Source: Candidatus Microgenomates bacterium (GTDB lineage Bacteria; Patescibacteriota; JACPGU01). Taken from it: DNA of 64,000 nt. Under the pieces are notes generated by a model. That model was not told where the DNA came from. It ran no database searches and saw only the letters and a program-made list of their open reading frames with translations. Shown here piece after piece: positions 1 to 64,000 of the stretch. The position numbers and the translations under genes were made by a program. Location: contig JACPGU010000002.1 in assembly GCA_016188915.1 (NCBI GenBank), forward strand, positions 85,287 through 149,286. The letters are read 5' to 3'. The first letter of the stretch is position 1. The number at the start of each line of letters is the position of its first letter.

Positions 1-279
1 GCGAAAAAAAGAAAAGAGGCCGAAGAAGCTTTTGCCAAAGGCGGAAGAGAAGATTTGGCCCAAAAAGAAAAAAATGAAAGTGATATGCTCGCTCCCTATT
101 TGCCTGTCAGCAAAACAGAAGATGAGATAAAAACCATAGTAGCTTCTGTTATTAGCGAAACGGAGGGGGCGTCTATGTCTGATATGGGAAAAATAATAAA
201 AACAGTTATGGAGAAAGCAGGCGGAGAAGCGGAAGGATCAATCGTTAGCCGATTGGTCAAAGAATCTCTATCAAAATAA
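1..279 (+). CDS. GatB/YqeY-domain protein, C-terminal part (5' end lies outside window)
   Basis: Frame 1 is open from nt 1 with no upstream stop. The translation ...LAPYLPVSKTEDEIKTIVASVISETEGASMSDMGKIIKTVMEKAGGEAEGSIVSRLVKESL fits the conserved C-terminal half of YqeY/GatB-like proteins (YLP..LSeeE...V..vI.E.Ga...mGkvMk.vM.k..G.adG..v...Vk..L). Confidence 0.65.
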   Translation, partial: AKKRKEAEEAFAKGGREDLAQKEKNESDMLAPYLPVSKTEDEIKTIVASVISETEGASMSDMGKIIKTVMEKAGGEAEGSIVSRLVKESLSK

Positions 280-731
280 TGTCTTATCGTTTTATTTATT
301 TAGACAAAACTCAACAAAAAATACCCAGAAGGTATTTTTTGTTTGTTTTAGAAAAGTTTTTAAAAATTATGTTGCCCGGAAAAACCGTGGAAGTAAATCT
401 CATTTTGATTGGTCAATCGGCCATCAAAAAATTAAACTACCAATATCGTAAAAAAGATTATTCAACCGACGTTTTGTCGTTCCCCATAGATATCGTAACC
501 CCTAAAGAAAAGAAGAAATGCAAAGATTTAATTTTGGGCGATATTTATATAGCACCAGATTTTGTAAAAAAAATAGAATCACCAAAGAATAAAAAAGATT
601 TAATAAAAAAACTACAATTTCTTTTTTTACATGGACTGCTACATTTGTCCGGCTATGATCATGAAACTGATAGAAAAGAAAGGCGCTGGAATAAATTGGC
701 TAAAATGATTCTGCCTTCTCTTCATCGGTAG
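279..731 (+). CDS. ybeY: endoribonuclease YbeY (rRNA maturation factor)
   Basis: 150 aa. The zinc-binding signature HGLLHLSGYDHETD (H..H.LGYDH) is near the C-terminus. Size is typical for YbeY. Confidence 0.8.
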   Translation: MSYRFIYLDKTQQKIPRRYFLFVLEKFLKIMLPGKTVEVNLILIGQSAIKKLNYQYRKKDYSTDVLSFPIDIVTPKEKKKCKDLILGDIYIAPDFVKKIESPKNKKDLIKKLQFLFLHGLLHLSGYDHETDRKERRWNKLAKMILPSLHR

Positions 732-2103
732 GCTGTCCCAGATCTTTGGATTTTCCAACCAAAAATTTTGCCCTCCATGGCACATAGTGAGAGTCAAAAC
801 GTTCTTTTACTTTTTCTCCGTTGGTGTGTTCTATCGTTCTGGTAAAATACGCGTCCGCTCCGATATGGGCCGTGTCGGTTTGTTTCTCTACCCCAGGCTC
901 TAGTTCTGTTGTCTCTATCCTTATTGGCTCTCCTGGCTGGACATAATTATAAATAATAGGACTAGAGACTGCCACTCTTCGACCATCTTTTGTGCCATAA
1001 AAATCTACAAAAAGATTATTTCCTATTATTCTTGTCTCTACTAAAATATATTTGCCTGTATCGTTTTTGAATACCAAGTCTGGTTTTGGGTCATAAATAG
1101 TAGAGTCAAAACCGGCTGGCTCATAATAAGTCACTCGATAGGCATGCGCTGTTCTTTCTACGATAGGTAGTCCAGCGTTAATTGCTGCTCTGAAAAAGGT
1201 GGTCGATACCTGACAAAGCCCACCCCCATATTCCGGTATTGTCTTGTCTTCTTTGATCACTAATTCTGGCAAAAATCCTGTCTTTGCGCTGACTTCTCCT
1301 AGAGTCTGCATAAAAGAAAAATTTTCTCCAGGAGGAATAATAACCCCATCAAATATTTTGGCTCCCGTATTAATATTGTGGATTCTATTGGGCGGAGAGC
1401 CAGCAAAACTGCTCTCTCCGGTAGCTACCAATTCTTTAACTCCCATAGAATCAATTTCTCGATTAGAATTTTTGGCCTCAAGTAAATCTATGGTCAGTTC
1501 TATTTTTTTATCATTATGAGCTATGCTGTTTTCTATTAATTTAATATTTTTTTCTATTAACAGTTTCTGTCCATCACTGCTGATATTGAAAATGACTGCC
1601 TTGCCATTTTTCATCTCCAGTTTTCCATCTACCGGATCTTTATCTATGATAGCTGCCAATTCTTTAAGATATCTTTGAATTTTAAAATTATCTATAGAAT
1701 AGGAAAAATCTACATTATTTTTATAAATCAAAGACTTCACCTGAACGATAAAATTTTTGACAAAGTTTTCTTCTCTTCCATAATTGATTATTTTTTCTAC
1801 CGTACCCTTATCGTCCCACAAGAAGCCAATATCTGTTATCTTGACCTCTATTTCATTTTCGCCATAAGAAAGGATTATTTTTTCTGATAATTTTTTTTTC
1901 TTATCTGCCACCAAAGATTCTATCTCGCCGATATTTTTTTGGCTTACTAATATATCGTCAAAATATGTATTGGGCAAAACCTTGTCAGAAAAATTTATTT
2001 TAAAATAAGCGGAGAAAGCTATGGCGACAATAAAAAACAATACGACAACAACTCCTATAGAGATAAAAACAAATTTTGCTACATGAAAAAAAGTATTTTT
2101 CAT
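700..2103 (-). CDS. VanW-domain protein with N-terminal membrane anchor
   Basis: 467 aa with an N-terminal TM helix. The core VanW motif is ...GGGLCQVSTTFFRAAINAGLPIVERTAHAY... Its 3' end overlaps ybeY by 32 nt, so the genes converge. Confidence 0.7.
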   Translation of the reverse strand: MKNTFFHVAKFVFISIGVVVVLFFIVAIAFSAYFKINFSDKVLPNTYFDDILVSQKNIGEIESLVADKKKKLSEKIILSYGENEIEVKITDIGFLWDDKGTVEKIINYGREENFVKNFIVQVKSLIYKNNVDFSYSIDNFKIQRYLKELAAIIDKDPVDGKLEMKNGKAVIFNISSDGQKLLIEKNIKLIENSIAHNDKKIELTIDLLEAKNSNREIDSMGVKELVATGESSFAGSPPNRIHNINTGAKIFDGVIIPPGENFSFMQTLGEVSAKTGFLPELVIKEDKTIPEYGGGLCQVSTTFFRAAINAGLPIVERTAHAYRVTYYEPAGFDSTIYDPKPDLVFKNDTGKYILVETRIIGNNLFVDFYGTKDGRRVAVSSPIIYNYVQPGEPIRIETTELEPGVEKQTDTAHIGADAYFTRTIEHTNGEKVKERFDSHYVPWRAKFLVGKSKDLGQPTDEEKAESF

Positions 2104-2106
2104 AAA

Positions 2107-3303
2107 CTATTTATTTATGTCGCTTAAGATTTTTTCATACACAGCTAGGGTTTCTTGTGCCATTTTATCCCAAGAAAAATTCTTTATCCTTTCCTCTCCC
2201 TTTCTGATAAGCTGTTCTCTCAAGCCAACATCGGTAAATATTTTTTCTAATTTTTGAGCCATATCTCTTTCATCCATGGGGTCAAAATAGAGTGCCGCAT
2301 CACCACCCACTTCAGGCAGACATGTGGCGTCTGACATCACGACCGGCACATTGCTGGCCATTGCCTCCAAAGGAGGGATACCAAATCCTTCGGCCAAAGA
2401 AGCAAACGCGCTGGCACACGCGCCCGATAGCAAAGATTGATATTCGGCATCATTGAGCATATCGGTTAAAATGACTTTGTCGGAAAGTCCTTTTTCGCGA
2501 ACGAATTCTTCTAGATCAATATAAAACTTATTTTTTTTACCAATCAAAACTAATTGCGCTTCTGGCTGCTTTTGTAGAAAAAGAGAAAAGGCAACAACAA
2601 GTCTTTTTAGATTTTTGTGCGGAGCAGCATTGCCTATATAAATAAAATAAGGATAGTGAATGTTGAAGCGCTTTTTTAGATTTTCCAAAATTCTTTTACT
2701 GCCAAGTTTCGCGAAATCTTTATCTACTGACTCATAGGTCACCGCTACCGTATCGCTCTTTATATTATATTTTTTTATTATATCTTTTTTTGAATATTTA
2801 GTAGGCACAACGATTGCTTTCGCTCGTCTGATAGTATCTTTTATGGCCTGTTCATAAACAAAATGCTTGATTTCAAAAATAATCGGTGGCAATTTTGATA
2901 TTCGGAGTTTTTTTTGCATTGAGTAGGTAAGGTCATGAATCGTCACTACGTATGGCTTTCGATAAAAAATCGATTTATTAAAATGAGTAAAATGCATCAA
3001 ATCAAGACGTGCTTCAAGCCATTTTGGCAAAGTGAAAAATTGTTCAGAAAAACCATACCACCCCACATCAACAAGCACTTTTTTAAAGTGCTCATTTTTT
3101 GGCCGATACTCTCTGTACCCTTCGCTATTCAAAAAAATTACAAAGTTTAAATCTTTGTTATAAGGATTTTGCGCTCTATCCTTCGCATCAATAATTGATT
3201 CCAGGCCACAGATGAGCTCCCTCGTATATCTGCCAATACCGCCCGTTGATGTTGAATAAATACGAGCGTCTATGCCGATTGTGTAGCTATTTTTTTTCTG
3301 CAT
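2107..3303 (-). CDS. glycosyltransferase family 1 (GT4-type)
   Basis: 398 aa. C-terminal GT1 signature EGFGIPPLEAMASNVPVVMSDATCLPEVGGDAALYFDP (E-x7-E motif). Confidence 0.8.
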   Translation of the reverse strand: MQKKNSYTIGIDARIYSTSTGGIGRYTRELICGLESIIDAKDRAQNPYNKDLNFVIFLNSEGYREYRPKNEHFKKVLVDVGWYGFSEQFFTLPKWLEARLDLMHFTHFNKSIFYRKPYVVTIHDLTYSMQKKLRISKLPPIIFEIKHFVYEQAIKDTIRRAKAIVVPTKYSKKDIIKKYNIKSDTVAVTYESVDKDFAKLGSKRILENLKKRFNIHYPYFIYIGNAAPHKNLKRLVVAFSLFLQKQPEAQLVLIGKKNKFYIDLEEFVREKGLSDKVILTDMLNDAEYQSLLSGACASAFASLAEGFGIPPLEAMASNVPVVMSDATCLPEVGGDAALYFDPMDERDMAQKLEKIFTDVGLREQLIRKGEERIKNFSWDKMAQETLAVYEKILSDINK

Positions 3304-4501
3304 AATAAATATTATACAATACGATAGACAAACCTAGCAAAAACCAAAAATAAATCATCAGATCGTTTTTCCAAATGGTACTCTCAACCAATCCATGAGA
3401 CAAAACAGCCACCATGGAAGATAAGACCGAAATCGACAAAAGAAAATCTTTGGTCAATACTTTACTTAGCATTTTCAAAGATGATATTATCAGCCAGATA
3501 ATAGAGGCTACGCCCAATATTCCTATTTGTAGCCAAATATTAATAAGCATATTGTGTGGTGTAATAGCATGAGGGGTGACATATTCAGGATAATTTATTC
3601 TGCTTTTTGTATATTCCCCAAAGTAAGATTGAAAATTACCCAGTCCAACCCCCGCGATAGGGCTACCAACCCCTATCTCCCAGCTGGTGCGCCATATTTC
3701 TATTCTTATAGAATCAGACTTCTCTATACGACTACTGGGTATCACGCCAAATAAATAGAGTCCTTTTACTATAAAAAGCGCAACCAAAGAAAGCATTATC
3801 AAAGCACCCACAAAGCCAATCCAGCGATAGTGAAAAAACTTTTTTATGATTGTCCAGACAGCCAAAAAAACTAAAGCCACCAACAGCCCCATCCAGGCAC
3901 CTCTGGAAAAAGTAAGAAACAAACCAAACAATAAAACAAAAAGAGCTGCCCAGATAATCTTTTTATTTATTTTTTTATCGGACAAAAGCCCTATAAACAA
4001 AAATATCAGTGGCGTAATGTATAAAGATAAATAATTAGGCGAAGAAAAAATAGATCGCAATCTGCCGTCTTCTAAAAAATTCGGAATGCTAAAATAACCC
4101 AAAAAACCTATGCCCACTAATAAAACGCCAGAAGAGACAATTGCTAAAAAAGAATTGCATACCTCTTGGCGAGTTTTTATCAATGATATGAATAAAAAGA
4201 AAAATAATAAACTATCAAAAAAATATGCCTTAAAAATGCCCAAAGCCGATAATTTGTCTGGCGATACAAAAACTGCCGATATTCCAGACAACAAAAATAA
4301 AACTGCCGGTAAAAACAATTTGCTGGCAATTATTTTTTTTATAATATCGCCCGTTTTTCTATTCTTTATATTAATACCCAAAAATATAACGAAAGCTGTA
4401 TAAATCTCCAATTCTAAAATAGTTGAAGGAATATTAAAAATTTTTACCTTAATTAAATAAAGAGGCAAAGAAAAAAGAATTAAATAGATAAAATTTGCCA
4501 T
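3287..4501 (-). CDS. O-antigen ligase/Wzy-like polytopic membrane protein
   Basis: 404 aa with more than 10 predicted TM helices. Wzy_C-like motif FSRGAWMGLLVALVFL. Overlaps the downstream glycosyltransferase gene by 17 nt. Confidence 0.6.
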   Translation of the reverse strand: MANFIYLILFSLPLYLIKVKIFNIPSTILELEIYTAFVIFLGINIKNRKTGDIIKKIIASKLFLPAVLFLLSGISAVFVSPDKLSALGIFKAYFFDSLLFFFLFISLIKTRQEVCNSFLAIVSSGVLLVGIGFLGYFSIPNFLEDGRLRSIFSSPNYLSLYITPLIFLFIGLLSDKKINKKIIWAALFVLLFGLFLTFSRGAWMGLLVALVFLAVWTIIKKFFHYRWIGFVGALIMLSLVALFIVKGLYLFGVIPSSRIEKSDSIRIEIWRTSWEIGVGSPIAGVGLGNFQSYFGEYTKSRINYPEYVTPHAITPHNMLINIWLQIGILGVASIIWLIISSLKMLSKVLTKDFLLSISVLSSMVAVLSHGLVESTIWKNDLMIYFWFLLGLSIVLYNIYYAEKK

Positions 4502-5778
4502 TATTTTTCGTTATTTGATAATCTTTGAGCTATAAGTATCAATCCAATAATCACCCATACATGCATTATATAGATAGTAGAGAAAGTAGCATACTGCAGC
4601 AAAATAGCAAAAAAAGATAAGCTCAAAGCAAAGATCAGAGTCTTAATCCATCTATCGTGGGATCTGATATAGGAAAAAATCGATTGCCAAAATACAGAGA
4701 TAATAAAAAGTAAAAAAGCTAAAAATCCTATTGTTCCGATTTCTGACAAAATCTCTAAATATTGATTATTGACTATGGGCCAACCAGCTTCTGGCACATT
4801 GACGGGGTAGCCAGAAAAATAAGGCCCAAAATTACCAATCCCTATGCCAACCCAGGGGTTATGGCGAAAAGCATCTATCGCTACCGCATAAGACTCTTGT
4901 CTTTCCTTGATAGAGCCTCCCTGAAAAATTATATTGTAAGCTTTTTCATAGCTTTTGTCCCAAGAATACCCCCCGATTTTGCTGACCGCAAACAAAGAAA
5001 TGAAAAAAACTAATAGAGAAATAAGGAGAAGGATATAATTTTTTTTATGAAAAACAATTTTTGCTCGTAATATCAAAAAAACTATAAGCGCGATAGTCGT
5101 AGCTATTATACCGCCTTTAGAAAAAGTAAGTAGCAAACTCAACAAAAGCGTCAAAAAACCGATAAAAAACCATGTTTTGTTTTTCTTTTCATCGGAGAAA
5201 AAAGAAGCAGACAAAAAAATCAAAACTGGCGCTATCAAAAAATTGGCGAAATACAATGGTTCAATAAAAGTAGACTGTATCCTTGGCAAACCGAAAACAT
5301 TATGAGTATAACGATTAGATAGCCCAGTCAAATATTGCGGAAGCCCTAAAAGATCACCGCTAAATTGAAAAAATCCAAAGATAGCGGCTAAGATGGTCGT
5401 TCCTAGAAAGATAGCCAAGGCGACATTAAACTTTTGTTTGGAATCTATCGCTGACACTAACGCAAAAGGTACAAAAAACATAAATGTCGAGAATGCCAAA
5501 ACATGAATACCTCTATCTAGATTTTGCGCCACTGTCAAAGAAATCAATCCTGCCAGTAAAAAAACTAAATAAAAAATCAAACTCTTGGGGATGTATATTT
5601 TTTTATTAAGAAATAGAAATCGCCAGCTGATGATAAAAATCAAGGCTACAACAAAGATCTGGCTTAATCTAATGGTAAATCCAGCAAAATCAAAGCTACC
5701 AATTCTTTCCATTGGCAAAACAATAATAGTGGCTAGAGCTAGAAAAAAATCTATATTTTTAACAAAATATTTAATCAT
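4501..5778 (-). CDS. O-antigen ligase/Wzy-like polytopic membrane protein (paralog 2)
   Basis: 425 aa and polytopic. Motif FSKGGIIATTIALIVFL in a Wzy_C-like position. Confidence 0.55.
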   Translation of the reverse strand: MIKYFVKNIDFFLALATIIVLPMERIGSFDFAGFTIRLSQIFVVALIFIISWRFLFLNKKIYIPKSLIFYLVFLLAGLISLTVAQNLDRGIHVLAFSTFMFFVPFALVSAIDSKQKFNVALAIFLGTTILAAIFGFFQFSGDLLGLPQYLTGLSNRYTHNVFGLPRIQSTFIEPLYFANFLIAPVLIFLSASFFSDEKKNKTWFFIGFLTLLLSLLLTFSKGGIIATTIALIVFLILRAKIVFHKKNYILLLISLLVFFISLFAVSKIGGYSWDKSYEKAYNIIFQGGSIKERQESYAVAIDAFRHNPWVGIGIGNFGPYFSGYPVNVPEAGWPIVNNQYLEILSEIGTIGFLAFLLFIISVFWQSIFSYIRSHDRWIKTLIFALSLSFFAILLQYATFSTIYIMHVWVIIGLILIAQRLSNNEK

Positions 5779-6923
5779 TTTTGTCTTAACTCCTCAAAAC
5801 ACTCTATCAAACTATTGGTAGCAGAAAACCAAGTAAAATTTTTTACTTGCTCAAATCCTTTTTTTATCATTTCTTCTTTTAATATTTGGCTGCTCAAAAT
5901 ACTTTCAATGTTTTTACTTATTTTTTTGACATCATAGGGATCGGCGTACAGAGCTGCTTCTCCCCCAACCTCCGGCAAAGAAGAGTAATTAGAGGCTACC
6001 ACTGGAACGCCACAGGCCATCGCCTCTAATATAGGCAGACCAAAGCCTTCATAGAAAGAAGGGAAAACAAATACAGATGCTCCATTGTAAATAAATGGCA
6101 GATCAGATTCATCTACATAGCCGGTAAACGTGACTAATTTTTCAAGACCATACCTTTTAATCGTATCGCGGATTGGTTCTCCATATCTGATGTCTTCCTT
6201 GCCCGCTATTATTAATTGATAACGATCTTTTAGATCATCCGGCAGATAATAATAGGCCAAAACTAAAGCTTTTATATTTTTATGCGGCTCATTCCTCCCT
6301 ACATAGAGTATATAGGATTTAGTTACATTGAATTTTTCTTTTATAAAATCTTTAGTTTTTTTCTTATCCAAAACACGAAAATTATCAGAAACACCCATAG
6401 GAATTAATTTTATTTTTTTAGTAGGTACTTTGAATTGCCTGACTAGATCTCTCGATGTATTCATAGATATGGTGACTATTTTGGTCGCTTTGGCAAAAAC
6501 CATTTTGGGTGCTAGCCTAATGTAATGATACATTTTTCTAGTAAAGCTTTTTTGCATTCCTGGATAAAAAAAATGGATAAGATCAAACACAGTTATGATC
6601 AATCTAGTTTTTTTGAAAAATGGTGAGGCAAAATAGTATGGAACATAAAAAATATCCGTATTCCGATCTTCTAGTACTTTTGGCATATAAAATATGTTTT
6701 GCCATGTAAGCATGCCAAATGGGACAATGAATATTTTGCATCTTCTTTTGATATGTCGTAGATTATGTATGATAAAATCTTTCATTTCGATGCTATCAAA
6801 AATAAGAGCGTAGTCATTTTTTTTATCAAACACCAAAAGTTTTTTCAAGAGCTCCAAAACCACCCTGGCAATACCGGCAGGATTTTTATCTCTAATAATG
6901 CGACAATCAAAAGCTATCAACAT
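5775..6923 (-). CDS. glycosyltransferase family 1
   Basis: 382 aa. Signature EGFGLPILEAMACGVPVVASNYSSLPEVGGEAALYADP. Confidence 0.8.
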   Translation of the reverse strand: MLIAFDCRIIRDKNPAGIARVVLELLKKLLVFDKKNDYALIFDSIEMKDFIIHNLRHIKRRCKIFIVPFGMLTWQNIFYMPKVLEDRNTDIFYVPYYFASPFFKKTRLIITVFDLIHFFYPGMQKSFTRKMYHYIRLAPKMVFAKATKIVTISMNTSRDLVRQFKVPTKKIKLIPMGVSDNFRVLDKKKTKDFIKEKFNVTKSYILYVGRNEPHKNIKALVLAYYYLPDDLKDRYQLIIAGKEDIRYGEPIRDTIKRYGLEKLVTFTGYVDESDLPFIYNGASVFVFPSFYEGFGLPILEAMACGVPVVASNYSSLPEVGGEAALYADPYDVKKISKNIESILSSQILKEEMIKKGFEQVKNFTWFSATNSLIECFEELRQK

Positions 6924-6930
6924 ACATCTA

Positions 6931-8037
6931 TTATTTTAACAAAATATCTATCAGCGCCGAAGCGCTTTTCTCCCAAGAAAATTGTTTTGCTCTTGTTCGG
7001 CCAAGAGTTTTCAGCTGATTTTGTCTTTTCTTATCATTTAATAAATCTGATATCTGGGTGGAAAGTTTTTTTGTATCATATGGGTCACAGTAAATAACAG
7101 CGTCTCCGCCTACCTCCGGCAGAGATGAATTACCTGAACAAATCGTGGGGACGCCATAACTCATAGCATCCAACACCGGCAGACCAAAGCCTTCATAGAA
7201 AGAAGGGAATACGAACAAAGATGCGTTGGCATACAAAGAAGATAAATCTTTTTTGTCTGCATACCCCGTAAAGATAACATTGCCTTTTTTAATTTTTTTG
7301 ACCGCATCAAATACTTTTTGATATTGCCAACCCTTGCCACCAGCAACTATCAAATCATATTTTTCCAATAAATTGCCATTGATCATGGCGTAAGCATCTA
7401 TCAAAGTATTAATATTTTTCCTAGGCTCTATCGTCCCCACGAATAAAATATATGGCTTTCGGAGATTGTATTTTTTTGCTATAGAAGATAAATCATTATG
7501 TGTATTCGACACTAAAGAAACAGCTGGATAGATTACTTTTATTTTTTCTTCTGGTAGCCCATAGTATTTCATTATATCTATTTTTGAATTATGAGATATA
7601 GTCACTATGATATCGGCTCTTTTGGCAGAAGAAAAAACATTTTTTTTCAAAAAATACAAATTTTTCTTTTCCACAAATCGCGAGTGCACCAAATAGGTAG
7701 TATCCGGTATTAAAAGTATTTTTTTCTTGGACCAAATTGGAAAGTCAACAAAATTGGTAAAAAAGAAAACGTCTGTTCTCCCTATTAAAAAATTAGCAGG
7801 CGGAAAATGAAGAAATTTCCACAGAAAGTTAAAACCTCTTTTGACGATCCCGCCCAAAGAAAATATTTTTATATTTTTTCCTCTAGCAAAAAAGCCATCT
7901 CCTAAAAGTTTGTAGCAATTGCGATCATCAATATCGAACATAGCTTTGAGTATATTTTCTAGCAAAACACCCATGCCTGTTTTTTTCTTCGGAGCGACTC
8001 TTGTGTCTATTCCAATAATCATAATAATTCCTCCCAT
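6931..8037 (-). CDS. glycosyltransferase family 1
   Basis: 368 aa. Signature EGFGLPVLDAMSYGVPTICSGNSSLPEVGGDAVIYCDP. Confidence 0.8.
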   Translation of the reverse strand: MGGIIMIIGIDTRVAPKKKTGMGVLLENILKAMFDIDDRNCYKLLGDGFFARGKNIKIFSLGGIVKRGFNFLWKFLHFPPANFLIGRTDVFFFTNFVDFPIWSKKKILLIPDTTYLVHSRFVEKKNLYFLKKNVFSSAKRADIIVTISHNSKIDIMKYYGLPEEKIKVIYPAVSLVSNTHNDLSSIAKKYNLRKPYILFVGTIEPRKNINTLIDAYAMINGNLLEKYDLIVAGGKGWQYQKVFDAVKKIKKGNVIFTGYADKKDLSSLYANASLFVFPSFYEGFGLPVLDAMSYGVPTICSGNSSLPEVGGDAVIYCDPYDTKKLSTQISDLLNDKKRQNQLKTLGRTRAKQFSWEKSASALIDILLK

Positions 8038-9173
8038 TTTTTGCGCATCACATCAATAGAGAAAAATGATAGATATTTTTTTCTGGCCGCAAAACCAAGA
8101 GTATGATATTTATCAAAATCTTTTAATATTTTATCCAATATTGCCGTTAATTCTTTATCATCGCCAGGGCAAAAAAGAAATCCGTTTTCCCCATTGTCTA
8201 TTAGCTCAGGGATACCACCTAGACGACTGGCAACAATTATTTTACCTAAAGCCATTGCTTCCGCTATCGCTATACCGAAAGACTCTCTGGCAACGGACGG
8301 CAGCACAAATATATCAGCAATATTCAAAAGGCCATTTATATCTTTTTCATAACCAGCGAATACAACTCTATCTTGTACCCCCATTTTTTCAGCTAATTTT
8401 TTAAGATTAGAATACTCCGGCCCATCTCCTACTATCAAAAGATACAGGCTCTTTATATGGTATGAATTAGCAATAGATTTAATCAAAACATCAAATCCTT
8501 TTTCTTTATGCAATCTGCCGACAGAAACTACTATCTTCTCTTGGACATCAATGCCATTGGCTTTTTTTAGACTATTTTTTTCATCATCGTTTGTTATAAA
8601 AATTTTCTTTGGGTCTATGCCTTTATAGATAATTATCAATTGGTCAGTCAGTTTTTGATCTATCATCGCCAATTGGTTTTTCACAAAACTAGATACGCAA
8701 ACGATTCTGTCAACTGATTTCGCAGATTTTAAATAAAGGGGCAATAACATATTTTTTGAAAGCCACGGCACCGGATCCAAATGTTCTACCCAAATAACTT
8801 TGCATCCATTTTTTTTAGCGATATGAGATAGTAATATTTTCTCATTAAGCCCCTGTAATATCACTGTGGTATTACTCTTTTGCCATATTTTTTTTAAAAT
8901 GAAATAAAACCGAACAAAATAAAAGAAATAAAAAATAAGAAATAAAAAAGCATACCGCCTAGATCCTGCTTCTTGCCCCCAGTAAATTTTTTTAGTTTTT
9001 GCTCCTAAAATATTTGCTTCCTCAATCAAGGGCGAATAGTTGGAAAAAAGATGAGCCTTAAAACCACCATCAAGAGCTTTGGCCAAAATATCTAAAGTAT
9101 ATCTTTCTCCTCCACCAAAAGCTTGGGCAAATTTTAGAATAATAATATTTTTTTTCATAATTCTATATTCCAA
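8019..9173 (-). CDS. glycosyltransferase family 1
   Basis: 384 aa. Signature ESFGIAIAEAMALGKIIVASRLGGIPELI. Overlaps both neighbours. Confidence 0.75.
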   Translation of the reverse strand: MEYRIMKKNIIILKFAQAFGGGERYTLDILAKALDGGFKAHLFSNYSPLIEEANILGAKTKKIYWGQEAGSRRYAFLFLIFYFFYFVRFYFILKKIWQKSNTTVILQGLNEKILLSHIAKKNGCKVIWVEHLDPVPWLSKNMLLPLYLKSAKSVDRIVCVSSFVKNQLAMIDQKLTDQLIIIYKGIDPKKIFITNDDEKNSLKKANGIDVQEKIVVSVGRLHKEKGFDVLIKSIANSYHIKSLYLLIVGDGPEYSNLKKLAEKMGVQDRVVFAGYEKDINGLLNIADIFVLPSVARESFGIAIAEAMALGKIIVASRLGGIPELIDNGENGFLFCPGDDKELTAILDKILKDFDKYHTLGFAARKKYLSFFSIDVMRKKWEELL

Positions 9174-10575
9174 TAGTTTCCCTGATAGATTGCCTGGAAA
9201 TGGCTCCGGTCATAAGCAGAACCAAAGAATATATTATAATCCCGATAGCCAAAGTCAAAGCCAAATTGTAGCCGGCGAAGTAATACATCACACCACTCAT
9301 GGCAACTGCGGCCAAAAAAGATTTTGCGAAAACAGCCCAACGGGGAAAAACAGAAAAATACCTGATAGCAACTATCGTAGCGAGTGTACAGACAGTCAAT
9401 TCGGTAAAAATAGTGGCGACAGATGCTCCTATGTATGAATAGCGTGGAATAAGATAAAGATTACCAATGATATTTAAGAAAACACTTAATATGTATATTG
9501 GCACTAATTTTTTTTGAATATCGGCCGCTACGATAAAATAACCCATCATGGTGCCGAAAAAAATAATGAACATAGCGAAAGCAAGATATTGCAAAGCGAT
9601 AGCTGATTCGATAAATCCTTCCCCTAGAAGAAAAATAGAAATAGGTCGAGCCATAGTAAAAAATATTGCCAACAGCGGAAAGGCCATCAAGGAAATAAAA
9701 TCAAAAGATTTTTGAAAGCTAAATTTAAGGCGATAATCTTTTTCTTTGATATATTTTGTCACCATTGGAAAAACAGATCCCATAAACATTGCCGGAATAG
9801 TAATCAATATCTCAATTATTTTGTAGGCCGCGCCATAGATGCCCACTGTTTTGCTATCTTTCATAATAGACAGCATAACCGTATCTATTTTAAAATAAAT
9901 AAATCCAAGAATGATAATAGCGCCCAAAGGAAAAGCCTCTTTGATGATAAACTTCATATGGATAAGGTCAAAATTGAGTCTAAAAGTGAGGAATTTCCTA
10001 GAAAGCATCCAAGATATAGCGGCCAAGGAAAAATTTCCCAAGACATACGCCCAAACAAAATAGATAACTGGTAACTCCAAGTAAATACAAAGCATCACCA
10101 AAATGAATAAGATAAAACGGGAGACAACATCACTAACGACCAATCTGTCCATTCTGAGATTGCTCTGAAATATACTGACGAAAAGTTGATTGATACCAAC
10201 AAAAAAACTAGAAGCAGTACCAACCAAAATACCTATTTTTATATCATAAGTATAATTTGGCACCAACCAAGCGACTAAAGGAGCTATTAATAGCATAGAT
10301 GTCAAAATCAATCTCCAGACAAAAATAGTACCCATTATTTTTTTAGCCCTATCTGGATTTTTGGCCATTTCTTTTACCGCTACCGTATAAAGTCCCATAT
10401 CAGACAAAATAGCAAAAAAACCCAAGAAGGCGAAGATAGTGGTAAAGTCCCCATATTTATCTACGCCCAAATATCTTGCCATATAGGCCAGCATTACGAC
10501 CGCTATGCCCGTGGTCGTCGCTTTGCCAATAATCTGGATAAACAAATTGGCTGCTATTTTTTTTGTGCTACTCAT
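9163..10575 (-). CDS. polysaccharide flippase (Wzx, MOP superfamily)
   Basis: 470 aa with about 12-14 TM helices. The N-terminus MSSTKKIAANLFIQIIGKATTTGIAVVMLAYMARYLGVDKYGDF is typical of Wzx/polysaccharide biosynthesis proteins. Confidence 0.7.
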   Translation of the reverse strand: MSSTKKIAANLFIQIIGKATTTGIAVVMLAYMARYLGVDKYGDFTTIFAFLGFFAILSDMGLYTVAVKEMAKNPDRAKKIMGTIFVWRLILTSMLLIAPLVAWLVPNYTYDIKIGILVGTASSFFVGINQLFVSIFQSNLRMDRLVVSDVVSRFILFILVMLCIYLELPVIYFVWAYVLGNFSLAAISWMLSRKFLTFRLNFDLIHMKFIIKEAFPLGAIIILGFIYFKIDTVMLSIMKDSKTVGIYGAAYKIIEILITIPAMFMGSVFPMVTKYIKEKDYRLKFSFQKSFDFISLMAFPLLAIFFTMARPISIFLLGEGFIESAIALQYLAFAMFIIFFGTMMGYFIVAADIQKKLVPIYILSVFLNIIGNLYLIPRYSYIGASVATIFTELTVCTLATIVAIRYFSVFPRWAVFAKSFLAAVAMSGVMYYFAGYNLALTLAIGIIIYSLVLLMTGAISRQSIRETIGI

Positions 10576-11917
10576 GATATCTTTTTTTATTGTCAGAATA
10601 AGCTACAGAAAAACTGATGATGAGAATAAAAAGAAAAAATCCCTGTCTAATATCCCAAAGATAATGATCAAAAAATAAAGCCGGAAAAAGAGCCAAAATA
10701 GAAAAAGACAATGGCAATATGGTTTTTTTAATTAATTTCAGGACAAAAAAACAAAGACCGATGAGGGATAGGAAACCACCTACGCCTAATTCTGCCAACG
10801 TTAGAAGAAAAGTATTATGTACTGGCTGCACCACCCAGGTCGGATACCCGGTCAAAAGATACGCGACATCAATAGTAAAATTACCCAGCCCCACTCCTAA
10901 TATATTATCATTTATCATAATCAAAGCCTTATCTTGCAAAATAGAACGAATTTGAAAAGATTCTAGATTACCAGGATCAGAAAAATCCATCCTGCCAACT
11001 ATCAATGGGTAAGCGTATAACAACAAAGCTAGAATAATAGCCGATAAAGCATAAACTATTTCCAGATGTCTAGTTTTGTCTGATTTCTCATTATTCGCTA
11101 CTTTCATGGTCATATAGATAAAAGATGGCCACATCAAAAAAGCTATTATCCAGATCATTCTAGAAAAAGTAAACAATATCGCCAAAGAAAAAATAGCCGC
11201 TATCGCTAAATTAATATTTATCTGTCGCCATTTTTTTTGTTGAAATAAAAAATAAAAATTGAAAAAGCCAGCCACTAGAATAAAAAAAGCTAGAATATTT
11301 GGATGTGGCAAAGTACCATAAGCTCTAATATGTTTTATGCCGTCTAATGTTATTTTTGCAACGCCATTGTTGTCGGCAGAAATAAACTGCTCACCTAAAA
11401 AATGTAACCCCAAATAACCGTTATTAATGAATTGCCCAATGGCTATCAAGGATTGAATAAATACCGCATAAATAAAAATTTTTAGACACCATTCCAGCCT
11501 ATTAATATTTTTTATTTTGTTAAGAACAAAAAGATAAAGGATCGAGCCAAGACATAAAACAAAAACGTAATAAAGGCTTATAAAAAAATATTCGGCAGAC
11601 AAAATAGATATTAGAGAGAAAAACAATAAAGCCAAAAAAGAAAAAAAGACATATTTGTCCCCTATTTTTATTTTTATTTTGTTTTTTGTAATATTTATTC
11701 CCCAAATAGCCAGAGCCGCTACAAGCAATATATCAAAGCCGTACAAAGAATATGTCAAATACTCCATAAAATACCCTTCCAAATAAGAAAAGTCAGTATA
11801 AAACTCTAATCTCTTCCAGAAAGGCAAGGAAAATATAAATAAACAAAAAAAAGCATAAGAATAATCTATGCTATGGAAAGAATCTCTTATTTTAGTTTTA
11901 AGTAAAGACGGCTTCAT
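10568..11917 (-). CDS. O-antigen ligase/Wzy-like polytopic membrane protein (paralog 3)
   Basis: 449 aa and polytopic. Motif FSRMIWIIAFLMW. First gene of the minus-strand glycan operon. Confidence 0.5.
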   Translation of the reverse strand: MKPSLLKTKIRDSFHSIDYSYAFFCLFIFSLPFWKRLEFYTDFSYLEGYFMEYLTYSLYGFDILLVAALAIWGINITKNKIKIKIGDKYVFFSFLALLFFSLISILSAEYFFISLYYVFVLCLGSILYLFVLNKIKNINRLEWCLKIFIYAVFIQSLIAIGQFINNGYLGLHFLGEQFISADNNGVAKITLDGIKHIRAYGTLPHPNILAFFILVAGFFNFYFLFQQKKWRQININLAIAAIFSLAILFTFSRMIWIIAFLMWPSFIYMTMKVANNEKSDKTRHLEIVYALSAIILALLLYAYPLIVGRMDFSDPGNLESFQIRSILQDKALIMINDNILGVGLGNFTIDVAYLLTGYPTWVVQPVHNTFLLTLAELGVGGFLSLIGLCFFVLKLIKKTILPLSFSILALFPALFFDHYLWDIRQGFFLFILIISFSVAYSDNKKRYHE

Positions 11918-11949
11918 TGTCGCATTATAGCATAAAGAACAAAATATAA

Positions 11950-11975
11950 AAAGAGGGCAAAGCCCTCTTTTTATA
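11950..11975 (-). terminator. rho-independent terminator hairpin
   Basis: AGAGGGC-aaa-GCCCTCT is a perfect 7-bp stem with T-runs on both sides. It lies immediately 3' of the 29-aa micro-ORF on the minus strand. Confidence 0.6.
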
Positions 11976-12001
11976 AACTGCGAATGAACAAAGCCGCAAA
12001 A

Positions 12002-12091
12002 CTATCTTTTCTTTTTCTTGGTGGCCTTTTTCTTTGTCTTTCTCTTTACAGTCTTTTTCTTCGCAGCCTTTTTCTTTTTCTTTGCTGGCAT
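12002..12091 (-). CDS. 29-aa lysine-rich micro-protein (MPAKKKKKAAKKKTVKRKTKKKATKKKKR)
   Basis: Translated by hand because it falls below the track cutoff. ATG at 12091, TAG stop at 12002-12004, 62 percent Lys. It sits in a 275-bp gap between operons and is followed by a strong terminator. Confidence 0.3.
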   Translation of the reverse strand: MPAKKKKKAAKKKTVKRKTKKKATKKKKR

Positions 12092-12192
12092 ATTTTTATT
12101 TTACTAATATTTTATTTTTGTTTAATTTGATTCTATATTATCGCGACTAGGATAATTGTCAATACACAATTTTTATTTTTTTAAAAATAAAA

Positions 12193-12963
12193 CTATTCCA
12201 AATTTTTTACAATGATAAACAACAAAACAAGACCAAAAGCAAAAGAAATAAAATGAGCAAAAGCTCTCAGGGCATTATCGTTATGATCATTTTTTATTTC
12301 TGGTATCAGATCGGTTGTTGAAATGTAGATAAAAGTGCCAGCGGCAAAAGCTAATAGAAATTGATTGAAGCCAAAAAACCTTTCGGAAACAAAATAGCCG
12401 ACCAATCCTCCCACTACCGCGGAAAAAGCAGTCAGTATATTTATCGCCAATGCCTTTTTTTTCTTCATCCCTCTATATATCAAGATGCTCATATCTCCAA
12501 TCTCACTAGGAATCTCATGAAAAATTACCGCCAAAGTAGTAGAAACGCCCAACCCTGGATTAGTCAAAAAAGAAATAGCGATGATAGCGCCATCAATGGC
12601 ATTGTGCAAGATATCGCCCAATATTATCAAATAATTAGTTGATCTCATGGTTTCACAATGAGGATCGTGTTTGGTTCTATAACAATGATTCCATCTTAAA
12701 ATCTGATCTAACACAAAGAAAGTAGTAAAGCCATAAACTACAAAAACAAATATGTCTATTGTCTCTATATTGGTAAGGCCCTCCAAAGACTCAGGAATGA
12801 GATCAAAAAAAGCAGCTCCCAAAAGAGATCCAGCCGCCATAGTTACCAGAAAAGGCAAAACACGATCTAATGATTTTTCCTTAACAAAAAACAAAAAGAG
12901 ACCAGCTAAAGATGTCAGACTGATCAGAGCAGTGGCAATAATAGTAATCAATAAAGGATGCAT
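12193..12963 (-). CDS. zupT: ZIP-family divalent metal (zinc) transporter
   Basis: 256 aa with 8 TM helices. Motifs HNAIDG and VIFHEIPSEIGDMSILI, as in ZupT. Confidence 0.75.
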   Translation of the reverse strand: MHPLLITIIATALISLTSLAGLFLFFVKEKSLDRVLPFLVTMAAGSLLGAAFFDLIPESLEGLTNIETIDIFVFVVYGFTTFFVLDQILRWNHCYRTKHDPHCETMRSTNYLIILGDILHNAIDGAIIAISFLTNPGLGVSTTLAVIFHEIPSEIGDMSILIYRGMKKKKALAINILTAFSAVVGGLVGYFVSERFFGFNQFLLAFAAGTFIYISTTDLIPEIKNDHNDNALRAFAHFISFAFGLVLLFIIVKNLE

Positions 12964-12979
12964 GGCTTAAAAATTAAAA

Positions 12980-13663
12980 TTATTTTATTACATTTGGTAT
13001 TAATTTTTTCTCCCAATTGTCTTTGGTGATTTTTTCTAAATCTATGGCTTGCTTCATTGAGAAAAAACCAGATTTTGTCCTGATCAAGGAAATCAAAACA
13101 CCACCGGTATCCAAAATTTCTCCCAAATCGTTGGCTATACTCCTAATATAGGTACCCTTGCCACAAACGACTTCTATTGATAAAAAAGGCCAATGATATT
13201 TTTTTACCTTTATGCTAAAAATTTTTACCACACATAAAGGTAAAATTATTTTTTTGCCTTGACGCGCCAGATGGTAAGCTTTTTTACCTTTTATTTTTTT
13301 TGCTGAAAAAATAGGTGGTCTTTGTTTTATCTCTCCTAAAAATTTTACCATTTGATCGGTTATATCTTTTTGAGAGGGTATTTTTTTTGTTAAAACTGCT
13401 TCTATTTTTCCATCGCTATCATAGGTATCACTTTTTTTGCCGAATTCAATCATCGCTTGATAGGTTTTTTTGCTATCCATTAAATAACTAATATTTTTAG
13501 TTGCCGATCGACCTATCGCGCAAACCAGTACCCCAGAAGCTAAAGGATCTAGGGTACCAGCATGACCTATTTTTTTTACACCGGTAATCTGTCGCAATCT
13601 TCTGACAACCGCAAAAGAGGTAATACCTGATGGTTTGTTGATCGCTAAAAAGCCTTCCTTCAT
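12980..13663 (-). CDS. truB: tRNA pseudouridine(55) synthase
   Basis: 227 aa. Catalytic motif GHAGTLDPLASGVLVCAIGRSATK. Confidence 0.85.
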   Translation of the reverse strand: MKEGFLAINKPSGITSFAVVRRLRQITGVKKIGHAGTLDPLASGVLVCAIGRSATKNISYLMDSKKTYQAMIEFGKKSDTYDSDGKIEAVLTKKIPSQKDITDQMVKFLGEIKQRPPIFSAKKIKGKKAYHLARQGKKIILPLCVVKIFSIKVKKYHWPFLSIEVVCGKGTYIRSIANDLGEILDTGGVLISLIRTKSGFFSMKQAIDLEKITKDNWEKKLIPNVIK

Positions 13664-13664
13664 A

Positions 13665-14477
13665 TTATCTCACAAAAATTAAGAAAAATATTGCCGAAAG
13701 AACGATTCTATAAATACCGAAAATAATAAACCCTTTCTTTTCTACCAAGCCAACAAACCAACGTATTGCCAAAATAGCGGCAAAGAAAGAAAAAATAAAA
13801 GACAATGCTAGGGGCCAAATACTGGCAAAGAGCAATTCGTCAACATTATCTAATAAAGAAAAGGCAGTAGCGACCAACATAGTCGGTACAGCCAGTAAAA
13901 AAGAAAATTCCACTGCCAATTTCCTATTAAAGCCTATCAATTGGCCGGCAATAATAGTAGCTGCCGAACGAGATACGCCAGGGATAAAAGATAATATCTG
14001 TAAAATTCCCACGAAAACCGCCTGATTGAGATTTATAGTATCTATTTTTTCTGATTTAATTTTTAATTTATCGACAAAATATTTATCAAAAATTATTAAA
14101 AATATTCCACCCAAAAGCAGGGACCATAAGACCACCATTGTGTTGCCTAATAAATAATTTTTGATAAAAGGATAAAAAATAATACCAGCTATGCCAGTAG
14201 GAATAAAAGCTACCAATAATTTGGAGAGGACATGGCGAAAATCAAAAAGATAACGCCAATACAAAAAAATCACAGCCAAAATAGCGCCTGATTGTATCGT
14301 TATCTCAAAATTTTTGAGAAAACTGGAATCTTTCAGTCCCAAAATGTCAGCTGTCAGAATAAGATGCCCAGTAGAAGAAACAGGCAAAAATTCTGTCAGT
14401 CCCTCCACCAACCCCAAAATGATAGCTTGAATACTGTTCATAATCTCCTCCAAACAAAAATCGCCAGTTTCAAACAA
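13665..14477 (-). CDS. uppP: undecaprenyl-diphosphatase
   Basis: 270 aa and polytopic. BacA/UppP motifs EFLPVSSTGHL and FIPGVSRSAATIIAG. Confidence 0.85.
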   Translation of the reverse strand: MFETGDFCLEEIMNSIQAIILGLVEGLTEFLPVSSTGHLILTADILGLKDSSFLKNFEITIQSGAILAVIFLYWRYLFDFRHVLSKLLVAFIPTGIAGIIFYPFIKNYLLGNTMVVLWSLLLGGIFLIIFDKYFVDKLKIKSEKIDTINLNQAVFVGILQILSFIPGVSRSAATIIAGQLIGFNRKLAVEFSFLLAVPTMLVATAFSLLDNVDELLFASIWPLALSFIFSFFAAILAIRWFVGLVEKKGFIIFGIYRIVLSAIFFLIFVR

Positions 14478-14495
14478 AGCGACTTTTGCGCGCGC

Positions 14496-14897
14496 TTAAT
14501 TTTTTGATTCTTTTTTTGCTAAACGCCAGTGATAAAGATACATAGGCAAACCAACCAAAAGCATCGCTAGATTGTTGGCTGCCTGTTCATGACGGCTGGA
14601 AACAACATAATCTATTTTGCCTTGATCGCTTTGCCATTTTTCGTAATCGGCTAACCATTCATCGATATTGATCTTTTGCGCCTCTGTTATGTTTCTTTTT
14701 TCTTTGAGATTTTCTATCTCTTCTATATATGGCGTCGGTGGAGGCGAGTAAGCTAATTTCTGATCTTGATCGGCCTTAGTAAAAACATAGGCCTTCAGCC
14801 CCATGTCCAAAAAACTAATCAAACTAATGGCCATAAAAATAAGCCCCAGAAAAGAGAAAAAGTAAATATAGACAGTTTTTATTGTGCTTGTTTGCAT
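14496..14897 (-). CDS. hypothetical membrane protein
   Basis: 133 aa with TM segments at both the N- and C-termini. No recognisable motif. Confidence 0.4.
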   Translation of the reverse strand: MQTSTIKTVYIYFFSFLGLIFMAISLISFLDMGLKAYVFTKADQDQKLAYSPPPTPYIEEIENLKEKRNITEAQKINIDEWLADYEKWQSDQGKIDYVVSSRHEQAANNLAMLLVGLPMYLYHWRLAKKESKN

Positions 14898-14927
14898 ATT
14901 TTTTTATAATTATTACGATTGAGCGCA

Positions 14928-15119
14928 TTAACAACATTTGCATTTTCTGTCTAGCAATTTACCCAGACCCCCTAAAATAACAATAGATGGCCAGACAATA
15001 GCCACCAATTCAGAAGCCAAAACTCCTAATGTCCCTAGTAAAAAAGTAAGGCCGAAAAGAATTACTAATATCGGTCCAAAGCTATGATGCACGCAATTGC
15101 AAGAGCAACATTTTTCCAT
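14928..15119 (-). CDS. 63-aa two-TM mini membrane protein with terminal cysteine clusters
   Basis: MEKCCSCNCVHH...two hydrophobic helices...DRKCKCC. Nine Cys and two His are concentrated at the two ends. Confidence 0.4.
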   Translation of the reverse strand: MEKCCSCNCVHHSFGPILVILFGLTFLLGTLGVLASELVAIVWPSIVILGGLGKLLDRKCKCC

Positions 15120-15167
15120 ATAGTCTCCTTTGTTTTACTAATAACACAATCGACCCTTTGTTATTTT

Positions 15168-15674
15168 TTAATAATTTTTCAGTAATAAACCAACAGCTAC
15201 TCCTATTATTATGGCCAGCCCTCCAACCAAAAGCATTCTCCAGCTCAAACGCCAAATATTTTCTTTCAACAGTTTGGCGCTAGAAAAGCCTAGAACAAAG
15301 AGCAAGCCCAAAGAAACCGCGATAGAGATAACCAGCGCTATTTCGCTAGTCAAAATCAAATAAGGAGCTAAAACTATAAAACCAAAAAAACAATAAGATA
15401 ATAACATTGTCAAAGCTCCTTTGATGGAATTAGCAAAATAATCTTTTATCTTGCGGCTTTCCTCCAAAGAGCTCTCTGATAAAAAACTTCCTACCCCCAT
15501 TGAAAAAGCTTCTACGAAAATCAGTATGGCGCCAGTCAAAATAATATTGGTCCTATCAATACCGCTAGCCGCTACCCCAGCTAAAAAACCAACTGTAGAG
15601 ACCAGGCTATCTTCCACGCCAAAGATAAAATTGCGTGTAAAAATATCCCTGGTTTGCCTATTGTTTTTTACCAT
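15168..15674 (-). CDS. VIT1/CCC1-family (iron/manganese) transporter-like membrane protein
   Basis: 168 aa. FGVEDSLVSTVGFLAGVAASG resembles the VIT-family helix. Three or four TM helices. Confidence 0.55.
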   Translation of the reverse strand: MVKNNRQTRDIFTRNFIFGVEDSLVSTVGFLAGVAASGIDRTNIILTGAILIFVEAFSMGVGSFLSESSLEESRKIKDYFANSIKGALTMLLSYCFFGFIVLAPYLILTSEIALVISIAVSLGLLFVLGFSSAKLLKENIWRLSWRMLLVGGLAIIIGVAVGLLLKNY

Positions 15675-15687
15675 TTTTTTTGAATTT

Positions 15688-16611
15688 TCACTGATTTATT
15701 ATTTTTTGAAGGGTTTTGGCTTTAATTTGCCGGTCAGAGGGAGTATTCTCCAGTCTGTCTTGTATTTTGTCTTTGATTATATTTTGCTTCAATGGAACTT
15801 TCTGATTGTTCTGACACCATGGCGGCGTTGCCCATGGCCCTTGTGGCGGACAGATTTTACCAATCCACATAATAATTACCACGAGCAAAACAAATCCAAC
15901 GATAGAGCCAGTAGAAATCAAGACTATTTTGACTATTTTGGAAGATTCTTTTTTGTCAGTTTTTAGCTCTTTTCCTCCACTGCCATCTTTAGAAAACCTG
16001 TTGGACGATTGAGCTAATTCTTTTCTGTAAGTTTTTGCCCTTTCTATCTCATCATGAGATCGCAGAACCCGATAAACCTTGACATTATCAGGTATCCCCT
16101 TAAGATGTCTGACGCCTATTTCGGCGGAAGGCACTTCATTTTTATTCATTGAAAGATAAACAGAATCAGAAAAGTAGACTTCGTTGGTTTCTGCTATAGA
16201 TTCAATACGAGAGGCGATATTGACGGCTTCACCGAAATAATCATCTCCCCTGATATTGACCTCACCACTATTGATCCCTATTCTGATCTCCATTTTTTCA
16301 TCATCGGACTCTTTGGCATTGTATTGTAAGAGCTCTTCTTGAATTTTTACTCCGCACAAAACAGCGTTGGTCGGACTTTCAAAGACCACCATAAAAGCGT
16401 CCCCAATGGTTTTGACTATTTTCCCTTTGTATTGAGCAAAAATAGGGCGAATTAATTTTTCTTGAGAATCTATCAAAGACTCTATCTGTTCACGAGTATG
16501 GGTTGAGGTCCTAGAGGTGAACCCTTTCATATCAGTGAACATGATAGTGAGATGTTTTGTCTCCATGGCCCAATTATATAATAATAGTGCAAAAAAGCAA
16601 TCTGTGAGCAT
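15688..16611 (-). CDS. class III adenylate/guanylate cyclase with C-terminal TM anchor
   Basis: 307 aa. Cyclase motifs FTDMKGFTSRT and KTIGDAFMVVFESP...RIGINSGEV. A single TM helix (IVKIVLISTGSIVGFVLLVVIIMWIG) follows the catalytic domain. Confidence 0.7.
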   Translation of the reverse strand: MLTDCFFALLLYNWAMETKHLTIMFTDMKGFTSRTSTHTREQIESLIDSQEKLIRPIFAQYKGKIVKTIGDAFMVVFESPTNAVLCGVKIQEELLQYNAKESDDEKMEIRIGINSGEVNIRGDDYFGEAVNIASRIESIAETNEVYFSDSVYLSMNKNEVPSAEIGVRHLKGIPDNVKVYRVLRSHDEIERAKTYRKELAQSSNRFSKDGSGGKELKTDKKESSKIVKIVLISTGSIVGFVLLVVIIMWIGKICPPQGPWATPPWCQNNQKVPLKQNIIKDKIQDRLENTPSDRQIKAKTLQKIINQ

Positions 16612-16681
16612 TCTCGACTCTCTCTTGTAAATAGCACTCTTTTACGCTACAATATTTGAGATAATTCTTCAAAGAAAATAT

Positions 16682-16753
16682 TCCGCGGTAGCTCAATGGT
16701 GGAGCAATCGGCTGTTAACCGATCGGTTGCTGGTTCGAGTCCAGCCCGCGGAG
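16682..16753 (+). tRNA. tRNA-Asn (anticodon GTT)
   Basis: Hand-folded cloverleaf. Acceptor TCCGCGG/CCGCGGA, D-stem GCTC/GAGC, anticodon stem ATCGG/CCGAT with loop CTGTTAA, T-stem GCTGG/CCAGC with loop TTCGAGT, discriminator G. No CCA is encoded. Confidence 0.85.
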
Positions 16754-16764
16754 TTAATAACAAA

Positions 16765-16790
16765 AATAGACCATATGGTCTATTTTGTTT
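16765..16790. terminator. bidirectional rho-independent terminator
   Basis: Perfect 20-nt palindrome AATAGACCAT|ATGGTCTATT followed by TTTGTTT. It lies between the tRNA-Asn 3' end and the rpoD 3' end, which converge. Confidence 0.6.
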
Positions 16791-16809
16791 AATGCAATTT
16801 TTTGCGGTT

Positions 16810-17940
16810 TTATTTCAAATATTCTTTCAACATTTTGCTCTCGCGGTTGCGACGAAGCTTCAAAAGAGCTTTTGCTTCTATCTGACGGATACGCTCGCGC
16901 GTAACGCCAAACTCCCGCCCCACTTCTTCCAGGGTATGACTTTTACCGTCCTCTAAACCAAATCTCATATTGACGATTTTTTGTTCTCTCGGATATAAAG
17001 TTTTGATAACGCCTCGCAATTGTTCTCTTAAAAGCTGGTGGGTCGCCGCATCATCGGGAGACATGTTTTTGTCATCAGGAATAAAATCTGATAATTTGCT
17101 GTCCTCTTCTTCTCCCACGCTGGTTTCCAAAGAAATAGTACCCTGAGAGATTTTCAAAATATGCTGAACTTTTTCTACTTCCATACTCATTTCAGCGGCT
17201 ATTTCTTCTGGAGTAGGGTCGCGCTGCAACTCTTGCGAAAGTTGTCTCTGCACGCGCGTTAATTTGTTGATAGTCTCCACCATATGCACAGGAATCCTGA
17301 TAGTGCGTGCCTGATCAGCAATAGCGCGAGAAATAGCCTGTCTAATCCACCAGGTAGCATAAGTAGAAAATTTGTAGCCACGATGGTAGTCAAATTTGTC
17401 CACCGCCTTCATCAGTCCTAAATTCCCTTCCTGAATTAGATCTAAAAGTTGTAATCCTCTACCCATATGTTTTTTGGCAATAGAAACAACCAAACGCAGA
17501 TTCGCTTCAGCCAATCTCGCCTTGGCGCCTTCCTCGCTCTTTTCTATTTTTTTGGCTAAAATCACTTCTTCTTCCGATGTCAAAAGAGGAATTCTGCCAA
17601 TCTCCCGAAGGTACATTCTCACCGAATCATTAGAAATATCAGCCAAAGCCATTTCTTGTTGTTTGACTTGTTCGGAAGCATCATCTTCGACAACATCGGC
17701 TGATACTTCACTCTCTTCCGCATTCTCTTCTATGCCACCCTCAGCAACTTCTACTCCTTCTTCTAGCATCACTGAATAAATCTCGTCGAATTTTTCTAAA
17801 TCTTCTTCGGCAGCGGGAACAGCCGATAGAATGTCGGCCTGTGTCACAAATCCTTGGCTACGACCTTTTTCCAACAATTGCTCCAATTCTGGATCGGCCT
17901 TTATTTTACGTGACTCTTTGACGGGTTTTTTCTTAGGCAT
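16810..17940 (-). CDS. rpoD: RNA polymerase sigma-70 factor
   Basis: 376 aa. Region 2 reads [34 protein letters not shown] region 4 HTH is present. There is an acidic N-terminal region. Confidence 0.9.
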
Positions 17941-18036
17941 ATGTTCTATTTAATTTCTAATTAATCTATTTTCTTCCGTCTCCTAATAATAGTAGTAGTT
18001 TATATTTTTAGAGTTTAGGGTTTAGGATTTCTGACT

Positions 18037-19800
18037 CTATATAAGCTCTTGTAATTTTTTCAGCAATTCTTTTGTTTTTTGCTTATCATCTTTCCCTATC
18101 TGGACTATCTCTCTCTCAATCAATTGTCTTTGCCTTTTTTTATAATTAGCCACCAGCTGATCAACTAAAAATTTAGCATCTTTGGTAATATCATTTGGGG
18201 ACAATGAATCAAAAAAAGTCTGCGCCAAAAAAATAGCTAAATCAAATTCCTGTTTGGCCGAAAAATTATCTAAATTATCTTTGATTGTCGCCAGAAAAAC
18301 AGCCTCTTCTGCTATATTCTGATTATGGCAGGCTTCGACTATTTTGTAAAGATTTTTTGTTTTTTCTAGTGTGAAATAATCCTCTTTTATGCTGGAAAGT
18401 ATTTCTTCTCTTACTTTTCCATACAGAACCATCGCTGCTAACAAAATTTCTTCCGGAGATAAAATTATTTCTTGACTTTTTGATTGTTCTTTTTTTGTCT
18501 CGCGTGTCGGTGGATTTTTTACTTTCTGTAAGGCTTCTGCTATATATTTTTCATCCGTTCCTAAGTCCTGACTGATTTTTTTGAGCCAATATGATTTTTC
18601 TATTGGATCTGCTACTCGCGCTATTATCGGAATCATTTCTGAGGCAATCGATTTTTTAGAAGCTAAATCCTGCCCATCTTTATTTTTTTCACTGATTTGC
18701 TGATAATAAAACTCCACCAAATCTATGGGGTGCTCACTGGCATCTATCCAGAAAGAAGGGTTTTTTTGAATTAATTCGTCCGGATCTTTGGCTTTTTTAA
18801 TCAAAATAGCTTTGGCCGCGATATCTTCTGATTTGGTCATCTCCAAAGCTCTTTTGGCGGCCATTAACCCTGCCATGTCCGTGTCAAAACAAAAAGCAAT
18901 ATTTTTCGTATAGCGGGATAATATCTTCACTTGTTCAAAAGTAAGAGCCGTACCTGAAGCCGCCACCACATTATCCACTCCTGCCTGATGGGAAGAGATA
19001 ACATCTAGGTATCCTTCTACTATTATTGCCATATCTTTTGCGCGGATAGACTCTTTGGCGCGATCTAGCCCATAGAGGATACTGCTTTTATCATAGATTG
19101 GTGACTGGGGCGAATTAAGATATTTGGGGGGAGTAAATTTGGGATTATTATTTTCTTTAAATATTCTTCCTCCAAAACCAGCTATTTTTCCATTGATGCC
19201 AATAATGGGAAAGATGATGCGTTCTCTGAATTTATCAACTGTTCTGCCATCGGTATTTTTGGTAATTAGACCCACTTCTGCCATTTCTTTTTCGCTGTAT
19301 CCTTTTTTGGATAAAAAATCTCGTAAAAGTACTGGCTGATGGGAAGTATATCCCAGATTAAACTTTTCTATCGTCTCTTCTGTCAATTTCCTTTTCTCCA
19401 AAAGATACCTTAGGGCTTCTCTGCCAACGGAGGTTTGAAGCAGAATATAATGAAAAAACTTGGCAGCTATTTCGGTTATCGCATAAAGCCTAGTTTTGTG
19501 GTCTTTTTGAACAATATTCTGCCTTTCCAAAATAATTCCTGCTCGATCAGCCAAAAGATGAAGCGCCCCTACGAAATCCAAACCTTCTATTTTTTCAATA
19601 AAGGAAAAAATATCGCCGCCCTGATTGCAACCAAAACAATACCATATCTGTTTGTCGGGTGTCACCATAAAAGATGGCGTTTTCTCCTGGTGAAAGGGAC
19701 AATTGGCGCGCCAATTCCGCCCCGCTTTTTGCAAGGTAAGATAACCTGATATCAGGTCTACTACATCTATTTTTTGTTTAATCTCGTCAGTTTGATCCAC
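18037..19800 (-). CDS. dnaG: DNA primase
   Basis: 587 aa. Zinc-finger CPFHQEKTPSFMVTPDKQIWYCFGCNQGGDIFSF. TOPRIM region EGYLDVIS...DTDMAG. Sits upstream of rpoD in MMS-operon order. Confidence 0.9.
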   Translation of the reverse strand: MDQTDEIKQKIDVVDLISGYLTLQKAGRNWRANCPFHQEKTPSFMVTPDKQIWYCFGCNQGGDIFSFIEKIEGLDFVGALHLLADRAGIILERQNIVQKDHKTRLYAITEIAAKFFHYILLQTSVGREALRYLLEKRKLTEETIEKFNLGYTSHQPVLLRDFLSKKGYSEKEMAEVGLITKNTDGRTVDKFRERIIFPIIGINGKIAGFGGRIFKENNNPKFTPPKYLNSPQSPIYDKSSILYGLDRAKESIRAKDMAIIVEGYLDVISSHQAGVDNVVAASGTALTFEQVKILSRYTKNIAFCFDTDMAGLMAAKRALEMTKSEDIAAKAILIKKAKDPDELIQKNPSFWIDASEHPIDLVEFYYQQISEKNKDGQDLASKKSIASEMIPIIARVADPIEKSYWLKKISQDLGTDEKYIAEALQKVKNPPTRETKKEQSKSQEIILSPEEILLAAMVLYGKVREEILSSIKEDYFTLEKTKNLYKIVEACHNQNIAEEAVFLATIKDNLDNFSAKQEFDLAIFLAQTFFDSLSPNDITKDAKFLVDQLVANYKKRQRQLIEREIVQIGKDDKQKTKELLKKLQELI

Positions 19801-19942
19801 GAAATGGTATTAAGTATTATGTATCAAGTATAAAGCAATGTCCCCTAATTCAAAAACAAAAAGACCGCAGGGGCCTTTTTGTCTGTGTGTTTCGTATTCC
19901 TGTTGCTTAGTTTTTTAGTTTTTTTGTTGCTTAGTTGCCCTC

Positions 19943-20557
19943 CTATATCTTCCCCACCAGATCCAGCCCAGGCTTTAATGTTTTTTCTCCCGGGTGCCAA
20001 TTGGCGGGGCATACTTCTCCGCCGTTTTCACGAACGAATTTGGCTGCCTGCAATTTGCGAAGCAATTCATCCGCGGAACGCCCGACTGAATTGTCATGAA
20101 TTTCAATAGTTTTCAAAACGCCATCGGGATCTATCAGAAATGTCCCGCGCAGGGAGAGTCCTTCGCTTTCAATATAGGTGCCAAAAGCACGGCAAAGCGT
20201 GCCAGTCGGATCGGCCGCCATAGGAAATTTGATTGTGCCGATGGCTTTACTCTCGTCATGCCACGCTTTGTGGGTAAAGACCGTATCGGTGGAAACGGAA
20301 ATTACTTCACACCCTTCTTTTTGGAACTCTTCGTAGTGGTGGGAGGCGTCCTCCAGCTCGGTTGGGCAAATGAAGGTGAAGTCAGCCGGGTAAAAGATAA
20401 GTGCCAACCACTGGCCTTTGAAGTCAACAAGTTTGGCTTTTTTTATCTTGTCGCCCTGATAGTACTCGAAAGAAAAATCCACAATCTCGGCAATATCTTT
20501 GATGTTTTGATTGATTTGGATCATAGGAATTAAATTAGTAGTTATTTTGTCTATCAA
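19943..20557 (-). CDS. peroxiredoxin (AhpC/Prx1 family, 2-Cys type)
   Basis: 204 aa. Peroxidatic motif FTFICPTE and resolving-Cys region VCPANWHPGEKTLKPG. Confidence 0.85.
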   Translation of the reverse strand: MIDKITTNLIPMIQINQNIKDIAEIVDFSFEYYQGDKIKKAKLVDFKGQWLALIFYPADFTFICPTELEDASHHYEEFQKEGCEVISVSTDTVFTHKAWHDESKAIGTIKFPMAADPTGTLCRAFGTYIESEGLSLRGTFLIDPDGVLKTIEIHDNSVGRSADELLRKLQAAKFVRENGGEVCPANWHPGEKTLKPGLDLVGKI

Positions 20558-20629
20558 AAATTGTACTAAATATTTTGATATAAAACAACAGATATGATTG
20601 AGATTTTTAGTTTTTTGTGATTTAATGAC

Positions 20630-22240
20630 TTAGCAATTGGAGAGGTCGCATAGTGGCCTAGTGCGCCGCCTTGGAAAGGCGGTATATCCGCAAGGGTATC
20701 GGGAGTTCGAATCTCCCCCTCTCCGTTTATAGGGATAGATGTGCCTTTTCTGTATTATCAGGAAGGGTTTTTTTAGTATAATATCGAGTTTTTTGTTAGT
20801 CAAAGTGAAGTTCGAACCGATTGTTTTCAGGATTTGCTTTTTCGTCTCCATATTTCCAGTTTCAAACTTTATTTTGGTGTAATAAGAGAAATTAAACAGT
20901 TCCTCTACTAGTTCGAGCTGACAGTATTCTTTGTCCCTCCATTTGTTCTCTAGTGTTGTTATTTCTTGTTCTTCCTGTATTGTTTCTTTGGAGAATTTTT
21001 CACAATCCTCTGAAGTGAAAAATCCATTATCTTCCAATATCTGTCTTTTCAGATTATCCATTTTCTTTTTATTGCTTTGCCTGCGTTGCTGAAGACCTTT
21101 CAATATCTCGGTCTGAGTTTTTATCTCCTGATTGTTATGCTCTCTTGCATATTTCAAGACCCATTCCTTGAATTTATCAGAGATAGTTATACTATTTATG
21201 GTTTCTAGTAATTGCCTGTCGAGCTCTTTAGCTACTATGTATGGTTGGGAGCACTTTATCGCTTTGTTCTTTCTTGTGCAACGGTAGTAGGTGTAGTATG
21301 GGGTTTTAATGCGAGTTGCGTGGCGGTTCCTGTGTTCCTCTGCTGTTATCGAGCAACCACATTCGCCACATTGTATTAGGCCAGTGAAATCAAAGTCGTG
21401 CTTTTGTTTTCTTGGCTTACCCTTACTTCCTAGGGCATCCTGAATGTAATCAAACTCCTCTGGCGTTATCAGGGATATATGATGGCCTTGCTTAATGCTT
21501 CCTCTGTGCTTAATCATTCCGTAGTAGAACGGGTCGGTCAAAATCCTATAAAATGTGCTCCTAGACATTGGGCCACCACCCATTTTTTTAGTTCTTGGAG
21601 TTCGGTAGCCATACTCATTGTTTAGTGTTTCCAGAGCCTGTCTAACTTCGTATTTGTCATACAGGATTAGCTCTAACGACTTTCTTATTAGGTTAAATCT
21701 CTCAGGGTCGGGGATGGATTCACTCAATCCCTCTCCCCTAGAACCATCGTTAATATATCCTGCTGGTGCAGAGCCAGGCCTTAACCCTCTCTCGAACTTC
21801 TGCCTATACCCCCTCAGGATATCCTCACTTTTATTGTCGTTTTCTAACTTTGCCTGATTGCAAATCATACTAAAAAGAAATTTATCATTGGGGGTATTTT
21901 TGAATACTTGGTTTGGTGTTCTAATTTCAGCTATTTTACCCGAATCCATCAGGTATACCAACATCCCAGTGTCGACAGAATTTCTCGATAACCTGTTTGC
22001 ATTCCAAGTAAGAATACCGTTAGCTTTATTATGTTCGAATCCCTTAATCATATCATTGAACACTGGTCTGCCAGGCTTCTTGGCGGTGTGAGATTCCTGT
22101 AATGTATCGCAAATATGTAAACCAATCTTTTTTGACAATACACTTAACTCCGCTATTTGTGACTCAATAGAAGCAGCCTGCTTCTCTTCTTGCTCTGACG
22201 ATTTTCTTGCGTATAGAATATAATTTATTTTTTCTTCCAT
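20630..22240 (-). CDS. large serine recombinase (integrase), 3' end antisense to tRNA-Ser
   Basis: 536 aa. Resolvase-type catalytic N-terminus YILYARKSSEQEEKQAASIESQ. Central recombinase domain and a Cys-rich zinc-ribbon region (CGECGCS...YYRCTRKNKAIKCSQPY). The last roughly 30 codons lie entirely within the tRNA-Ser gene on the opposite strand. Confidence 0.85.
   Translation of the reverse strand: MEEKINYILYARKSSEQEEKQAASIESQIAELSVLSKKIGLHICDTLQESHTAKKPGRPVFNDMIKGFEHNKANGILTWNANRLSRNSVDTGMLVYLMDSGKIAEIRTPNQVFKNTPNDKFLFSMICNQAKLENDNKSEDILRGYRQKFERGLRPGSAPAGYINDGSRGEGLSESIPDPERFNLIRKSLELILYDKYEVRQALETLNNEYGYRTPRTKKMGGGPMSRSTFYRILTDPFYYGMIKHRGSIKQGHHISLITPEEFDYIQDALGSKGKPRKQKHDFDFTGLIQCGECGCSITAEEHRNRHATRIKTPYYTYYRCTRKNKAIKCSQPYIVAKELDRQLLETINSITISDKFKEWVLKYAREHNNQEIKTQTEILKGLQQRRQSNKKKMDNLKRQILEDNGFFTSEDCEKFSKETIQEEQEITTLENKWRDKEYCQLELVEELFNFSYYTKIKFETGNMETKKQILKTIGSNFTLTNKKLDIILKKPFLIIQKRHIYPYKRRGGDSNSRYPCGYTAFPRRRTRPLCDLSNC
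20639..20725 (+). tRNA. tRNA-Ser (anticodon GGA), class II with long variable arm
   Basis: Hand-folded. Acceptor GGAGAGG/CCTCTCC, D-stem GCAT/GTGC, anticodon stem CCGCC/GGCGG with loop TTGGAAA, 6-bp variable arm ATATCC-GCAA-GGGTAT, T-stem GGGAG/CTCCC with loop TTCGAAT, discriminator G. Confidence 0.85.
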
Positions 22241-22299
22241 ATACTTGTTGTTTATTTATATTATAGTTATTTTCCAAACAAAATAAAAGAGTTTTTGGC

Positions 22300-22530
22300 T
22301 TAATCAAGCGTAGTTTTTCGATGCTGTTCTCGGAATCTACTTTCTGACTTTATACTGCTTCCTATACCAACAACTGCTTTCGGCAAGCAATCGACCTCTT
22401 GTGGAGCGACTAACTGAAATATCTCTATCAGTTCTGCTCCTTTGCCCATAGCTTCACTGTCGGGGATAGTCTCTCCGAACTCTTCTTCCCAAATATCTTG
22501 TAATGCTCTTATGGACTCGTCTGACAACAT
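22300..22530 (-). CDS. hypothetical protein
   Basis: 76 aa, acidic, no motif. Confidence 0.3.
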   Translation of the reverse strand: MLSDESIRALQDIWEEEFGETIPDSEAMGKGAELIEIFQLVAPQEVDCLPKAVVGIGSSIKSESRFREQHRKTTLD

Positions 22531-22576
22531 TTCACTCTTCTTTCTCGTAATTTCTTACGGTTCTTTATAATAAAAA

Positions 22577-22605
22577 AATCTGGGTCAGTGCGGTGAACCC
22601 AGATT
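22577..22605 (-). terminator. hairpin terminator candidate, also one arm of an 11-nt inverted repeat
   Basis: AATCTGGGT-(11 nt)-ACCCAGATT. On the minus strand it is followed by TTTTTTTATTAT. Its loop GGTCAGTGCGG recurs inverted at 22655-22665 (CCGCACTGACC). Confidence 0.4.
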
Positions 22606-22953
22606 CTTTTAACTAAACTCAATTTAATTTAATTAAATTCAGTAAACATAAGTCCGCACTGACCTTGACTCTTAAAGTGTTAAGTTGCAGGCGGTAATAA
22701 AAAACCGTCCTGCTGATATCAAAAAAGCTTTCATCACGTGAGCAATATATGCTTCTTTGATTTTGGCAGAACGGCATTATAGCCAGTTCTTATAATGTCT
22801 TGTATTTTTGTTTAACTTTGCCTAGTTGTTAATTCTATTTTAACTCTCTGGGATAAAGCGTCAATAGCTTTTTTGGCTTATCTATGTGATAGTTTGGTAG
22901 AGTATTGAAGACTAGTCAAAATATCTGTGGAAAACTATAATGCGTTGACCTTA

Positions 22954-24249
22954 TTATATTCGTCGTTCTATAAATTTATCTTGAAACTTTTCAATAGTCT
23001 GGAACGACACTTCGTTGAAGTTAAATATCTTGAAAAGCTTTATGCATAAATCATTTGCTGTTTCTTTCCATAAAGACTTTAGTTTTACCGATGACACTCT
23101 TTCGTCCAAAGATACTACGGATTCACGACAAATATACCAATCGTAAAGCAAAATATTAAAGTCGTAGGATTTTAGCTTTCTATCTTCAGCACCGTAAAGT
23201 TTTATACCAATATCAATATCGCCATCGTAGTTTAGCTCATCTACATAAAACTGTTTAGAGAATAAGAGAAATTCTGTTATTGAGTATATGGCTCCTATAT
23301 AGCTTAATGCTTTGCCTGTGTCGGTTTCGTCCTGTTTTGCACCGTCTTCTCTTAGAGTGATTTTGTAAACAAAAAGACCGCTCTGGAAAAGACGGAAAGC
23401 TTCATAATGCTTTGGTTCAAATTTTGTCCACGACTGAACACCTTTTGAAAAGTTAGCAAAATCGTTTTTATCAAGATGTGGAAAATCCCACCCCCTCAAT
23501 TGAACTCTCTGGTTCTCAACTGCTTGTTTTACTTTGGTTATATCTGGAATTAAGTCTTTTTTATATTCGGTTGGTTTTACCACTATTTCCCAATATCCAT
23601 ATTTTTTTAACTCTTCTCCTATTTTTTTCTCGATATAGTCACTGGCTTCGACCAACTCATCCTTGTAATCGTCATTTTCTTCTGTATTGCTGGGTCTTCC
23701 ACTAAACAGTCGTCCAATCTGATTCAATAGAAAATCTCCTTTCTTGGTCATTGCCCTACCAAGTAATTCTCGCATTTCCGTTGAAGATGGTATGGCTTCG
23801 CTCGATCCCTTTTCCGTTCTAATATAAATGCCCCCATCTTTTAGTATCGGTTGCTGTTTTGTATTCTGATTACTCCTCTTGCATATTATTGGTTCTTCAT
23901 CGAATTCGGGTACTTCTATTATGACAAGGTTCTTTCCTTTATAAATAGGTCGTTGAACATAAACTGTAAATTTAGGGTCTGTATAACTATGCAATTTATT
24001 ATTAAAGGAAGTCTGGTCAAAGGACGCGAGATTCTCATCGGATAAACCCTCTACTGTGCCGTCATCCTTTATGCCAATAAAAATTCTCCCACCGTTTTTA
24101 GTGTTTGCCATCGCCAATATGTCTTTTATGACACCGAGATGACAATCTTTATCAGTGTTGCAATTAAAATCTTCCTTAAAGTCGACATTGGCTGTCTCTG
24201 CTCTCGATTTAAATATTTGCTCTAGCTCTTCTTCTGGGTATTGCGACAT
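22954..24249 (-). CDS. Schlafen-like AlbA_2 (putative DNA-binding) domain protein
   Basis: 431 aa. The N-terminal 120 aa, FKEDFNCNTDKDCHLGVIKDILAMANTKNGGRIFIGIKDDGTVEGL, match the AlbA_2/divergent-Schlafen pattern (E..EfK....DK...i.k.isAfANt.GG.l.iGv.DdG.i.G). The C-terminal 250 aa are unassigned. Confidence 0.55.
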   Translation of the reverse strand: MSQYPEEELEQIFKSRAETANVDFKEDFNCNTDKDCHLGVIKDILAMANTKNGGRIFIGIKDDGTVEGLSDENLASFDQTSFNNKLHSYTDPKFTVYVQRPIYKGKNLVIIEVPEFDEEPIICKRSNQNTKQQPILKDGGIYIRTEKGSSEAIPSSTEMRELLGRAMTKKGDFLLNQIGRLFSGRPSNTEENDDYKDELVEASDYIEKKIGEELKKYGYWEIVVKPTEYKKDLIPDITKVKQAVENQRVQLRGWDFPHLDKNDFANFSKGVQSWTKFEPKHYEAFRLFQSGLFVYKITLREDGAKQDETDTGKALSYIGAIYSITEFLLFSKQFYVDELNYDGDIDIGIKLYGAEDRKLKSYDFNILLYDWYICRESVVSLDERVSSVKLKSLWKETANDLCIKLFKIFNFNEVSFQTIEKFQDKFIERRI

Positions 24250-24409
24250 AAAGTTTCATTAATATCTCTATTTATTATAACACAAAAAAACAGGATTTGC
24301 CCTGTTATTTTTGTCCGAAAAAGAGTTGTTTAATGGACAGATGTTTTACTTTTACCTGTAAGGTTGAATAGCCACTATTTTCGATAGGGTTTTTTGGACA
24401 GGCGATATT

Positions 24410-25198
24410 TCATTTAATATCTATGTCGTCCATATCAATATCCATAAGCTCTCTAAATTTTTCGGCTATGCTTTTCCATTTACCTGCCGTTGGTTCGGAA
24501 ATATCTATTACTAACTCGCCATTAAGGTTTTTCTTTATATACTTATGTTTCTTGATTTTCTCATAAAAAATTACTTCCATAAATTCATTTAGTAAGCTAA
24601 GTGTCGTCTTGATAGCCATAAACACCCCATAATGATATTTCTCGTGTTCTTTTTTGTAACCACCACCAATCCAAAGTGTAGGATTTGTCTGGTCGAGATT
24701 TCCCTTGGGGGCAGTATGTAAGAGGCTTATATGCGAAATATAGTTGCTTAGTACTCCATACTCCTGCCCAGCCAATGGAATAGCTTTGGTGGCAATTGAG
24801 ATAGCCTTTGTAGAGTCATACTTATTCGATTTTAACTGTATCAGTTTGTCGGGGTTAGAATGTATATCAAAAGCAGAAGCCACTGTTTCTACTACCATTC
24901 TTAAGATTGTCTGTGGCTCCAAGATATGTCCTCTTCTAAAGATTTCTATTGCAGATATTATTGACCCAAGCCCATTCCATAAAAAAATAGCGGATTGAAA
25001 ATCTGCATCAGATAGAGCATTCTCTCCTTCAGAATCAATAAGACCGATAAGGGTTTCTAATGACTCGGCTATTTCTTCTGCGAGACCATAGAATATCTCG
25101 TCATAATTACTATCAAAATCTTGGGCGACAAGGTCGCTTTTTGACTTTATATGTCCCAAAACGGTTTCTGTTGTAATTGGTTGCCTAACCGTATCCAT
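24410..25198 (-). CDS. hypothetical protein (island cargo)
   Basis: 262 aa, no recognisable motif. Acidic C-terminus MDIDMDDIDIK. Confidence 0.35.
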   Translation of the reverse strand: MDTVRQPITTETVLGHIKSKSDLVAQDFDSNYDEIFYGLAEEIAESLETLIGLIDSEGENALSDADFQSAIFLWNGLGSIISAIEIFRRGHILEPQTILRMVVETVASAFDIHSNPDKLIQLKSNKYDSTKAISIATKAIPLAGQEYGVLSNYISHISLLHTAPKGNLDQTNPTLWIGGGYKKEHEKYHYGVFMAIKTTLSLLNEFMEVIFYEKIKKHKYIKKNLNGELVIDISEPTAGKWKSIAEKFRELMDIDMDDIDIK

Positions 25199-25223
25199 AG
25201 TAACATTATACTATTTTTATAGA

Positions 25224-25805
25224 CTATTTGAAACTAGAAATCGCATTTTGTACTGTCGATTTTGAGATGTTTACCATACTTGCTATTCTCCTAACAGACA
25301 ACCCTTGCTGTCTTAATTCACTTATCCGAACAATATCAATCTCTGATGCTGGTCTGCCTATTTTCTTTCCTTTTGCTCTTGCCTTTGCCATTCCTGCCCT
25401 CACCCTCTCTTGGATTATTGACCTCTCAAATTCTGCGAAAGCAGATATCATTGTGAACATTACCTTCCCTGTCGGTGTCGATGTGTCTATCGCCTCTTGA
25501 TAGCTCACAAAGTCTATTCCTAGCGAATTAAAGGTATCCAGAGAGGTTATGAGTTGCTTTGTGCTTCTACTGAACCTATCAAAGCGAAATACCACCACAC
25601 AATCAAATTTTCTCTTGTGAGCGTCATTTAATAGCTCCGTAAGGGCCGGTCTGTTTTCTTTGCTTCCGCTATCCGTATCAGTGTAGCTTCTGAATACCTC
25701 CCAGCCTCTATTTTTCACATACTCTTGTAATGGTATCAGTTGGGTATCGAGGTCTTGGTTCTTATCTGTGGTACTTATACGAGCGTAGATTGCAATTTTT
25801 TTCAT
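25224..25805 (-). CDS. small serine recombinase (resolvase/invertase family)
   Basis: 193 aa. Catalytic N-terminus IAIYARISTTDKNQDLDTQ. C-terminal HTH LSVRRIASMVNISKSTVQNAI. Confidence 0.8.
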   Translation of the reverse strand: MKKIAIYARISTTDKNQDLDTQLIPLQEYVKNRGWEVFRSYTDTDSGSKENRPALTELLNDAHKRKFDCVVVFRFDRFSRSTKQLITSLDTFNSLGIDFVSYQEAIDTSTPTGKVMFTMISAFAEFERSIIQERVRAGMAKARAKGKKIGRPASEIDIVRISELRQQGLSVRRIASMVNISKSTVQNAISSFK

Positions 25806-25844
25806 ATCTTGTGGTTAGTTATATTGCTATTGGCACAAAACAAA

Positions 25845-25866
25845 AGCCTCGCATTTCTACGAGGCT
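25845..25866 (-). terminator. rho-independent terminator (minus strand)
   Basis: AGCCTCG-catttcta-CGAGGCT. Followed on the minus strand by TTTTGTTTTG. Lies 3' of yidD. Confidence 0.55.
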
Positions 25867-26003
25867 TTATTGTTGAGTAATTTCTCTTTTCTATTTTTCG
25901 GTTTTTTCTTTTCGCTCCCCATAACCAAAATTATTGTATAGATTTAGTATAGAATATGAACTATCTGTGTCAATAGTTATTGTCTATATGAGGCCAAATA
26001 TCA

Positions 26004-26219
26004 CTATGGGTAATCTATACAGCTCTCGAAATTGTCTGGGCGACATCGGTTAATACGATTGAGGGCTTTTCTTGTCCCCATTGTCACTCCATACTTCTCA
26101 ATAGCCAATATGGCATAATCGGAACAAGTTGGATAAAAACGGCACTGTATCCTGCGTCTCAAAAGTGGCGAAATTGTCTTCTGGTAGACAACTATTAAGA
26201 ATATAACTAATTTTGACAT
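26004..26219 (-). CDS. yidD: membrane protein insertion efficiency factor YidD
   Basis: 71 aa. The RFYPTCSDYA motif and overall pattern are typical of the YidD family. Confidence 0.75.
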   Translation of the reverse strand: MSKLVIFLIVVYQKTISPLLRRRIQCRFYPTCSDYAILAIEKYGVTMGTRKALNRINRCRPDNFESCIDYP

Positions 26220-26220
26220 C

Positions 26221-26478
26221 CTATAGTTCGTGTGTTATTTCTTCTTTTTTTATAGCTCGAGAACCACATTTTGGGCACTTGCCAAGGTCTAGTGGCTTTT
26301 TGTCTGGGATAAATGCAGCGGGGCCACAACCAGAACAGCACGATGCAGATTTGCCACAATTCTCCATCGATTCGCCACACGACTGTGCCGCTTCCTGCTT
26401 ACCATAGAACCAGATATTCCCACAAGCACTACAGCTACATTTTGTTTCCTTTATGATTTTGGGCTTTGTTTTTTCCAT
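26221..26478 (-). CDS. zinc-ribbon protein
   Basis: 85 aa with four CxxC pairs (CSCSAC, CCSGC, CPKC). Its end abuts the yidD start. Confidence 0.45.
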   Translation of the reverse strand: MEKTKPKIIKETKCSCSACGNIWFYGKQEAAQSCGESMENCGKSASCCSGCGPAAFIPDKKPLDLGKCPKCGSRAIKKEEITHEL

Positions 26479-26522
26479 ATTTCGTATTTAGTTAATAATA
26501 TGACAGTTGGGCTATTATTATC

Positions 26523-28073
26523 CTATTTGCAGGGTTCGTGTAGGGTTCTACTGGGATATGCTTTCTGTACAGCTTCTAAACTCGGAAAAGATTGTAGATA
26601 TTTTGTAGAGAGATTCTTATAGGCCGAGTCTGTATCGCAATAATAAAGATATGCTGTGCCATAAGAGCTCGCATAATAAGTGTGTCCAGATGTGGTTTGC
26701 GGGGCAGGGACTGGAGTGGGCGTTACTGGTGCTGGCACAGGGCTAGTTGGTGCTGGTGTGGTGGTAGTTGGTGACGAACTTGTTGTATTGCCGCTACAGG
26801 TAGTCGAGCTCCATAATCCCTTCTGCCCACTTCTCGCTTGTTTCTCTGCTTCTTTGAACTCGGCTTGGTATTTATATGGGATATCGTATGTATATTCGTG
26901 AGCATACCCATCACCAATCATTTGCTTGTTAAAAAATGTGCCATTTTCAAGATAAACATAACGCAATAGCCGACCATATTTGTCCCTATCCCCTTGAGTC
27001 GCATCAGATTCAAGCTTAACTTTCTTCCCCGAAAGCAATGCCTTCGCTCTATTGGAAGCCTCAACACCAAAACACTGAACTGGTTTTCGAGGGTCAACAG
27101 TTTCAGGAGTATCTACACCTATTAGACGAATCGTTTCTGTCTTTCCGCTAACACTGGCCTTAAAAGTATCGCCATCCGTTACGGAAACAACGCCATAATA
27201 CTGTGTAGTGGTCTGGGTGGGCGTTGTCTGGTTGCTCTGGGTGTTTGAACCAGAAGATGACTGACTAGCGTCCGTTTTGTTGTCTTCCCCTGTTGTTTGG
27301 GATTCTTGATTTGCCTCCTCCTTCTTTGGTGGAGTATAGGTTATTTTTATATCCTTTCTGTCGCTTTGATTCCCTGCTTCATCTATAGCTATAAGATAAA
27401 AATTGTTCTCTCCTTCATTCAGGCTGACTGAATCAACGGTAATTTCTTCGCTGGATTCTCGTACCTCTTTAATTTTTTTGTTGTCTGAACCAAAAAGTTC
27501 TATTCTTGCGTTTTTCTCTGTTTTTCCTTTTATATCTGTCTTGTCTTTGTCGCTAGTAATCTCTGTATTTTCAAGTTCTATGTTTGGCTTTTGTGTATCA
27601 AGAATAATTTTTTTAGTAGCACTTTTATTTGTACTGCCATTACTGTCTGTTGTGCTTACATAAACTGTGTTTTCACCTTCATTGAGCGTAAACTCTCCAA
27701 AAATGAACTTTCCGTTGGAATCGGCAATCACTTCTTGGATTTCTTGATTATTTATCATAAGTTTCGCTTTTGTCCCGCTTTCAATATGGTAGCCAGAGAC
27801 AACAACCGCCTTTTGATTAGTCGGACTTTTTATTTCATCTAAAAAAGGTTGTCCTTTTGCCGACAAGGACATTATCAGAATCAAAAACACCACAACAACT
27901 ATGGTGGCAATGATTTTATAGACTCGTCCCCATTTGGTCTTCGCCCAAATAGTCCAGACAGCAATAAAGGGTAATAAGAGAATGATAACTGGTAGTAAAA
28001 CGATGATGGCTACAATGCCCCACCATTTTGCATACCATCCTCTTTTTTTGGTTTTTACTTCGGTGTTTTCCAT
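26523..28073 (-). CDS. membrane-anchored secreted thermonuclease (SNase-like) with Ig-like domains
   Basis: 516 aa. N-terminal TM helix, then two beta-sandwich-like regions, then an SNase core VSVTDGDTFKASVSGKTETIRLIGVDTPETVDP...RDKYGRLLRYVY. Ends in a Pro/Thr-rich linker and a Cys-containing C-terminus. Confidence 0.7.
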   Translation of the reverse strand: MENTEVKTKKRGWYAKWWGIVAIIVLLPVIILLLPFIAVWTIWAKTKWGRVYKIIATIVVVVFLILIMSLSAKGQPFLDEIKSPTNQKAVVVSGYHIESGTKAKLMINNQEIQEVIADSNGKFIFGEFTLNEGENTVYVSTTDSNGSTNKSATKKIILDTQKPNIELENTEITSDKDKTDIKGKTEKNARIELFGSDNKKIKEVRESSEEITVDSVSLNEGENNFYLIAIDEAGNQSDRKDIKITYTPPKKEEANQESQTTGEDNKTDASQSSSGSNTQSNQTTPTQTTTQYYGVVSVTDGDTFKASVSGKTETIRLIGVDTPETVDPRKPVQCFGVEASNRAKALLSGKKVKLESDATQGDRDKYGRLLRYVYLENGTFFNKQMIGDGYAHEYTYDIPYKYQAEFKEAEKQARSGQKGLWSSTTCSGNTTSSSPTTTTPAPTSPVPAPVTPTPVPAPQTTSGHTYYASSYGTAYLYYCDTDSAYKNLSTKYLQSFPSLEAVQKAYPSRTLHEPCK

Positions 28074-28297
28074 ATCGTTTGGTTATTTATAAACACAAAA
28101 AAGGTCACCTGAACTAGCGGTGTAACCTTGCGGACACACCCGCTATCCTTTCGGATAGTGACCTCAACGACGAAGTACCAGTCAGATGACCGTTCTTGTC
28201 GTTGAGGATTTCATAACCATACCTCAAATTACTTCGAGGGTTAGGTTAATACTCTAAATTGTAAATATACTCTATCATAAAAATCTACCAGAGTAAA

Positions 28298-28930
28298 CTA
28301 CCCATAAAACTTCCATTTCTTCTTTAATTCTTCTTGATAGCAGTCAAAGGATTCATCTTCATTTTCAATTAAAGACCATTGTGAAAACCAAAGTCGCACT
28401 CTTTTTTGTTTATCTTCTTCCGTTCCATCTTGCCATCCCCCAAACCTCTTTTTTCCTATAGCCGTATGGGAATCTATAAAAATTTCTTTTATCTCTGGAA
28501 AATTTTCATCCTTATCTATTTCGTCCACTACGATATTGGTCAGGTTATCTCCGAGTCTTGTCTTTTTATTCCTGCAAGCCAAAACTATTAGATTAACAAA
28601 GGGGAGAAATCCATCTCCCCCAAAGTTCGTTTTGAATACTGATAGGTTCATTCTTATTTCCAGTATCCCTGCCAACGTTAGTGCTGTTGTGTTTGCTAGT
28701 CCTATGTCCTCGTGGACTATCGTGTTTAATCGTCTGCTCAAATATTTTCCGTATCCTGAAGCGTAAAATATGTAAGCAAATTTACAAGCGTCTCTTTCGT
28801 CTCCCCTCCTGATACATTTCTGAAGAGCTGAAGCAACGAGGTCAAAAGTATATCCTTTATCTTCAAATTTCTTTGCCAATTTTATCTCCCATCCTTTTCC
28901 TGCTTTTTGTTTCTTTTCTTCTGCCATCAA
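28298..28930 (-). CDS. stand-alone RarA/MgsA C-terminal-domain (MgsA_C)-like protein lacking AAA+ module
   Basis: 210 aa. FDLVASALQKCIRRGDERDACKFAYIFYASGYGKYLSRRLNTIVHEDIGLANTTAL...LIVLACRNKK lines up with the RarA C-terminal pattern [47 protein letters not shown]...VYLACAPKS. Confidence 0.5.
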   Translation of the reverse strand: MMAEEKKQKAGKGWEIKLAKKFEDKGYTFDLVASALQKCIRRGDERDACKFAYIFYASGYGKYLSRRLNTIVHEDIGLANTTALTLAGILEIRMNLSVFKTNFGGDGFLPFVNLIVLACRNKKTRLGDNLTNIVVDEIDKDENFPEIKEIFIDSHTAIGKKRFGGWQDGTEEDKQKRVRLWFSQWSLIENEDESFDCYQEELKKKWKFYG

Positions 28931-29120
28931 TTTGTTTTAGTTATGTTTTTATTTTAGTTTATGTACCCACTGTGTCAATAGGATTTTAGCTTAACCAAGG
29001 GTCTTTTCTGCCATCACACAACATCGTGTACAACCCTTGCTGTCTTGAATGATGGGTTTGATTTAAGTCATTATTTGTGCGATAATACAAGCGAATTACA
29101 GGTAATAGCGTGTAAAAACA

Positions 29121-30569
29121 ATGTCAAATATAGACTCGCCTCAATATCTATCAAGCAAGGACATCGGAGTTTTGAAAAAAACCCTTGTCTCGTTTGCAAT
29201 CGACACATCAAAAGACAAACGAATCGGGCAACCCTATTTCCAGAACAATGAGCAATGGGAATTTTTCTATTTATACTTTAAAAAACACGCAGAGGAAGAT
29301 ATAAAGAAAATCTGTAGCAATATCATAAGCAATCATAAAGAGATTAAAAAGACGATATTTTTTGATGCAATCTACGATATATTCCAAAGAAATGTTTTTT
29401 ATGCTATTTTTCGAGGCGAATTCACCGCTGTGGCGTTAAAAACCGAGAAATTTGATGATGGCAGTATGGCTATTGACCTCGCTCCTCGTAAAGTGGGTTT
29501 AGATACATTCATTAAATATTCTGATGACTTAGCTATTCCGATTGTCGAGCACATAAACCAGCAGATAGCCAATAAAATATCTTTTTACAAGAATCATAGA
29601 GTGATAACGTGGGTGCCAGTTACCAACTTACGCATAGACAAAGATGTATGTTTTGAATTTGCCAATGTTAGTTTTATCTCTAAAGAGTGTCCCGCTCTTA
29701 CGGAAAATTTTGTAAAGTGGGTTAAAATGGATAAGTTTCGAGATGGCGAGAGGACAATGCTTAGAGATTCTGGAAATTTTGCTATTATAAAGTTCGAGGG
29801 CTGTTCAGCACCAAAAGCAATCTTTGATTTAAGTAGGCCATATTTCAATAAAGTGTTTGGTGTCCTCCGTCTATTGCTAGATTGGGCAGAGGTAGAAGGA
29901 GAACTTATAGGGACAAAGCAGTCATTGGAGACAGAATATACCGTGATTTATTCTGAGAGTAGTCACGATAACTCCACGATGACAGCAGTGATGCCAGAAA
30001 TAAATAGCGATTTCTTTATTGCAAGAAATGAATATTGGATACGTTGTCCGATAATTAGCAGTAAGAGCATTGAGCAAATATCGAACTCTCCTAACCTCAA
30101 AGCCACAAATGCGTTATTGGAAAGGGCATATAACAGTAAGAGTACCTCATTGGATAGCAAGATTTTTGACTCATTATTTTGGTATTCAGAAAGCTTAAAA
30201 CATTTTACTACTCCCCATAAACTTGTTGGATTTGTAACTGCCCTAGAGACTATTCTTACAAGCAATAAGCTAACAGAGGGTTTTTATGACAAATCAATAT
30301 CGGAAATGTTCTCAGAACGAGGAGCTATAGTGTTGTGCGATAGCTATGAAGATAGATTGGAAATGAAACGAAAACTAAAAGGGATATATCGCATAAGAAG
30401 TATATTGGTTCACGGTTCTGGAACGGGTAGCATATCAGATTCCGAAATCACCGATGCTCATCATCTAGCCACAGGCATTTTGTTGGGAGTCATTGACTTA
30501 GCGAACAAAGAGAATATTTCTTCAGTAGAAGAACTGAACGATTATTTTCAAAAAGTATTACTGTCCTAG
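29121..30569 (+). CDS. HEPN-like (Rx4-6H) domain protein, possible abortive-infection/defense effector
   Basis: 482 aa. The C-terminal alpha region carries KLKGIYRIRSILVHGSG (R-x4-H and R-x6-H). The N-terminal 300 aa are unassigned. Confidence 0.4.
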   Translation: MSNIDSPQYLSSKDIGVLKKTLVSFAIDTSKDKRIGQPYFQNNEQWEFFYLYFKKHAEEDIKKICSNIISNHKEIKKTIFFDAIYDIFQRNVFYAIFRGEFTAVALKTEKFDDGSMAIDLAPRKVGLDTFIKYSDDLAIPIVEHINQQIANKISFYKNHRVITWVPVTNLRIDKDVCFEFANVSFISKECPALTENFVKWVKMDKFRDGERTMLRDSGNFAIIKFEGCSAPKAIFDLSRPYFNKVFGVLRLLLDWAEVEGELIGTKQSLETEYTVIYSESSHDNSTMTAVMPEINSDFFIARNEYWIRCPIISSKSIEQISNSPNLKATNALLERAYNSKSTSLDSKIFDSLFWYSESLKHFTTPHKLVGFVTALETILTSNKLTEGFYDKSISEMFSERGAIVLCDSYEDRLEMKRKLKGIYRIRSILVHGSGTGSISDSEITDAHHLATGILLGVIDLANKENISSVEELNDYFQKVLLS

Positions 30570-30595
30570 GTTTAATACTATAAGCAACCACTATA

Positions 30596-31129
30596 TTAAC
30601 AGCTTCTCCTTATTCCCAGCTTTATTTCAAAATCTATAAGTGTCTTGGTGGCTTCTAAAGCAAATTTCAATGCTTTGTGCCTTGCTCTAAGAGGCATCTT
30701 GGTTGTTTCTTCGTAGTCTCTCCCTAATTCTTGGTACCTTTTCATAGCTTCTTGGCAAATCGCAATGAGTGATTTCAGGGAATCAAATTCCTGTTTTTCA
30801 TAAACAATTTTTATCTTTCTAAAAAAATATGGATTTCCACTAATAATTACTGCTGAATCTTGTGTTAAGAGATTATTTCTATAATTATTTATAACAGTGT
30901 GGGACGGGATACTTATATTGGGATAATTTATACGGTTGCTTCTAACCAAATACTCTAACTCTGACTTAACTTTTCTTGAAGAATAACCACCGATTACCAT
31001 TTGCCTTAATTCATCCTCTAGCTCCGTTGGGAGAGTAGCTATCTTATTTTTATACCCATAGTCCTTTAGCAGGAGCATTTCTGCTAAGTTATCGGTATTT
31101 CTTTTGATTTGTTCTTCGGTCATTTTCAT
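30596..31129 (-). CDS. hypothetical protein
   Basis: 177 aa, no motif. Confidence 0.35.
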   Translation of the reverse strand: MKMTEEQIKRNTDNLAEMLLLKDYGYKNKIATLPTELEDELRQMVIGGYSSRKVKSELEYLVRSNRINYPNISIPSHTVINNYRNNLLTQDSAVIISGNPYFFRKIKIVYEKQEFDSLKSLIAICQEAMKRYQELGRDYEETTKMPLRARHKALKFALEATKTLIDFEIKLGIRRSC

Positions 31130-31304
31130 ATTTTCTCCTGCATTTCCCGAACAGTTGTAAAGGGATAATTGTATTACCTCATATTTTTTGGTATTATTTA
31201 TGAAGTTTGTATATTAAATGACTGGGATTAGTATTGGCTCTAGCTCCATCAAAGAAATTCGAATGTCGTCCCAGAAGTCCCGTTTTTTGAAAAAAATGCC
31301 GAAA

Positions 31305-31990
31305 GAAAAGCGCGGGGCGTGATGCCCCGCGATAAAATGTATGCTTCAAGCGATCTGCGAGGGGCGCAGATTGCCCAAAACATTACGCGTAATGTCTTAG
31401 TTTTAGTTTCCACTTCACACTATCCCCATAGTGCTTTTTCACCTCTTAATGCTGGCCAGCCACGAAGTTGTGATAATTCTCGAGATCTGACCTTGTCGAA
31501 ATCGTGAAGGACCTGGTGTTGCCGTCACAATCAGAGGCCGTCAGGGTGTCTCCTTTGTGAACCACTTTTCCCCCCAAACAACCAATGATTTCCCTCTCTT
31601 TTGTAGCTTCCCATAAAATCGGGAGTTCTTCTTTCCGCCCTTCTCTTACTGTTCCTTGATCTTGAGTTCGCATGCTCTGAGCCTTTCTGGTTCGTCTGCC
31701 GTAGACAGACTATGGTTTTTTCCTTCCTACTGAAAGGAAAGCTCTACTCTCCCTTCAGGGATTAGCCCCGAGTTATTCCCGGTTTGTTTTGGGACTAATC
31801 CAGTGCCGATAGATCACCTCCTTGCGTTCTCCTTGAGATTTTACACCAGAGCCCAGAAAGTAGGCTTTTATTTTTAAGGTCGGAAAGGTGTTCGCAACAA
31901 CATGGAGAGAAAACTGTCAGAGCATGCGAAGGCGAGCCAGTTTTCTCATCCATGTGTCGCGAACCTGCCGGAATAATAATCTTATGTTAG
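31305..31990. ncRNA. candidate large structured non-coding RNA (identity and strand unresolved)
   Basis: This is an ORF-free stretch of about 0.7 kb with visibly higher GC than the flanks. It contains local hairpins GCGGGGC-gtgat-GCCCCGC (31311-31332), ATCTGCG-aggg-CGCAGAT (31352-31374), CCTTCC-tactgaa-AGGAAAG and GGATTAG...CTAATCC. It also has a perfect 14-nt long-range complement GTTCGCATGCTCTGA (31668-31682) with TCAGAGCATGCGAA (31918-31932), and a crossing complement ATTCCCGG (31781-88) with CCGGAAT (31964-70). Confidence 0.35.
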
Positions 31991-32015
31991 CAAAATAAGA
32001 GAAGAAAGTCAAGCC

Positions 32016-33497
32016 CTAGGGTAGATGCACGGCCTTGGCGGCGTAGGACCTGTGATCGTTGGCAACAATCACCACCAAATCTTCTTTTTTGGCCAATTTT
32101 TTGGTTTTGACGAAATGGGCGATTTCCGCCATCAACTTTTTCTCATTTTCCAGAAAAATCCCGTAGCCGGCCACTACCCCCCAAGAAAGAGCCAGTTGAT
32201 TGATGACTTTTTTGTCATGGGAGAGCGCCACCACGAAACATTGCGGCCTGGACTGCGATATCATCCGCGCCGAAAATCCTGTTTCGGTAAAGCAAACGAT
32301 GCATTTAGCCTTCACATTTTTGGCCAAGGCTTTCGCCGAAGGACCGATGATTTTTGGCGAGATGACGCGATGCGACTGGTTTTTCAAGGGTACCAGATTG
32401 GTTAGTGAAAAATTCTCAAAATTGAGCCTGCCAGTGCGGAAAAGTCCCTTCTCTGTCTCGCGAATGATAGAGGCCATCATTTTCACCGCCTTGATCGGAT
32501 AGGGCCCCATAGCTGTTTCTTCCGACAGCATCACCGCGTCCGTGCCATCCAGCACCGCGTTGGCCACATCGGAAACTTCGGCTCTGGTTGGCCTGGGACT
32601 GGTCATCATTGACTCCATCATTTGAGTCGCCGTAATGACCGGCTTGCCACTTGATACCGCGGCCGCAATGATTTCTTTTTGCGCCAAAGGCACTCTCTCC
32701 GGTGGCAATTCAATCCCTAGATCGCCACGAGCCACCATCACGCCATCGGCTTCCCGCAAGATGCTTTTGATACTGCTGTATGCGTGCGGTTTTTCTATTT
32801 TGGCGATGATTTTGACTCGCGAATCTTTGCGAATTTTGCGAATTTCTTTGCGAAGAATACGAATGTCTTCCGCCGACTGAACAAAAGAAAGCCCAATGAA
32901 ATCCACGTCGTGTTCCACTCCCCAGCGCAAATCGGCCAAATCTTTTTTCGTTAACGCGCCTATGGATAGATGAGCGTTGGGAATATTGATGCCCTTACGA
33001 GACAAAACCAATCCCCCGCGAACCACTTGCGCCTCGGCCATTCCTTTTGCTTTGCCGATCACTTTGAGCTCCACCATGCCGTCCATCATAAGGATTTTGG
33101 TGCCAATTTTTACCTCTTCGGCCAATTGTTTGTAATCAATGGGAAGAAAACCTTTTTTGAATTTGCCGAAACCTACCGAGATTTTCTCGCCTTCGGTCAA
33201 AACAACGCCTTTTTTCGGCAGATCGGCTCCCAAGCGAATCCGCGGCCCTTGAAGATCTTGCAAGATGGCCAGCGACTGATGGTCTTCGTTAGCAATACGC
33301 CTCAATTGATAAAGCCATTGCTCGAACTCTTCATATTTACCGTGCGAAAAATTAAACCGCGCCACATCAAGCCCGGCCTCAATCAAGGCTCTCTGCGTTT
33401 TTTCATCTTTCGTCGCCGGCCCGATGGTGGCGACAATCTTTGTGCGATTTTGGGAAATGTTCATTTTGTTTTTATTAGTTTCTCTATTGTGTTCCAA
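32016..33497 (-). CDS. pyk: pyruvate kinase
   Basis: 493 aa. KIVATIGPATKDEKTQRALIEAGLDVARFNFSHG, ...MVARGDLGIE and later motifs are present. Has a short N-terminal extension. Confidence 0.9.
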   Translation of the reverse strand: MEHNRETNKNKMNISQNRTKIVATIGPATKDEKTQRALIEAGLDVARFNFSHGKYEEFEQWLYQLRRIANEDHQSLAILQDLQGPRIRLGADLPKKGVVLTEGEKISVGFGKFKKGFLPIDYKQLAEEVKIGTKILMMDGMVELKVIGKAKGMAEAQVVRGGLVLSRKGINIPNAHLSIGALTKKDLADLRWGVEHDVDFIGLSFVQSAEDIRILRKEIRKIRKDSRVKIIAKIEKPHAYSSIKSILREADGVMVARGDLGIELPPERVPLAQKEIIAAAVSSGKPVITATQMMESMMTSPRPTRAEVSDVANAVLDGTDAVMLSEETAMGPYPIKAVKMMASIIRETEKGLFRTGRLNFENFSLTNLVPLKNQSHRVISPKIIGPSAKALAKNVKAKCIVCFTETGFSARMISQSRPQCFVVALSHDKKVINQLALSWGVVAGYGIFLENEKKLMAEIAHFVKTKKLAKKEDLVVIVANDHRSYAAKAVHLP

Positions 33498-34078
33498 GAA
33501 AACCCTCTCCCGGCCAAATAGCGCGTCATTTTCTCCCGTTGTTTACGATCCGCCATATCAGTCCAGACACGAGATTTTTTTTCAAAGGCCTGGTGGGCGA
33601 GAGACTCTTCTGTTTCGGTATCAATATTTTCCGCTAAAACCTGTTTTAAAATCTCATCAGCAATGCCTTTCTGTCGCAACTCCATCTGTAACGCTCTTTT
33701 GCCCTTTGGGTTAAATTTCGCCCGCTCTCTAATCCACATCTCGGCAAAACGCTGATCGTCAATCAAATTTAAATCTTTGGCTTTCTCCAAAGTCTGTGCA
33801 ATAACATTATCACTAAATTCCTTGCTTTTCAATTTGTTGATAACCTCTTTTTCTGACCTTTCCCTGCTTTTCAGGAAAAAAAGAAGCGCGTTCCACGCCT
33901 TGGCGCTTGTCTCCTCATTTTCCATCTTGGCCAAAAAATCTTCATCTACTTCCTGCCCAATTTTGAGTCCCAGTCGCGCCACCGCTCCTTCGTCCATCCC
34001 ACAATAAAACTCCCCGTCCAAGAACAGATTCCAGCGATCTTTACGCTTTTTTTGAGGAGAAAGATTGGTGATTTTCAT
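33461..34078 (-). CDS. recX: RecA regulator RecX
   Basis: 205 aa with a three-repeat helical pattern. ...KAWNALLFFLKSRERSEKEVINKLKSKEF...ELRQKGIADEI is typical of RecX. Confidence 0.7.
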   Translation of the reverse strand: MKITNLSPQKKRKDRWNLFLDGEFYCGMDEGAVARLGLKIGQEVDEDFLAKMENEETSAKAWNALLFFLKSRERSEKEVINKLKSKEFSDNVIAQTLEKAKDLNLIDDQRFAEMWIRERAKFNPKGKRALQMELRQKGIADEILKQVLAENIDTETEESLAHQAFEKKSRVWTDMADRKQREKMTRYLAGRGFSWNTIEKLIKTK

Positions 34079-34107
34079 GTAGTGGCAGTAAATAATTAAG
34101 TATATAT

Positions 34108-35349
34108 TTACAGGTTATTGCTAGAAGCGGCTTCAAAGTTCATTTTGCTTAATTGTTTCGTTGTTTTCTTGGTTAATTGGAACGCCGCGCAAGTCGCGAT
34201 CATGACGGCGTTGTCACCACAATAAATAGTATCAGGTATTAAGTATTGAGTGTTAGGTATGAGCTGCCGAATTTCCAGTCTCATTTTTTCTCGCAATCTT
34301 TTATTCGCCGCCACACCACCAGCGATGCTGATAGTTTTTGCCTTATATTTCTGCGCGGCCTTGATGGTCTTGGCGACCAAAACATCGGTGGCGGCTTCTT
34401 CGAATTCATAAGCGAACATTCTTTTTCTCGCTTCAGTGGAGGTCTCACCTCCAGCAAAGCCGGAGGAAAGACCTCCGCTTTCGCGTTGCCATGCATACAA
34501 AACTGCGGTTTTCAGACCAGAAAAAGAAAAATTGAAATCGTTGCTATCGAGCATTGGACGAGGGAGAACAATCGGAGATTTATGATTTAAGATTTCAGAT
34601 TTTGGATTTTCAATCTGCAATCCTGCCTCGCCGGCAGGCAGGCTACAATCTGCAATCTGCAATTTTTCACGATATTTTTCGGCTTCTGCCGAAACGACCG
34701 GTCCGCCCGGGTACGGCAACCCCAAGATTTTGGCGACTTTATCAAACGCTTCTCCCGCTGCGTCATCCAAAGTTTCTCCGAGTGTTTGATATTGGCCGTG
34801 ATCTTTCATTAAAATAAGCGAGGTATGACCACCAGAGACCAGCAATATAATTGCTGGAAATTCAAAATTATTAGCGTTTAGCGTAGAGCGCTTAGCGTCT
34901 AGTTTAAGATTTTGGATTTTGGATTTATTTGAGATTTGAGTTTTGAGATTTGAGATTTCGCAAACGAAGTTTGCGTAAATGTGTCCCTCCAGATGATTCA
35001 CCGGTATTAAGGGCTTCCCCCACGCCAGCGCCAATGATTTGGCGGTATTAACGCCTACCAAAAGCGAGCCGATCAGTCCCGGATAGGCCGTCACGGCGAT
35101 TGCGTCTATCTGCGAAGGTGTCACCTTCGCATCTTTGAGAGCTCGTTCCGCCACCGAGATTATTTTTTCTACATGGGCGCGGGATGCTACCTCCGGTACC
35201 ACTCCGCCAGTCAAAGCGTGTATATCTATTTGAGAGGAGACAACATTGGAGAGGATAATCGCAGATTGTGGATTTTTAATTTCAGATTGTAGCTCAACTA
35301 CTGCCGCCGCTGTTTCATCGCATGATGTTTCAATACCTAATATTTTCAT
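34108..35349 (-). CDS. tsaD: tRNA N6-adenosine threonylcarbamoyltransferase TsaD (with three in-frame insertions)
   Basis: 413 aa versus about 340 for typical TsaD. Motifs MKILGIETSCDETAAA, HLEGH, LLVSGGHTSL, GLPYPGG and FSFSGLKTAV are all present. The extra length comes from three repeat-derived insertions (see repeat features). Confidence 0.85.
   Translation of the reverse strand: MKILGIETSCDETAAAVVELQSEIKNPQSAIILSNVVSSQIDIHALTGGVVPEVASRAHVEKIISVAERALKDAKVTPSQIDAIAVTAYPGLIGSLLVGVNTAKSLALAWGKPLIPVNHLEGHIYANFVCEISNLKTQISNKSKIQNLKLDAKRSTLNANNFEFPAIILLVSGGHTSLILMKDHGQYQTLGETLDDAAGEAFDKVAKILGLPYPGGPVVSAEAEKYREKLQIADCSLPAGEAGLQIENPKSEILNHKSPIVLPRPMLDSNDFNFSFSGLKTAVLYAWQRESGGLSSGFAGGETSTEARKRMFAYEFEEAATDVLVAKTIKAAQKYKAKTISIAGGVAANKRLREKMRLEIRQLIPNTQYLIPDTIYCGDNAVMIATCAAFQLTKKTTKQLSKMNFEAASSNNL
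34573..34662. repeat. heptamer-repeat/palindromic mini-element, in-frame 90-nt insertion in tsaD (copy A)
   Basis: AGATTTcAGATTTtGGATTTt heptamers, then the hairpin CCTGCC-tcgcc-GGCAGG, then CAATCTGCAATCTGCAA. It encodes the 30-aa insert LQIADCSLPAGEAGLQIENPKSEILNHKSP, which lies between conserved ...EKYREK and IVLPRPM... Confidence 0.6.
34873..34965. repeat. heptamer-repeat/palindromic mini-element, in-frame 93-nt insertion in tsaD (copy B)
   Basis: TTAGCGTAGAGCGCTTAGCG palindrome, then AGATTTTGGATTTTGGATTTATTTGAGATTTGAGTTTTGAGATTTGAGATTT, then the hairpin CGCAAAC-gaag-GTTTGCG. It encodes VCEISNLKTQISNKSKIQNLKLDAKRSTLNA between HLEGHIYANF and NFEFPAIILLVSGGH. Confidence 0.6.
35263..35292. 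repeat. short related insertion in tsaD N-terminus (copy C)
   Basis: AGATTGTGGATTTTTAATTTCAGATTGTAG contains a direct repeat of CAGATTGT. It encodes LQSEIKNPQS, which is absent from canonical TsaD between the ETSCDETA and LSNVxxSQ segments. Confidence 0.4.
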
Positions 35350-35430
35350 ATTATTGTGTAGCGTATTATAATAGACACAGTATATTATATCAGATTATTG
35401 GTTTTCTTGCTTTAATAAGCTATAATACTA

Positions 35431-36333
35431 TTGACTATGTCAACCGACAACCTGTTGCAATCAAAACGATGGGCGGAATTTCAAAAAGCTCTGGGAAGAG
35501 AGGTTTTTTGGATTGAAGATGCTTTATTGATAAAAAATAATCTCCCAAAAAACAAATGTTATCTTTTTTGCCCCTGGGGTCCAGAAAAATTAAATCAAGA
35601 TTTTTTGTTTAAGGCAAAGCTTTTGGCCAAAAAAGAGAAAGCTATTTTTATTCGCGTGGAGCCACGGGCAGGATTTAAGACAAAGGGTTTAGGATATAGA
35701 ATAAAAAAAACAAAAGACATCCATCCAAAGAATACTTTGGTCCTAGACCTTACCCAGGGCGAAGAAGAGTTGCTCAAAAATTTAAAGCAAAAAACTAGGT
35801 ACAATATCAATCTGGCAGCTAAAAAGGGCGTAAAAATAGAGACAACAACTAACCCCGAGCATATAAAAGTTTTCTATAAAATTATTGAGCAAACCAACAA
35901 AAGAGATCATGTTCGCTCTCATTCTAAAGATTACTACAAAAAAATGCTGGAGTCTCTGGGTGATGATGGCATCCTAAGGCTTTATTTGGCTCGCTACAAC
36001 AATCAATACATTGCCGGTAATCTCATCGCTTTTTATGGCAATACTGCAACTTACCTCCACGGAGCTTCTTCTGATTCAGAAAGAAATGTCATGGCGCCCT
36101 ACCTTTTGCAATGGCAAGCGATTAAAGATGCCAAGGAATACGGATGTCAGTATTATGATTTTTTCGGTATCGCTCCTAATGATTCCGTCCGTCATCCCTG
36201 GGCAGGAATTACCAGATTCAAAAAAGGCTTTGGTGGAACGCAAATAAATTTTCCGGGAACATACGATGTGGTGATTTCTGGAGGATGGTATATGATGTAT
36301 AAAATCTTTAGAACTTTGAATAGGCTAAGATAA
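35431..36333 (+). CDS. FemAB-family peptidoglycan interpeptide-bridge aminoacyltransferase-like protein
   Basis: 300 aa with two GNAT-like halves. TRYNINLAAKKGVKIE...NLIAFYGNTATYLHGASS...LLQWQAIKDAKEYGCQYYDFFGIAP resembles FemX/FemAB proteins. Confidence 0.5.
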   Translation: MTMSTDNLLQSKRWAEFQKALGREVFWIEDALLIKNNLPKNKCYLFCPWGPEKLNQDFLFKAKLLAKKEKAIFIRVEPRAGFKTKGLGYRIKKTKDIHPKNTLVLDLTQGEEELLKNLKQKTRYNINLAAKKGVKIETTTNPEHIKVFYKIIEQTNKRDHVRSHSKDYYKKMLESLGDDGILRLYLARYNNQYIAGNLIAFYGNTATYLHGASSDSERNVMAPYLLQWQAIKDAKEYGCQYYDFFGIAPNDSVRHPWAGITRFKKGFGGTQINFPGTYDVVISGGWYMMYKIFRTLNRLR

Positions 36334-36344
36334 CAGAAAAATTA

Positions 36345-36470
36345 TAAGCTCTAAATCCTAAATTATAAAGAAATTACAAGGCCCGAATCAAAAAGCTTAA
36401 AATGATTTGGAGTTTATGATTTGGAGCTTTTTTTTAGAATTTAGATTTTAGAATTTAGAGTTTAAGCCCC
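36345..36470. repeat. intergenic copy of the heptamer-repeat/palindromic element family (copy E)
   Basis: GCTCTAAATCCTAAATT ... GATTTGGAGTTTATGATTTGGAGC ... AATTTAGATTTTAGAATTTAGAGTTTAAGC. It has the same GATTTGR heptamers and imperfect inverted arms. Lies between the femAB-like gene and holA. Confidence 0.4.
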
Positions 36471-36475
36471 CTCTG

Positions 36476-37420
36476 ATGCTTTATCTTTTTCACGGAGAAG
36501 ATGATTTTCTCTCTTCGCAGCAATTGCAAAGGCAAAAAAATAATTTCGTCACCAAACACGGAGATATCAATCTTTCGGTCTATGACGAAGATAATTTTGT
36601 TTTTGAAAATCTAGCCAATGATCTTTTATCTTCTCCTTTTTTGGGTGAAAAAAGATTGGTGGTAGCAGAAAATCTTTTGGGCGTTTGGAAAAAAGAAGAC
36701 AAAGAAAAATTTGAAAAAATTATACCAAAAATAGCCGATACCACTATCGTTATCTTTCACGAAATAAAAAAAACAGACAGCCGCAATATGCTACTAAAAT
36801 ATTTTTCAAAAGACAACATCAAAGAATTTGTTCCGATGGACCAACCCCGATTAAGAAACTGGATAGATGCTCAAATGAGAGAATCTGGCTATCAAATAGA
36901 GTCAAAGACAAGCTTTGTTTTGGCCAATCGCGCCGGAGGCAACACCCGCCAAATTTACCATGAAATACAAAAATTATTAGCCTACAAATTTGAAGAAAAA
37001 AAAATTACCGCTCAAGATGTGGGAATGATAGTCTCCGAGCAGATGAATACTAATATTTTTGATTTTTCTAATGCTTTAGCCCAAAAAAATCTCACCCTAT
37101 CAGAGAAAGTTTTGAAAAATATTAGCGATACAGGAGAAAGTACTTTTGGCATTATGTCGCTTATCTCCAAACAATTTCGAAATCTTTTAGGCCTCAAAAT
37201 AGCCCGAGAAGAAAAAATAGACCAAAACACTATTGCTGAAAAATTAGCTATTCATCCTTACGCCTTGAAAAAATCAGCCGAACAGCTCCACAATTTCAGT
37301 ATAGAGAAATTACTTCAGATATATCATGCTATCGCCGCCACCGATCTGGCTATCAAGACCGGCGAAATGGAAGAAAGTCTAGCATTGGATCTTTTGGTGG
37401 TGAAAATTTGCCAACACTAA
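36476..37420 (+). CDS. holA: DNA polymerase III subunit delta
   Basis: 314 aa. The N-terminus MLYLFHGEDDFLSSQQLQ and overall pattern are typical of HolA. Confidence 0.7.
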   Translation: MLYLFHGEDDFLSSQQLQRQKNNFVTKHGDINLSVYDEDNFVFENLANDLLSSPFLGEKRLVVAENLLGVWKKEDKEKFEKIIPKIADTTIVIFHEIKKTDSRNMLLKYFSKDNIKEFVPMDQPRLRNWIDAQMRESGYQIESKTSFVLANRAGGNTRQIYHEIQKLLAYKFEEKKITAQDVGMIVSEQMNTNIFDFSNALAQKNLTLSEKVLKNISDTGESTFGIMSLISKQFRNLLGLKIAREEKIDQNTIAEKLAIHPYALKKSAEQLHNFSIEKLLQIYHAIAATDLAIKTGEMEESLALDLLVVKICQH

Positions 37421-37429
37421 GAACTTTTC

Positions 37430-40213
37430 CTACATCCCCCAGTTTTTGCCCTCTTTGGTATCCACTATAAGTGGACATTTGAGCTCCAAAACGTTTTCCA
37501 TTATTTTTGAGATTTGAGATTTGAGACCTGCCCCGCCGACAGGATGGTTTGAGATTTTTCCATCGGGAATTTCAAAAACCAGTTCATCATGCACTTGCAA
37601 AATCATCTTGACCTCCGAATTTTTCGAGAGAATCTGCCGGTCTATCTCAATCATCGCCAGCTTAATAATGTCGGCGGCGGTACCTTGGATAGGCATATTA
37701 ATCGCCATCCTTTCGGCAGCTTTTCGAACTTGCACCACCGGTGAGAGGATGTCGGGTGTCGGGCGACGACGCCCGAGCAGAGTCTCCACATGCCCGTGCT
37801 CTTTGGCAAATTCTATCGTGTCATTCAGATAATCACGAACGCCAGAAAAATTTTCAAAATATTGGTCAATAAATTCTTTCGCCTCGGTCGGCGAAACACC
37901 GATAGATTGCGAAAGTCCGAAAGCGCTCATGCCATAAAGAATGCCAAAATTCACCACCTTGGCGGTGCGTCTCTGTTCTTTCGTTACTTTGTCGGCCGAC
38001 ACACCAAAGACCGCTTGCGCCGTCTCGGCATGAATATCACGCCCATCACGAAAAGCTTGGAGCATTTTCTTGTCCCCTGATAGATGCGCTACCACGCGTA
38101 ACTCAATCTGTGAATAGTCAAATTTGATTAAAACATGACCTTTTTCCGCCACGAAAGCGGAACGAATCTGTTGCCCCCATTCTTCAGAAGCGGGAATATT
38201 TTGGAGATTGGGGTCAATAGAGGAAAGGCGTCCGGTGGCCGCAATCGTCTGACTGAAATTGGTATGGATTCTCCCGTCCATGGGATTGACCGCCTTGGGG
38301 AGAGCTTCCAGATAGGTATTTTGCAATTTGGTCAGCTCTCGGTATTCCAAAATCGGCTCAATAATAGGATGCGCGCCTTTCAATTTTTCCAGTTCACCGG
38401 CAGCGGTAGAAAGTCCGGTTTTGTTTTTTTTCACAAACTCGGAAGATATTTTTAGTTTTTTGAAAAGCACTTCCGCGAGTTGTTGGGGAGAAGCGATATT
38501 GAAGTCCTCTCCTGCTAATTGATGGATTTGTTTTTCTGATTTTTTAATTTTTTCCGCGACAACCTGTGATATTTCCTTCAATTTTCCCGCGTCAATCCGC
38601 ACCCCCCACCACTCCATATCGGCCAGCACGGAAAGAAGGGGCATCTCCACATCGTAAAAAAGGTCGTTGGTCTTTCCCGTCAATCTTCCCTTCAAAACCT
38701 CGTAGAGTCGCCAGGTGAAATCCGCGTCCTCGGCGGCGTATTCGGTCGCCTCATTGACATCGGTTTCGGCAAAAGATTTTTGTTTGGCGCCGGCGCCAAT
38801 GAGCGCGGTAATCGGAATCATCTGATGACCAAATTCAATGAAAGCCATATTGTCCAACGAATGTCCGCGTCTGACCGGATCGAGACAGTAAGAAGCGAGC
38901 ATGGTGTCAAAATAAATCCCCGTCATCTTCACCCCCGCTTTTCTGATGGCGAGCATGTCGTATTTGATATTTTGGCCGATTTTTTTTATTTTTTCGTTTT
39001 CTAGAATGGGTCGCAAGGTCTCTAAAACTGATTTTTTCGGCAATTGTTGCCCTTTGCTGTGTCCAACGGGGATATAATATCCCTCGCCCGCTTTCCAGGA
39101 AAAAGAAAGGCCGACCAATTCGGAATCCAGCGCGCCGAGAGCCGATGTCTCGGTATCTATGGCAAATTCTTTCTGCTTTTTTAATTCTTTGAGAAATTCT
39201 CCGAACGACCGCTGGTCATTGACGAGAATATAGTTGTTATTTAATTTCTTAATTTCTTCTTTTTTTAATTTCTTATCAAAAAGGGTCAGCTCATCTTGTT
39301 TACTTACGCTTTTTGATCCCTCGCCCATCAGCTTCAGCAACCTCGGCATTAGCGAGCGAAATTCAAATTTTTGGAAAGTGGCCGTCGCTTTCCCGAAATC
39401 CACATCCGTCAACTCGCACGCGGGCAATACCAATTTGATCGGCGCTTCTCTGTTGATTGTTGCCAATTTTTGCGATAGATAAGCATTTTCTTTATCAGCC
39501 AGCAGTTTTTCCTTCACCGCATCCGAGAACCCAAAATCCTTGCCTCCCACCGCCTCGTAAACGCTATCTAATGTCTGGTATTTTTGCAAAAGGTCGGTTG
39601 CGGTCTTTTCTCCTATCCCCTTCACCCCCGGGATATTGTCCGAAGCGTCACCTCGAAGCGCCTTGTAGTCCACTACTTGCGACGGCGTCAAACCCATCTT
39701 TTCCACCACCCCTTTCTCATCGTAAACGATGGTGTCCTTGATGCCTTTTTTCAAAGTGTAAACGAAAGTATTGTCGTCCACCAGCTGCAAAGTGTCCATA
39801 TCGCCAGTCACAATATAGGTATCCACACCAAGATTTTTTTCGTCAATCTTGGCGCACAATGTGCCGATGATGTCATCGGCCTCAAAGCCCTGTAGCTCAA
39901 AAATGGGGATATTGAGCGAGACCAAAACCTCCTGCGCCATCGGGATTTGTTCGTACAGCTCATCGGGAGCTTTGACGCGAGTGGCCTTGTAGTCGGCGTA
40001 TTCTTCGTGCCGGAAGGTGGGCCCAGCCATATCAAAAGTAGCGGCAATATAGTCGGGCTTGGTATCCTCAATGGCCTTCAAAAGCGTGGAGGTAAAGCCA
40101 TAGACCGCCCCGATAGGTCGGCCGTCTCTGGTGCGAAGATTGGGTATCGCGTGAAACGCCCGATGCACGAGCGCGTTGGAATCGATTAAGAGAAATTTCT
40201 TGTTCTTGGGCAT
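37430..40213 (-). CDS. polA: DNA polymerase I
   Basis: 927 aa. Has a 5'-3' exonuclease N-terminus, a 3'-5' exonuclease-like middle domain and a polymerase domain with RRTAKVVNFGILYGMSAFGLSQ (motif B) and VHDELVFEIPDG (motif C). Confidence 0.9.
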   Translation of the reverse strand: MPKNKKFLLIDSNALVHRAFHAIPNLRTRDGRPIGAVYGFTSTLLKAIEDTKPDYIAATFDMAGPTFRHEEYADYKATRVKAPDELYEQIPMAQEVLVSLNIPIFELQGFEADDIIGTLCAKIDEKNLGVDTYIVTGDMDTLQLVDDNTFVYTLKKGIKDTIVYDEKGVVEKMGLTPSQVVDYKALRGDASDNIPGVKGIGEKTATDLLQKYQTLDSVYEAVGGKDFGFSDAVKEKLLADKENAYLSQKLATINREAPIKLVLPACELTDVDFGKATATFQKFEFRSLMPRLLKLMGEGSKSVSKQDELTLFDKKLKKEEIKKLNNNYILVNDQRSFGEFLKELKKQKEFAIDTETSALGALDSELVGLSFSWKAGEGYYIPVGHSKGQQLPKKSVLETLRPILENEKIKKIGQNIKYDMLAIRKAGVKMTGIYFDTMLASYCLDPVRRGHSLDNMAFIEFGHQMIPITALIGAGAKQKSFAETDVNEATEYAAEDADFTWRLYEVLKGRLTGKTNDLFYDVEMPLLSVLADMEWWGVRIDAGKLKEISQVVAEKIKKSEKQIHQLAGEDFNIASPQQLAEVLFKKLKISSEFVKKNKTGLSTAAGELEKLKGAHPIIEPILEYRELTKLQNTYLEALPKAVNPMDGRIHTNFSQTIAATGRLSSIDPNLQNIPASEEWGQQIRSAFVAEKGHVLIKFDYSQIELRVVAHLSGDKKMLQAFRDGRDIHAETAQAVFGVSADKVTKEQRRTAKVVNFGILYGMSAFGLSQSIGVSPTEAKEFIDQYFENFSGVRDYLNDTIEFAKEHGHVETLLGRRRPTPDILSPVVQVRKAAERMAINMPIQGTAADIIKLAMIEIDRQILSKNSEVKMILQVHDELVFEIPDGKISNHPVGGAGLKSQISKIMENVLELKCPLIVDTKEGKNWGM
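37506..37560. repeat. heptamer-repeat/palindromic mini-element embedded in-frame near polA 3' end (copy D)
   Basis: TTTGAGATTTGAGATTTGAGA, then the hairpin CCTG-ccccgccga-CAGG, then GATGGTTTGAGATTTTT. It encodes GKISNHPVGGAGLKSQISKI in the variable linker after VHDELVFEIP. The hairpin core CCTGCCYCGCCGRCAGG is shared with copy A. Confidence 0.55.
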
Positions 40214-40341
40214 AGATTATAGCTTTACTGGCTAGAATCTATTATACTAGATTGTGAAGAATATGAAAATGTCAGAACAGAGTTCCGATTAGCGCGGGAT
40301 AATGACTGTCTATAATACTCAATATACTGCCCTTATGCGAA

Positions 40342-40680
40342 TTGTCTTCGCATAAAAACGAGTTCTGCAAAATTAATTTTTATTTCTTTTTTATGAACAA
40401 TGAGTTACCGCCACACAATATTGAGAAAGGCTTTTCTCAGATCGAAGCCGAGATGAAGAAAAGAGGATTTGTTTATGCTGGATTAGAAAGTTTAACAAAA
40501 TTTAAGTTTAGCGATGGGGCCAAATTCAATGCTGTACCAACCCAAACAAAGGATGATGTTGTCGGCAAGTATATTCAGAAATATAAAAAGGAGGGTGTTG
40601 ATATTGAAATTGAGCTAATAGACAAGACCGGAATGGACGAACGACAACAATCCGTTTATGTATTTATAAGAAAGAAATAA
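40342..40680 (+). CDS. hypothetical protein
   Basis: 112 aa, no motif. Confidence 0.35.
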   Translation: MSSHKNEFCKINFYFFFMNNELPPHNIEKGFSQIEAEMKKRGFVYAGLESLTKFKFSDGAKFNAVPTQTKDDVVGKYIQKYKKEGVDIEIELIDKTGMDERQQSVYVFIRKK

Positions 40681-41068
40681 AAATTAACTTCGCAGAACAC
40701 GGCATATCTGGTTCGCTCCTGCCGTCGCTCACTTCTTCGCCCATCATTCTTCGCTTTCAGCTACGAATGACACGGACTACGAAGCGCACAGCGTCCATAT
40801 TTCAGGCTCTTTTCTACATTTAATATTGAAGGGGAGTCAGATACTAACTAGTTTTGGATATAATTGGATATGGTTAAAATATCCGATTAAAAAATTAGTT
40901 TTTTTCTTTTGACATAATATTAACTAAGTGCTGATATAGTTTATATTGCTATTCTTAATGTAAAAATGTAAACTAAAATTAAAGTATTTTTGGCTTGGGC
41001 ATTCACCCCCCCCTAATTCCCCTCTGCCCTTCGCCCAAAACAAAAATTTTACCTGTTCTTTAAAATAA

Positions 41069-41290
41069 TTGACGACAACTGCTGTTAGAAAAATAAAATC
41101 GCGAAAGGATATCACTGTGATTAGCGTAGATGACCTTCTCGACATGATAACAACCGAAGCCATAACACCACTCTCGCACGAGTGTCGCGTTTGTGGTCAT
41201 ATTTTTTCACCAGACGGAGAAGGGTGTCCTGTTTGCGGCAAAAACGGCGTAGCCTCACCTCTTCCCCGCCAAGATCACCAAAACAAGTAA
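41069..41290 (+). CDS. small zinc-ribbon protein
   Basis: 73 aa. CRVCGH...(12 aa)...CPVCG. Confidence 0.35.
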   Translation: MTTTAVRKIKSRKDITVISVDDLLDMITTEAITPLSHECRVCGHIFSPDGEGCPVCGKNGVASPLPRQDHQNK

Positions 41291-41420
41291 TTCGTCAATC
41301 TGTGGCAACTTGCTTACAAAAAAATATGGCTTTGGCCATATTTTTACTTACTTTAAAAACTTATCCTTAACCATCAAAAAGACCTTCTCCGAAGGTCTTT
41401 TTTGCGAAAAGCTAGAAATC

Positions 41421-41663
41421 TCACCGAAAATGTCGATGAAACAGCGGGCGACATAATACAAAACGACAACCGCCAGACCTTTCGATCCTGTCAAGATACA
41501 TGCCGACTTTGAGATTGGCTATTCTTAGTTCTCTATCTATTCTTTCGGCAAATTTTGGATCATCTCTAAGCTTTCTTTCATGTTCATTGAGAGCTTTCAC
41601 GATTTCGTTCATCTTTTCTGCCGATAATTCTCCTGACGAAGTTTTTAAAGGTCTTTTTCTCAT
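41421..41663 (-). CDS. hypothetical small protein (doubtful)
   Basis: 80-aa ORF downstream of the Mur ligase gene. The charged helical N-half looks plausible but the C-terminal tail is odd. No motif. Confidence 0.2.
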   Translation of the reverse strand: MRKRPLKTSSGELSAEKMNEIVKALNEHERKLRDDPKFAERIDRELRIANLKVGMYLDRIERSGGCRFVLCRPLFHRHFR

Positions 41664-41698
41664 CTTTCCCTCTCCTTAGCAGTAGTTTAACCTTCAAA

Positions 41699-43039
41699 CT
41701 ATCTCAAATATTTCAACACCACTTCACGATCGTTGAAAGGGACTATCTTGCCCATCACATTCATCCCGACCTCCGAACCTTTGCCGGTTATCACCACCAC
41801 ATCGCCATCGCCATGCGCCATCAGCAGAGCTTTCTCTATCGCGTGTTCGCGATTGATAATAATTTCATAATCCTCTCCTTCTTTTTTGTCGTTATCTTTG
41901 AAGCCATTCGCTATCTCTCTTACTATTCCATACGGATCATCAAAATAAGGGTCTTCGTTAGTTAGAATAGAATAATCAGCGTAACCCGAAACCACTTGCC
42001 CCATCGGTGCTCTTTTGCCCTTATCTCTCCCGCCACCACAAGCACCAAAAACAGCTACTATTTTACCTTTGTAAAGCGCTCTAATGGTAGCATAGAGGCC
42101 TCGCAAAGAATCGGGAGTCAGGGCATAATCAATGATGACATCATAGCCTTTTTTGCTAGATAATTTTTCCATTCGACCACTTACTCCCAAAAAATCCCCA
42201 AGATTTGCCGCCAAACTGTCCCAAGAAAAACCCGCCAAATGACCCACTGCTGCTGCTGCCAAAAGATTGTAGACATTTACCTCTCCCAAAAGAGGGGATA
42301 TGATTTCTGCCTTTTCTCCTCCCAGGCTTATATTAAAGGTCAATTCTTTTTGGCTTTGTTTTACATCGCTGGCTAAAATAACTTTTTCGGCAAAAAGAGA
42401 AGGTTTATTTTTTACTGAAAAGCCCATCTTGTAATCAGCGCCAAATTTCAAAAAGCTATCGGCATGCTGATCGTCTGTATTGGCAATGATAGTTTTTTTA
42501 GCCAATCCCGTCGCGGGAAAAGCTATTTTTTTCCTGGCAGATTTACCTAAACTGGCAAATATTTTTTGTTTAGCTTTTTTGTATTTTTCAAAACTGCCAT
42601 GCGACTCTATGTGCTCTGGCGAAAGATTGGTAAAAACCAATATATCAAAATTGATGCCAAAAACACGATGACTTGCTACCCCCTCAGATGACACTTCCAG
42701 CACAGCTACCCGGCAGCCGTTTTTGACCATTTTGGAAAGCATACTTTGCATTCCAAAACGCCCCAGCATTGTATTTTTGGTTTTGTTAATCCATTCTTTG
42801 TTGCCGATTTTAAAATTGGCCGTAGAGATCAAACCAGATCTTATCCCGCCCGACTGCAAAATCCAATGGATAGCATTAACCGTAGAAGTCTTGCCATTAG
42901 TACCGGTTACGCCAACAACCAATAGATTTTTGGAAGGATTGAGGTAAAAAAGAGCCGCCGCCAAAGACCAGGCAAAATAATACCAAGAAAAAACAAATCT
43001 TGGCGTAAAGCGCCGGATAAATTCTTTAATTTTTTTCAT
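41699..43039 (-). CDS. Mur ligase family protein (MurE-like) with N-terminal TM segment
   Basis: 446 aa. ATP-binding motif VGVTGTNGKTSTVNAIHWIL. Mur ligase middle and C-terminal regions follow. An unusual hydrophobic N-terminus FVFSWYYFAWSLAAALFYLN precedes them. Confidence 0.65.
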   Translation of the reverse strand: MKKIKEFIRRFTPRFVFSWYYFAWSLAAALFYLNPSKNLLVVGVTGTNGKTSTVNAIHWILQSGGIRSGLISTANFKIGNKEWINKTKNTMLGRFGMQSMLSKMVKNGCRVAVLEVSSEGVASHRVFGINFDILVFTNLSPEHIESHGSFEKYKKAKQKIFASLGKSARKKIAFPATGLAKKTIIANTDDQHADSFLKFGADYKMGFSVKNKPSLFAEKVILASDVKQSQKELTFNISLGGEKAEIISPLLGEVNVYNLLAAAAVGHLAGFSWDSLAANLGDFLGVSGRMEKLSSKKGYDVIIDYALTPDSLRGLYATIRALYKGKIVAVFGACGGGRDKGKRAPMGQVVSGYADYSILTNEDPYFDDPYGIVREIANGFKDNDKKEGEDYEIIINREHAIEKALLMAHGDGDVVVITGKGSEVGMNVMGKIVPFNDREVVLKYLR

Positions 43040-43118
43040 AATGCTATTCTACCTTTTTTTATAAAAAAAAGAAGCACTCTCGGCTCCCCCCTTAATCAGA
43101 TCAAGCCCAACAGAAACA

Positions 43119-43907
43119 CTACCAGCTTTTGCGTATTAACTCTTTGATTTTTTCTTCACTGGTCCGATAAACATTGTCCGAAAAATAGTAAGCGCCAGCG
43201 TAGGAAGAGAGCAAAATACCTAAAGCAACTACTAAATAGCCCAAAAAATATTGCGAGGAAAAAGAAACGACAAAACCATCGATTATAATAGCAAAGAAAA
43301 ATTTGACCGCAAAATATAGAAAGAAAGTTTTTTTGAATAGAGAGTGCCAGATTTTAAATGGCCAAACATTCAAAAGATAACGCAAGAAAAGATAGGAAAT
43401 AACCGCCCCCCAGATAAAACTCCATAAAACACTGGCGACTAAAGATCCCAGTCCAACATAAAGGATAAAGACATCAGGCAACGCTAAAGCGCCTAAAGCA
43501 CCAAAATTAATAGCTACCTTAGGATAAACTATTTGCCCGCCAAAATACTGAAAAACAAAAGTCAAAATAGTGACGATAGCAAAAGACAGCGCGCCATATT
43601 TGACAGCAGCCAGATAAAGCTCTCTCTCGCCCGGAGATACTTTGAGCAGTTTGAGCAGAGCGTATAAAACATCATCGGCTTTTTGACGATAGTTCCCTGA
43701 GCCACGCAAATGAGCACTAGGGGAAGAAAGGTCATCTGGCTGAATAACTATTTTTTTGTTTTTTTCATCGGCTTCTTCAATGAAAGCCAGCGCTTCTTCT
43801 ATCTCGGAGATAGCAATACCTTGCTTTAACAAGCCCTTTTTTAGCTTTTCGGTGCCATAATCATCTAGATTGTTTCTGATGTAGGCGATTAGTTCGCTGT
43901 CAGGCAT
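43119..43907 (-). CDS. hypothetical polytopic membrane protein
   Basis: 262 aa. A soluble 90-aa N-terminus is followed by about 5 TM helices. Confidence 0.45.
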   Translation of the reverse strand: MPDSELIAYIRNNLDDYGTEKLKKGLLKQGIAISEIEEALAFIEEADEKNKKIVIQPDDLSSPSAHLRGSGNYRQKADDVLYALLKLLKVSPGERELYLAAVKYGALSFAIVTILTFVFQYFGGQIVYPKVAINFGALGALALPDVFILYVGLGSLVASVLWSFIWGAVISYLFLRYLLNVWPFKIWHSLFKKTFFLYFAVKFFFAIIIDGFVVSFSSQYFLGYLVVALGILLSSYAGAYYFSDNVYRTSEEKIKELIRKSW

Positions 43908-43976
43908 AGGATAAAAATTAGATATTTGCCACTATTTTACCTTTTTTCGTAAAGTTTGGCAAAATCTTGAAAAAAA

Positions 43977-46055
43977 TTATTCCGGACGTAATTTTTCCAT
44001 CTCGGTTAATTGCTTCGGAGAAGTAGTGATAATTTGATCTTCAGTATAGGAAGCAGTCACCTTTATGGCCACATGATTGACCCCGGCAAAAAATAATCCC
44101 TCTCCCACACGCGACTCCAAAAGCAAGGCTTTTTCGCCTTCGGTCAGATTAAAAGTCGTCCCCACAGACTCAATAGAAGCAGGAGACTGTTTCAAAAGAA
44201 GTTGCATGGAAGAGTTCGTTACGATTGCCCGACCATATTTTGAGCCCAAAAAATCTTCCACATCTTGTGTTATGGTAGTCAGTCCCAAAAAATATTTGCG
44301 GGCTCTTTTGGCGATAGAAAAAATGAATTTGGCCGCGTCTTCGTTCTCCATCATCAACCATGCCTCGTCTACTATGAGCATTCTTTTTCTTCTCTCGGCC
44401 CTGACTCTGGCCCAAATGTAATCCAAAATCATATACATCGCAATCGGCCGAAGAGAGGTCTCCAAATCACGGATATTAAAAACCACGAAACCTTTGTGCA
44501 AATCAATATTGGTCGGTTTATTAAAAATCCCCGCGAAAGTACCAGAAACGTATTTTTCCATCCTTTGCGCTAAAGACAAACCATTTTGTGTTCTCAATAA
44601 TAGATTATACAAATCCCCCATCAAAGGAGCAGGGTTTTTTTGTGATTTGGGATCTTTGGTAATTCCCTTACTCATATAAACTTCCAATAGGGAGTGCTCT
44701 ATGATAGCGTCTTCTTCGTTATTCAATTTACCAAGCAGAAGGTTGATTAATCCTTTGACGGTAATAATAGTGGCACGCAAATTATCTTCTCCAATATCCT
44801 CCGTGGCATCATCAGCCAAAGGCGGGACATCAAATGGATTGATACGTTCATTGGAGGAAAGAGAAAAATTCAGATAACTGCCACCCACTATACGACAAAG
44901 ATTTTGATATTCATTTTCTGGGTCAATAACCATCACGTCTACCCCCAACATCATATAGCGCAAAGCTTCTAATTTTACCGCGTAAGACTTACCGCCTCCA
45001 GACTTAGCAAAAACTACTGAATTGGCGTTTTCCAGCTCCTCAAAGCGGTCAAAAATAATCAAGCCACGATTGTGCCTATTGATGCCGTACATGATGCCTT
45101 TATTGCCAGTTAAATCCATGGAAGTGAAGGGGAAGCTGGTGGACAAAGACCCCGTATCCATATTGCGACGAATGTCCAAAAGATCCGCGCCCTGTGGAAT
45201 GGTAGAGCGAAAGCCTTGTGCCATCTGGAAATTGGCCCTTTTGGTGTAGATAAGATTGCCGCCCAAGGTTGTCTCTATATTTTTGGTAATTAGCTCCAAA
45301 TCATCTAAAGTTTTGGCATAAATCGTAAAATAAAGGCAAAAATGAAATAATTTTTCCTCACCGCGCGAGAGTCTGTCGCGCAGATCTTCAATGTCTTGCA
45401 TGGCTGTTTCCAGCTCGGGATTTCTAACCAGACCCTTCTGCGCTTCAATAGACAGGGCAGATTCTACTTGGCCCGATCTTTTACGCAAAGTATCCAGTGC
45501 TCCGCGCGACTCTATCGGATAAATAAACATGCCGATATCAATGGTTTGATCAATATTGATAATGGGAGATAGCCAATTAGGGAAAATGTAGCGCGGATAA
45601 TTAAAAACGAAAAGAGTACGCACATAATAATCGTTAAGCATCAGATAGGAAGGCAAGGCCTGCAAGGAAGAAGGAGAGATTAAGTCACGAATAGAGGCCA
45701 AACCTTTTTCATAAGTTTCCTGCGCTTCTTTTTCTCTTTTTATTTGCTCTTGTTTTTTGTGTTCCGTCTCTTTTTGACGAGCCAATTCTTCAGGGCTCAT
45801 TTTTGGCCCAAACAAAGAAAATCCTTTTGGAGGAGACGCTGGCGATGGTGAAATAGGCGCGGGAGGAGGAGTAACCGGAGCAGGGCTTGGGCTAGAAGCC
45901 TTGGGAGCGCTCTGATAGGCCGAATAGATGCCAGCCGGAGCAGAAACAGGAATAGTAGAAGCAGGCGCGCTTTGTGGCGGCTTGATTGCGTCAAAAGTTT
46001 TTTGATTTTGGTTGTCTGGTTTTGATTCGGGCATAATCTCTCCACGATCTAACAA
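43977..46055 (-). CDS. VirB4/TraC/PrgJ-family type IV secretion ATPase-like protein
   Basis: 692 aa. Walker A VVFAKSGGGKSYAVKLEALRYMMLGVDVMVIDPENEYQNL. Walker B RKRMLIVDEAWLMMENEDAAKFI. About 100 aa of Pro/Ser/Ala-rich low-complexity N-terminus. Confidence 0.65.
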   Translation of the reverse strand: MLDRGEIMPESKPDNQNQKTFDAIKPPQSAPASTIPVSAPAGIYSAYQSAPKASSPSPAPVTPPPAPISPSPASPPKGFSLFGPKMSPEELARQKETEHKKQEQIKREKEAQETYEKGLASIRDLISPSSLQALPSYLMLNDYYVRTLFVFNYPRYIFPNWLSPIINIDQTIDIGMFIYPIESRGALDTLRKRSGQVESALSIEAQKGLVRNPELETAMQDIEDLRDRLSRGEEKLFHFCLYFTIYAKTLDDLELITKNIETTLGGNLIYTKRANFQMAQGFRSTIPQGADLLDIRRNMDTGSLSTSFPFTSMDLTGNKGIMYGINRHNRGLIIFDRFEELENANSVVFAKSGGGKSYAVKLEALRYMMLGVDVMVIDPENEYQNLCRIVGGSYLNFSLSSNERINPFDVPPLADDATEDIGEDNLRATIITVKGLINLLLGKLNNEEDAIIEHSLLEVYMSKGITKDPKSQKNPAPLMGDLYNLLLRTQNGLSLAQRMEKYVSGTFAGIFNKPTNIDLHKGFVVFNIRDLETSLRPIAMYMILDYIWARVRAERRKRMLIVDEAWLMMENEDAAKFIFSIAKRARKYFLGLTTITQDVEDFLGSKYGRAIVTNSSMQLLLKQSPASIESVGTTFNLTEGEKALLLESRVGEGLFFAGVNHVAIKVTASYTEDQIITTSPKQLTEMEKLRPE

Positions 46056-46069
46056 TATAACGATTTTAT

Positions 46070-46798
46070 TTATCCTATCTCCATCTCTTCTGGCAATTTT
46101 TCTATAATCTCGGCCTCCATCTGCGAAGGATCAATTAATTTTTGCGTCACCGCCTGATCGGGATTGTAGGTGCCATAAAAAAGCTCAATTAGGTCCTGGC
46201 TGACTAATTGCGAGATTTTTATACCCACTCCCTGCAAACCACTGGCCGTAGTAGCTACTTTTTGCATCAAATATTTTCTTTCATCAACAAAATTATTTAC
46301 AGCCACCGTCCCTTTGGCCCCAAAAAATCGACTCATTCCACCAATCTTGGCTACTCCGGCAGGATAATGGGAAATAACTACAAAAAATCTTTTTTGCATA
46401 ATGTTGGATTGCGTAATCAGCTCGCGAACATAATTAATATATTCTGCCATCTGCGTTCGCAAAAGCTCATTGGATTCTTGGTTTTTTCTTTCCTCAATAG
46501 TTTTCAAATAAACATCCAAATCCAGTCTCCTGGATTGCAATACTATCTGAATAGGAAAATCCAAAGAATTCAAAAAGCTTTGATAGCCATAAATAATAGA
46601 GTCGCGCTCTATCTCTGATTTCAATTCAAAATTGACTGCCGAACACATCAAAACAGCCTTCATACTACCGTCTTTTAGGATCAGAATGCCTTCGCGTATT
46701 TGATCAATATCTAAAAAAGACTGAGTGGCTGTGCTTTTTGCGGTCGATGCTTCCAGCGACGGATTGGTAATATTTTTTTGTGTTTTATTATCTGCCAT
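46070..46798 (-). CDS. hypothetical protein co-operonic with T4SS-like genes
   Basis: 242 aa, no TM helix, no motif. There is a 14-nt gap to the ATPase gene. Confidence 0.4.
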   Translation of the reverse strand: MADNKTQKNITNPSLEASTAKSTATQSFLDIDQIREGILILKDGSMKAVLMCSAVNFELKSEIERDSIIYGYQSFLNSLDFPIQIVLQSRRLDLDVYLKTIEERKNQESNELLRTQMAEYINYVRELITQSNIMQKRFFVVISHYPAGVAKIGGMSRFFGAKGTVAVNNFVDERKYLMQKVATTASGLQGVGIKISQLVSQDLIELFYGTYNPDQAVTQKLIDPSQMEAEIIEKLPEEMEIG

Positions 46799-46851
46799 CA
46801 GAATATTTGATTATTTGCCTACTTGATTAGTTGATTACTTGTTTGCTCCTA

Positions 46852-47478
46852 TCATTTCTTTGCTATCACGCCAGACAATGATGCCGCCAGATCTCGGAAG
46901 TCAGTGGTCTCTCTAGGGGTCACTGTCACATTTTCCAAAGCTTGCTCCAGGTCAGAAAAAACATCCTCCAAATCTTCTTCTATATTAGCATCTGCCACCG
47001 GGGCATTGGCAACTCCAACAATACGATCGGGGCTTATGCTACCACCTACCGCTCCGTGCGTATCCATAATGGTAGCCAATTCCGCCAAACGTGACTCTAT
47101 TATCCCGCTAGCCGCTTGACGGGCAATACCTTTTTTAGATTCTTCTGATTCAACCACTGACTGAGTTACCATATTTTTTACCCTTACCGATTTTTGCCAA
47201 GTTTTAATCTTCGGCTCTATAGTAAAAGCAGTAAAGAAAAGTAAAAAGTCCAAAAATGGCCTCTCATTAATTTTGACAAAGATCAAAGCGAAGCTCAAAG
47301 TAACCACCGGCAAAGCCAAAATAATGAAAAGGAGAAAGTTAGTAGAAGCAATAGCCAGATAAAGGACATAGGTAATCGCGCCACCCCCCACCATATACAA
47401 AAATTGCTTGAGCGTAAAGGGCCCGAATATTTTGTCTTCAATATCTATATTTTGCGGTATTTTATAATTGTCTTGCAT
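46852..47478 (-). CDS. PrgI/VirB3-like small two-TM protein
   Basis: 208 aa. The N-terminus ...KIFGPFTLKQFLYMVGGGAITYVLYLAIA is followed by a second TM helix, matching the PrgI-family pattern. The C-terminal 100 aa are acidic. Confidence 0.5.
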   Translation of the reverse strand: MQDNYKIPQNIDIEDKIFGPFTLKQFLYMVGGGAITYVLYLAIASTNFLLFIILALPVVTLSFALIFVKINERPFLDFLLFFTAFTIEPKIKTWQKSVRVKNMVTQSVVESEESKKGIARQAASGIIESRLAELATIMDTHGAVGGSISPDRIVGVANAPVADANIEEDLEDVFSDLEQALENVTVTPRETTDFRDLAASLSGVIAKK

Positions 47479-47505
47479 AAAAATTAACTAAAATCATTAC
47501 CTCGT

Positions 47506-50500
47506 TTATGGACCATAGTATATACCAGAAGTAGGCTGGCCTTGACTCGGTGGCTCTTTCTTTTTAGAGGCTGTTTTTTCTTGAACAGCTTTACCGCTAG
47601 CCAAGGTTCCGATATTTTTCTTTAATATTCCCTCTCTTGCCCAATCAATAGCCCTGGTAGTAGCGTCTATCTGCATTCTGATTTCCTCAGGATCAATCTG
47701 GTCAGTCTCTCGTCCGGCAAACTGCGGAGCAAAAACTTCTTTGGCTTTTCTAATCGCTTCAGAAAAATTATTCTGTAAATCATTAGTGATGCCCTGCATA
47801 TCATTCGTAATCTTTGTATACAACCCTTGTTCATTGCCTCCATACATCTGCAAAACTGATGGATTATCCAAAAATCCTTTTAACCGACTAGCGGCTTGCA
47901 ACTGCACATCATTTTTGCGACGAGCAAAAATCTGATCTAGATTGGAACGAATATTAACATTTTTCATAATCTTGGCCAGATCGCCAGCGTTATCACCTGG
48001 AGGCATCTCTAGATTCGCGTCCGACATATCCAGCTTTACATCAATACCATTTTCAGACAACACTTTGTTTATCTCGTCTTGGTCTCCGCTCATCATTGTT
48101 CTCTTAATAGCGTCTTTGGCGTCTTGAGAGATACCATTCTTTAAATTCATCAAAAACTGGTCTATCGTTCCATCTTGAGCAAACATATCACTTTTATTTC
48201 TAGCGCTAGCTTGCGCCAGATAACCCCATTGCTTGGATTCCAAAAGCCCAGTATCCATACTGCTAGCCTGCTGGCGTGGCATAGTAGTCAACAATTTTTC
48301 CGCCTCTTCGACAGGATTGAACCCCTCTGGAACGGGTTTGTATTTCTCTGGTTTGTCAAAGCCTTCTTCTCCGGCAAATTTAGATTGCCTTTTCATTTTC
48401 TCAACCGAATCCATAGTGATTCTATCTTCGCGGCTTACGCCCAAAGACTGGAAAAATCCTCTGGCTTCTTCTTGCCTTCTGGCGCCTTTTTCGCCGTTGC
48501 TTAACATCTGTAAGGCCTTCAAGGCAATGGCCCTTTCTTTATCGCTTTTATCGTTCATCAAAGTATTATACAGAGCCGAAGCAGCCACGCCCTGATCGGC
48601 TTTCTTCTGCGCTTCTTCTTTAATCTCCAACTCGGAGGCTCTCTTTGCCCACTTAGTAAAGGCACCTCTACTACTAGCCTTGCCAAAGGCTTTTTCTTGT
48701 TCTTTTTGAAATCTTTCGGCATTTTCTTCTATCATCTTGGGAGCGTTCTGGATAGTCAGTCCAGCGCTGGTGCCTTTTTTGGCTACTCTTGCCAATCCAT
48801 ATTTTAATTTTCCCCACCCACTAGAGTCTTTCAAATTGCCTTGATCGTCTTTGAACGTTTTGTCCAAATCCATAGAAGCCACTTTTTGTCTTTGTCCTTT
48901 GAGCCTTGCCCCCGCTGCTTTTTTCAAAGATTTAGCCGTAGCACTACCCAAAGGACCTTTTTTGCCACTAGCATATTCGGAAACCGCTTTCATAATATCA
49001 CCCCCCGCTTTCATCGGATAAGTGGCCGCGATATACAAGATCACTCCGGCTGTGATGAGTTGTAAAAGTCTCGGGGTGTCAGAAGTATATTCCGCATCAG
49101 GCAGAGGAGCTACCTCTAGCCCTGCCACAGCGATAGTTTTGGCCGCGACATACAAAAGCAGGGCCACCATCGGTCCCATCATCGCCCACTTCATAAACAT
49201 ATCCCACCATTTGCCGGTCTGCTCTTTGATTGCTTTGACCGGCGCGACATTAGCCAAATAGGGAATGGCCGAAAACATAAACAAAATATTCAAAACTATT
49301 ACCCGAACCCAAAGCAAAAGATATAGATAAAGCAAAATAATAGAAAAAGCCCAGGACAAAATAACTTGAACAAGGGCCGCGCCAAAAGTTTTATCGGCCA
49401 ATTGGTCAATAGTTTCCTTGCCCAGACCAAAAAGAGAATCTAAGGAAGCGCTGGAGCTAGTCGCATTTGGCTCGCCGAAAAGGAAAAAATTGGTCAAAAC
49501 ATTCATAAAAAGAATAATGAAATTGCAAATCGCCAAAGAAAAATTAACCAGTAAAATAGCTCCCACAATAGCCGGAATCATTCGACGAAACTGCCAAGTC
49601 TTCAAATCATAGCCAACAATATTAAGTAGTGCCATCGCCAAAAAAGAAAGCAAAAAGCCAATATTAATAATATTTCTAATAGTTCCCCAGACTTCCACTA
49701 CCTGATTATTACCTTCGGTCACCCCATAAACCAGCAGAACTTTTGACAAAAGCTCCGGATTGATCCAACCAAAAATAAATCTTTTTATCGCCAAAAGCAG
49801 AGACAAAAACCAACAACCGATACTGACAAAAACATCATGTTTTCCGGAAAACAATGTGAAAAAATTATAACTTGGCGGACAAGTATTTTTATTTGCTCCA
49901 GGCCCTAGTGGGTCTTTGCTCAAAGACTGTTCTCCTTTTAATTCCAATAATTCTTCTATTTCCTCCGATTTCTGAACAAAAGCTGTATATTCCGAACAAT
50001 CGCTTAGCGCCCCCGAACAAGAGCTATTGATAGCGGTTTGAGCCAACAATACGACTGTTTGCATATTGCTGATTTCTGTGGTTGCTTTTGTACAAGCATC
50101 TACTCTTTCTTGTGAAATTTCGTTGCCATCTTTGTCTTTGGCCTCATCGCCATTTTTAACAAAATAACAGAAATCTTTACTACTAGGTTTCCAGCGATCT
50201 CTTTCTGCCATAAAAGCCTCTGTGTCTGCCGTGCTAATATTTTTCAATTCTTCTGCTGTTTGCACTGCTCTGGTGTCCTCTACTATTTTTGAATAAAGAT
50301 CTTGCAGTTTTGTTATTGATTCTTTTTCTTCATCGGAAAGTTCATTTAACTGACTATAGGTCAAATTCTGAGGAGTATTGTCATAATAAGCCACCTGAAG
50401 ACCCCAATCTTTGAGAACATTTTCCATGGCAGAATCAAGCTGATTGGCATTTTGTCCTGTTATTCTTTCTACAAAAACCATCTTTGACTCATCTGTATAC

Positions 50501-50877
50501 AGACACTCTCTGGCTTTGTTGTCGTCTAGGCTTTCTATTTTATCTGTAGAGGGAAAACATACCGGCTCAATTTTGTTTCCCGTTGCCTGATTATAAAAAA
50601 GAGCATAACGAGCACCATCGGTTTGACTTTTCTCCCAAGTACAAGAAACCGAATAATCTCTTTTATATCCAGTGAGAAAATTACCCTTTTTGCCAATTAC
50701 TTCAAAAGAGCAATCTACAGAACCGAATTTATCTGGAGTACTTTTTAGTTCAGACAGCTTGTTAACCACTGCCAAAGCAGGATTTTGATTCAGCCCCGCC
50801 ATCAAAAAAGGCAACACCAAAAAGGTTGCCAAGACAATAAATATCGCGCGACGGATTTTTTGCCCTCTTTTACTCAT
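47506..50877 (-). CDS. VirB6/TrbL-like giant polytopic membrane protein
   Basis: 1123 aa. Signal peptide, then a 330-aa Cys-containing extracytoplasmic domain, then a block of at least 6 TM helices (LLLAIKRFIFGW...IVGAILLVNFSLAICNFIILFMNV...). A roughly 500-aa hydrophilic C-terminal domain follows. Confidence 0.55.
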   Translation of the reverse strand: MSKRGQKIRRAIFIVLATFLVLPFLMAGLNQNPALAVVNKLSELKSTPDKFGSVDCSFEVIGKKGNFLTGYKRDYSVSCTWEKSQTDGARYALFYNQATGNKIEPVCFPSTDKIESLDDNKARECLYTDESKMVFVERITGQNANQLDSAMENVLKDWGLQVAYYDNTPQNLTYSQLNELSDEEKESITKLQDLYSKIVEDTRAVQTAEELKNISTADTEAFMAERDRWKPSSKDFCYFVKNGDEAKDKDGNEISQERVDACTKATTEISNMQTVVLLAQTAINSSCSGALSDCSEYTAFVQKSEEIEELLELKGEQSLSKDPLGPGANKNTCPPSYNFFTLFSGKHDVFVSIGCWFLSLLLAIKRFIFGWINPELLSKVLLVYGVTEGNNQVVEVWGTIRNIINIGFLLSFLAMALLNIVGYDLKTWQFRRMIPAIVGAILLVNFSLAICNFIILFMNVLTNFFLFGEPNATSSSASLDSLFGLGKETIDQLADKTFGAALVQVILSWAFSIILLYLYLLLWVRVIVLNILFMFSAIPYLANVAPVKAIKEQTGKWWDMFMKWAMMGPMVALLLYVAAKTIAVAGLEVAPLPDAEYTSDTPRLLQLITAGVILYIAATYPMKAGGDIMKAVSEYASGKKGPLGSATAKSLKKAAGARLKGQRQKVASMDLDKTFKDDQGNLKDSSGWGKLKYGLARVAKKGTSAGLTIQNAPKMIEENAERFQKEQEKAFGKASSRGAFTKWAKRASELEIKEEAQKKADQGVAASALYNTLMNDKSDKERAIALKALQMLSNGEKGARRQEEARGFFQSLGVSREDRITMDSVEKMKRQSKFAGEEGFDKPEKYKPVPEGFNPVEEAEKLLTTMPRQQASSMDTGLLESKQWGYLAQASARNKSDMFAQDGTIDQFLMNLKNGISQDAKDAIKRTMMSGDQDEINKVLSENGIDVKLDMSDANLEMPPGDNAGDLAKIMKNVNIRSNLDQIFARRKNDVQLQAASRLKGFLDNPSVLQMYGGNEQGLYTKITNDMQGITNDLQNNFSEAIRKAKEVFAPQFAGRETDQIDPEEIRMQIDATTRAIDWAREGILKKNIGTLASGKAVQEKTASKKKEPPSQGQPTSGIYYGP

Positions 50878-50990
50878 TTGTTTTTATCTAAATTTTCCCA
50901 ACAAAAATCTTTCAGCAATATTACTTAAGTATAGCATAGCTCACCAGCTTTTGATAACTAATCTTTTTATGGCTAAAAACAGGCAAAATA

Positions 50991-51018
50991 TTGACATTAA
51001 TAAAAAACAAAGTAAAAT
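50991..51018 (+). promoter_or_regulatory. sigma70-like promoter candidate
   Basis: TTGACA (50991-96), 16-nt spacer, TAAAAT (51013-18). The RBS-like AAGGAAGG (51064-71) precedes the ATG at 51078. Confidence 0.35.
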
Positions 51019-51077
51019 AAGCTAACGGACAGGATTTGCTCTTTAACAGTCCGAATTCAAAAAGAAGGAAGGTCGCT

Positions 51078-51788
51078 ATGAAAAAAATGCTTTGGTTGTG
51101 TCGGCGCAATAAAGGAGAGGTTAGCTCTTCAATTATCATCCTGATGGTGATATTTTCGATTGTCGCGATTTTTTATTTCGCTACAAAATGGCAAAAGCAA
51201 GCAGAGTACACAGAGAGAAAAGAAAGGGCCGAAATGCTGGCCAGTCTCTCCGATGGTTCCATTCCGTCCGACATTCAAGAAAACAAGGTCCGGTTGAAAT
51301 CGTCGGATTATGGCTCCCAAGAATTCGCCGAAAGGTTGGTGGAAAAGAATCCCCACAAAGGCATCGTTGGTGGCACTCTTTACATGGAAGACGGGAACCG
51401 CTTTGTCAAAACCAATATTGACGAATCCATCACCGTTTTCAAAAATGTTCGGACAGGCACTCGCATCGCCTATATTCTCTACAATTACAAAGGCAATTTG
51501 GAGCCAGAGCGAATCATCCACTGCCCGAAATATAAACCTCGCCCCAATAATACAGGGTTTTATTCCGACCAGATCGACGAAGTCAGTGGCATTTATTCGC
51601 TCGGGATGCACTGGGGATGCAAAGCTATTGGCAGCGACGTCAGAATCGTCAAAGCCAAAGACGGAGAAGCATACACCGTCATCACAACCCCCGAACAGTT
51701 AAAGCCCGACACTTCTTACACCCTGGAGGTGCCAACGTTTGGCAGAATAGGCGTCCAGCGTCCATTGGTTCAATTTGCCAATCGCTAA
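51078..51788 (+). CDS. hypothetical secreted/membrane-anchored protein
   Basis: Preferred start at 51078 (MKKMLWLCRR... with an upstream AAGGAAGG), not the track start at 51036. An N-terminal TM or signal sequence is present. No motif. Confidence 0.45.
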   Translation: MKKMLWLCRRNKGEVSSSIIILMVIFSIVAIFYFATKWQKQAEYTERKERAEMLASLSDGSIPSDIQENKVRLKSSDYGSQEFAERLVEKNPHKGIVGGTLYMEDGNRFVKTNIDESITVFKNVRTGTRIAYILYNYKGNLEPERIIHCPKYKPRPNNTGFYSDQIDEVSGIYSLGMHWGCKAIGSDVRIVKAKDGEAYTVITTPEQLKPDTSYTLEVPTFGRIGVQRPLVQFANR

Positions 51789-51826
51789 AAAGCCATATTC
51801 ATAAACCTCATTGCCGTAATCATAAA

Positions 51827-51849
51827 ATACCCCCTCTCAGAGGGGGTAT
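51827..51849. terminator. bidirectional rho-independent terminator
   Basis: ATACCCCCTC-tca-GAGGGGGTAT, a perfect 10-bp stem, between converging genes. Confidence 0.65.
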
Positions 51850-51865
51850 TATTGTGTTTATCTTT

Positions 51866-52669
51866 TTACTTTTTTCTCCACAGCACCACTTGATTACGAC
51901 CATTGTTTTTTGCCCTGTATAGAGCTTCATCGGCACGGCCAATTAATTTTGGTATGAACATATCGGTGACAACAGTTTTGGCCAAATGCTGACCTTCTAC
52001 ATGAGCCACTCCGATACTAATCGTAAAGCTAATTTTTTTCTTACCAGTTCTATCAATGGCAAATTTTGTTTTGGCTACTATTTTGTTGATACGTTCGGCC
52101 GCGGTCATTGCCATGGCAGGTGTTGAATCGGGCAGAAGAATAGCAAATTCTTCACCGCCATAGCGAAAGACTGTGTCGGTACCACGCGCCTGTTTTTGAA
52201 GTAGACTGGCTAAATTCTTCAAAGCGATATCGCCGGCCAAGTGTCCGTATTTGTCGTTAATTTTTTTGAAATAGTCAATGTCAATCATCATCAAAGATAA
52301 AGTCATTGGCTCTTCCAAAAGTTTTTGAATCTGCAAATGTTTAGCACGCAAACGAGAAAGCTCTTTGGAGAGATTGTCTATAAAGGCACGACGGTTATAG
52401 ACCTGGGTCAACTCATCGGTCGTTGCCAAAGCTTCGTGCTCTTTGGCTCTCTCATCGGCCGAAACCGCCAAAACTCCCAGCCAAAACATCGCGTCTTTTT
52501 CTTTCAATTTTCCTTGATGAAAAAGAGTTAGAATGTCTTCCGGACGCATAGAAGAAAAATCTTCCGCCTTACGGCCAGAAAAAACTCTCGTTCCCAATTT
52601 CGTTGCCAACCCCTGCATACGACGAGAGGCCAAGAAAGATTTTTCAATTGTTTTGTTGGTGGTTTTCAT
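51866..52669 (-). CDS. diguanylate cyclase (GGDEF domain)
   Basis: 267 aa. Active-site VFRYGGEEFAILLPD and upstream LTQVYNRRAF. Confidence 0.8.
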   Translation of the reverse strand: MKTTNKTIEKSFLASRRMQGLATKLGTRVFSGRKAEDFSSMRPEDILTLFHQGKLKEKDAMFWLGVLAVSADERAKEHEALATTDELTQVYNRRAFIDNLSKELSRLRAKHLQIQKLLEEPMTLSLMMIDIDYFKKINDKYGHLAGDIALKNLASLLQKQARGTDTVFRYGGEEFAILLPDSTPAMAMTAAERINKIVAKTKFAIDRTGKKKISFTISIGVAHVEGQHLAKTVVTDMFIPKLIGRADEALYRAKNNGRNQVVLWRKK

Positions 52670-52914
52670 TTTGTTTTTGTTTGCTAAAAAAGAGGAGCCC
52701 TGGCCCCCCTTTATTTTTAGCTTGCCTCCATTATAGCACAGATATCGGCAATTGTCAATGGTTTTCTGATGTATCAGAACATATTTTTTCTGTTATAATA
52801 AAAATTGGCCAAATATAGCCATATTTAGCTATCTCTCTCTTTTATCTTTTCTAACCTATTATTATATGTTATGCTTTAATCAACACTATTTAATCATCAT
52901 CAAAAGGAGGGAAA

Positions 52915-54372
52915 ATGGAAAATCCTATTCAGCCGGAAAAGGAGCCGATGGTTCCGGTTGCGCCACCTATTTCACCGGAAATACCCCTGGCCCCCAAACC
53001 AATGGAAAGTTTTGCTCCGCCAACGGAAATCGCGCCGGAAGCGCCCACACCCAACATTCCACCTCCAGTAACAAAGGAAGCTTTCTCCCCTGGGCCAGAA
53101 AAACCGAAAAGGAAATTGGACAAAAAAATTCTTTTGATTTTAGGAGCTATTGTCGCTGGTATTATTTTGGTTTTGGCCATCTGGCTGGGAATAGCCTATT
53201 TCCGCGCCGCCACCGTAGAAATCAGTGTCAACGAAAATGGTTTTGATGTTCTGTTAGACCAGAGAAAAATAGCCACCAACGTAAACTCGCCGCACAAAAT
53301 AAAAGTAAAGCCGGGCAAACATACTATTGCTATCGTCAAAGAAGATTTTTTTTCCAGCAGTGAAAATGTGGAAGTGACTGGCACGGCCGGGAAAAAAACC
53401 TTGGTTTTTAGCCTATCGGCCAAGCAAACTATCGGAAAAATTTTGGACAAAGAAATATTTTTTCCCGCCTATGATAAAATTACCAACAGCCTGCTTTATT
53501 TTGACAAACAAGAAAGCGGCTATTTCATAAATAATTACAATCTGGATACGCAGACAGAGACTGTCCTCACAACCAAGCCGATAGCTAGTATAGAGAGTGT
53601 TTCTTGGTCGCCCACCTACAAACAATTAATCGTCAAGACAACTAATAGCCTCGCTCTGCAAAATGGGCTCTTAAACTATCTCCCAGAACATGGCGAAGGT
53701 ACCAAAATCAGCTGGCTAATCAATCTGGAAAGGGTTGATTTGGTTAATATTTCTGTTAAAAATTATCGTCCGAGCCTAGTCAATATCGCCTTTTCTCCAC
53801 AGGGAGACAAAATCGGCTATTTCTTCAAAAGCGCGGAAGAAAAAACTATCGCCAGCGCTGATTTGGACGGAAGCAATTTTGTCAGAATATTGATGTTGGC
53901 AACATTGGAATTTGAGCCAGCTATTTTGTGGTCTCCGGACGGACTAAATGTTGCTATTTTTAATCCCGACAGTCAATCGCCAGGAGATATTTTTCTTTTC
54001 AGTTTTGCCAGTCGCCTATCGACCAAAGTTACCAATGACGGCAAAGGAAATGAAGTTGGCTTTTCTCCGGACGGTAAAATGATTTTGTATAGATCAAACA
54101 ATCAATTGTGGTGGGCGGAAACAGCCGACTCAGACAAAACTCAAAGTCTGGGCACGGACGGTCATGTCAACACTAGCTCCTGGCTGGATAATGAAAGATT
54201 GGTAGTGGCCAATAACAATGAACTTTGGAAAGTAAAAATATCCGGCGAAAAAGAAGCATTAGATTACAAAAAATCTTCTCTGCCCGGCAATATAAAAAAT
54301 ATTCTGCTTGGTACCGGCATTCTGCTTCTAGTTAATGACCAGGGAGTTTTCAGCTTCTCTTTGACCGAATAG
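52915..54372 (+). CDS. TolB-like beta-propeller (PD40 repeat) protein with Pro-rich N-terminus and TM anchor
   Basis: 485 aa. Pro-rich 70 aa, then a TM helix, then repeated WSPDG/FSPDG blades (WSPDGLNVAIFNPD, FSPDGKMILYRSN). Confidence 0.5.
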   Translation: MENPIQPEKEPMVPVAPPISPEIPLAPKPMESFAPPTEIAPEAPTPNIPPPVTKEAFSPGPEKPKRKLDKKILLILGAIVAGIILVLAIWLGIAYFRAATVEISVNENGFDVLLDQRKIATNVNSPHKIKVKPGKHTIAIVKEDFFSSSENVEVTGTAGKKTLVFSLSAKQTIGKILDKEIFFPAYDKITNSLLYFDKQESGYFINNYNLDTQTETVLTTKPIASIESVSWSPTYKQLIVKTTNSLALQNGLLNYLPEHGEGTKISWLINLERVDLVNISVKNYRPSLVNIAFSPQGDKIGYFFKSAEEKTIASADLDGSNFVRILMLATLEFEPAILWSPDGLNVAIFNPDSQSPGDIFLFSFASRLSTKVTNDGKGNEVGFSPDGKMILYRSNNQLWWAETADSDKTQSLGTDGHVNTSSWLDNERLVVANNNELWKVKISGEKEALDYKKSSLPGNIKNILLGTGILLLVNDQGVFSFSLTE

Positions 54373-54393
54373 CTAATCTAATAATTTATTTCC

Positions 54394-55581
54394 GTGTCTC
54401 CCAGTCTGCAAAAAAAAATTGCCATCATTATCATTATTTTTGGCTTGCTTACGCCTATGCTCTGGCTAGTCTTGGCTTTCGGCGCAGCCAAAATTTTTCT
54501 GGATGTCGCCTGCAATTTTGAAGTAGCCTTAAGATTGGTCTTAAGCCAAGAGCAGGAGCAGGTAATGAAAACTCTTTGCCAAGAAGCCGAAGCAGGAGCC
54601 GGTGGCGATGATTATGCCGGCGGTATCGGTAATGAGTGTATAAATAAAGCCGGCAATATGCCGATTGAGTACAAGCCATTTGTAAAATCGGCCGCCGATA
54701 AATATCTCAACGGCGATCAAGCCAAAATTATCGCTATTGTGTTAAGAGAGTCCAATTGGAATCAATACGCCACTTCCCCAACTGGACCGGCCGGCATAGG
54801 GCAATTCGCGGCCAAGACTGCCATAGGCCTGGATTCTTTTCCCAACAAAAACTCTATCAAGACTATTCCAGAAAACATGCGCGGCGAAAAAAACATAAAT
54901 GCTCTATTGCAATCGGAGTACAAAAATGATGACCGCTTTAATCCAGAATATGCCATTATGGCGATTGCTGAATACATATCAGAAGGTCTTAGCGACTATA
55001 ATCAAGATTTTAGAATGGCTTACGCCAAACATTACAACAGAGAGCCAAATGGAAAAGATATAATAAATGCCGACATAGTTTGGAAAAATTATAATAATCT
55101 TTTAAATAATAATTCTTGCAATCCTCCCGAACCGCCCATACCGGGCAAAAATATTTTAGCAGGGACATATGTAACGATAGATTCTTTGCGATTGCCAAAA
55201 CTTTTCAAGCCTAGCCCTCCAAGACGCGACAGCCCTGAAGTAGATGCTAATTGCGCTGCCGCCGCAAAAGTAGTTTATGAAATTATTGACCAAGGAGATG
55301 ATAACGAAATTAATAAAAGTATCCTGATTACCGGCGCCCACGACCCTGATGGATCTTCCCATGTTTCGCAAGCTCACAAACGAGGTTTTGGACTGGATAT
55401 CGCCGGCGGTAGCCTCACCAAAAGTAATGCCCCGGGCATAACTAGCTCTCTGCTCGCCAGCGGATGGACGATCAAAGTAATAGACGAATACAATCACGCA
55501 ACCAAGATGAAAACGGGCAATCATATCCACGCAGAATTAGCTTGCCAACCGCCAGAAACAGAAAACAACACCACTACTTAA
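54394..55581 (+). CDS. SLT-domain lytic transglycosylase with C-terminal peptidase-like domain (possible VirB1/PrgK analog)
   Basis: 395 aa. N-terminal TM helix. SLT signature VLRESNWNQYATSPTGPAGIGQFAAKTA (E-S...S..GA.GlmQ). C-terminal ITGAHDPDGSSHVSQAHKRGFGLDIAG is reminiscent of M15/LAS-type peptidase metal ligands, but this is weak. Confidence 0.55.
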   Translation: MSPSLQKKIAIIIIIFGLLTPMLWLVLAFGAAKIFLDVACNFEVALRLVLSQEQEQVMKTLCQEAEAGAGGDDYAGGIGNECINKAGNMPIEYKPFVKSAADKYLNGDQAKIIAIVLRESNWNQYATSPTGPAGIGQFAAKTAIGLDSFPNKNSIKTIPENMRGEKNINALLQSEYKNDDRFNPEYAIMAIAEYISEGLSDYNQDFRMAYAKHYNREPNGKDIINADIVWKNYNNLLNNNSCNPPEPPIPGKNILAGTYVTIDSLRLPKLFKPSPPRRDSPEVDANCAAAAKVVYEIIDQGDDNEINKSILITGAHDPDGSSHVSQAHKRGFGLDIAGGSLTKSNAPGITSSLLASGWTIKVIDEYNHATKMKTGNHIHAELACQPPETENNTTT

Positions 55582-55589
55582 AACAAAAG

Positions 55590-55610
55590 GGGAAGGCCTA
55601 AAGCCTTCCC
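55590..55610. terminator. bidirectional rho-independent terminator
   Basis: GGGAAGGC-ctaaa-GCCTTCCC followed by TGCATTTTT, between converging genes. Confidence 0.6.
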
Positions 55611-55633
55611 TGCATTTTTCTCAAAAATTTGAT

Positions 55634-56662
55634 TTAATCATCAATAGTCTCTATGGCTTCTTCGTCGGAGACAACCTTCCAGCCCAATTGATTCAATACC
55701 ACCGAGGAAAGACTAAAGTATTCAGCCTCGCCTTCGGTTATCCAAGGAGGCTCTCCATCGGTTTCGGCAAGACAAAATGTTACAACATCCCACTGATCGC
55801 CAATTTTTTCCAAAAGGTAATGAATGATATGCGTTGGCTTCCCCTCCGAGGAAATTTCCGTCGCAGAAAAACTGAGAAAGTTATCCCCTTCCGCCCTGCC
55901 AGAGAAATTTAGATTTCTTTTCCCTCCTTCTTTTTGATAATACGCGAGGGTGGCCTCTTCGGGCAGAGATCGGCAAAATTCACAAATCTGTCCGCCCCTA
56001 TCGACCAATTCTTTCTCTAATAGCTCCAACAAATCGTCGGAAACGGCCCACCCGCCAAATTTACCGATGCCACTGTATAGTGGCTGAGTGCGATCGGAAG
56101 GATCTTTTATGTGAGCGGATATCCTGTATGCTCCGTCCAGCCTTTTGGCAAAGACATCCATATAGTAGGGCACCCACCAATTATCCCGAAAACGATCTTC
56201 GCTTTTGTAAAAAAGCAAGATTTCTTTTCCCCGATACTCCGGGAAAAGATCGTAGAAGATAAAAGCTCCTTCGTTGCCCAGATTGGCACCTAGAATGGTC
56301 TCGTTGTCACTTTCAATGTGCAAACGACAAATAATTTCTTCTGAGGGGGCTCTATTTGGTTGTGGAGCCAAAGAAAAAAATGCAGTGATTTTTTCCTTTT
56401 TTCCGTCATAGTCAATGTCGGCCTCAAAGCTTTTGTTCCAAAATCGTTTTTTCCAGATTTCCTTGGCTCCTTTGTTTCTGCCCATGTCTTGATAATGAGA
56501 GAACATATTCTCTCTGGCTTCTTCCCACAAAGGATATTGTTCTTTATAAATTTTTTCCCAAAGCTTGTCTTCGTTCAGCCCATTGATGGCGCCCAAACTG
56601 GGCGAACAGAAAAAAAACAATCCGGTAAAAAATACTGCAAAAACTGCCAACATTTTTTTCAT
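55634..56662 (-). CDS. hypothetical secreted protein
   Basis: 342 aa with an N-terminal signal peptide (MKKMLAVFAVFFTGLFFFCSPSLGA). No motif. Confidence 0.4.
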   Translation of the reverse strand: MKKMLAVFAVFFTGLFFFCSPSLGAINGLNEDKLWEKIYKEQYPLWEEARENMFSHYQDMGRNKGAKEIWKKRFWNKSFEADIDYDGKKEKITAFFSLAPQPNRAPSEEIICRLHIESDNETILGANLGNEGAFIFYDLFPEYRGKEILLFYKSEDRFRDNWWVPYYMDVFAKRLDGAYRISAHIKDPSDRTQPLYSGIGKFGGWAVSDDLLELLEKELVDRGGQICEFCRSLPEEATLAYYQKEGGKRNLNFSGRAEGDNFLSFSATEISSEGKPTHIIHYLLEKIGDQWDVVTFCLAETDGEPPWITEGEAEYFSLSSVVLNQLGWKVVSDEEAIETIDD

Positions 56663-56784
56663 CTCTTCCCTCCCTAGAGAATTTGGATTTTAAAAACTGC
56701 GCGTCTTGTTGTATAATAAAAACAAGATAAAAAACTTTTTTCATAATAACATATTATAAAACAAAAATCAATAAAAATAGCCCT

Positions 56785-57918
56785 ATGAGCAAAAAAAATA
56801 AGATCTTGCTAGCTATTATCATAGGCAGTTTCGCAATCGCTATTATTTTGGTTTACTTTTTCAGCAATAATAAAAAAAATATTCCGACCGACAATACTGA
56901 CCAAAATTCAGATAAACAAAGCACTCTTTCCGTAGAAAAAATAGCCGACCAAATAATGCTTTTCCCCGCGATTTCACCGGACGGAGAAAAGCTTTTTTAT
57001 TTTTCCGATGCCAATTCTCAATTTTTTTCTTTTAACTTAAAAACTAAAGAAAGTATTGCTCTCAGTGAAAGACTGGAGATTTTGCCGGAACAAATCTGGT
57101 GGTCGCCTCAACGAGACAAGGTGATTGTGCGATTCACCTACAACAAGGCAGTAGCTGAAAAATTTGAGGGTCCTTTTGCCGATTTGAATATGGCCGACAA
57201 CGATAATGCTGTTTGGCTATATGATCTACTCAATAAAAAAGCCAGTCGCTTGAGTAGTAATATAGAGAATATTGCCTGGTCGCCAGACGGTTCAAAAATT
57301 ATTTATCATTATGTGGATTTTGAAAATAATTTTGACAATATTGCCATCGCTAATCCAGACGGTTCCTCCTGGCGCAAATTAGCCGATGTTTCTTATCCTC
57401 TCGGAGCAAAATTGGGATTTATCTCCAGCGAAAAAGTATTTTATTATCAATATACCGGTAGCGAAAAGGAGGAAATCGCCCCCACTCAAAAAACAGAAAT
57501 CATGATAGCCGATATAGAGACTAACAAGACAGAAAAAATACTAGATGCCGAAAGTGCTACCGGCATTGTTTTTCCCAATAACAATAATTCTTTAGCAATC
57601 TACGAAAGAATCAAAGACGATAGTTTTTCACTTGGTATTTTTGATTTAGAAAAAAAAGAAGTAAAAGACTTGGATTTTTATGCCGATTTGGACAGAATAA
57701 CAATCTTAAACAGCAAATTAATCGCTATTTCGATTGATAATGAAAAAAATATTATTCATTCCATTGATCTAAAAACCGGAGCCAAAAATCAAATCATGAC
57801 CAATAAGCCACTGCCTCTTTCTGTTGACGATTGGCTATTTGACCAAGAGCAAGGTATCGTTTACTTTACATCTGGTTATTATCCTTATAGAATAAATCTA
57901 ACCAAAGACAACCTTTAG
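56785..57918 (+). CDS. TolB-like beta-propeller (PD40 repeat) protein, membrane anchored
   Basis: 377 aa. N-terminal TM helix. Blades with ISPDGEKLFYFSD, WSPQRDKVIV and WSPDGSKIIYHYV. Confidence 0.5.
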   Translation: MSKKNKILLAIIIGSFAIAIILVYFFSNNKKNIPTDNTDQNSDKQSTLSVEKIADQIMLFPAISPDGEKLFYFSDANSQFFSFNLKTKESIALSERLEILPEQIWWSPQRDKVIVRFTYNKAVAEKFEGPFADLNMADNDNAVWLYDLLNKKASRLSSNIENIAWSPDGSKIIYHYVDFENNFDNIAIANPDGSSWRKLADVSYPLGAKLGFISSEKVFYYQYTGSEKEEIAPTQKTEIMIADIETNKTEKILDAESATGIVFPNNNNSLAIYERIKDDSFSLGIFDLEKKEVKDLDFYADLDRITILNSKLIAISIDNEKNIIHSIDLKTGAKNQIMTNKPLPLSVDDWLFDQEQGIVYFTSGYYPYRINLTKDNL

Positions 57919-57928
57919 GTTTTAAGCT

Positions 57929-60900
57929 ATGGCCGATCTCTCAAACCAAAACAAAAATCCTAAAAATTCTACCGGTCCTGATATCAAGGGCTATGTTCAG
58001 GGTGCCAAATCAGCCGCCAGTATGACTCGTGGCCAAGAAGGCAAATCTAAAGAACAGATAAAAAAAGAGCGTGAAGAGGTTGGCGGAGCAACCCTAAAAG
58101 GCATCGCTGATTATAGTACTGGCGGAAAAGGGTCGAGCATCATTAGTAAATTTGAGAATGCTCCCCTGATCGGCCGTTTGATCAAAAAAAGAGAAGCTGA
58201 GCTAGGGAAAAAAATAGAAAAGCCCTTGGCCACTGCCGGCAAAGCTACCGGTTTGTCTAAAAAAAGTCGTGGCGCCACCTCTGTCGCCGAGCCAGAAGAA
58301 AACGAGGAAGAATCTTTTGATGAAGAAGGGAGTCTAGAAGAAGAGGAGGATTCTCGCGCCAATCAAGCCCGCCAAACGGCTGCTACCGCTGCTAAACAAA
58401 AAGCAAAGCAAGCCGCCATTCGCGCCACTATGCCCTATTGGGGTGCGGCTTGTGTTGTTTTGGTGATTTCTTTTTTGGTTTTTATGATTGTCTTGGGACT
58501 GATTAACGCCTTTGTTAATCATGGCTCTGCTGGTAAAACAAAAGGGCAATTGCTATCCAAGGGCGATCCTTCTGACGAAGCCCTCAAGGATCAAGTAATG
58601 GCTAACGCTGGTGAAGACGCTGCCCTGTCTCGTTCTATCGCTAGTCAAACAGAGTCTGCGTTGGCATCAGTACAGGGAATACTAGATGTCGCCAAAGAAA
58701 AAAATCTACCCGCCGTCCAAGAAGAAGCGCAAACTTTGCAAGCCGAAATATTGGCCTTGGGCACCGGGAATTCTTCCGCAGATAAAGCCAATATTGAAAG
58801 GCTCCAAAAAAGAGTCTCTATTCTACTAGGAGATAAAGAAGACTTCAAAGAAGCGTCTGAAAAAGTCAAAACCACCAACCCTGGACAAAATAAAGACGCG
58901 GTAGGTGATATGGAAAAATTAAGTCGCGTCCGAGAGGAGATGACCAAAAGCCCCGAAAGCAAACAAGGCCTGATTTTATTAAAAACTCAATTGCAAAAAT
59001 TAGAAACTATTGTCGCTACTACCGTTTCTTCCAAGTTGGTTATTTCGGAAAAAGATAAATATTATATTCGCTCCTATCAGGTAGACCGTCGCGTGTTAAA
59101 GGCTTTAAATTATTTGGTAACACCAATTAATCAGGGTGGCGCCGGATTTCGCAAAATAAAAGTGGGGCGGATTAAAAGCTCTTACGATTCGGAGGGGAGA
59201 AAGTTTTCTAAAGAATGGGATTTTACCACTAGCGAAGATCGCTCTGTTAGTCCACATTTTTCTGGTCAAGCTTTTGATGTGACGGCCATTGATTATGTGG
59301 ATAGAAGACTTTACAAAAAAGGCATTGTTAGAAAAAAAATCAAAAAGCTTCCCAGCAAAGATATTCTAGTAGCTCTCCAGTCTAACAAATCTGGTAAAGG
59401 CATTGGCAATTCCCTGACTAGTAGTGGCGAAACTTTTGGTTTGCTGGCCGAGGATGCCTCTACTTCAGTACTGCTTGCCCAAATCAGCGAGATGACCGGC
59501 TATAATCTAGAGGGGCTAGACGTTGGCAGCGGAAGCTTTGCTGACCTTACTAAAAATATTGGCTTGGCCATTTTGGCCGAAGAGCTAGGTTCTTCCATGG
59601 ACTCTGATCAAAGCAATGGTTCTTTTGAGGATTTGCTGAAAAATGTCGGGGCCGAAGCTATCGCCGACTGCCTGGATCTGCCAAAAAGTTCTTTTGATGT
59701 TTACGGAATAGAAAATTTGGCAGTCGGCGATAGCCAACTGGCAGCCCTGGATTTTGCCGGCAAACCAGCCGCCACACTAGAAGAAAATATCGGTCGCGCC
59801 CTAACCGAGCAAAGGCTCAATCTCGCTCCTGGCTCTTTGATTGGCGCAAGCTCTGAAGAAATATTAAAGAACCTAGGCAAAAGAAAATTGGAGAAAAATC
59901 TAGGGCTACCTAATCTTTCTCTGGAAAATATTTCTAATAATACCGACGTTGTCGCCCACATCGGCCAGATTGTCATTGAGCAAAGAATAAATCTACCAAA
60001 AAATAGTCTGAGTAGCAACAATCTACCTGATATAAAAAGTGCTCTTGGAGAAAAATTATTCCGTAACGCCTTTGCCATTAATCCGGCCTCTACTGATACT
60101 ATTTTGGGGCTAGATCCCAAGGGAACGAGATTGACTTTTGACTCCAACGACCCAGAGCTAGGAACATTAAAACAGATGAATGGAAAATACATTGTCGCGC
60201 CATCGCAAAAATTAGCGTCTGGACAATATTCTGTTCTTGATTACAAAAAAATGGTTGGGGCCAGCCTTCTTCAGACAAAAATCGGCTCTTTTGCCACATA
60301 CCCTATAGCCACAACAAAAATACTGCCTTTCTCCGGTATTATTATGGTCCCCTCTAGCTTGCTAGGCTCACAAAAAGACGAGGCGATGGACATGCCCGAT
60401 GGTAGTATCAAAAAAATATTGGAAGAAAAATCGAACATAGAGTCGGCACTGTCCGATATCGGTCTGGACGAAATAATCAAAAGGCTCACCGATAATAGCA
60501 ACGAGCGCGATGTTTTGTACCAATGGCATTCTCTCAACAAAAATCTGTCATCAGAAAAAAGAGTTGAGCTAGACACTATTGGTTTCCGTCCGACCATAAA
60601 TACTCCCTTAAAGAAAGCGTCTATTAGCGCCCTAGACGATTCTTCCTCTATCTCTTTGAACGCTGACAGTCTCGGCAATACTTTTAATCTTGTCAGTCGC
60701 TACGGGCCAACAGAAACAAAAATAAATGATAAAAAAAATCTTTCCAAGGCGGAGATATCTTCTCTGGACATAAAAATAGGAGAAAAATTGGCCAAAGACG
60801 AGCTGGAAAAATACAAAGATGACTATGAAAACGAAACGACTGATTCTTTCTTCGCCTATATCACCGAAAGCTATTTTGATGAGTCTCTAGCTCTGCCAGA

Positions 60901-63900
60901 TAATGCCCTGGAAGATATTTTACTAAATAACAAAGCAGGGGAGGTTTTTGCTCAAATAGGCAACAATAAAACCACTGTAATCAAAGAAACAAATGGTCTT
61001 TTGGGCAAAGGCGTGGGAGTAGATGCTCAGCTTGACAGTCTTTATCAAAAAAGAGCGCGACTAGAAGAAGATTTAGACTTTTTCAAATCAAATGCCGAAT
61101 CGGCAACAACAGATAAAGAAGAAAAAGAATATGAAAAAGAGGCCGATGCTTCTAAAAAAGAGCTGAATAAAATCAATAGCCAAATTCGTCTTTTAGAATA
61201 TGAAAAAGAAAGCCTCTACCAGGAGACACAAAAACAAGCCAAAGACAAGGTCTCTTGCTCTAAAAAATCCATCAGCTCTATCATTAATAATCAAGACACA
61301 GGTAGCCTAGTGGAAAGTATCGCCAAAATCGGCGCTTCTGTTTTGGAGTCCGATTTGGAATTACCGGCAGGCTCTCTGTCCGGCGCGCTGACCACTATCC
61401 AGGCCTTTGGCACTAAGCCAAAACCAGAAGAAGTCTCGGCTATCCAATTGCAATCCATTGGCATTCGTTATCTGGAAGATAGCCTGGGCTTCAAAAAAAG
61501 AGTCTTTAACGAACCAAATGTTTTGGGTGTAGTGATTTTGGCTGGCGGATATGATAAATTTTTTGCCAAACTTTTCCCTGGCAGATCGGGCAATGAAATG
61601 GCCAAAAAACTACCAGTAGAAAGTAATCCGGCCTATTTCAAAGCAGCCGGCGAAGATCTAGACAAAAGACTCGGGATTGGACGGGGCGCAAGCTATGATT
61701 TCTTGACCACAAAGATAAACACGGCTGAGTTTACTGCTATGGTTGGACGAGCCTATTTGGATAGCACTTCGTCGGATAGCCTAAACGGCACTGTTAACAC
61801 CACCAATTTTGGTTCTGTCATTAACTCAGACAATATTATCTCTCTTTTGGCCGGTAACGCCAAAGACATTGGACTAAAAATTGGCGCTACCTATGTAGAA
61901 AGCGGACTGGAATTACCACCAGGCACTGTCACCGGCATTATCCATGGCGCCGATAGCTCTTGCCAAGACTTCAATGTCTCTTTGGGTTGCATAGAAAATA
62001 TTTTGGCTGCCGCCGGCAAAGACAAATTAGCAGGTTTTATGGGTGTCTATGAAGATATCTCGGCCAGCGACAATAGCAAAGAAAAGATAGCCCAAAATAA
62101 AATTGAGAGCGCTCTTGGCGGATCTTTGCCGGCTGGCTGGTTTGAAGGAGAAAGTCTTTTGGATATCAAAAATAATGTTACTAAAAAACAAAATTTAGAC
62201 GCTCGCTATGTGGACCAACAAATATTACAGGCCTTCGGTTTTGATACTAAAAATCCGAATTTTAATTTAAATGTTTTACGGCAAATAGATTTTTTACAAA
62301 ATACGGATTACTACAATGTCGCCATTAATGTAGACCGCAAACTGGGATTGTCTGAGGGTACCTCCGCTAAATTATTCCGAGATAATATCTCGGTCACCAA
62401 TTATAAAAAGGAAGTTTATTCTAATTATGCCGATGGCCGCATAGACGAGTTGGGCAAAAATCTTTTAGGGGAAGACGCGCAAAAAATAATGGAAAAGTTT
62501 GATCTTCGTCCAAGCGAACTCAAGGATCTCTTGAAAAATCCCGACGACCTCAAAAATAGAGCCATATTTAATGCTATTCCAGCGCGCGAGATGAGCCTTC
62601 TTTTTGGGCTAGGGCTGGGAGACAAATTACCCATACCGATAGAAGGCGAATTCACTGCCAATTTCGCCCAAAAACAAGTAGAAGAAACCCTAGGACTTAG
62701 CAATGGTTCTTTCTCTCCCGATCGTCCCATTAGCGAAGTAGCCAAAATCAATGGAGCAAAAAATTTCGCTCGTGCTTTCAGGATCACTATACCATCCGAC
62801 AAAAAAACCGATGCCGAGGTCTTACAATTTCTAAATAGTGACGTTTTCTCGGGCGGTGCCTATTGGCAATTGCCCACCACCGAGTTTTTGACTGGCAATA
62901 TTGATGCCGCGCTCAAACTAGACAAAGCAGGGAGGATGACCCAAAAGCTTTTGTCTGGCTCTTTGTCTATCGCCAATTATCTTGAGAGCGTTCGCCAAAA
63001 TCAATTCAAAAAATTAGACACTGACGGCTTTTTGGGATTTTTGGCCAGTAATAATATAGAAGAATTGGGCAGTATCCCTACCTATATTGCCACTGCCAAA
63101 ACAGCTCTTGATTTAATAAAAAACCCCGATGCTCTAAAAACACCGGGCACACAACTTCAGATTCTTTCCGCTTTGAAAAATTCTGCTGGCATTGACTTGG
63201 ACGACAAATGGGGGCTTTCTCCTGGCACTCTAGAAAATTTCATTGCTAACCCCAAAGAGGGCCGCGGCATTTTGATTTCCGAGGGAATTCGCATGTTGGG
63301 CGAAGAACAATTCTTGGACGACCCGAAGGCCCAAATAGCTTTGTCTCTCGCCTATAATTACTTGATTCCGAATAAACCAGGAGCGGTCGGAGATGCCCTG
63401 GGCCGCCTAATCAGTGAGACCAATCCCAATCAAAACAGTTGTGGCGTTATCCCGACACAGACCATTCAAGAAGATTTCAGCTTAGGACAAACTAGTGTCT
63501 GCCAGTTTAGTCTGATGAATACTTTGCAAAACAGAATAAACAAACTCACAGACGAGATGGTCCCGGGAGACAATAATGGGGTAAAAGTGCCCATCAACGA
63601 TCTGACTAATATTATCAATGGCGACATGCGCTCTCTTTCTGTCATCGGCATCGCCTTTACCGTCAATTCTGTCAATGCCACAAAAGACCCCAACGGGGAA
63701 AGCACAGGAATTATCCCGGCTGGCTTTCAGGTTAGTTACGAAGAAATCAAGGGTGCTATTTGGGGAGACACGGGCAAGAGGCAGGATGTTTCTAAAAAAA
63801 CATCGAATGATTATTTCGCCAACAATGCCTTCCTCTTGGCTAGCAATCCCGAGGCCTACCAAAAAGGCCTGGACGAAGCCATTAACGAAGCGCAAGACAA

Positions 63901-64000
63901 AGTAATCCCAGATGCTAGGCGCGACCTGCAATTCAAATATGTTGACGCTCAGGTGGCTGCTCTTTCCAGTAAGCTGGTGGGCAATGAGGTTGTTCCGCCT
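57929..64000 (+). CDS. giant protein (at least 2024 aa, 3' end outside window), single N-proximal TM segment
   Basis: Hand translation from the ATG at 57929 found no stop through nt 64000 (2024 codons); an in-frame TAA at 57923-25 lies just upstream. The track lists only short antisense ORFs across these 6 kb. The ORF is missing from the track presumably because there is no stop within the window. It starts 11 nt after the TolB-like gene. One TM helix at about aa 165-195 (MPYWGAACVVLVISFLVFMIVLGLINAF). The rest is hydrophilic with coiled-coil-like stretches. Confidence 0.6.
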   Translation, partial: MADLSNQNKNPKNSTGPDIKGYVQGAKSAASMTRGQEGKSKEQIKKEREEVGGATLKGIADYSTGGKGSSIISKFENAPLIGRLIKKREAELGKKIEKPLATAGKATGLSKKSRGATSVAEPEENEEESFDEEGSLEEEEDSRANQARQTAATAAKQKAKQAAIRATMPYWGAACVVLVISFLVFMIVLGLINAFVNHGSAGKTKGQLLSKGDPSDEALKDQVMANAGEDAALSRSIASQTESALASVQGILDVAKEKNLPAVQEEAQTLQAEILALGTGNSSADKANIERLQKRVSILLGDKEDFKEASEKVKTTNPGQNKDAVGDMEKLSRVREEMTKSPESKQGLILLKTQLQKLETIVATTVSSKLVISEKDKYYIRSYQVDRRVLKALNYLVTPINQGGAGFRKIKVGRIKSSYDSEGRKFSKEWDFTTSEDRSVSPHFSGQAFDVTAIDYVDRRLYKKGIVRKKIKKLPSKDILVALQSNKSGKGIGNSLTSSGETFGLLAEDASTSVLLAQISEMTGYNLEGLDVGSGSFADLTKNIGLAILAEELGSSMDSDQSNGSFEDLLKNVGAEAIADCLDLPKSSFDVYGIENLAVGDSQLAALDFAGKPAATLEENIGRALTEQRLNLAPGSLIGASSEEILKNLGKRKLEKNLGLPNLSLENISNNTDVVAHIGQIVIEQRINLPKNSLSSNNLPDIKSALGEKLFRNAFAINPASTDTILGLDPKGTRLTFDSNDPELGTLKQMNGKYIVAPSQKLASGQYSVLDYKKMVGASLLQTKIGSFATYPIATTKILPFSGIIMVPSSLLGSQKDEAMDMPDGSIKKILEEKSNIESALSDIGLDEIIKRLTDNSNERDVLYQWHSLNKNLSSEKRVELDTIGFRPTINTPLKKASISALDDSSSISLNADSLGNTFNLVSRYGPTETKINDKKNLSKAEISSLDIKIGEKLAKDELEKYKDDYENETTDSFFAYITESYFDESLALPDNALEDILLNNKAGEVFAQIGNNKTTVIKETNGLLGKGVGVDAQLDSLYQKRARLEEDLDFFKSNAESATTDKEEKEYEKEADASKKELNKINSQIRLLEYEKESLYQETQKQAKDKVSCSKKSISSIINNQDTGSLVESIAKIGASVLESDLELPAGSLSGALTTIQAFGTKPKPEEVSAIQLQSIGIRYLEDSLGFKKRVFNEPNVLGVVILAGGYDKFFAKLFPGRSGNEMAKKLPVESNPAYFKAAGEDLDKRLGIGRGASYDFLTTKINTAEFTAMVGRAYLDSTSSDSLNGTVNTTNFGSVINSDNIISLLAGNAKDIGLKIGATYVESGLELPPGTVTGIIHGADSSCQDFNVSLGCIENILAAAGKDKLAGFMGVYEDISASDNSKEKIAQNKIESALGGSLPAGWFEGESLLDIKNNVTKKQNLDARYVDQQILQAFGFDTKNPNFNLNVLRQIDFLQNTDYYNVAINVDRKLGLSEGTSAKLFRDNISVTNYKKEVYSNYADGRIDELGKNLLGEDAQKIMEKFDLRPSELKDLLKNPDDLKNRAIFNAIPAREMSLLFGLGLGDKLPIPIEGEFTANFAQKQVEETLGLSNGSFSPDRPISEVAKINGAKNFARAFRITIPSDKKTDAEVLQFLNSDVFSGGAYWQLPTTEFLTGNIDAALKLDKAGRMTQKLLSGSLSIANYLESVRQNQFKKLDTDGFLGFLASNNIEELGSIPTYIATAKTALDLIKNPDALKTPGTQLQILSALKNSAGIDLDDKWGLSPGTLENFIANPKEGRGILISEGIRMLGEEQFLDDPKAQIALSLAYNYLIPNKPGAVGDALGRLISETNPNQNSCGVIPTQTIQEDFSLGQTSVCQFSLMNTLQNRINKLTDEMVPGDNNGVKVPINDLTNIINGDMRSLSVIGIAFTVNSVNATKDPNGESTGIIPAGFQVSYEEIKGAIWGDTGKRQDVSKKTSNDYFANNAFLLASNPEAYQKGLDEAINEAQDKVIPDARRDLQFKYVDAQVAALSSKLVGNEVVPP

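Follow-up and report, generated by a model that had tools for sequence, protein, structure and literature searches.

An antisense overlap between a large serine recombinase gene and tRNA-Ser(GGA) marks the probable attL junction of an integrated island

Introduction

The 3' ends of tRNA genes serve as integration targets for phiRSM (tRNA-Ser) and for the Myxococcus phage Mx8 (tRNA-Asp). Integrases of the phiRSM type, which belong to filamentous phages, share serine-recombinase chemistry with the enzyme analysed here but are small and resolvase-like, without Recombinase and zinc-ribbon domains. Mx8 IntP is a tyrosine recombinase of unrelated fold and chemistry with a long attP carrying arm-type sites, and its C-terminus is described as changing upon integration (Tojo 1996, as cited in PMC4383910). 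The 'suicidal' SSV-type integrases, found in viruses and plasmids of archaea, carry within their ORF an att site matching a tRNA gene, and integration rearranges the integrase gene (PMC7253208); these too are tyrosine recombinases, and their gene is split into two inactive halves. Reviews and databases regard tRNA genes as targets of tyrosine integrases and their use by serine integrases as unknown or unproven (PMC4383910, PMC7192596). Among 297 S-Int islands, TIGER assigned 14 to t(m)RNA genes, a finding termed unreported and needing proof (PMC7192596). Characterised serine-integrase elements insert inside genes, often disrupting dispensable ones (PMC5704250). For the A118-family integrase LI, a 9-bp outer motif of the zinc-ribbon domain lies 5 bp nearer the centre in attB than in attP (PMC3783163).

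Here we describe a large serine recombinase (LSR) locus within a 64,000-nt stretch of a Candidatus Microgenomates contig (the window). It differs from characterised LSR elements in targeting a tRNA gene at its 3' end, the gene being kept intact; in addition, its integrase ORF contains the predicted attP, of which one half-site carries no outer motif, and extra motif copies lie upstream. It shares with the Mx8 and SSV types an attP inside the integrase coding sequence and a product altered by integration, but not the tyrosine fold. Whereas SSV-type genes are split, just a dispensable-looking tail of ~20-30 residues is swapped here and the catalytic protein stays whole. Like the tyrosine islands catalogued by Islander and TIGER, the island stands beside an intact tRNA with a tRNA-proximal integrase gene, and tandem arrays occur at one tRNA. 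Unlike them, it has no long tRNA 3' fragment with a displaced copy, shared identity being 5-10 nt. In the literature that we found, targeting of tRNA gene ends has so far been credited almost only to tyrosine integrases. The window locus and 80 relatives indicate that an entire serine-integrase lineage uses tRNA genes; this LSR group is widespread, targets tRNA gene ends and is apparently undescribed.

Results

The recombinase ORF runs on into host tRNA sequence

In the integrated state, the LSR ORF encodes 536 aa (20630-22240, minus strand; ORF list and Pfam). The Rfam tRNA model RF00005 places tRNA-Ser(GGA), the host gene and integration target, at 20639-20725 on the plus strand (55.4 bits); ARAGORN reports 20638-20726. 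The landmarks on that strand are the T-loop TTCGAAT (20706-20712), the acceptor 3' strand (20718-20724) and the discriminator G (20725). These coordinates bear out the earlier note, which had described an LSR frame running antisense through the entire tRNA-Ser and a tRNA of 87 nt with no encoded CCA. The protein ends in ...KRRGGDSNSRYPCGYTAFPRRRTRPLCDLSNC, and its TAA stop (20630-20632) lies 6 nt past the tRNA 5' end. Residues 1-505 are element-encoded. The R506 codon (20723-20725) straddles the putative crossover, tRNA nt 1-70, in antisense, encode residues 507-534, and the final two residues and the stop fall in the tRNA leader. Residues 507-536 (20633-20722, minus strand) are thus a read-through tail that is host-encoded, from tRNA antisense and leader, and predicted by AF2 to be disordered. 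By a rough estimate, 29 open codons occur in random sequence with a chance of ~0.25; the overlap exceeds chance because of the LSR-tRNA association across loci (41/80), not because of the open frame alone.

The remainder of the protein has the domain order of A118/LI, SPbeta SprA/YokA, TP901-1, Bxb1 and phiC31 integrases, with Resolvase (PF00239, residues 8-152, E = 1.8e-16), Recombinase (PF07508, 182-270) and Zn_ribbon_recom (PF13408, 285-348) domains, the last with a coiled-coil insert. The resolvase-type catalytic domain is present, with R12 and S14 invariant in a 36-sequence alignment, as are the zinc-ribbon cysteines C291, C294, C321 and C330. AF2 models helices at 355-402, 410-436 and 440-461 followed by a beta-hairpin (475-489), a predicted fold that points to the long coiled-coil insertion in the zinc-ribbon domain seen in LSRs. 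Of its relatives with a solved structure, SPbeta YokA is the closest (9dxh, E = 1e-7). Model confidence is good to about residue 499, residues 500-536 having pLDDT of 31-36, and similarity to most relatives stops at about residue 498. Alignment with homologues, a check that the earlier note had proposed, places the end of family homology at ~499-505, and the sequence of the tail tracks whichever tRNA is targeted. The suggestion of an earlier true end of the recombinase, with a read-through tail, is therefore right in effect, homology and confident fold both stopping at ~499-505. The alternative that the C-terminus is constrained by the tRNA sequence is not supported, as tails vary with tRNA species and this one is predicted to be disordered. 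In the free circle the protein is predicted to have 527 aa and to end ...YPYKR-DFWDDIRISLMELEPILIPVI, compared with 536 aa in the attL form.

Relatives are associated with eight tRNA species and share a motif grammar

Antisense overlap between the LSR ORF and a tRNA 3' end, by 12-114 nt, is present at 41 of the 80 homologous loci, and at four of the 41 the ORF crosses the whole tRNA too. The tRNAs are those for Asn (10), Gln (9), His (7), Trp (6), Leu (4), Asp (2), Ser (2) and Ile (1). Seven more loci have tRNA-type tails but lie at a contig end or at an intron-containing tRNA-Asn. A further type of site occurs at 23 loci, where the ORF contains an intact attP-like sequence consisting of TGG plus a tRNA-3'-like core, 18 nt and GTTMGAACY. 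Most of the 120 best protein homologues end in ..LLRGQDSNLQPS, GIEPRF or IRT, endings that are the T-loop translated in antisense.

We found attR at eight of the 41 tRNA-type loci (L001, L004, L005, L021, L033, L038, L048 and L054). Each has 5-10 nt of identity to the tRNA 3' end and GTTMGAACY exactly 18 nt after the discriminator complement; identity runs at chance sites are merely 0-3 nt. Far ends at the remaining tRNA-type loci may lie past the 10-kb flanks. Measured from the crossover, ATTCGAACC occupies positions 12-20 in 42 tRNA arms and GTTMGAACY positions 17-25 in 32 P arms. The T-loop motif is therefore 5 bp nearer the crossover in the tRNA arm than in the element arm, with the motif on one arm per site, and this shift agrees with the attP/attB rule of LI integrase. 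The dinucleotides suggested by intersecting identity blocks are GG, TC, TG, AG and GT, all non-palindromic, and the shared att cores measure 5-10 nt. Short att sites and a non-palindromic crossover dinucleotide, which here is deduced from sequence, are also features of the LSRs of phages and islands. Together these data suggest that the T-arm is the B-type half-site and that crossover occurs in the last acceptor-stem base pairs, which would leave the tRNA intact.

Tandem arrays are present at L014, L043, L001, L021 and L048, and cargo differs among loci. At L014 an attP-type junction lies between two tandem elements, and a second LSR there overlaps tRNA-Asn. A scan of viral contigs yielded 37 loci, mostly of another LSR subfamily matching residues 1-355 only; a few adjoin tRNAs, and the set was uninformative for attP.

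Attachment sites of the window's island

In the window, attL and attR share only the 6-bp core CCGTTT, located at 20723-20728 and 31280-31285, respectively (plus strand; attL/attR comparison). The crossover would be CC at 20723-20724 in attL (tRNA nt 71-72) and at 31280-31281 in attR, and the identity blocks of the eight other loci intersect at the same position. From crossover to crossover the island measures 10,557 bp. The ORF-tRNA overlap is very probably the attL junction of this integrated island. The attachment-site reading offered by the earlier note was thus essentially right, except that the tRNA was not reconstituted by the element: as the putative crossover lies at nt 71-72, the tRNA is host-derived save its last 2-3 nt, which are identical in both partners, and the element contributes nothing but a new trailer with a terminator hairpin.

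The tRNA (B-type) half-site spans 20694-20723 (minus strand) by the arm consensus of 42 sites; read along the LSR strand, it shows GGA at positions 10-12 together with ATTCGAACT at 12-20 (plus 20704-20712, the T-loop and its flanks). The element-side half-site of attL (20724-20753, plus strand; arm consensus) lies within the 3' coding region of the LSR, and its GGA occupies positions 10-12 (20733-20735). It has no recognisable outer motif and no inverted copy of one at positions 17-25. This arm mirrors only GGA.T at 10-14, and a terminator hairpin occupies 17-25; attP thus appears less symmetric than classical LSR sites. The terminator-like hairpin with T7 (20743-20775, plus strand), 18 nt past the tRNA 3' end and within the LSR coding sequence, is probably a replacement terminator for tRNA-Ser, and comparable hairpins with T-runs are visible at many homologous loci. 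The displaced original trailer of the tRNA, a T-run followed by the GC-rich hairpin GCGCGGGGC..GCCCCGCG, is at 31281-31340 (plus strand) on the host side of attR.

The attR region as a whole covers 31251-31285. Its P-type half-site (31251-31280, minus strand), identified by a P-arm matrix and motif geometry, reads GGACTTCTGGGACGACATTCGAATTTCTTT on the LSR strand, with GGA at 10-12 and ATTCGAATT at 17-25 (plus 31256-31264). The matrix was built only from other loci and scanned over the whole window on both strands (127,956 positions); the top match was 31273(-), at 15.7 bits versus 12.6 for the runner-up. In this site AAACGG stands at precisely the offset expected, and an ORF extended across it encodes D-D-I-R, which fits the family's D-D-V-R-T. 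Because 15.7 bits is at the low end of the P-arm training sites (9.4-31.3, median 24.4), the window's copy of the island may be decaying. The predicted attP comprises ~60 bp around CCCTATAAACGGGACTTCTGGGACGACATTCGAATTTC, with the junction CTATCCCTATAAACGGGACTTCTGGGACGAC, and the predicted attB comprises tRNA-Ser nt 45-87 plus TTTTTTGAAAAAAATGCC, with the junction CTCCCCCTCTCCGTTTTTTGAAAAAAATGCC.

Other candidates for the far end were rejected. ATCGGGAGTTC at 31618, the single tRNA-derived hit, is an 11-mer at chance level whose continuation differs from the tRNA; AAGGTTCCGAT..CCCTCTC at 47603-47636 has a spacing of ~25 nt, not 18, and lies within a 1123-aa ORF. Searches of the window for direct repeats and 11-mers revealed nothing of a displaced tRNA beyond the 6-nt core. 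An exact search for GTTCKAAC, run along with relaxed motif searches, matched solely inside the LSR gene, and an Rfam search of the 31.1-32.1 kb gap gave no match below E = 0.4. Of two features of Islander-type tRNA islands, a displaced tRNA fragment of tens of nucleotides and a tyrosine integrase, the window's island has neither.

Motif copies within the recombinase gene

The C-terminal part of the LSR gene contains three copies of the motif, read in three frames as G-S-N, L/F-E-P and V-R-T. The two further copies, placed 70 and 173 nt upstream, are likewise conserved as DNA; the -70 copy is GTTMGAACC in long-form relatives. In the window, GGTTCGAAC (GGTTCGAACC) at 20810-20818 (minus strand) is a T-loop-like motif that encodes the invariant G-S-N and shows DNA-level conservation across the family. 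Perhaps the upstream pair act as accessory binding sites; if so, the architecture would be one that serine integrases are not known to have.

Assembly support, cargo and flanks

We compared the window with Logan contigs. L131, found by look-up of a 177-aa cargo protein, is 100% identical to the window over 20696-32577 and crosses attR unbroken. L118 and L119, 3.3-kb contigs found with the peroxiredoxin protein taken from its ATG start, are 100% identical up to 20665 and end inside the tRNA. No contig was returned by exact-protein look-ups with the LSR or with the peroxiredoxin under its initial delimitation. On either side of the tRNA the unitigs break (shared segment 20636-20725), which fits a second genomic context of an identical tRNA, not an empty site. 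A single metagenome scan with the predicted attB junction (tRNA 3' end plus T6) recovered 11 unrelated tRNA-Ser genes and no syntenic empty site. As neither an empty attB nor a circular attP junction was found for this organism, we infer the mobility of the island from its sequence features.

Directly upstream of the LSR is a 76-aa ORF (22300-22530, minus strand), whose N-terminal 41 aa recur on the LSR strand at 11 other loci. Pfam, PHROG and PADLOC gave no match to it; speculatively, it is a candidate accessory or directionality factor. The cargo region (22954-31129) contains a Schlafen/AlbA_2 protein (22954-24249), a 262-aa protein with no assignment, a small serine invertase (25224-25805), an SNase-domain nuclease (26523-28073), a LOOT RNA (28119-28247) and three more proteins (210, 482 and 177 aa). 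Neither phage structural genes nor conjugation genes were detected in the cargo, and the island's integrases are all serine recombinases, with no tyrosine-family enzyme among them. Housekeeping genes flank the island, peroxiredoxin and DnaG to the left of the tRNA and pyruvate kinase beyond attR. The GC content of the island (37.5%) does not differ from that of the left flank (36.7%).

Discussion

We consider it very likely that the 10.6-kb island (~20725-31281) was inserted by its own LSR at the extreme 3' end of tRNA-Ser(GGA), with the overlap as its attL. The free circle would carry attP within the last codons of the LSR ORF. The host half-site would be the acceptor/T-arm of the tRNA, read on the LSR strand as GGA at 10-12 and ATTCGAACC (T-loop) at 12-20; the P arm would likewise present GGA at 10-12, with GTTMGAACY at 17-25. 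This 5-bp offset is presumably how the enzyme, through its zinc-ribbon domain, tells attB from attP, as serine integrases do. Recombination would take place at the 2-bp crossover, inside the core CCGTTT that is common to both partners, and the tRNA sequence would therefore be unchanged. The tRNA trailer would be exchanged for element DNA bearing the terminator hairpin, and the LSR ORF would run on into the antisense of the host tRNA to the first stop, which in this tRNA-Ser frame happens to come just past the tRNA 5' end. The anatomy, the tie to tRNA genes across the family, the attR sites and the motif geometry are shown by the data; the exact crossover dinucleotide, the protein domain that reads each motif and the present mobility of this copy are inferred.

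Other explanations of the overlap were weighed. If a sequencing or assembly frameshift, or a lost stop, made an ordinary recombinase gene seem to enter the tRNA, the predicted disorder of the last 37 residues and the end of homology to most relatives near residue 498 would fit. Yet the same overlap is present at 41 other loci in different phyla, relatives lack a conserved stop ahead of the tRNA, and independent Logan contigs match the window over the junction region; the error that the earlier note had entertained is excluded on these grounds, with hardly a trace of probability left to it. We find it very improbable that this is a classical tRNA island of the tyrosine-integrase type, in which crossover falls within the T-loop or anticodon and the element carries and restores a long 3' stretch of the tRNA, making the tail element DNA under dual constraint. 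That is the usual mode for known tRNA-inserted islands (PMC4383910); an 11-mer of the T-stem region recurs at 31618, and at L048 a 22-nt internal segment of the tRNA is repeated 8.9 kb upstream. But the 11-mer is the chance-level candidate rejected above, the window holds no displaced tRNA fragment beyond the 6-nt core, attL/attR identity at eight loci is limited to the last few acceptor-stem nucleotides, and the enzyme is a serine recombinase.

The two further readings concern what the overlap does now. In one, the LSR is domesticated or immobile, a fixed chromosomal feature, for instance a fossil or a regulatory inversion/excision switch, instead of bounding an island that is mobile today. 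The failure to detect an empty site or circle, the unbroken passage of L131 through attR, the weak P-arm match in the window and the equal GC of island and flank all agree with this. The family nevertheless stands beside eight tRNA species in many phyla, its tandem arrays, attP-type junctions and variable cargo are signatures of repeated mobility, and the catalytic and zinc-binding residues of this copy are intact, so that we think the reading improbable. Somewhat less improbable, but still unlikely, is that the tRNA-encoded C-terminus, or convergent overlap with a strongly transcribed tRNA, is a selected switch that makes the integrase differ in activity or abundance between its free and integrated forms. 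The C-terminus is always swapped on integration, a conserved ..D-V-R-T-F-F in the free form giving way to a tRNA-derived end, and the Mx8 tyrosine integrase offers a precedent in its altered C-terminus (Tojo 1996, as cited in PMC4383910). Against such a switch, D-V-R-T is conserved as DNA (GTT, MGA, ACY) and not only as peptide, which points to a DNA site; there is no conservation beyond the motif, integrated tails range from ~4 to 38 codons as set by the tRNA species, and the tail is predicted to be disordered. Integration at the tRNA 3' end by the island's own LSR thus remains our preferred reading.

More tentatively, though as a serious possibility, these enzymes may constitute a large, widespread and undescribed serine-integrase clade specialised on tRNA 3' ends, with the T-arm as host half-site, attP in the ORF and three motif copies, the upstream two perhaps accessory. 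If so, the enzyme would read the universal T-arm (GG + TTCGAAnCC), and moving to a new tRNA species would require hardly more than a different 5-10-bp core. Genome engineering favours serine integrases as tools, and a near-universal tRNA motif combined with a short specificity core would suit a scaffold for retargeting. Island finders that pair tRNA genes solely with tyrosine integrases miss such elements in CPR and other uncultivated bacteria, and gene callers give the recombinases spurious tRNA-derived tails.

These integrases are commonest in Patescibacteria/CPR and occur also in Omnitrophota, Nitrospirota, Zixibacteria, Aminicenantes and others.

An LSR reading frame crosses an entire tRNA gene

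The large serine recombinase (LSR) ORF (20630-22240, minus strand) encodes 536 aa ending in ...IYPYKRRGGDSNSRYPCGYTAFPRRRTRPLCDLSNC, and Pfam identified the three LSR domains: Resolvase (residues 8-152), Recombinase (182-270) and Zn_ribbon_recom (285-348). tRNA-Ser(GGA), called by both ARAGORN and Rfam, lies at 20639-20725 on the plus strand (87 nt, no encoded CCA). The LSR stop codon (20630-20632) is 6 nt past the tRNA 5' end, so that the final 30 codons run antisense to the tRNA plus its leader, as an earlier note had described from the sequence alone. The assembly error that the note also entertained did not hold up: independent Logan contigs match the window without a difference on either side, L118 and L119 as far as 20665 and L131 across 20696-32577, so the overlap is not an assembly accident. 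The Logan unitigs end to either side of the tRNA, their common segment (20636-20725) being the tRNA +/- 3 nt; the same samples therefore hold an identical tRNA-Ser in a second genomic context.

LSR homologues are associated with tRNA 3' ends

The best 120 protein homologues (38-46% identity, mainly from Patescibacteria MAGs) have similar lengths, yet their alignment mostly ends at about residue 498, and their C-termini read ...LLRGQDSNLQPSP, ...LRDLDSNQDTRLQRAMSYH, ...GIEPRFGG or ...GGRIRTCDL. The tripeptides D-S-N, F/I-E-P and I-R-T are three frames of GGATTCGAACC, the tRNA T-loop antisense. When tRNAs were called with ARAGORN in 80 genomic loci from many phyla (L001-L080), an antisense tRNA was found downstream of the LSR gene in 42, and the ORF overlapped the tRNA 3' end in 41 of these by 12-114 nt (Asn 10, Gln 9, His 7, Trp 6, Leu 4, Asp 2, Ser 2, Ile 1). 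The entire tRNA is traversed in L032, L038, L063 and L064; what sets the extent of the ORF is only the position of the first stop met when the tRNA antisense is read in that frame. Another seven loci carry tails of the tRNA type but no called tRNA, owing to a contig end or an intron-like insertion in tRNA-Asn.

At L010, L013, L035 and L053, a tRNA-Asn-like 3' half with an interruption in its anticodon region, in which ARAGORN called no tRNA, lies just past the LSR stop. This arrangement fits group I introns, which a recent report describes in Patescibacteria tRNA-Asn genes (PMC13011429). The junction at L055 (11570-11700) is atypical: a 17-nt copy of the tRNA-Asn 3' end closes the LSR ORF, and the true tRNA-Asn lies only beyond a 97-nt spacer, possibly a remnant of an earlier event.

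Attachment sites share one arm grammar

The far-side island end, attR, was located upstream of the LSR on the same strand at L001, L004, L005, L021, L033, L038, L048 and L054, giving element sizes of 6-11 kb. These are only 8 of the 41 loci of the tRNA type, the 10-kb limit on flanks being the probable reason for the shortfall. Each attR comprises a host T-rich trailer, 5-10 nt equal to the tRNA 3' end at attL (the tRNA-side island end), and then GTTMGAACY, 18 nt after the discriminator complement at every site; identity runs at non-sites reach only 0-3 nt. The attL/attR identity blocks of these loci and the window intersect at two positions, tRNA nt 72-71, where the dinucleotides are GG, TC, TG, AG and GT, all non-palindromic. 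A serine integrase needs a non-palindromic crossover dinucleotide for polarity. Assuming one register across the family, the crossover dinucleotide would thus lie at tRNA nt 71-72.

Counted from this centre, GGA occupies positions 10-12 in all arm types, and the element-side arm mirrors it with AATCC, which lies in its N-P codons. The 9-nt outer motif lies at positions 12-20 in 42 tRNA arms (B-type half-sites; ATTCGAACC, T-loop) and at 17-25 in 32 P arms (element-type half-sites). LI integrase follows exactly the same offset grammar, with a 9-bp zinc-ribbon-domain motif at 16-24 in attP and 11-19 in attB (Rutherford et al. 2013, PMC3783163). Which protein domain may read which motif was assigned by analogy with that enzyme.

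The window contains an integrative island

The P arms of other loci alone were used to build a position matrix (positions 8-30, with the tRNA-specific core left out), and its top score across both strands of the entire window fell at 31273(-): 15.7 bits versus 12.6 for the next site. This site carries AAACGG, the same six bases as attL, at the exact expected offset; by our own estimate, a single pre-selected site would show six matching bases at a fixed offset by chance with a probability of ~2e-4. On the plus strand, the attL/attR comparison places the core CCGTTT at 20723-20728 (attL) and 31280-31285 (attR), which defines an island of 10,557 bp. Housekeeping genes flank it, DnaG and peroxiredoxin on the left and pyruvate kinase on the right. 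The window overlap is real and is the attL junction of an integrative island, which explains the single locus.

The empty host site, attB, is reconstructed as ...GGGAGTTCGAATCTCCCCCTCT-CCGTTT-TTTGAAAAAAATGCC... and the element site, attP, on the LSR strand as ...CATCTATCCCTAT-AAACGG-GACTTCTGGGACGACATTCGAATTTCTTTG... Across attP the LSR ORF would end in ...YPYKRDFWDDIRISLMELEPILIPVI, at 527 aa; this tail has D-D-I-R where relatives have D-D-V-R-T. A metagenome scan and the Logan contigs yielded no empty site or circular junction for this organism; present-day mobility of the window copy is inferred.

The LSR tail is host-encoded and the tRNA is left unchanged

The earlier note had proposed an attachment-site arrangement in which the element reconstituted the tRNA, a read-through tail, or an LSR C-terminus constrained by the tRNA. 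The crossover falls in codon R506, with host tRNA beyond it, which bears out the attachment-site idea; residues 507-536 are host-encoded, a read-through tail as the note had suggested. AlphaFold gives a confident LSR fold to about residue 499 (coiled coil 355-461, closing hairpin 475-489), whereas residues 500-536 have pLDDT of 31-36 and lack secondary structure, which argues against the tRNA constraining a functional part of the LSR. Reconstitution of the tRNA by the element can be dismissed, because only nt 71-73 could be element-derived and these are identical in both partners; the tRNA sequence is unchanged. Upon integration at this attachment site, the tRNA trailer is replaced by element DNA. 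Within the LSR coding sequence, the plus (tRNA) strand holds a terminator-like hairpin and T7 run at 20743-20775, and comparable hairpins with T-runs precede the tRNA junction in many homologous loci; the element apparently supplies a replacement tRNA terminator.

Intact attP sites lie inside the ORF

In 23 loci without an adjoining tRNA, the ORF runs on as ..W-x-x-x-V-x-D-V-R-T-F-F... The DNA consists of TGG, a tRNA-3'-end-like core and, exactly 18 nt after TGG, GTT-MGA-ACY-TTT, across which third codon positions are fixed. This is the unintegrated configuration, an intact attP inside the ORF. At L014, a second element lies beyond the LSR, and its own LSR, which shares 34% identity with the window protein, overlaps tRNA-Asn; the locus therefore holds two elements in tandem array, and exemplifies how an attP-type junction can reside in a chromosome.

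Multiple P-arm copies or repeated tRNA copies or fragments occur at L001 (positions 325, 380, 688), L021 (515, 3107), L048 (1562, 2779), L043 (10777, 12374, 14562) and L014, which indicates that one and the same tRNA received insertions in tandem or in succession. At L024, L059, L040 and L062, on Mb-sized chromosomes, the LSR C-terminus is attP-type or unclassified and no tRNA lies within 10 kb; longer tandem arrays or carriage within another element are possible.

The LSR gene carries further copies of the T-loop-like motif

The T-loop-like motif GGTTCGAACC / GTTMGAACC has two more coding-strand copies in LSR genes, conserved as DNA. One encodes an invariant G-S-N; among 46 loci it reads GGTTCGAAC in 29 and GGCTCGAAC in 6, its serine being TCG in 36/38 versus 13% in the rest of these genes. 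In 30 of 40 loci this copy precedes the discriminator position by exactly 174 nt; in short forms, the window (20810-20818) among them, the distance is 93 nt. The other, G-TTM-GAA-CC at -70 from the discriminator position, occurs in 44 loci and codes for x-L/F-E-P. There, the preceding codon ends in G in 44/44, whatever the amino acid (background 23%), GAA is used in 44/44, and TTA makes up 27 of 33 Leu codons (background 17%). This codon-level conservation means that G-S-N, L/F-E-P and V-R-T are one DNA motif in three frames. The standard model accounts for the third copy only (P arm, V-R-T); the two upstream copies could be accessory binding sites.

Relation to known integrases

By its domains, predicted fold and att grammar, the window protein is a large serine integrase, the closest solved relative being SPbeta YokA (9dxh, E = 1e-7). 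It differs from characterised members in its target, a tRNA gene 3' end, and in its attP, which lies inside the integrase ORF and is asymmetric with extra motif copies. The best functional analogies come from tyrosine integrases: Mx8 IntP, whose C-terminus likewise changes on integration, and the SSV type, whose ORF likewise contains attP.

In the searchable literature, tRNA targeting is regarded as a tyrosine-integrase trait. A review of mobilizable elements has serine-recombinase elements integrating within genes (PMC5704250), and a large LSR discovery preprint does not mention tRNA. Of 297 serine-integrase islands, TIGER placed 14 at t(m)RNA genes, calling this 'not reported previously' and adding that 'experimental proof will be required' (PMC7192596). 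The family-wide data point to a lineage of tRNA-end-targeting serine integrases with unusual att architecture. No description of this clade turned up in the searchable, non-subscription literature; the lineage appears to be previously undescribed, though an earlier account may exist.

Contents and surroundings of the island

The cargo comprises a Schlafen/AlbA_2 protein, a small serine invertase, an SNase-domain nuclease and a LOOT RNA, together with several unknown proteins; neither phage structural genes nor conjugation genes were detected in the island. The LOOT RNA (RF03000, 74 bits; 28119-28247, minus strand) lies just upstream of the nuclease gene (26523-28073). The small serine recombinase (25224-25805, minus strand) is a 193-aa protein of the invertase/resolvase type that includes an HTH domain; it could work as a resolvase or as an inversion switch. 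A 76-aa ORF (22300-22530, minus strand) that matched no known family lies immediately upstream of the LSR. Its N-terminal 41 residues show conservation, at 35-49% identity, on the LSR strand of 11 other loci, and in 4 of these they too stand immediately upstream of the LSR; the ORF may encode a regulator or a directionality factor. A 710-nt stretch without ORFs (31300-32010) separates attR from pyruvate kinase. It has a GC content above the surroundings and no Rfam match; RNA folding against shuffles gave z = -6.7 for the minus strand and -3.1 for the plus strand, and the segment could be a large structured RNA or leader.

Follow-up and report, generated by a model that had tools for sequence, protein, structure and literature searches.

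A putative 10.56-kb integrative element of Patescibacteria at the 3' end of a tRNA-Ser(GGA) gene, carrying a large serine recombinase that reads into the tRNA

Introduction

How could a block of accessory genes come to stand directly behind a tRNA gene by the action of a serine integrase? Genome engineering relies heavily on serine integrases, a class of enzymes generally considered to avoid tRNA genes. To our knowledge, mobile elements and genetic tools have been described in very small number for Patescibacteria. The window analysed here, namely the whole stretch of 64,000 nucleotides of a Candidatus Microgenomates contig (JACPGU010000002.1), contains a tRNA-Ser(GGA) gene that is followed by around 10.6 kb of accessory genes beginning with a large serine recombinase (LSR). 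The initial annotation, made from the sequence by a model, had proposed an inserted accessory island linked to tRNA-Ser, and this proposal is borne out by the overlap of the LSR with the tRNA, by two attachment (att) sites and by the architecture of relatives. The limits then given, 20630-31300, were judged to differ by no more than some 20 bp from the att sites derived here (Table 1). With a probability of around 0.8, the region 20726-31282 is a single 10.56-kb element that was inserted by its own LSR at the extreme 3' end of tRNA-Ser(GGA).

Table 1. Position, strand and supporting matches of the features of the locus (window coordinates)
Feature	Position	Strand	Evidence or remark
Host tRNA-Ser(GGA)	20639-20725	+	Rfam 55.4 bits; ARAGORN
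Large serine recombinase (LSR)	20630-22240	-	Pfam PF00239, PF07508, PF13408; PDB 9dxh
attL	20700-20770		tRNA 3' end and P' arm (= 3' coding end of LSR gene); CCGTTT at 20723-20728
Small partner protein, 76 aa	22300-22530	-	homologues upstream of the LSR in 62/80 loci
AlbA_2/Schlafen-type protein	22954-24249	-	PF04326 E=4e-20; PADLOC candidate PDC-S50 E=9e-12
262-aa protein	24410-25198	-	no match in Pfam, PADLOC, PHROGs, NCBIfam, PDB
Small serine recombinase (resolvase/invertase, C-terminal HTH)	25224-25805	-	PF00239 E=2e-46; phrog_125 'DNA invertase' E=8e-57
Cargo operon: YidD, Zn-ribbon protein, SNase	26004-28073	-	Pfam etc.
YidD	26004-26219	-	TIGR00278; normally a core gene
Zn-ribbon protein	26221-26478	-	same operon as SNase
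Membrane-anchored SNase nuclease with Ig-like domains	26523-28073	-	also matches SNc+LTD model (defence search)
LOOT RNA (RF03000)	28119-28247	-	74.2 bits vs gathering score 46.4; full model 1-121
210-aa protein, weakly MgsA/RarA C-terminal-like	28298-28930	-	phrog_33349 E=7e-12
482-aa orphan protein	29121-30569	+	invariant C-terminal RxxxxH (HEPN-like) motif
177-aa protein, adjoining attR	30596-31129	-	no match in any library searched
attR	31240-31300		P arm (TTCGAA 31258-31263) and host B' flank; CCGTTT at 31280-31285

The large serine recombinase and its overlap with the tRNA gene

In its integrated form the LSR is 536 aa long, and Pfam assigns to it Resolvase, Recombinase and Zn_ribbon_recom domains. 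The catalytic domain (PF00239, E=1.8e-16) has a conserved YARKSSE region, and R12, S14, R83 and R86 do not vary among 12 aligned sequences, while PF07508 (E=3e-10) and PF13408 (E=1e-11) both match C-terminal to the catalytic domain and residues 6-441 align to the SPbeta-type integrase chain 9dxh. The open reading frame (ORF) is intact, and its final 32 codons (residues ~505 to 536) are the antisense of tRNA-Ser; the initial annotation mentioned neither this antisense run nor the LOOT RNA. ARAGORN places the ends of the tRNA at 20638-20726 and Rfam at 20639-20725, the latter being favoured by reading of the sequence, in which TTCGAAT at 20706-20712 forms the T-loop and the G at 20725 is the discriminator.

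When the LSR ORF is joined across both ends of the element, a free form of 527 aa is reconstructed, whose tail, ..DDIRISLMELEPILIPVI, can be aligned right up to the C-terminal residue of the homologue P0082; such homologues are found without an adjacent tRNA. As attP would lie inside the integrase gene, integration would alter the C-terminus of the LSR. Indeed, the tail of the free form would be replaced by antisense-tRNA codons, yielding the 536-aa protein, and it is conceivable that this swap acts as an inbuilt switch for the activity or stability of the integrase, one that lends itself to testing.

The 76-aa protein encoded upstream of the LSR has no match in Pfam, PHROG or NCBIfam, and its homologues at the 62 loci that have one are nearly always on the strand of the LSR. 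It is a candidate recombination directionality factor or regulator, with a putative role in the control of direction.

Attachment sites and proposed mechanism

The hexamer CCGTTT is the sole block common to both ends of the element, and its two positions set the limits of an integrated element of 10,557 bp. A search of the whole window found no long direct repeat of the tRNA-Ser 3' end, in agreement with what had been reported by eye, and a direct repeat of the tRNA 3' end of at least ~15 nt is absent from the far boundary both in the window and in 38 relatives, the sequence common to the tRNA end and the far boundary being only 6-8 nt long. The absence of a long direct repeat is expected, since strand exchange by serine integrases takes place at a core of just 2 bp; here 6 nt are common.

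In attL, the P' motif ATCCC is located 7-11 nt from the discriminator and fits the family motif A(A/T)TCC, and a terminator-like hairpin (20743-20768) followed by a run of seven T is present 3' of tRNA-Ser; the host flank immediately outside attR has a strong terminator of its own. The attR arm encodes the ..DDIR.. tail in frame and contains TTCGAA, a mimic of the T-loop, at a distance of 16 nt from CCG as against 11 nt in the tRNA. The resulting shift of 5 bp between tRNA arm and P arm is also seen across the LSR family, and it matches the positions of the ZD motif in serine integrase sites, 16-24 in attP and 11-19 in attB (Rutherford 2013, PMC3783163). Short att sites, a shared block of 6 nt and a distal motif 5 bp nearer the centre in attB are therefore all present, as in sites of serine integrases.

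A position weight matrix (PWM) trained on attP-like relatives was run over the window (128,000 positions). The attR site ranks joint second, two unrelated sites in the window scoring as high, and its value of 11.1 compares with 14.1 for the weakest training site and with 6.1 for the best other P-arm candidate between 20.7 and 31.3 kb. For a site of equal quality that also has CGG in register, the expectation is 0.007 per shuffled window, and none of 300 shuffles produced AAACGG in register.

Directly observed are the genes present, the overlap of the LSR ORF with the tRNA, both junction sequences with their spacing and the same architecture in many relatives; the proposed mechanism builds on these. 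One half-site of attB would be made of the T-arm and the acceptor 3' strand of the tRNA and the other of the T-rich trailer after it. Strand exchange would take place within the shared CCGTTT (the three terminal bases of the tRNA followed by TTT), so that the tRNA would stay intact and no long repeat would be formed; the empty attB is predicted to read ...CTCTCCG joined to TTTTTTGAAAAAAATGCC. On the other side, attP would span the 3' end of the LSR gene, with the last LSR codons as one arm, and the other arm would now be found at attR, 10.5 kb away, with TTCGAA 5 bp farther from the crossover; it is by such an offset that serine integrases distinguish attP from attB. We infer the LSR as the maker of both junctions, the exact crossover dinucleotide and a retained capacity of the element for excision.

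Relatives of the recombinase

The family was surveyed in 80 metagenomic LSR loci; the clade numbers at least 575 relatives in metagenomes. An antisense tRNA abuts the end of the LSR ORF in 36 of the 80, with tRNAs of nine amino-acid types, a T-arm only in 11, and an attP-like P arm takes the place of the tRNA in 25. Across the 80 loci the att arms are part of the LSR gene and co-vary with the LSR; in addition, about half of the homologues (61/120) end in (D/E)SN.., which is the T-loop read in antisense. In five loci (L011, L012, L042, L059 and L086) a P arm is present 5.9-11 kb away and has 6-8 nt in common with the tRNA end. In particular, L042 has both the tRNA-Ser(GGA) and the CGG-to-A versus CGG-to-G junction of the window. 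L027 and L031 are 90% identical over 4.2 kb, and their homology ends at the same base, 8 nt into a CCA-tRNA end. The attP-like loci could represent free attP forms; they are not on circular contigs, some of these contigs measure 175-360 kb and some have extra copies of the P arm. L012 carries a Phage_CRI rolling-circle Rep, and IMG/VR contains only six close relatives.

The tRNAs at these elements are host genes. tRNA-Ser adjoins dnaG in four loci (L015, L075, L001 and L002), and in the first two dnaG, tRNA-Ser(GGA) and pyk are adjacent, with the tRNA between the two genes and no island. The synteny check proposed at the outset thus yields island-free relatives, but the tRNA is oriented opposite to that in the window and the relatives are distant (37-57% protein identity). 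A tRNA-Asn beside rpoD-dnaG bears LSR elements in L010, L011, L015 and L017 and is unoccupied in the window.

Cargo and extent of the element

The genes other than the LSR, the att sites and the partner are variable cargo. No Phage_integrase match, i.e., no tyrosine recombinase, was found among the ORFs of 20.6-31.3 kb, and the element is devoid of capsid, tail, portal, terminase and Zot-type morphogenesis genes and hence does not qualify as a prophage; its only PHROG matches are to an invertase, a nuclease, an 'ATPase' family and a weak helicase-annotated one. Both serine recombinases first noted are present, but the link to the att sites extends to the large one alone. CcrA/B/C matches fall on the small resolvase, far below cut-off.

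The predicted AlbA_2 protein and nuclease operon were both recovered, the latter as a membrane-anchored SNase with a Zn-ribbon ORF and YidD. The claim that core functions are lacking fails on yidD, normally a core gene. The label of defence-like cargo is supported in part, by one PADLOC candidate match and a suggestive HEPN motif. No complete known defence system is present in the island, the PADLOC matches being the PDC-S50 candidate and the SNc+LTD model. The HEPN-like assignment concerns the 482-aa orphan, for which a search of 5.8 billion proteins gave just two homologues: all three sequences have R426 and H431 of the motif, while the best fold matches, to Csm6, are non-significant (E=0.15). 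Likewise, the protein described as a stand-alone MgsA_C-domain protein is present, while the domain itself is indicated by sub-threshold matches (Pfam E=0.003, below cut-off; RarA/MgsA C-terminal PDB chains E=0.004-0.016).

The LOOT RNA lies 45 nt upstream of the SNase start codon and is also found inside or beside five other LSR loci. SNase and LOOT recur at other LSR loci, and the SNase domain is 70% identical to one located upstream of another LSR, in L013. These recurrences bear on the extent of the element. It is conceivable, though improbable, that only the LSR-proximal genes (20.7-25.9 kb) are mobile, the YidD-SNase operon, LOOT and the distal ORFs being ancestral or a second, older insertion and the 31.28-kb site a chance match or a relic. 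The normally core status of yidD, the low PWM score of the P arm, the uniform composition of the block and the hints of tandem or decayed elements in relatives are consistent with such a division, whereas the recurrence of SNase and LOOT in other LSR elements argues against it, as do the lack of any such genes in L015 and L075 in the interval from tRNA-Ser to pyk, the lack of a comparable P-arm candidate within the block and the fit of attR in strand, register, shared hexamer and reading frame.

Present mobility

Neither the empty attB nor the excised attP junction of this strain was found in Logan or IMG/VR; in Logan the strain occurs in only two samples, both island-bearing, and IMG/VR has neither junction. 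The block does not stand out in GC content or codon usage (GC3 inside versus outside, p=0.56), so that the compositional check suggested at first was uninformative. Such data, together with the departure of the P arm from the family consensus, would suit a fixed and immobile remnant in which the LSR is a relic or domesticated and its overlap with the tRNA has no present function. This is still less probable than a partly mobile block, given that the LSR ORF is intact with conserved catalytic motifs, that neither att arm nor the partner gene is disrupted and that the reconstructed free-form ORF closes at the usual C-terminus of the family. That the small resolvase, rather than the LSR, integrated the element is very unlikely: in phiRSM a small serine recombinase has been demonstrated to act at the 3' end of tRNA-Ser (PMC3816273) and such an enzyme is encoded here, but the att arms lie physically in the LSR gene and vary in concert with it, no other delimited element has a small resolvase and the phiRSM core has 13 nt in common with the tRNA versus 6 nt here, points on which phiRSM-type integration was rejected.

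Significance

Insertion of the whole block by its own LSR thus remains the preferred reading. Beyond this locus, we lean slightly towards the existence of a large, undescribed clade of Patescibacteria serine integrases with an attB in the T-arm and acceptor of tRNAs, an attP within the 3' coding end of the integrase gene and a T-loop mimic displaced by 5 bp, a C-terminus switch, a partner with a 42-aa domain and, often, a LOOT RNA heading the cargo operon. The target class would be unusual, as most of the clade is at tRNA 3' ends. The use of the T-loop as distal motif, with its mimic 5 bp farther out in attP, would explain the spread of the clade over nine tRNA amino-acid types, and this rule would make both island ends predictable from sequence alone, where repeat-based island finders fail. 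The elements may represent natural integration modules for Patescibacteria, by which nucleases, methyltransferases, AlbA_2 proteins and the LOOT RNA would move between genomes, and, if this is true, the clade offers ready-made integration tools for ultrasmall bacteria that are hardly tractable. In parallel, the link with LSR elements would provide the first genomic setting for the orphan LOOT RNA motif.

Comparison with known systems

The filamentous phiRSM phages also have a serine recombinase acting at the 3' end of tRNA-Ser, with a resolvase-sized enzyme and a 13-nt core (PMC3816273). Serine recombinases of Mycobacterium AICEs are predicted at tRNA-Leu (PMC3218068), and 14 of 297 S-Int islands were placed at t(m)RNA genes and called previously unreported (Mageeney 2020, PMC7192596); the AICE and S-Int cases are few and predicted only. 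The overlap of the integrase ORF with the tRNA, the T-loop mimic and a large clade with nine amino-acid types appear in none of these three reports. The large serine integrases of phages and ICEs (A118/LI, SPbeta SprA, Bxb1, phiC31) share with the LSR the three-domain enzyme, short att sites that have a very small crossover core and lack long repeats, and a distal motif nearer the centre in attB by 5 bp (PMC3783163). They usually target protein-coding genes, and Durrant 2022 makes no mention of tRNA, whereas the LSR of the window is at a tRNA end. Unlike those systems, the LSR elements have Patescibacteria hosts, a size of 6-11 kb and no phage structural genes.

Islands of tyrosine integrases resemble the element in their insertion at tRNA 3' ends, in an integrase beside the tRNA and in variable accessory or defence cargo, but differ in enzyme family and chemistry and in direct repeats of 15-50+ nt versus 6 nt here; an island of this type was rejected, as there is neither a tyrosine recombinase gene nor a repeat of at least ~15 nt. 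The Ccr enzymes of SCCmec are large serine recombinases that insert an island with cargo behind a conserved housekeeping gene, at its 3' end, and leave this gene active. Unlike in the LSR element, the target is a protein gene, rlmH/orfX, and the ccr genes are internal, with no att overlap. Broussard et al. are said to have described in 2013 an integration-dependent immunity of mycobacteriophages in which attP is within an ORF and integration alters the C-terminus of the protein. There, a tyrosine integrase acts and a repressor gene is split, whereas here it is the serine integrase gene itself that is split.

The integrase gene and its reading through tRNA-Ser

The accessory island that the initial annotation had recognized at tRNA-Ser is real, and it can now be delimited to the base as an integrated serine-integrase element; as the main explanation, integration of a 10.56-kb element of this kind at tRNA-Ser is given a probability of around 80%. 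The last 32 codons of the large serine recombinase (LSR) gene (..RRGGDSNSRYPCGYTAFPRRRTRPLCDLSNC), overlooked in that annotation, are an antisense reading of the whole tRNA-Ser. A protein search returned more than 3,400 relatives of the LSR, mostly from Patescibacteria metagenomes, and 61 of the best 120, listed at 37-46% identity, have the C-terminal end (D/E)SN(P/L/Q..), a tail that results when the T-loop sequence GGTTCGAATCC is translated in antisense.

The family survey covered 80 related metagenome loci, with at least 575 stretches confirmed. An antisense tRNA stands at or within the end of the LSR ORF in 36 of these loci (Asn and Gln 11 each, Tyr 4, Ser 3, Trp and Arg 2 each, Glu, Asp and His 1 each), and its 3' end is always entered first; the other loci have a T-arm only (11), have no tRNA (25), or are truncated or unclear (8). 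In locus L080, a group I intron (RF00028) lies directly after the T-arm that abuts the LSR end, which fits the intron-split tRNA genes reported in Patescibacteria (PMC13011429), and it is because of a group I intron after the T-arm, as in L080, that ARAGORN calls no tRNA at the T-arm-only loci. At the 25 loci without a tRNA (class B), the LSR ORF runs on from the same point as ..(L/V)xD(V/I)RT(F).., and the DNA of this continuation is strongly conserved (GAC GTT CGA ACC TTTT). Closely related LSRs are found in both states and diverge at a single base. In particular, L027, which has a T-arm, shares 90% identity over 4.2 kb with L031, which has no tRNA, and their homology, also with L015, L017 and L020, ends at 11565/11566, after TGGCTCCG, which comprises CCA, the discriminator and four acceptor bases. 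A search of the window for the detached LSR tail gave a sole match at 53.45 kb, which is spurious and lies within an unrelated ORF.

Geometry of the attachment sites

The tRNA arm and the no-tRNA arm both carry a TTCGAA palindrome. In the tRNA arm, where it belongs to the T-loop, the palindrome starts 14 nt after the discriminator; the corresponding distance in the no-tRNA arm is 19 nt, counted from the equivalent base, which in at least 10 of the 25 no-tRNA loci still follows TGG (CCA in antisense). This outward shift of 5 bp is the same as the offset of the zinc-ribbon-domain motif of the LI/A118 integrase, which occupies positions 16-24 in attP and 11-19 in attB (Rutherford et al., PMC3783163). 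The tRNA T-arm and acceptor strand are therefore read as a B half-site, a P half-site being seen in the conserved GTTCGAAC arm (P arm). The second P half-site is read as the final ~25 nt of the LSR gene, in which a conserved A(A/T)TCC stands 7-11 nt from the junction and encodes the (S/N)P of ..SPRLL.. tails; thus, attP straddles the end of the integrase gene. The window enzyme is a genuine large serine integrase, and its att geometry obeys the published rule.

Both ends of the element

A position weight matrix (PWM) was built from 23 of the P arms and scanned over up to 10 kb upstream of tRNA-abutting LSRs, a match being required to carry register-aligned bases equal to the tRNA's own 3' end. 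Far ends obtained in this way are listed in the table, and a longer repeat of the own tRNA was present in none of the relatives checked. Judged by the overlap of the identity blocks, the putative strand exchange takes place at tRNA positions 71-73, the discriminator together with the two bases preceding it. The host-side flank of the far-end site in L012 and L042 resembles the P' arm of the LSR tail (AGTCCGCGAATG, AATCCCATTTTG), and an earlier element seems to have left a remnant at these two far ends.

In the window, the site at 31.28 kb (attR) ranks joint second among 128,000 PWM positions. With a slash marking the crossover, the LSR strand reads TATAAACGG/AGAGGGGGAG-ATTCGAA at attL and TCAAAAAACGG/GACTTCTGGGACGAC-ATTCGAA at attR; both ends have a CCGTTT block in common, and TTCGAA lies at a distance of 11 nt from CCG in the tRNA, as against 16 nt in the far arm. 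In shuffled windows, 0.007 sites are expected by chance with the attR score and CGG in register, and AAACGG in register at such a score occurred in 0 of 300 shuffles. The junction bases, CGG/A in the tRNA versus CGG/G in the P arm, are identical in the window and in L042, the sole other tRNA-Ser(GGA) element. When the LSR ORF is continued across the crossover into the far arm, the reconstructed free form has 527 aa and ends ..YKRDFWDDIRISLMELEPILIPVI. Its tail contains a DDIR motif and, in an alignment with a single gap, comes within one residue of the C-terminal end of P0082, an LSR homologue with a short tail. The length of the element falls inside the 5.9-11 kb range of its relatives. The junction strings are reconstructed as AGAAGTCCCGTTTATAGGGATAG for the excised circle (attP) and CCCCTCTCCGTTTTTTGAAAAAAATG for the empty site (attB), the latter reading ...CTCTCCG/TTTTTTGAAAAAAATGCC across the junction.

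No repeat of the tRNA 3' end had been seen by eye in the initial annotation, and a comparison of the tRNA with 19.5-33 kb likewise gave two partial matches only, at 30117 (in an ORF) and 28123 (in the LOOT hairpin), which are taken as chance coding or GNRA-hairpin similarity. A terminator-like hairpin with a T7 run follows the tRNA, and with it the inserted element apparently provides tRNA-Ser with a new terminator. On the other side, a strong minus-strand terminator, part of the host unit upstream, lies 25 bp past the reconstructed empty site. Between attR and pyk, outside the element, there is a GC-rich unit (43-47%, ~670 nt) with a promoter-like site, this strong terminator and short ORFs only; it has neither an Rfam match at E<=1 nor a homologue among the fetched loci, and it could be an undescribed structured RNA.

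Features of the window and of related loci (positions in the window or in the locus named; for far-end P arms, the distance)
Locus	Feature	Position	Strand	Remark
Window	tRNA-Asn	16681-16754		
Window	LSR, 536 aa	20630-22240	-	Resolvase, Recombinase and zinc-ribbon domains
Window	tRNA-Ser(GGA)	20639-20725	+	ends checked by eye
Window	CCGTTT, attL	20723-20728	+	
Window	element	20726-31282		10,557 bp
Window	hairpin and T7 run	20743-20768	+	17 nt after tRNA-Ser, inside LSR 3' coding end
Window	partner protein, 76 aa	22300-22530	-	
Window	LOOT RNA (RF03000)	28119-28247	-	
Window	CCGTTT, attR	31280-31285	+	
Window	strong terminator	31331-31311	-	
Window	GC-rich unit	31311-32012	-	promoter-like site 32012-31984
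Window	pyk	32016-33497		right-hand limit of accessory gene block
L011	far-end P arm	at 7.3 kb		tRNA-Asn; CTCCGC in common
L012	far-end P arm	at 11.0 kb		tRNA-Gln; CTGCGGG in common
L042	far-end P arm	at 5.9 kb		tRNA-Ser(GGA); TTTGCGG in common
L059	far-end P arm	at 9.2 kb		tRNA-Tyr; GTCCAGG in common
L086	far-end P arm	at 8.6 kb		tRNA-Tyr; GTCCAGG in common
L012	flank resembling P' arm	~520-545		
L042	flank resembling P' arm	~4770-4796		
L059	LOOT RNA	6145-6271		
L086	LOOT RNA	6784-6908		
L080	LOOT RNA	6002-6124		
L083	LOOT RNA	4049-4180		
L089	LOOT RNA	4264-4382		
L080	group I intron	11618-11821	-	
L013	SNase domain	3191-3556		
L034	P-arm copies	7904, 10948		
L035	P-arm copies	6032, 6710, 11536		
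L031	P-arm copies	11576, 15481		

The tRNAs as host genes

The window derives from a Patescibacteria (CPR) genome, whose DnaG has at most 55% identity to its best match in species-representative genomes (a Saccharibacteria MAG). Left of tRNA-Ser stand prx, dnaG, rpoD and tRNA-Asn, all core genes. In L001, L002, L015 and L075, tRNA-Ser(GGA) likewise stands beside dnaG and tRNA-Asn follows rpoD, and in L015 and L075 pyk is on the far side of tRNA-Ser. That the element itself carried the tRNA is ruled out, since the same tRNAs occupy conserved host positions beside rpoD-dnaG (and pyk in L015 and L075) whether elements are present or not. The rpoD-linked tRNA-Asn carries an LSR element in L010, L011, L015 and L017 and is unoccupied in the window; the rpoD-dnaG tRNA neighbourhood is an insertion hot spot. 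The synteny expected of relatives without the island is found in part: the island genes are absent in L015 and L075, where tRNA-Ser lies 56 bp from dnaG and ~225 bp from pyk (37-57% protein identity), but the comparison does not give a base-exact empty site because the window tRNAs are on the strand opposite to that in the relatives. Indeed, tRNA-Asn and tRNA-Ser are both opposite to rpoD-dnaG-prx in the window and both co-directional with it in L001, L002, L015 and L075, and each window tRNA appears to have been flipped in place with the protein gene order kept.

Partner protein, cargo and LOOT RNA

All-against-all comparison of six delimited elements left the LSR and a small protein upstream of it as the only genes in common. 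This partner protein has a 42-aa core (LsxEaIxEFkxIYkkxFGxxLSdeEA..) that an iterated profile detects in 62 of the 80 loci, at 0-3.3 kb upstream of the LSR and almost without exception on its strand; the window copy had no family match in the libraries searched, and by its position the protein is proposed as a candidate directionality factor or regulator.

Cargo differs between elements. The window element holds genes for an AlbA_2 protein, a resolvase/invertase of 193 aa and two unknowns of 262 and 177 aa. A membrane-anchored SNase nuclease is encoded in one operon with a Zn-ribbon protein and YidD, and the rest of the cargo comprises a 482-aa orphan and a protein of 210 aa that weakly resembles MgsA_C. 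The initial inventory was thus essentially right, except that yidD, normally a core gene, is present and that the LOOT RNA had been missed; evidence for its HEPN and MgsA_C labels is weak. Of the defence-like cargo that it proposed, PADLOC matches the nuclease and, as candidate PDC-S50, the AlbA_2 protein and supports no other. A compositional signature did not emerge, the contrast between island and flanks in windowed GC, GC3 and codon usage being not significant (p=0.56). The small resolvase is unique to the window's element and is therefore not the integrase of the family. The 482-aa orphan has two homologues in 5.8 billion sequences, with an invariant RxxxxH motif, and its top fold matches are three Csm6 HEPN nucleases, which are not significant. 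The SNase domain is 70% identical in protein sequence to one in L013 that lies upstream, by 6.5 kb, of an LSR at tRNA-Gln unrelated to the window's, and this match suggests that the nuclease moves as cargo. Among the relatives, L011 carries an HTH_36 protein and a SpoVG-like protein, L012 a Phage_CRI rolling-circle Rep, and L059 a protein with an N-terminal DPPF motif, read by eye as that of a putative DNA methyltransferase; L012 has a homologue of this protein next to an ORF of 929 aa. An inovirus prophage reading of the window was dropped, as neither Zot nor Rep genes are found there.

LOOT RNA is an orphan motif that occurs in the window and in five LSR loci. It lies within the element in L059, L086 and L080, being positioned between the P arm and the tRNA, and in 6/6 loci it stands 45-160 nt upstream of a same-strand cargo gene. 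These genes encode the SNase, putative methyltransferases (three cases: L059 by the DPPF motif, L080 and L083 by resemblance to L059-type cargo) and secreted or membrane proteins, which suggests that LOOT serves as a 5' leader or is a small RNA linked to the element.

Excised forms and attP-like loci

Neither an excised circle nor an empty site was found for this strain in exact-protein look-ups, Logan contigs and IMG/VR. An exact-protein look-up of the integrated LSR returned no record, and empty-site look-ups with the resolvase, Prx and the 61-aa flank ORF returned only same-strain Logan contigs, from two samples. Those with the resolvase and the flank ORF led to a contig with the island, and the island-side contig checked is 100% identical to the window. 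The same-strain contigs end on both sides inside tRNA-Ser, at 20665 and 20696, which says nothing on excision; the 30-nt tRNA-Ser interior is probably common to other genomes of the sample. The exact attP and attB junction strings are absent in IMG/VR, the viral collection holding only 6 close LSR relatives, none circular and none with a tRNA, and terminal overlap indicative of circularity was found in none of the 80 metagenome loci.

We infer that the class B loci represent free attP. These attP-like loci include no circular contigs, and some are on contigs of 175-360 kb. Often, one to three directly oriented extra P arms follow 0.1-5 kb downstream, and a tRNA is absent within 10 kb (L034, L035 and L031 in the table; also L052 and L079). 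Such copies could be tandem or decayed elements or some cassette array, tandem accretion of elements being our best guess. These oddities leave the window's junctions unaffected.

Comparison with known systems

Serine recombinases at tRNA genes have been described in a few settings. The phage phiRSM uses a resolvase-sized serine recombinase at a tRNA gene, where the core measures 13 nt (PMC3816273), one group of Mycobacterium AICEs is predicted to have serine recombinases at tRNA-Leu (PMC3218068), and 14 of 297 predicted serine-recombinase cases lie at tRNA genes, a use that the authors described as not reported before and as still requiring proof (PMC7192596). In Durrant's large survey of LSRs (2022), tRNA is not mentioned, and no account of this LSR clade was found in the literature searched, from which most subscription journals were absent. 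What stands out is the family-level rule. Unlike known serine-integrase systems, this clade targets the 3' end of a tRNA, uses the T-loop as the distal motif, has its attP inside the integrase ORF, is accompanied by a conserved partner protein, and resides in Patescibacteria.

What the first reader, a model, noticed from the sequence alone, without database searches (positions are those of the whole stretch)
26004..28073. Operon coupling a membrane-anchored secreted thermonuclease, a Zn-ribbon protein and a second-context yidD
A 516-aa protein combines an N-terminal TM anchor, Ig-like sandwich regions and a staphylococcal-nuclease (SNase) catalytic core. It is followed by a 4x CxxC zinc-ribbon protein and a YidD homolog whose start overlaps the zinc-ribbon gene's end. 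YidD is normally encoded with rnpA/yidC. Here it is island-borne and co-transcribed with a membrane nuclease, which suggests a dedicated insertion helper. An extracellular nuclease fits nucleotide scavenging or DNA-uptake biology in a reduced genome.
Basis: partly seen in the sequence, partly recalled or inferred. Interest (0 to 1): 0.5.

Follow-up and report, generated by a model that had tools for sequence, protein, structure and literature searches.

The report
LOOT RNA-led nuclease and YidD operon
The three genes are real, but the nuclease and the zinc-ribbon/YidD pair are two independent modules joined here behind a structured leader RNA (LOOT, an orphan motif), which appears to switch on surface-protein genes in these tiny bacteria.

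Summary
The three minus-strand genes exist as described: a 516-aa membrane-anchored Ig-like/SNase nuclease with intact catalytic residues, an 85-aa Cys-rich zinc-ribbon protein (ZnR) and a 71-aa YidD. Two details are wrong. ZnR and yidD do not overlap (TAG-G-ATG), and only two CxxC knuckles are conserved.

The reading "YidD is the nuclease's dedicated insertion helper" has no support from gene order:
- None of 80 related nuclease loci carries ZnR or YidD.
- None of 55 ZnR loci carries a nuclease.
- ZnR and YidD form an obligate pair (51/55 loci, 4/4 from the YidD side, one natural fusion).
- This YidD subfamily has a fourth Cys. It occurs on mobile DNA in Patescibacteria, a Bacillus relative and methanogens.
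- Canonical relatives sit in rpmH-rnpA-yidD-yidC.

LOOT precedes the nuclease gene on the same strand in 29 of the 80 loci. It also precedes ZnR-YidD in 11 of 42 distinct pairs. I found a covarying 3' helix that competes with LOOT's middle hairpin and ends in a U-run. About a third of leaders also carry a copy of one stem strand at the start codon.

Best reading: LOOT is a cis-acting switch. Its trigger is unknown.

The parts
28269..28297 (-). Promoter-like site for the leader: TTTACT (28297-28292), 17-nt spacer, TAGAGT (28274-28269). It is followed by the conserved 5' element TTTACAATTT (28265-28256).
   Evidence: Read from the sequence. In most of 42 LOOT loci listed, a -10-like box and an ACAAYT element lie at equivalent positions upstream. 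The consensus scanner did not call this site, so it is inferred.
28119..28247 (-). LOOT RNA core (Rfam RF03000): CCUAA...AUGG junction, middle stem with apical hairpin, a GAAA-capped hairpin and a GCAA-capped hairpin.
   Evidence: Scores 74.2 bits against a gathering score of 46.4, E 4e-12, full-length match. My own model gives 81.9 bits.
28095..28118 (-). 3' tail of the leader, outside the Rfam model. UCAGGUGACC (28112-28103) pairs with GGUCAUCUGA (28191-28182) in the middle hairpin and is followed by U6 (28102-28097). This is a terminator-like alternative helix.
   Evidence: RNAalifold and pair counts: 92.8% paired against at most 49% when slid, 12 of 15 pairs compensatory, 0 of 500 shuffles. 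In 43 sequences 98% are paired. Window duplex -23.2 kcal/mol, z -6.5. The helix is part of the window leader's minimum-energy fold, z -5.09.
26523..28073 (-). Membrane-anchored thermonuclease: N-terminal hydrophobic anchor, two Ig-like domains, low-complexity linker, SNase domain (residues 295-425), Pro/Thr linker, and a conserved ~50-aa Cys/His C-terminal module.
26221..26478 (-). ZnR: an 85-aa zinc-ribbon protein (C16xxC19 ... C68xxC71) with a conserved hydrophobic CCxGC(L)PA(L)FI centre. It is the obligate partner of this YidD subfamily.
   Evidence: The structure model is low-confidence, with three strands consistent with a zinc ribbon.
26004..26219 (-). YidD-subfamily protein (71 aa) with the C-terminal signature RCRPDNFESCIDYP, which adds a fourth Cys. 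Its ATG lies one base after the ZnR stop.
25843..25868 (-). Terminator-like hairpin with an 11-bp stem followed by a T-rich tail, closing the transcription unit before the resolvase gene.

Best explanation
The locus is one transcription unit on a roughly 11-kb island integrated at tRNA-Ser in a Candidatus Microgenomates (Patescibacteria/CPR) genome.

Order of parts: own promoter, a roughly 200-nt LOOT leader RNA, the nuclease gene, ZnR and yidD (one base apart, so probably translationally coupled), then a terminator.

LOOT most likely acts in cis as a conformational switch:
- ON state (the Rfam fold): the middle stem and its apical hairpin form, and the 3' tail is free. Transcription and translation proceed.
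- OFF state: the tail invades the apical hairpin and forms a 14-15-bp helix that runs into a U-tract. This looks like a terminator.
- In about a third of leaders the freed 3' strand of the middle stem can also pair with a copy of its partner placed just before the start codon, which would block translation.
- The trigger (a small ligand, an ion or a protein) is unknown.

The nuclease is a membrane-anchored, outward-facing, Ca2+-dependent SNase-type enzyme. It probably degrades extracellular DNA/RNA for nucleotide supply.

ZnR-YidD is a separate, horizontally mobile two-protein module, physically coupled and probably membrane-associated. It recurs under LOOT control in other genomes.

The window's operon is thus a one-off joining of two LOOT-regulated modules, not a dedicated nuclease-plus-helper system.

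Shown: gene content, catalytic residues, the synteny statistics, LOOT's position, and covariation of the alternative helix.
Inferred: cis-regulation, the ON/OFF logic, outward topology, and the biochemical role of ZnR-YidD.
For: LOOT position:
- LOOT scores above Rfam's gathering score 45 nt upstream of the ATG on the same strand.
- LOOT occurs in 32 of 80 SNase loci. It lies upstream and co-oriented in 29: about 18 directly, 11 with one or two small ORFs between.
- LOOT lies upstream of ZnR-YidD in 11 of 42 distinct pairs.
- It also precedes trypsin-like peptidase, DUF4352, G5, Ig-like and zinc-ribbon membrane proteins.
- A -10-like box and an ACAAYT element lie upstream of LOOT in most loci.
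- In the window only about 23 nt separate the U-run from the ATG, which leaves no room for a separate promoter.

Switching:
- The new long-range helix covaries strongly. Mean duplex energy is -24.4 kcal/mol, z -5.7, in 43 leaders.
- A copy of the middle stem's 5' strand lies 3-8 nt before the ATG in about 13 of 33 leaders. Nine of these exceed all 200 shuffles.
- Two platform types give the same logic. In one the tail is followed directly by a U-run. In the other a relay of antiterminator and canonical terminator follows, as in L014, L016, L017, L023 and L029.

Module independence:
- 0 of 80 SNase loci carry ZnR or YidD, and 0 of 55 ZnR loci carry SNase.
- ZnR-YidD adjacency holds in 51 of 55 loci. 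The four exceptions are at contig ends.
- It also holds for 4 of 4 loci chosen by YidD similarity. One natural fusion protein exists, P0395.

Nuclease: catalytic and Ca2+ residues are intact. Many homologues carry a single N-terminal hydrophobic segment.
Against: - No experiment or transcript data exist. Rfam lists LOOT as 'Gene; sRNA'.
- The long helix plus U-run could simply be the RNA's own terminator.
- Loci were collected through SNase and ZnR, so LOOT's full set of downstream genes is sampled with bias.
- LOOT is absent from 48 of 80 SNase loci and from 31 of 42 ZnR-YidD pairs.
- The start-codon copy is weak in the window itself (6 bp).
- Minimum-energy folds differ between loci.
- The claim that the middle stem and the full long helix cannot coexist is a topological argument, not a measurement.
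- Nuclease topology rests on hydropathy and homology only.
- The function of ZnR-YidD is unknown.
Confidence: 0.6

Rival explanations
1. YidD, with ZnR, is a dedicated membrane-insertion helper co-transcribed with the anchored nuclease to aid its insertion. In the softened form it helps whichever anchored surface protein shares its LOOT operon.
For: - The three genes share one transcription unit.
- In all eight LOOT-led ZnR-YidD loci that have a called co-oriented neighbour, that neighbour is a predicted membrane protein. These are SNase (window), G5 (L122), an Ig-like protein (L108), unknown N-anchored proteins (L116, L119), a zinc-ribbon membrane protein (L111) and an OB-fold membrane protein (L104, L106).
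- From my own knowledge: E. coli YidD is reported to improve YidC-dependent insertion.
Against: - None of 80 SNase loci has ZnR or YidD, so the nuclease family does without it.
- None of 55 other ZnR loci has an SNase.
- Many ZnR-YidD pairs have no membrane-protein neighbour.
- The pair also occurs in a Bacillus-relative ICE/prophage region and in a methanogen, next to replication and transfer genes.
- Membrane proteins are common in these genomes, so adjacency is weak evidence.
Confidence: 0.2
2. LOOT is a stand-alone trans-acting small RNA with its own promoter and terminator. It merely travels with nuclease and other cargo genes on mobile DNA.
For: - Rfam classifies LOOT as 'Gene; sRNA'.
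- LOOT has its own -10-like box.
- The leader ends in a strong helix followed by U's, like an sRNA terminator.
- Several LOOT loci are on islands with recombinases.
Against: - Strand and position are consistent: LOOT is co-oriented with the sampled gene in all but 2 of the LOOT-bearing loci.
- Gaps to the next start codon are too short for a second promoter.
- Start-codon copies of the stem strand covary with the stem.
- Relay terminators lie downstream in one subgroup.
- Two mutually exclusive helices both show covariation.
Confidence: 0.15
3. The locus is island-borne defence or addiction cargo. ZnR-YidD would be a toxin-antitoxin-like pair, with a membrane-active YidD-like protein held in check by ZnR. 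The nuclease would act against foreign DNA.
For: - The pair consists of small, overlapping, obligately paired genes that spread horizontally across bacteria and archaea.
- Neighbours include Schlafen/AlbA_2 (PADLOC PDC-S50, 9e-12), R-M methylases, DUF3800, integrases and recombinases.
- The nuclease matches the PADLOC candidate 'SNc+LTD'.
- From my own knowledge: PF01809 was once called the 'haemolytic domain'.
Against: - ZnR and YidD match no PADLOC or PHROG family.
- The PADLOC match of the nuclease covers only the generic SNase domain.
- The nuclease family is widespread in Patescibacteria, with more than 2000 homologues, many beside housekeeping genes.
- An outward-facing nuclease cannot attack injected DNA.
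- A natural ZnR-YidD fusion is unusual for toxin-antitoxin pairs.
Confidence: 0.1

Closest known systems
LOOT RNA motif (Rfam RF03000; Weinberg et al. 2017, PMC5737381; Rfam 14 paper PMC7779021)
   Same: The window has a full-length match above the gathering score, with the same helices and conserved CCUAA / AUGG / GAAA nucleotides.
   Different: - The papers I could read describe LOOT only as a metagenome-derived RNA, and Rfam types it 'sRNA'. No function is given.
- Here it sits in named Patescibacteria genomes as a 5' leader of nuclease, ZnR-YidD and other surface-protein genes.
- It has about 25 more conserved nucleotides at the 3' end. These form a covarying helix that excludes the model's apical hairpin.
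- I could not read the 2017 supplement, so the original authors may have noted some gene association.
Staphylococcal nuclease / thermonuclease family (PF00565; NCBIfam NucI, EcnA)
   Same: The SNase fold aligns over residues 295-425. The catalytic residues, Ca2+ ligands and substrate-contacting Tyr residues are kept.
   Different: - The protein scores well below the NucI and EcnA equivalog cut-offs (125 against 250, and 72 against 180).
- It carries an N-terminal membrane anchor, two Ig-like domains and a Patescibacteria-specific Cys/His C-terminal module.
- It is controlled by a LOOT leader.
YidD, membrane protein insertion efficiency factor (PF01809 / TIGR00278), as in rpmH-rnpA-yidD-yidC operons
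   Same: It passes both family cut-offs. The core CRFYPTCSxY...G...RC motif is conserved, and it is 49-57% identical to canonical 69-aa YidDs.
   Different: - It is not next to rnpA or yidC.
- It is obligately paired with a zinc-ribbon protein.
- Its C-terminus reads RC(R/N)PDNxESCID(Y/F)P, with a fourth Cys, where canonical YidDs have RCHPxxPGGxD.
- It is found on mobile DNA, including in archaea.
2'-dG-II riboswitches upstream of endonuclease I and ComEC genes (as summarised in PMC8872408)
   Same: This is a precedent for a structured 5' leader controlling genes that act on extracellular DNA.
   Different: There is no sequence or structure similarity. The purine-riboswitch fold is a different fold, and LOOT's ligand, if it has one, is unknown. 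The comparison is an analogy only.

Membership tests
SNase / thermonuclease (PF00565) | Profile match above the curated cut-off | tested here: met
   95.6 bits against a cut-off of 21, E 3e-27. PDB staphylococcal nuclease matches at E 3e-19.
SNase / thermonuclease (PF00565) | Catalytic Arg/Glu/Arg and Ca2+-binding Asp/Asp/Thr | tested here: met
   R316, E324 and R368, with D302, D321 and T322, align to R35, E43, R87 and D21, D40, T41 of staphylococcal nuclease (residue roles recalled from my own knowledge). D302, R316, E324 and R368 are invariant and D321 and T322 at least 90% conserved in 35 homologues.
SNase / thermonuclease (PF00565) | Secreted or outward-facing catalytic domain | tested here: inconclusive
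   Two hydrophobic segments, starting near residues 12 and 47, are flanked by Lys/Arg-rich stretches. Many homologues have a single N-terminal segment. No topology predictor was available.
NCBIfam NucI / EcnA equivalogs | Score above the equivalog cut-off | tested here: not met
   125.4 against 250, and 72.1 against 180.
YidD (PF01809, TIGR00278) | Profile match above the curated cut-offs and the conserved CRFxPTCSxY...RC motif | tested here: met
   77.4 bits against 27, and 74.2 against 40. The motif is seen in alignment A6.
YidD (PF01809, TIGR00278) | Location in the rpmH-rnpA-yidD-yidC neighbourhood | tested here: not met
   No rnpA, yidC, rpmH or jag in the window. The closest relatives sit beside ZnR. 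Canonical relatives sit in the operon.
YidD (PF01809, TIGR00278) | Improves YidC-dependent membrane-protein insertion | not testable with these tools
   This needs genetics or biochemistry.
LOOT RNA (RF03000) | Covariance-model score above the gathering score over the full model | tested here: met
   74.2 bits against 46.4, model positions 1-121.
Riboswitch / cis-regulatory leader | Conserved structured RNA in the 5' UTR, co-oriented with the regulated genes | tested here: met
   LOOT lies upstream and co-oriented in 29 SNase loci and 11 ZnR-YidD pairs. A promoter-like box lies upstream, and the gaps to the ATG are short.
Riboswitch / cis-regulatory leader | Expression platform with mutually exclusive helices | tested here: met
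   The covarying tail helix overlaps the apical hairpin. Terminator relays and start-codon copies are also present.
Riboswitch / cis-regulatory leader | Binds a specific ligand that changes expression | not testable with these tools
   No ligand can be inferred. In-line probing or reporter assays are needed.
Zinc ribbon | Two CxxC knuckles on a three-stranded sheet | tested here: inconclusive
   C16xxC19 and C68xxC71 are invariant. No Pfam family scores above its cut-off. The AlphaFold model has pLDDT 62, with strands at 8-16, 22-25 and 76-84.
Toxin-antitoxin / defence system | Match to a known defence or toxin-antitoxin family | tested here: not met
   ZnR and YidD have no PADLOC or PHROG match.

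The most novel reading that the evidence does not exclude
LOOT is a new riboswitch class that turns on a 'surface and scavenging' set of genes in Patescibacteria: nuclease, protease, adhesin-like proteins and ZnR-YidD. Its signal could be a nucleic-acid breakdown product or a metal ion such as Zn2+ or Ca2+. ZnR-YidD would be a previously unrecognised, horizontally mobile two-protein membrane-biogenesis module found in both bacteria and archaea.
Probability: 0.3. Interest if true: 0.8.

Novelty: new variant of a known kind. Interest (0 to 1): 0.6.

Why it matters
- LOOT is an orphan structured RNA. The papers I could read record no organism or function for it. Placing it in named Patescibacteria genomes, directly upstream of a defined gene set and with a covarying alternative helix, turns it into a testable switch. 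The constructs, mutations and candidate ligands can now be specified.
- Patescibacteria depend on scavenged nucleotides, so how they control an outward-facing nuclease bears on their lifestyle.
- YidD is a widespread but poorly understood protein. A subfamily that is always paired with, and once fused to, a zinc-ribbon protein and that moves between bacteria and archaea gives a new handle on what YidD-type proteins do.
- The result also corrects an attractive but unsupported reading: co-transcription in one genome is not evidence of a dedicated partnership.

Tried and rejected
- **Literature:** The main text of the 2017 paper does not mention LOOT and no supplement is held. A plain 'YidD' search returned only unrelated hits. 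No paper links Patescibacteria with thermonuclease.
- **blastn with the window's LOOT** found nothing convincing in other loci. The family is visible only to covariance models.
- **An unbiased DNA-pattern scan for LOOT** in the large collections was designed and then dropped. Patterns with enough specified bases either covered one subclade only or would give thousands of chance hits.
- **ZnR structure prediction** gave pLDDT 62, so I ran no fold search.
- **MAFFT alignment of the middle stem** is out of register between subgroups. I therefore rely on Rfam's model and on inspection for that stem, not on my own pair counts.
- **LOOT was not found** in the Heyndrickxia, Methanoregula, L149, L150, L151, L152 or L155 loci.
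Full report
**1. What is there**

On the minus strand lie three tightly packed ORFs:
- 26523-28073 (516 aa)
- 26221-26478 (85 aa)
- 26004-26219 (71 aa)

The exact 516-aa protein is on record as 'thermonuclease family protein [Candidatus Microgenomates bacterium]' on a 311,798-bp contig. The 85-aa protein carries the locus tag HYV44_01665.

The nuclease:
- Pfam finds SNase (3e-27, residues 314-423) and Big_13 above its cut-off (91-160), with weaker Big_6 and Glucodextran_B matches.
- Aligned to staphylococcal nuclease, D302, D321 and T322 match the residues I recall as its Ca2+ ligands D21, D40 and T41. R316, E324 and R368 match the catalytic R35, E43 and R87.
- D302, R316, E324 and R368 are invariant and D321 and T322 at least 90% conserved in 35 homologues.
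- Two hydrophobic segments sit at the N-terminus. Many homologues carry a single N-terminal hydrophobic segment. I therefore infer that the catalytic domain faces outward.

The other two genes:
- YidD passes PF01809 and TIGR00278.
- The ZnR stop (TAG, 26223-26221) and the yidD ATG (26219-26217) are one base apart. They do not overlap.
- ZnR has three CxxC motifs. Across homologues only C16xxC19, C47 and C68xxC71 are invariant.

**2. Context**

The genes lie between tRNA-Ser (20638-20726) with a 536-aa serine recombinase on one side and pyruvate kinase on the other. Alongside them are a Schlafen/AlbA_2 protein, a small resolvase and several unknown ORFs. Housekeeping genes flank the block.

A partial copy of the tRNA 3' end lies at 31618-31639. 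This suggests an island of roughly 11 kb.

tblastn finds no yidC, rnpA, rpmH, jag or second yidD anywhere in the window.

**3. The missed element**

Rfam places a LOOT RNA (RF03000) at 28119-28247 on the same strand, 45 nt upstream of the nuclease ATG. It scores 74.2 bits against a gathering score of 46.4.

The papers I could read describe LOOT only as a metagenome-derived RNA with unusually many cross-covariations. Rfam types it 'sRNA', and no function is given.

**4. Is the three-gene arrangement conserved? No.**

| Sample | Result |
|---|---|
| 80 loci encoding related nucleases, nearly all labelled Patescibacteria | None has ZnR or YidD within 3 kb |
| 55 metagenomic ZnR loci | None has an SNase |
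| Same 55 ZnR loci | 51 have a YidD-like ORF directly adjacent; the other four are at contig ends |
| Distinct ZnR-YidD pairs | 42 |
| Four closest YidD relatives with long contigs | All preceded by a ZnR homologue |

- The pair is usually ordered ZnR then YidD, with 1- or 4-nt overlaps or short gaps. One clade has the reverse order.
- The four YidD-side loci are Heyndrickxia faecalis (in an ICE/prophage-like region), Methanoregula, a Patescibacteria genome and one unlabelled genome.
- More distant 69-aa YidDs sit in rpmH-rnpA-yidD-yidC-jag.
- The ZnR-linked subfamily has a C-terminal RC(R/N)PDNxESCID(Y/F)P with a fourth Cys, where canonical YidDs have RCHPxxPGGxD.
- A sensitive profile search finds only 243 ZnR representatives. 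One of them, P0395, is a natural ZnR-YidD fusion.

ZnR-YidD is therefore a module in its own right, and the nuclease is not part of it.

**5. What the two modules share is LOOT**

- Rfam's model finds LOOT upstream and co-oriented in 15 of the first 17 nuclease loci tested. It also finds LOOT directly upstream of ZnR-YidD in L007.
- A model built from these hits finds LOOT in 32 of 80 nuclease loci. In 29 it lies upstream of the nuclease ORF: about 18 directly, 11 with one or two ORFs between.
- The intervening ORFs include zinc-ribbon membrane proteins, DUF4352 and unknown membrane proteins.
- In two loci of one Staskawiczbacteria genome LOOT precedes a trypsin-like peptidase.
- LOOT precedes ZnR-YidD in 11 of 42 distinct pairs. 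An N-terminally anchored G5, Ig-like or unknown protein often lies between LOOT and ZnR, or an OB-fold membrane protein follows YidD.
- The closest full-architecture relative of the window's nuclease (P0002) is also LOOT-led. It sits on an island with a 536-aa serine recombinase.
- LOOT was absent from the Firmicute and archaeal ZnR-YidD loci.

**6. Evidence that LOOT acts in cis and switches**

(a) Own promoter. In most of the 42 leaders listed, a -10-like box and a conserved ACAAYT element precede LOOT. The window has TTTACT-17-TAGAGT followed by TTTACAATTT.

(b) No room for a second promoter. Gaps to the next start codon are short, and in the window only about 23 nt follow the U-run.

(c) A new covarying helix.
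- About 25 nt beyond the Rfam model are conserved. They pair with the 5' strand, loop and 3' strand of the model's apical hairpin.
- On a structure-blind MAFFT alignment 92.8% of cells pair, against at most 49% when the partner is slid. Twelve of 15 pairs show compensatory changes, and no shuffle of 500 matches this.
- In 43 sequences 98% pair.
- Mean duplex energy is -24.4 kcal/mol, z -5.7.
- This helix and the apical hairpin cannot form together.
- A 15-bp helix between a closed hairpin loop and a tail attached to a long mRNA is topologically implausible. I therefore infer that it also competes with the middle stem.

(d) Two platform types, one logic.
- The helix runs into a U-rich tract. 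In the window this is UCAGGUGACC followed by U6, at 28112-28097.
- In one subgroup (L014, L016, L017, L023, L029) the tail instead feeds a relay of an antiterminator hairpin and a canonical terminator.
- Both designs give the same logic: tail free means ON.

(e) A start-codon copy. In about 13 of 33 leaders a copy of the middle stem's 5' strand lies 3-8 nt before the start codon. Nine of these beat all 200 shuffles. The stem's 3' strand could therefore sequester the initiation region once released. In the window this copy is weak (6 bp).

(f) Strong folding. The window leader folds at -67.8 kcal/mol, z -5.09, and the long helix is part of the minimum-energy fold.

From my own knowledge, LOOT's most conserved bases, CCUAA(C/A)...(U/C)AUGG, resemble the 11-nt GAAA-tetraloop receptor. 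One hairpin is capped by GAAA. Much of the conservation may therefore be architectural.

**7. Mechanism and its limits**

I conclude that the window holds one LOOT-led operon in which two independently LOOT-regulated modules have been joined.

- The nuclease most likely degrades extracellular nucleic acid.
- 2'-dG-II riboswitches upstream of endonuclease I and ComEC are a precedent for leader control of such genes.
- The trigger of LOOT and the biochemical role of ZnR-YidD remain unknown.
- The sampling of LOOT contexts is biased by how the loci were collected.
- The sRNA reading and a defence or toxin-antitoxin reading are not excluded.

**8. Verdict**

The yidD context is non-canonical, but no dedicated link to the nuclease exists.

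The value lies in three results: LOOT's likely role as a cis-regulator, the extended structure with a switching helix, and the conserved ZnR-YidD pair.

Noticed in passing
window 25298-25314 and 29030-29046: A 17-nt exact direct repeat, ACAACCCTTGCTGTCTT, with unrelated flanks. None is expected by chance. One copy lies inside the small resolvase gene (codons RQQGL of its HTH). The other is intergenic, upstream of the 210-aa ORF's promoter. Together they bracket the resolvase 5' part, yidD, ZnR, the nuclease, LOOT and the 210-aa ORF (3.7 kb). This may be a nested cassette or an att core.
   Followed up: partly
window 20638-20726, 20630-22240 and 31618-31639: The 536-aa large serine recombinase ORF overlaps tRNA-Ser(GGA) on the opposite strand. 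A 22-nt partial copy of the tRNA 3' end (11 nt exact) lies 10.9 kb away. These are the likely ends of the island.
   Followed up: partly
window 25943-25976 and 28948-28981: Two copies of a 34-nt promoter-like sequence (CTATTGACACAG..., each matching 11 of 12 consensus positions). One lies upstream of the 210-aa ORF. The other lies just after yidD, about 80 nt before the strong terminator at 25843-25868, so it could drive a short RNA.
   Followed up: no
window 22954-24249: A 431-aa Schlafen/AlbA_2 protein matches the PADLOC candidate PDC-S50 (9e-12). Schlafen/AlbA_2 genes also sit two genes from ZnR-YidD in the unrelated loci L002-L006.
   Followed up: partly
P0395 (metagenomic protein, 159 aa): A natural fusion of the ZnR domain (residues 5-73) and a YidD domain (about 94-159). 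It lacks the fourth Cys of the subfamily.
   Followed up: partly
L148 (Methanoregula sp., 2521-3349) and hit P0139 (Methanogenium sp.): The ZnR-YidD pair is present in methanogenic archaea. In L148 it lies a few genes from a DUF5906 gene, which I take to be mobile-element-associated, so it appears to move between domains.
   Followed up: partly
window 26523-26681 (residues 465-516 of the nuclease): A conserved C-terminal module of about 50 aa (GHxFYTSSYxTxKYYYCDTDxGWKxLSxKYLKSF...YPSRTLHEPC) is shared by most Patescibacteria nucleases and has no Pfam or NCBIfam match. A few relatives carry an Excalibur-like DxDxDGxxC end instead.
   Followed up: no
window 43977-50877 and 54394-55581: A type IV secretion-like cluster: a VirB4/TraC-like ATPase split into two ORFs, a PrgI-family protein, a 1123-aa unknown protein and, nearby, an SLT lytic transglycosylase.
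   Followed up: no
L153 2661-5344: The closest full-architecture relative of the nuclease lies on another island, with a 536-aa serine recombinase and an MmeI-like restriction-modification gene. It is preceded by LOOT (104 bits) and two small ORFs, and a copy of the stem strand lies before an ATG.
   Followed up: partly
L116 214-361 (minus strand) and 4144-4287 (plus strand): Two LOOT copies lie in one 10-kb locus on opposite strands. What the first one precedes lies beyond the end of the locus.
   Followed up: no
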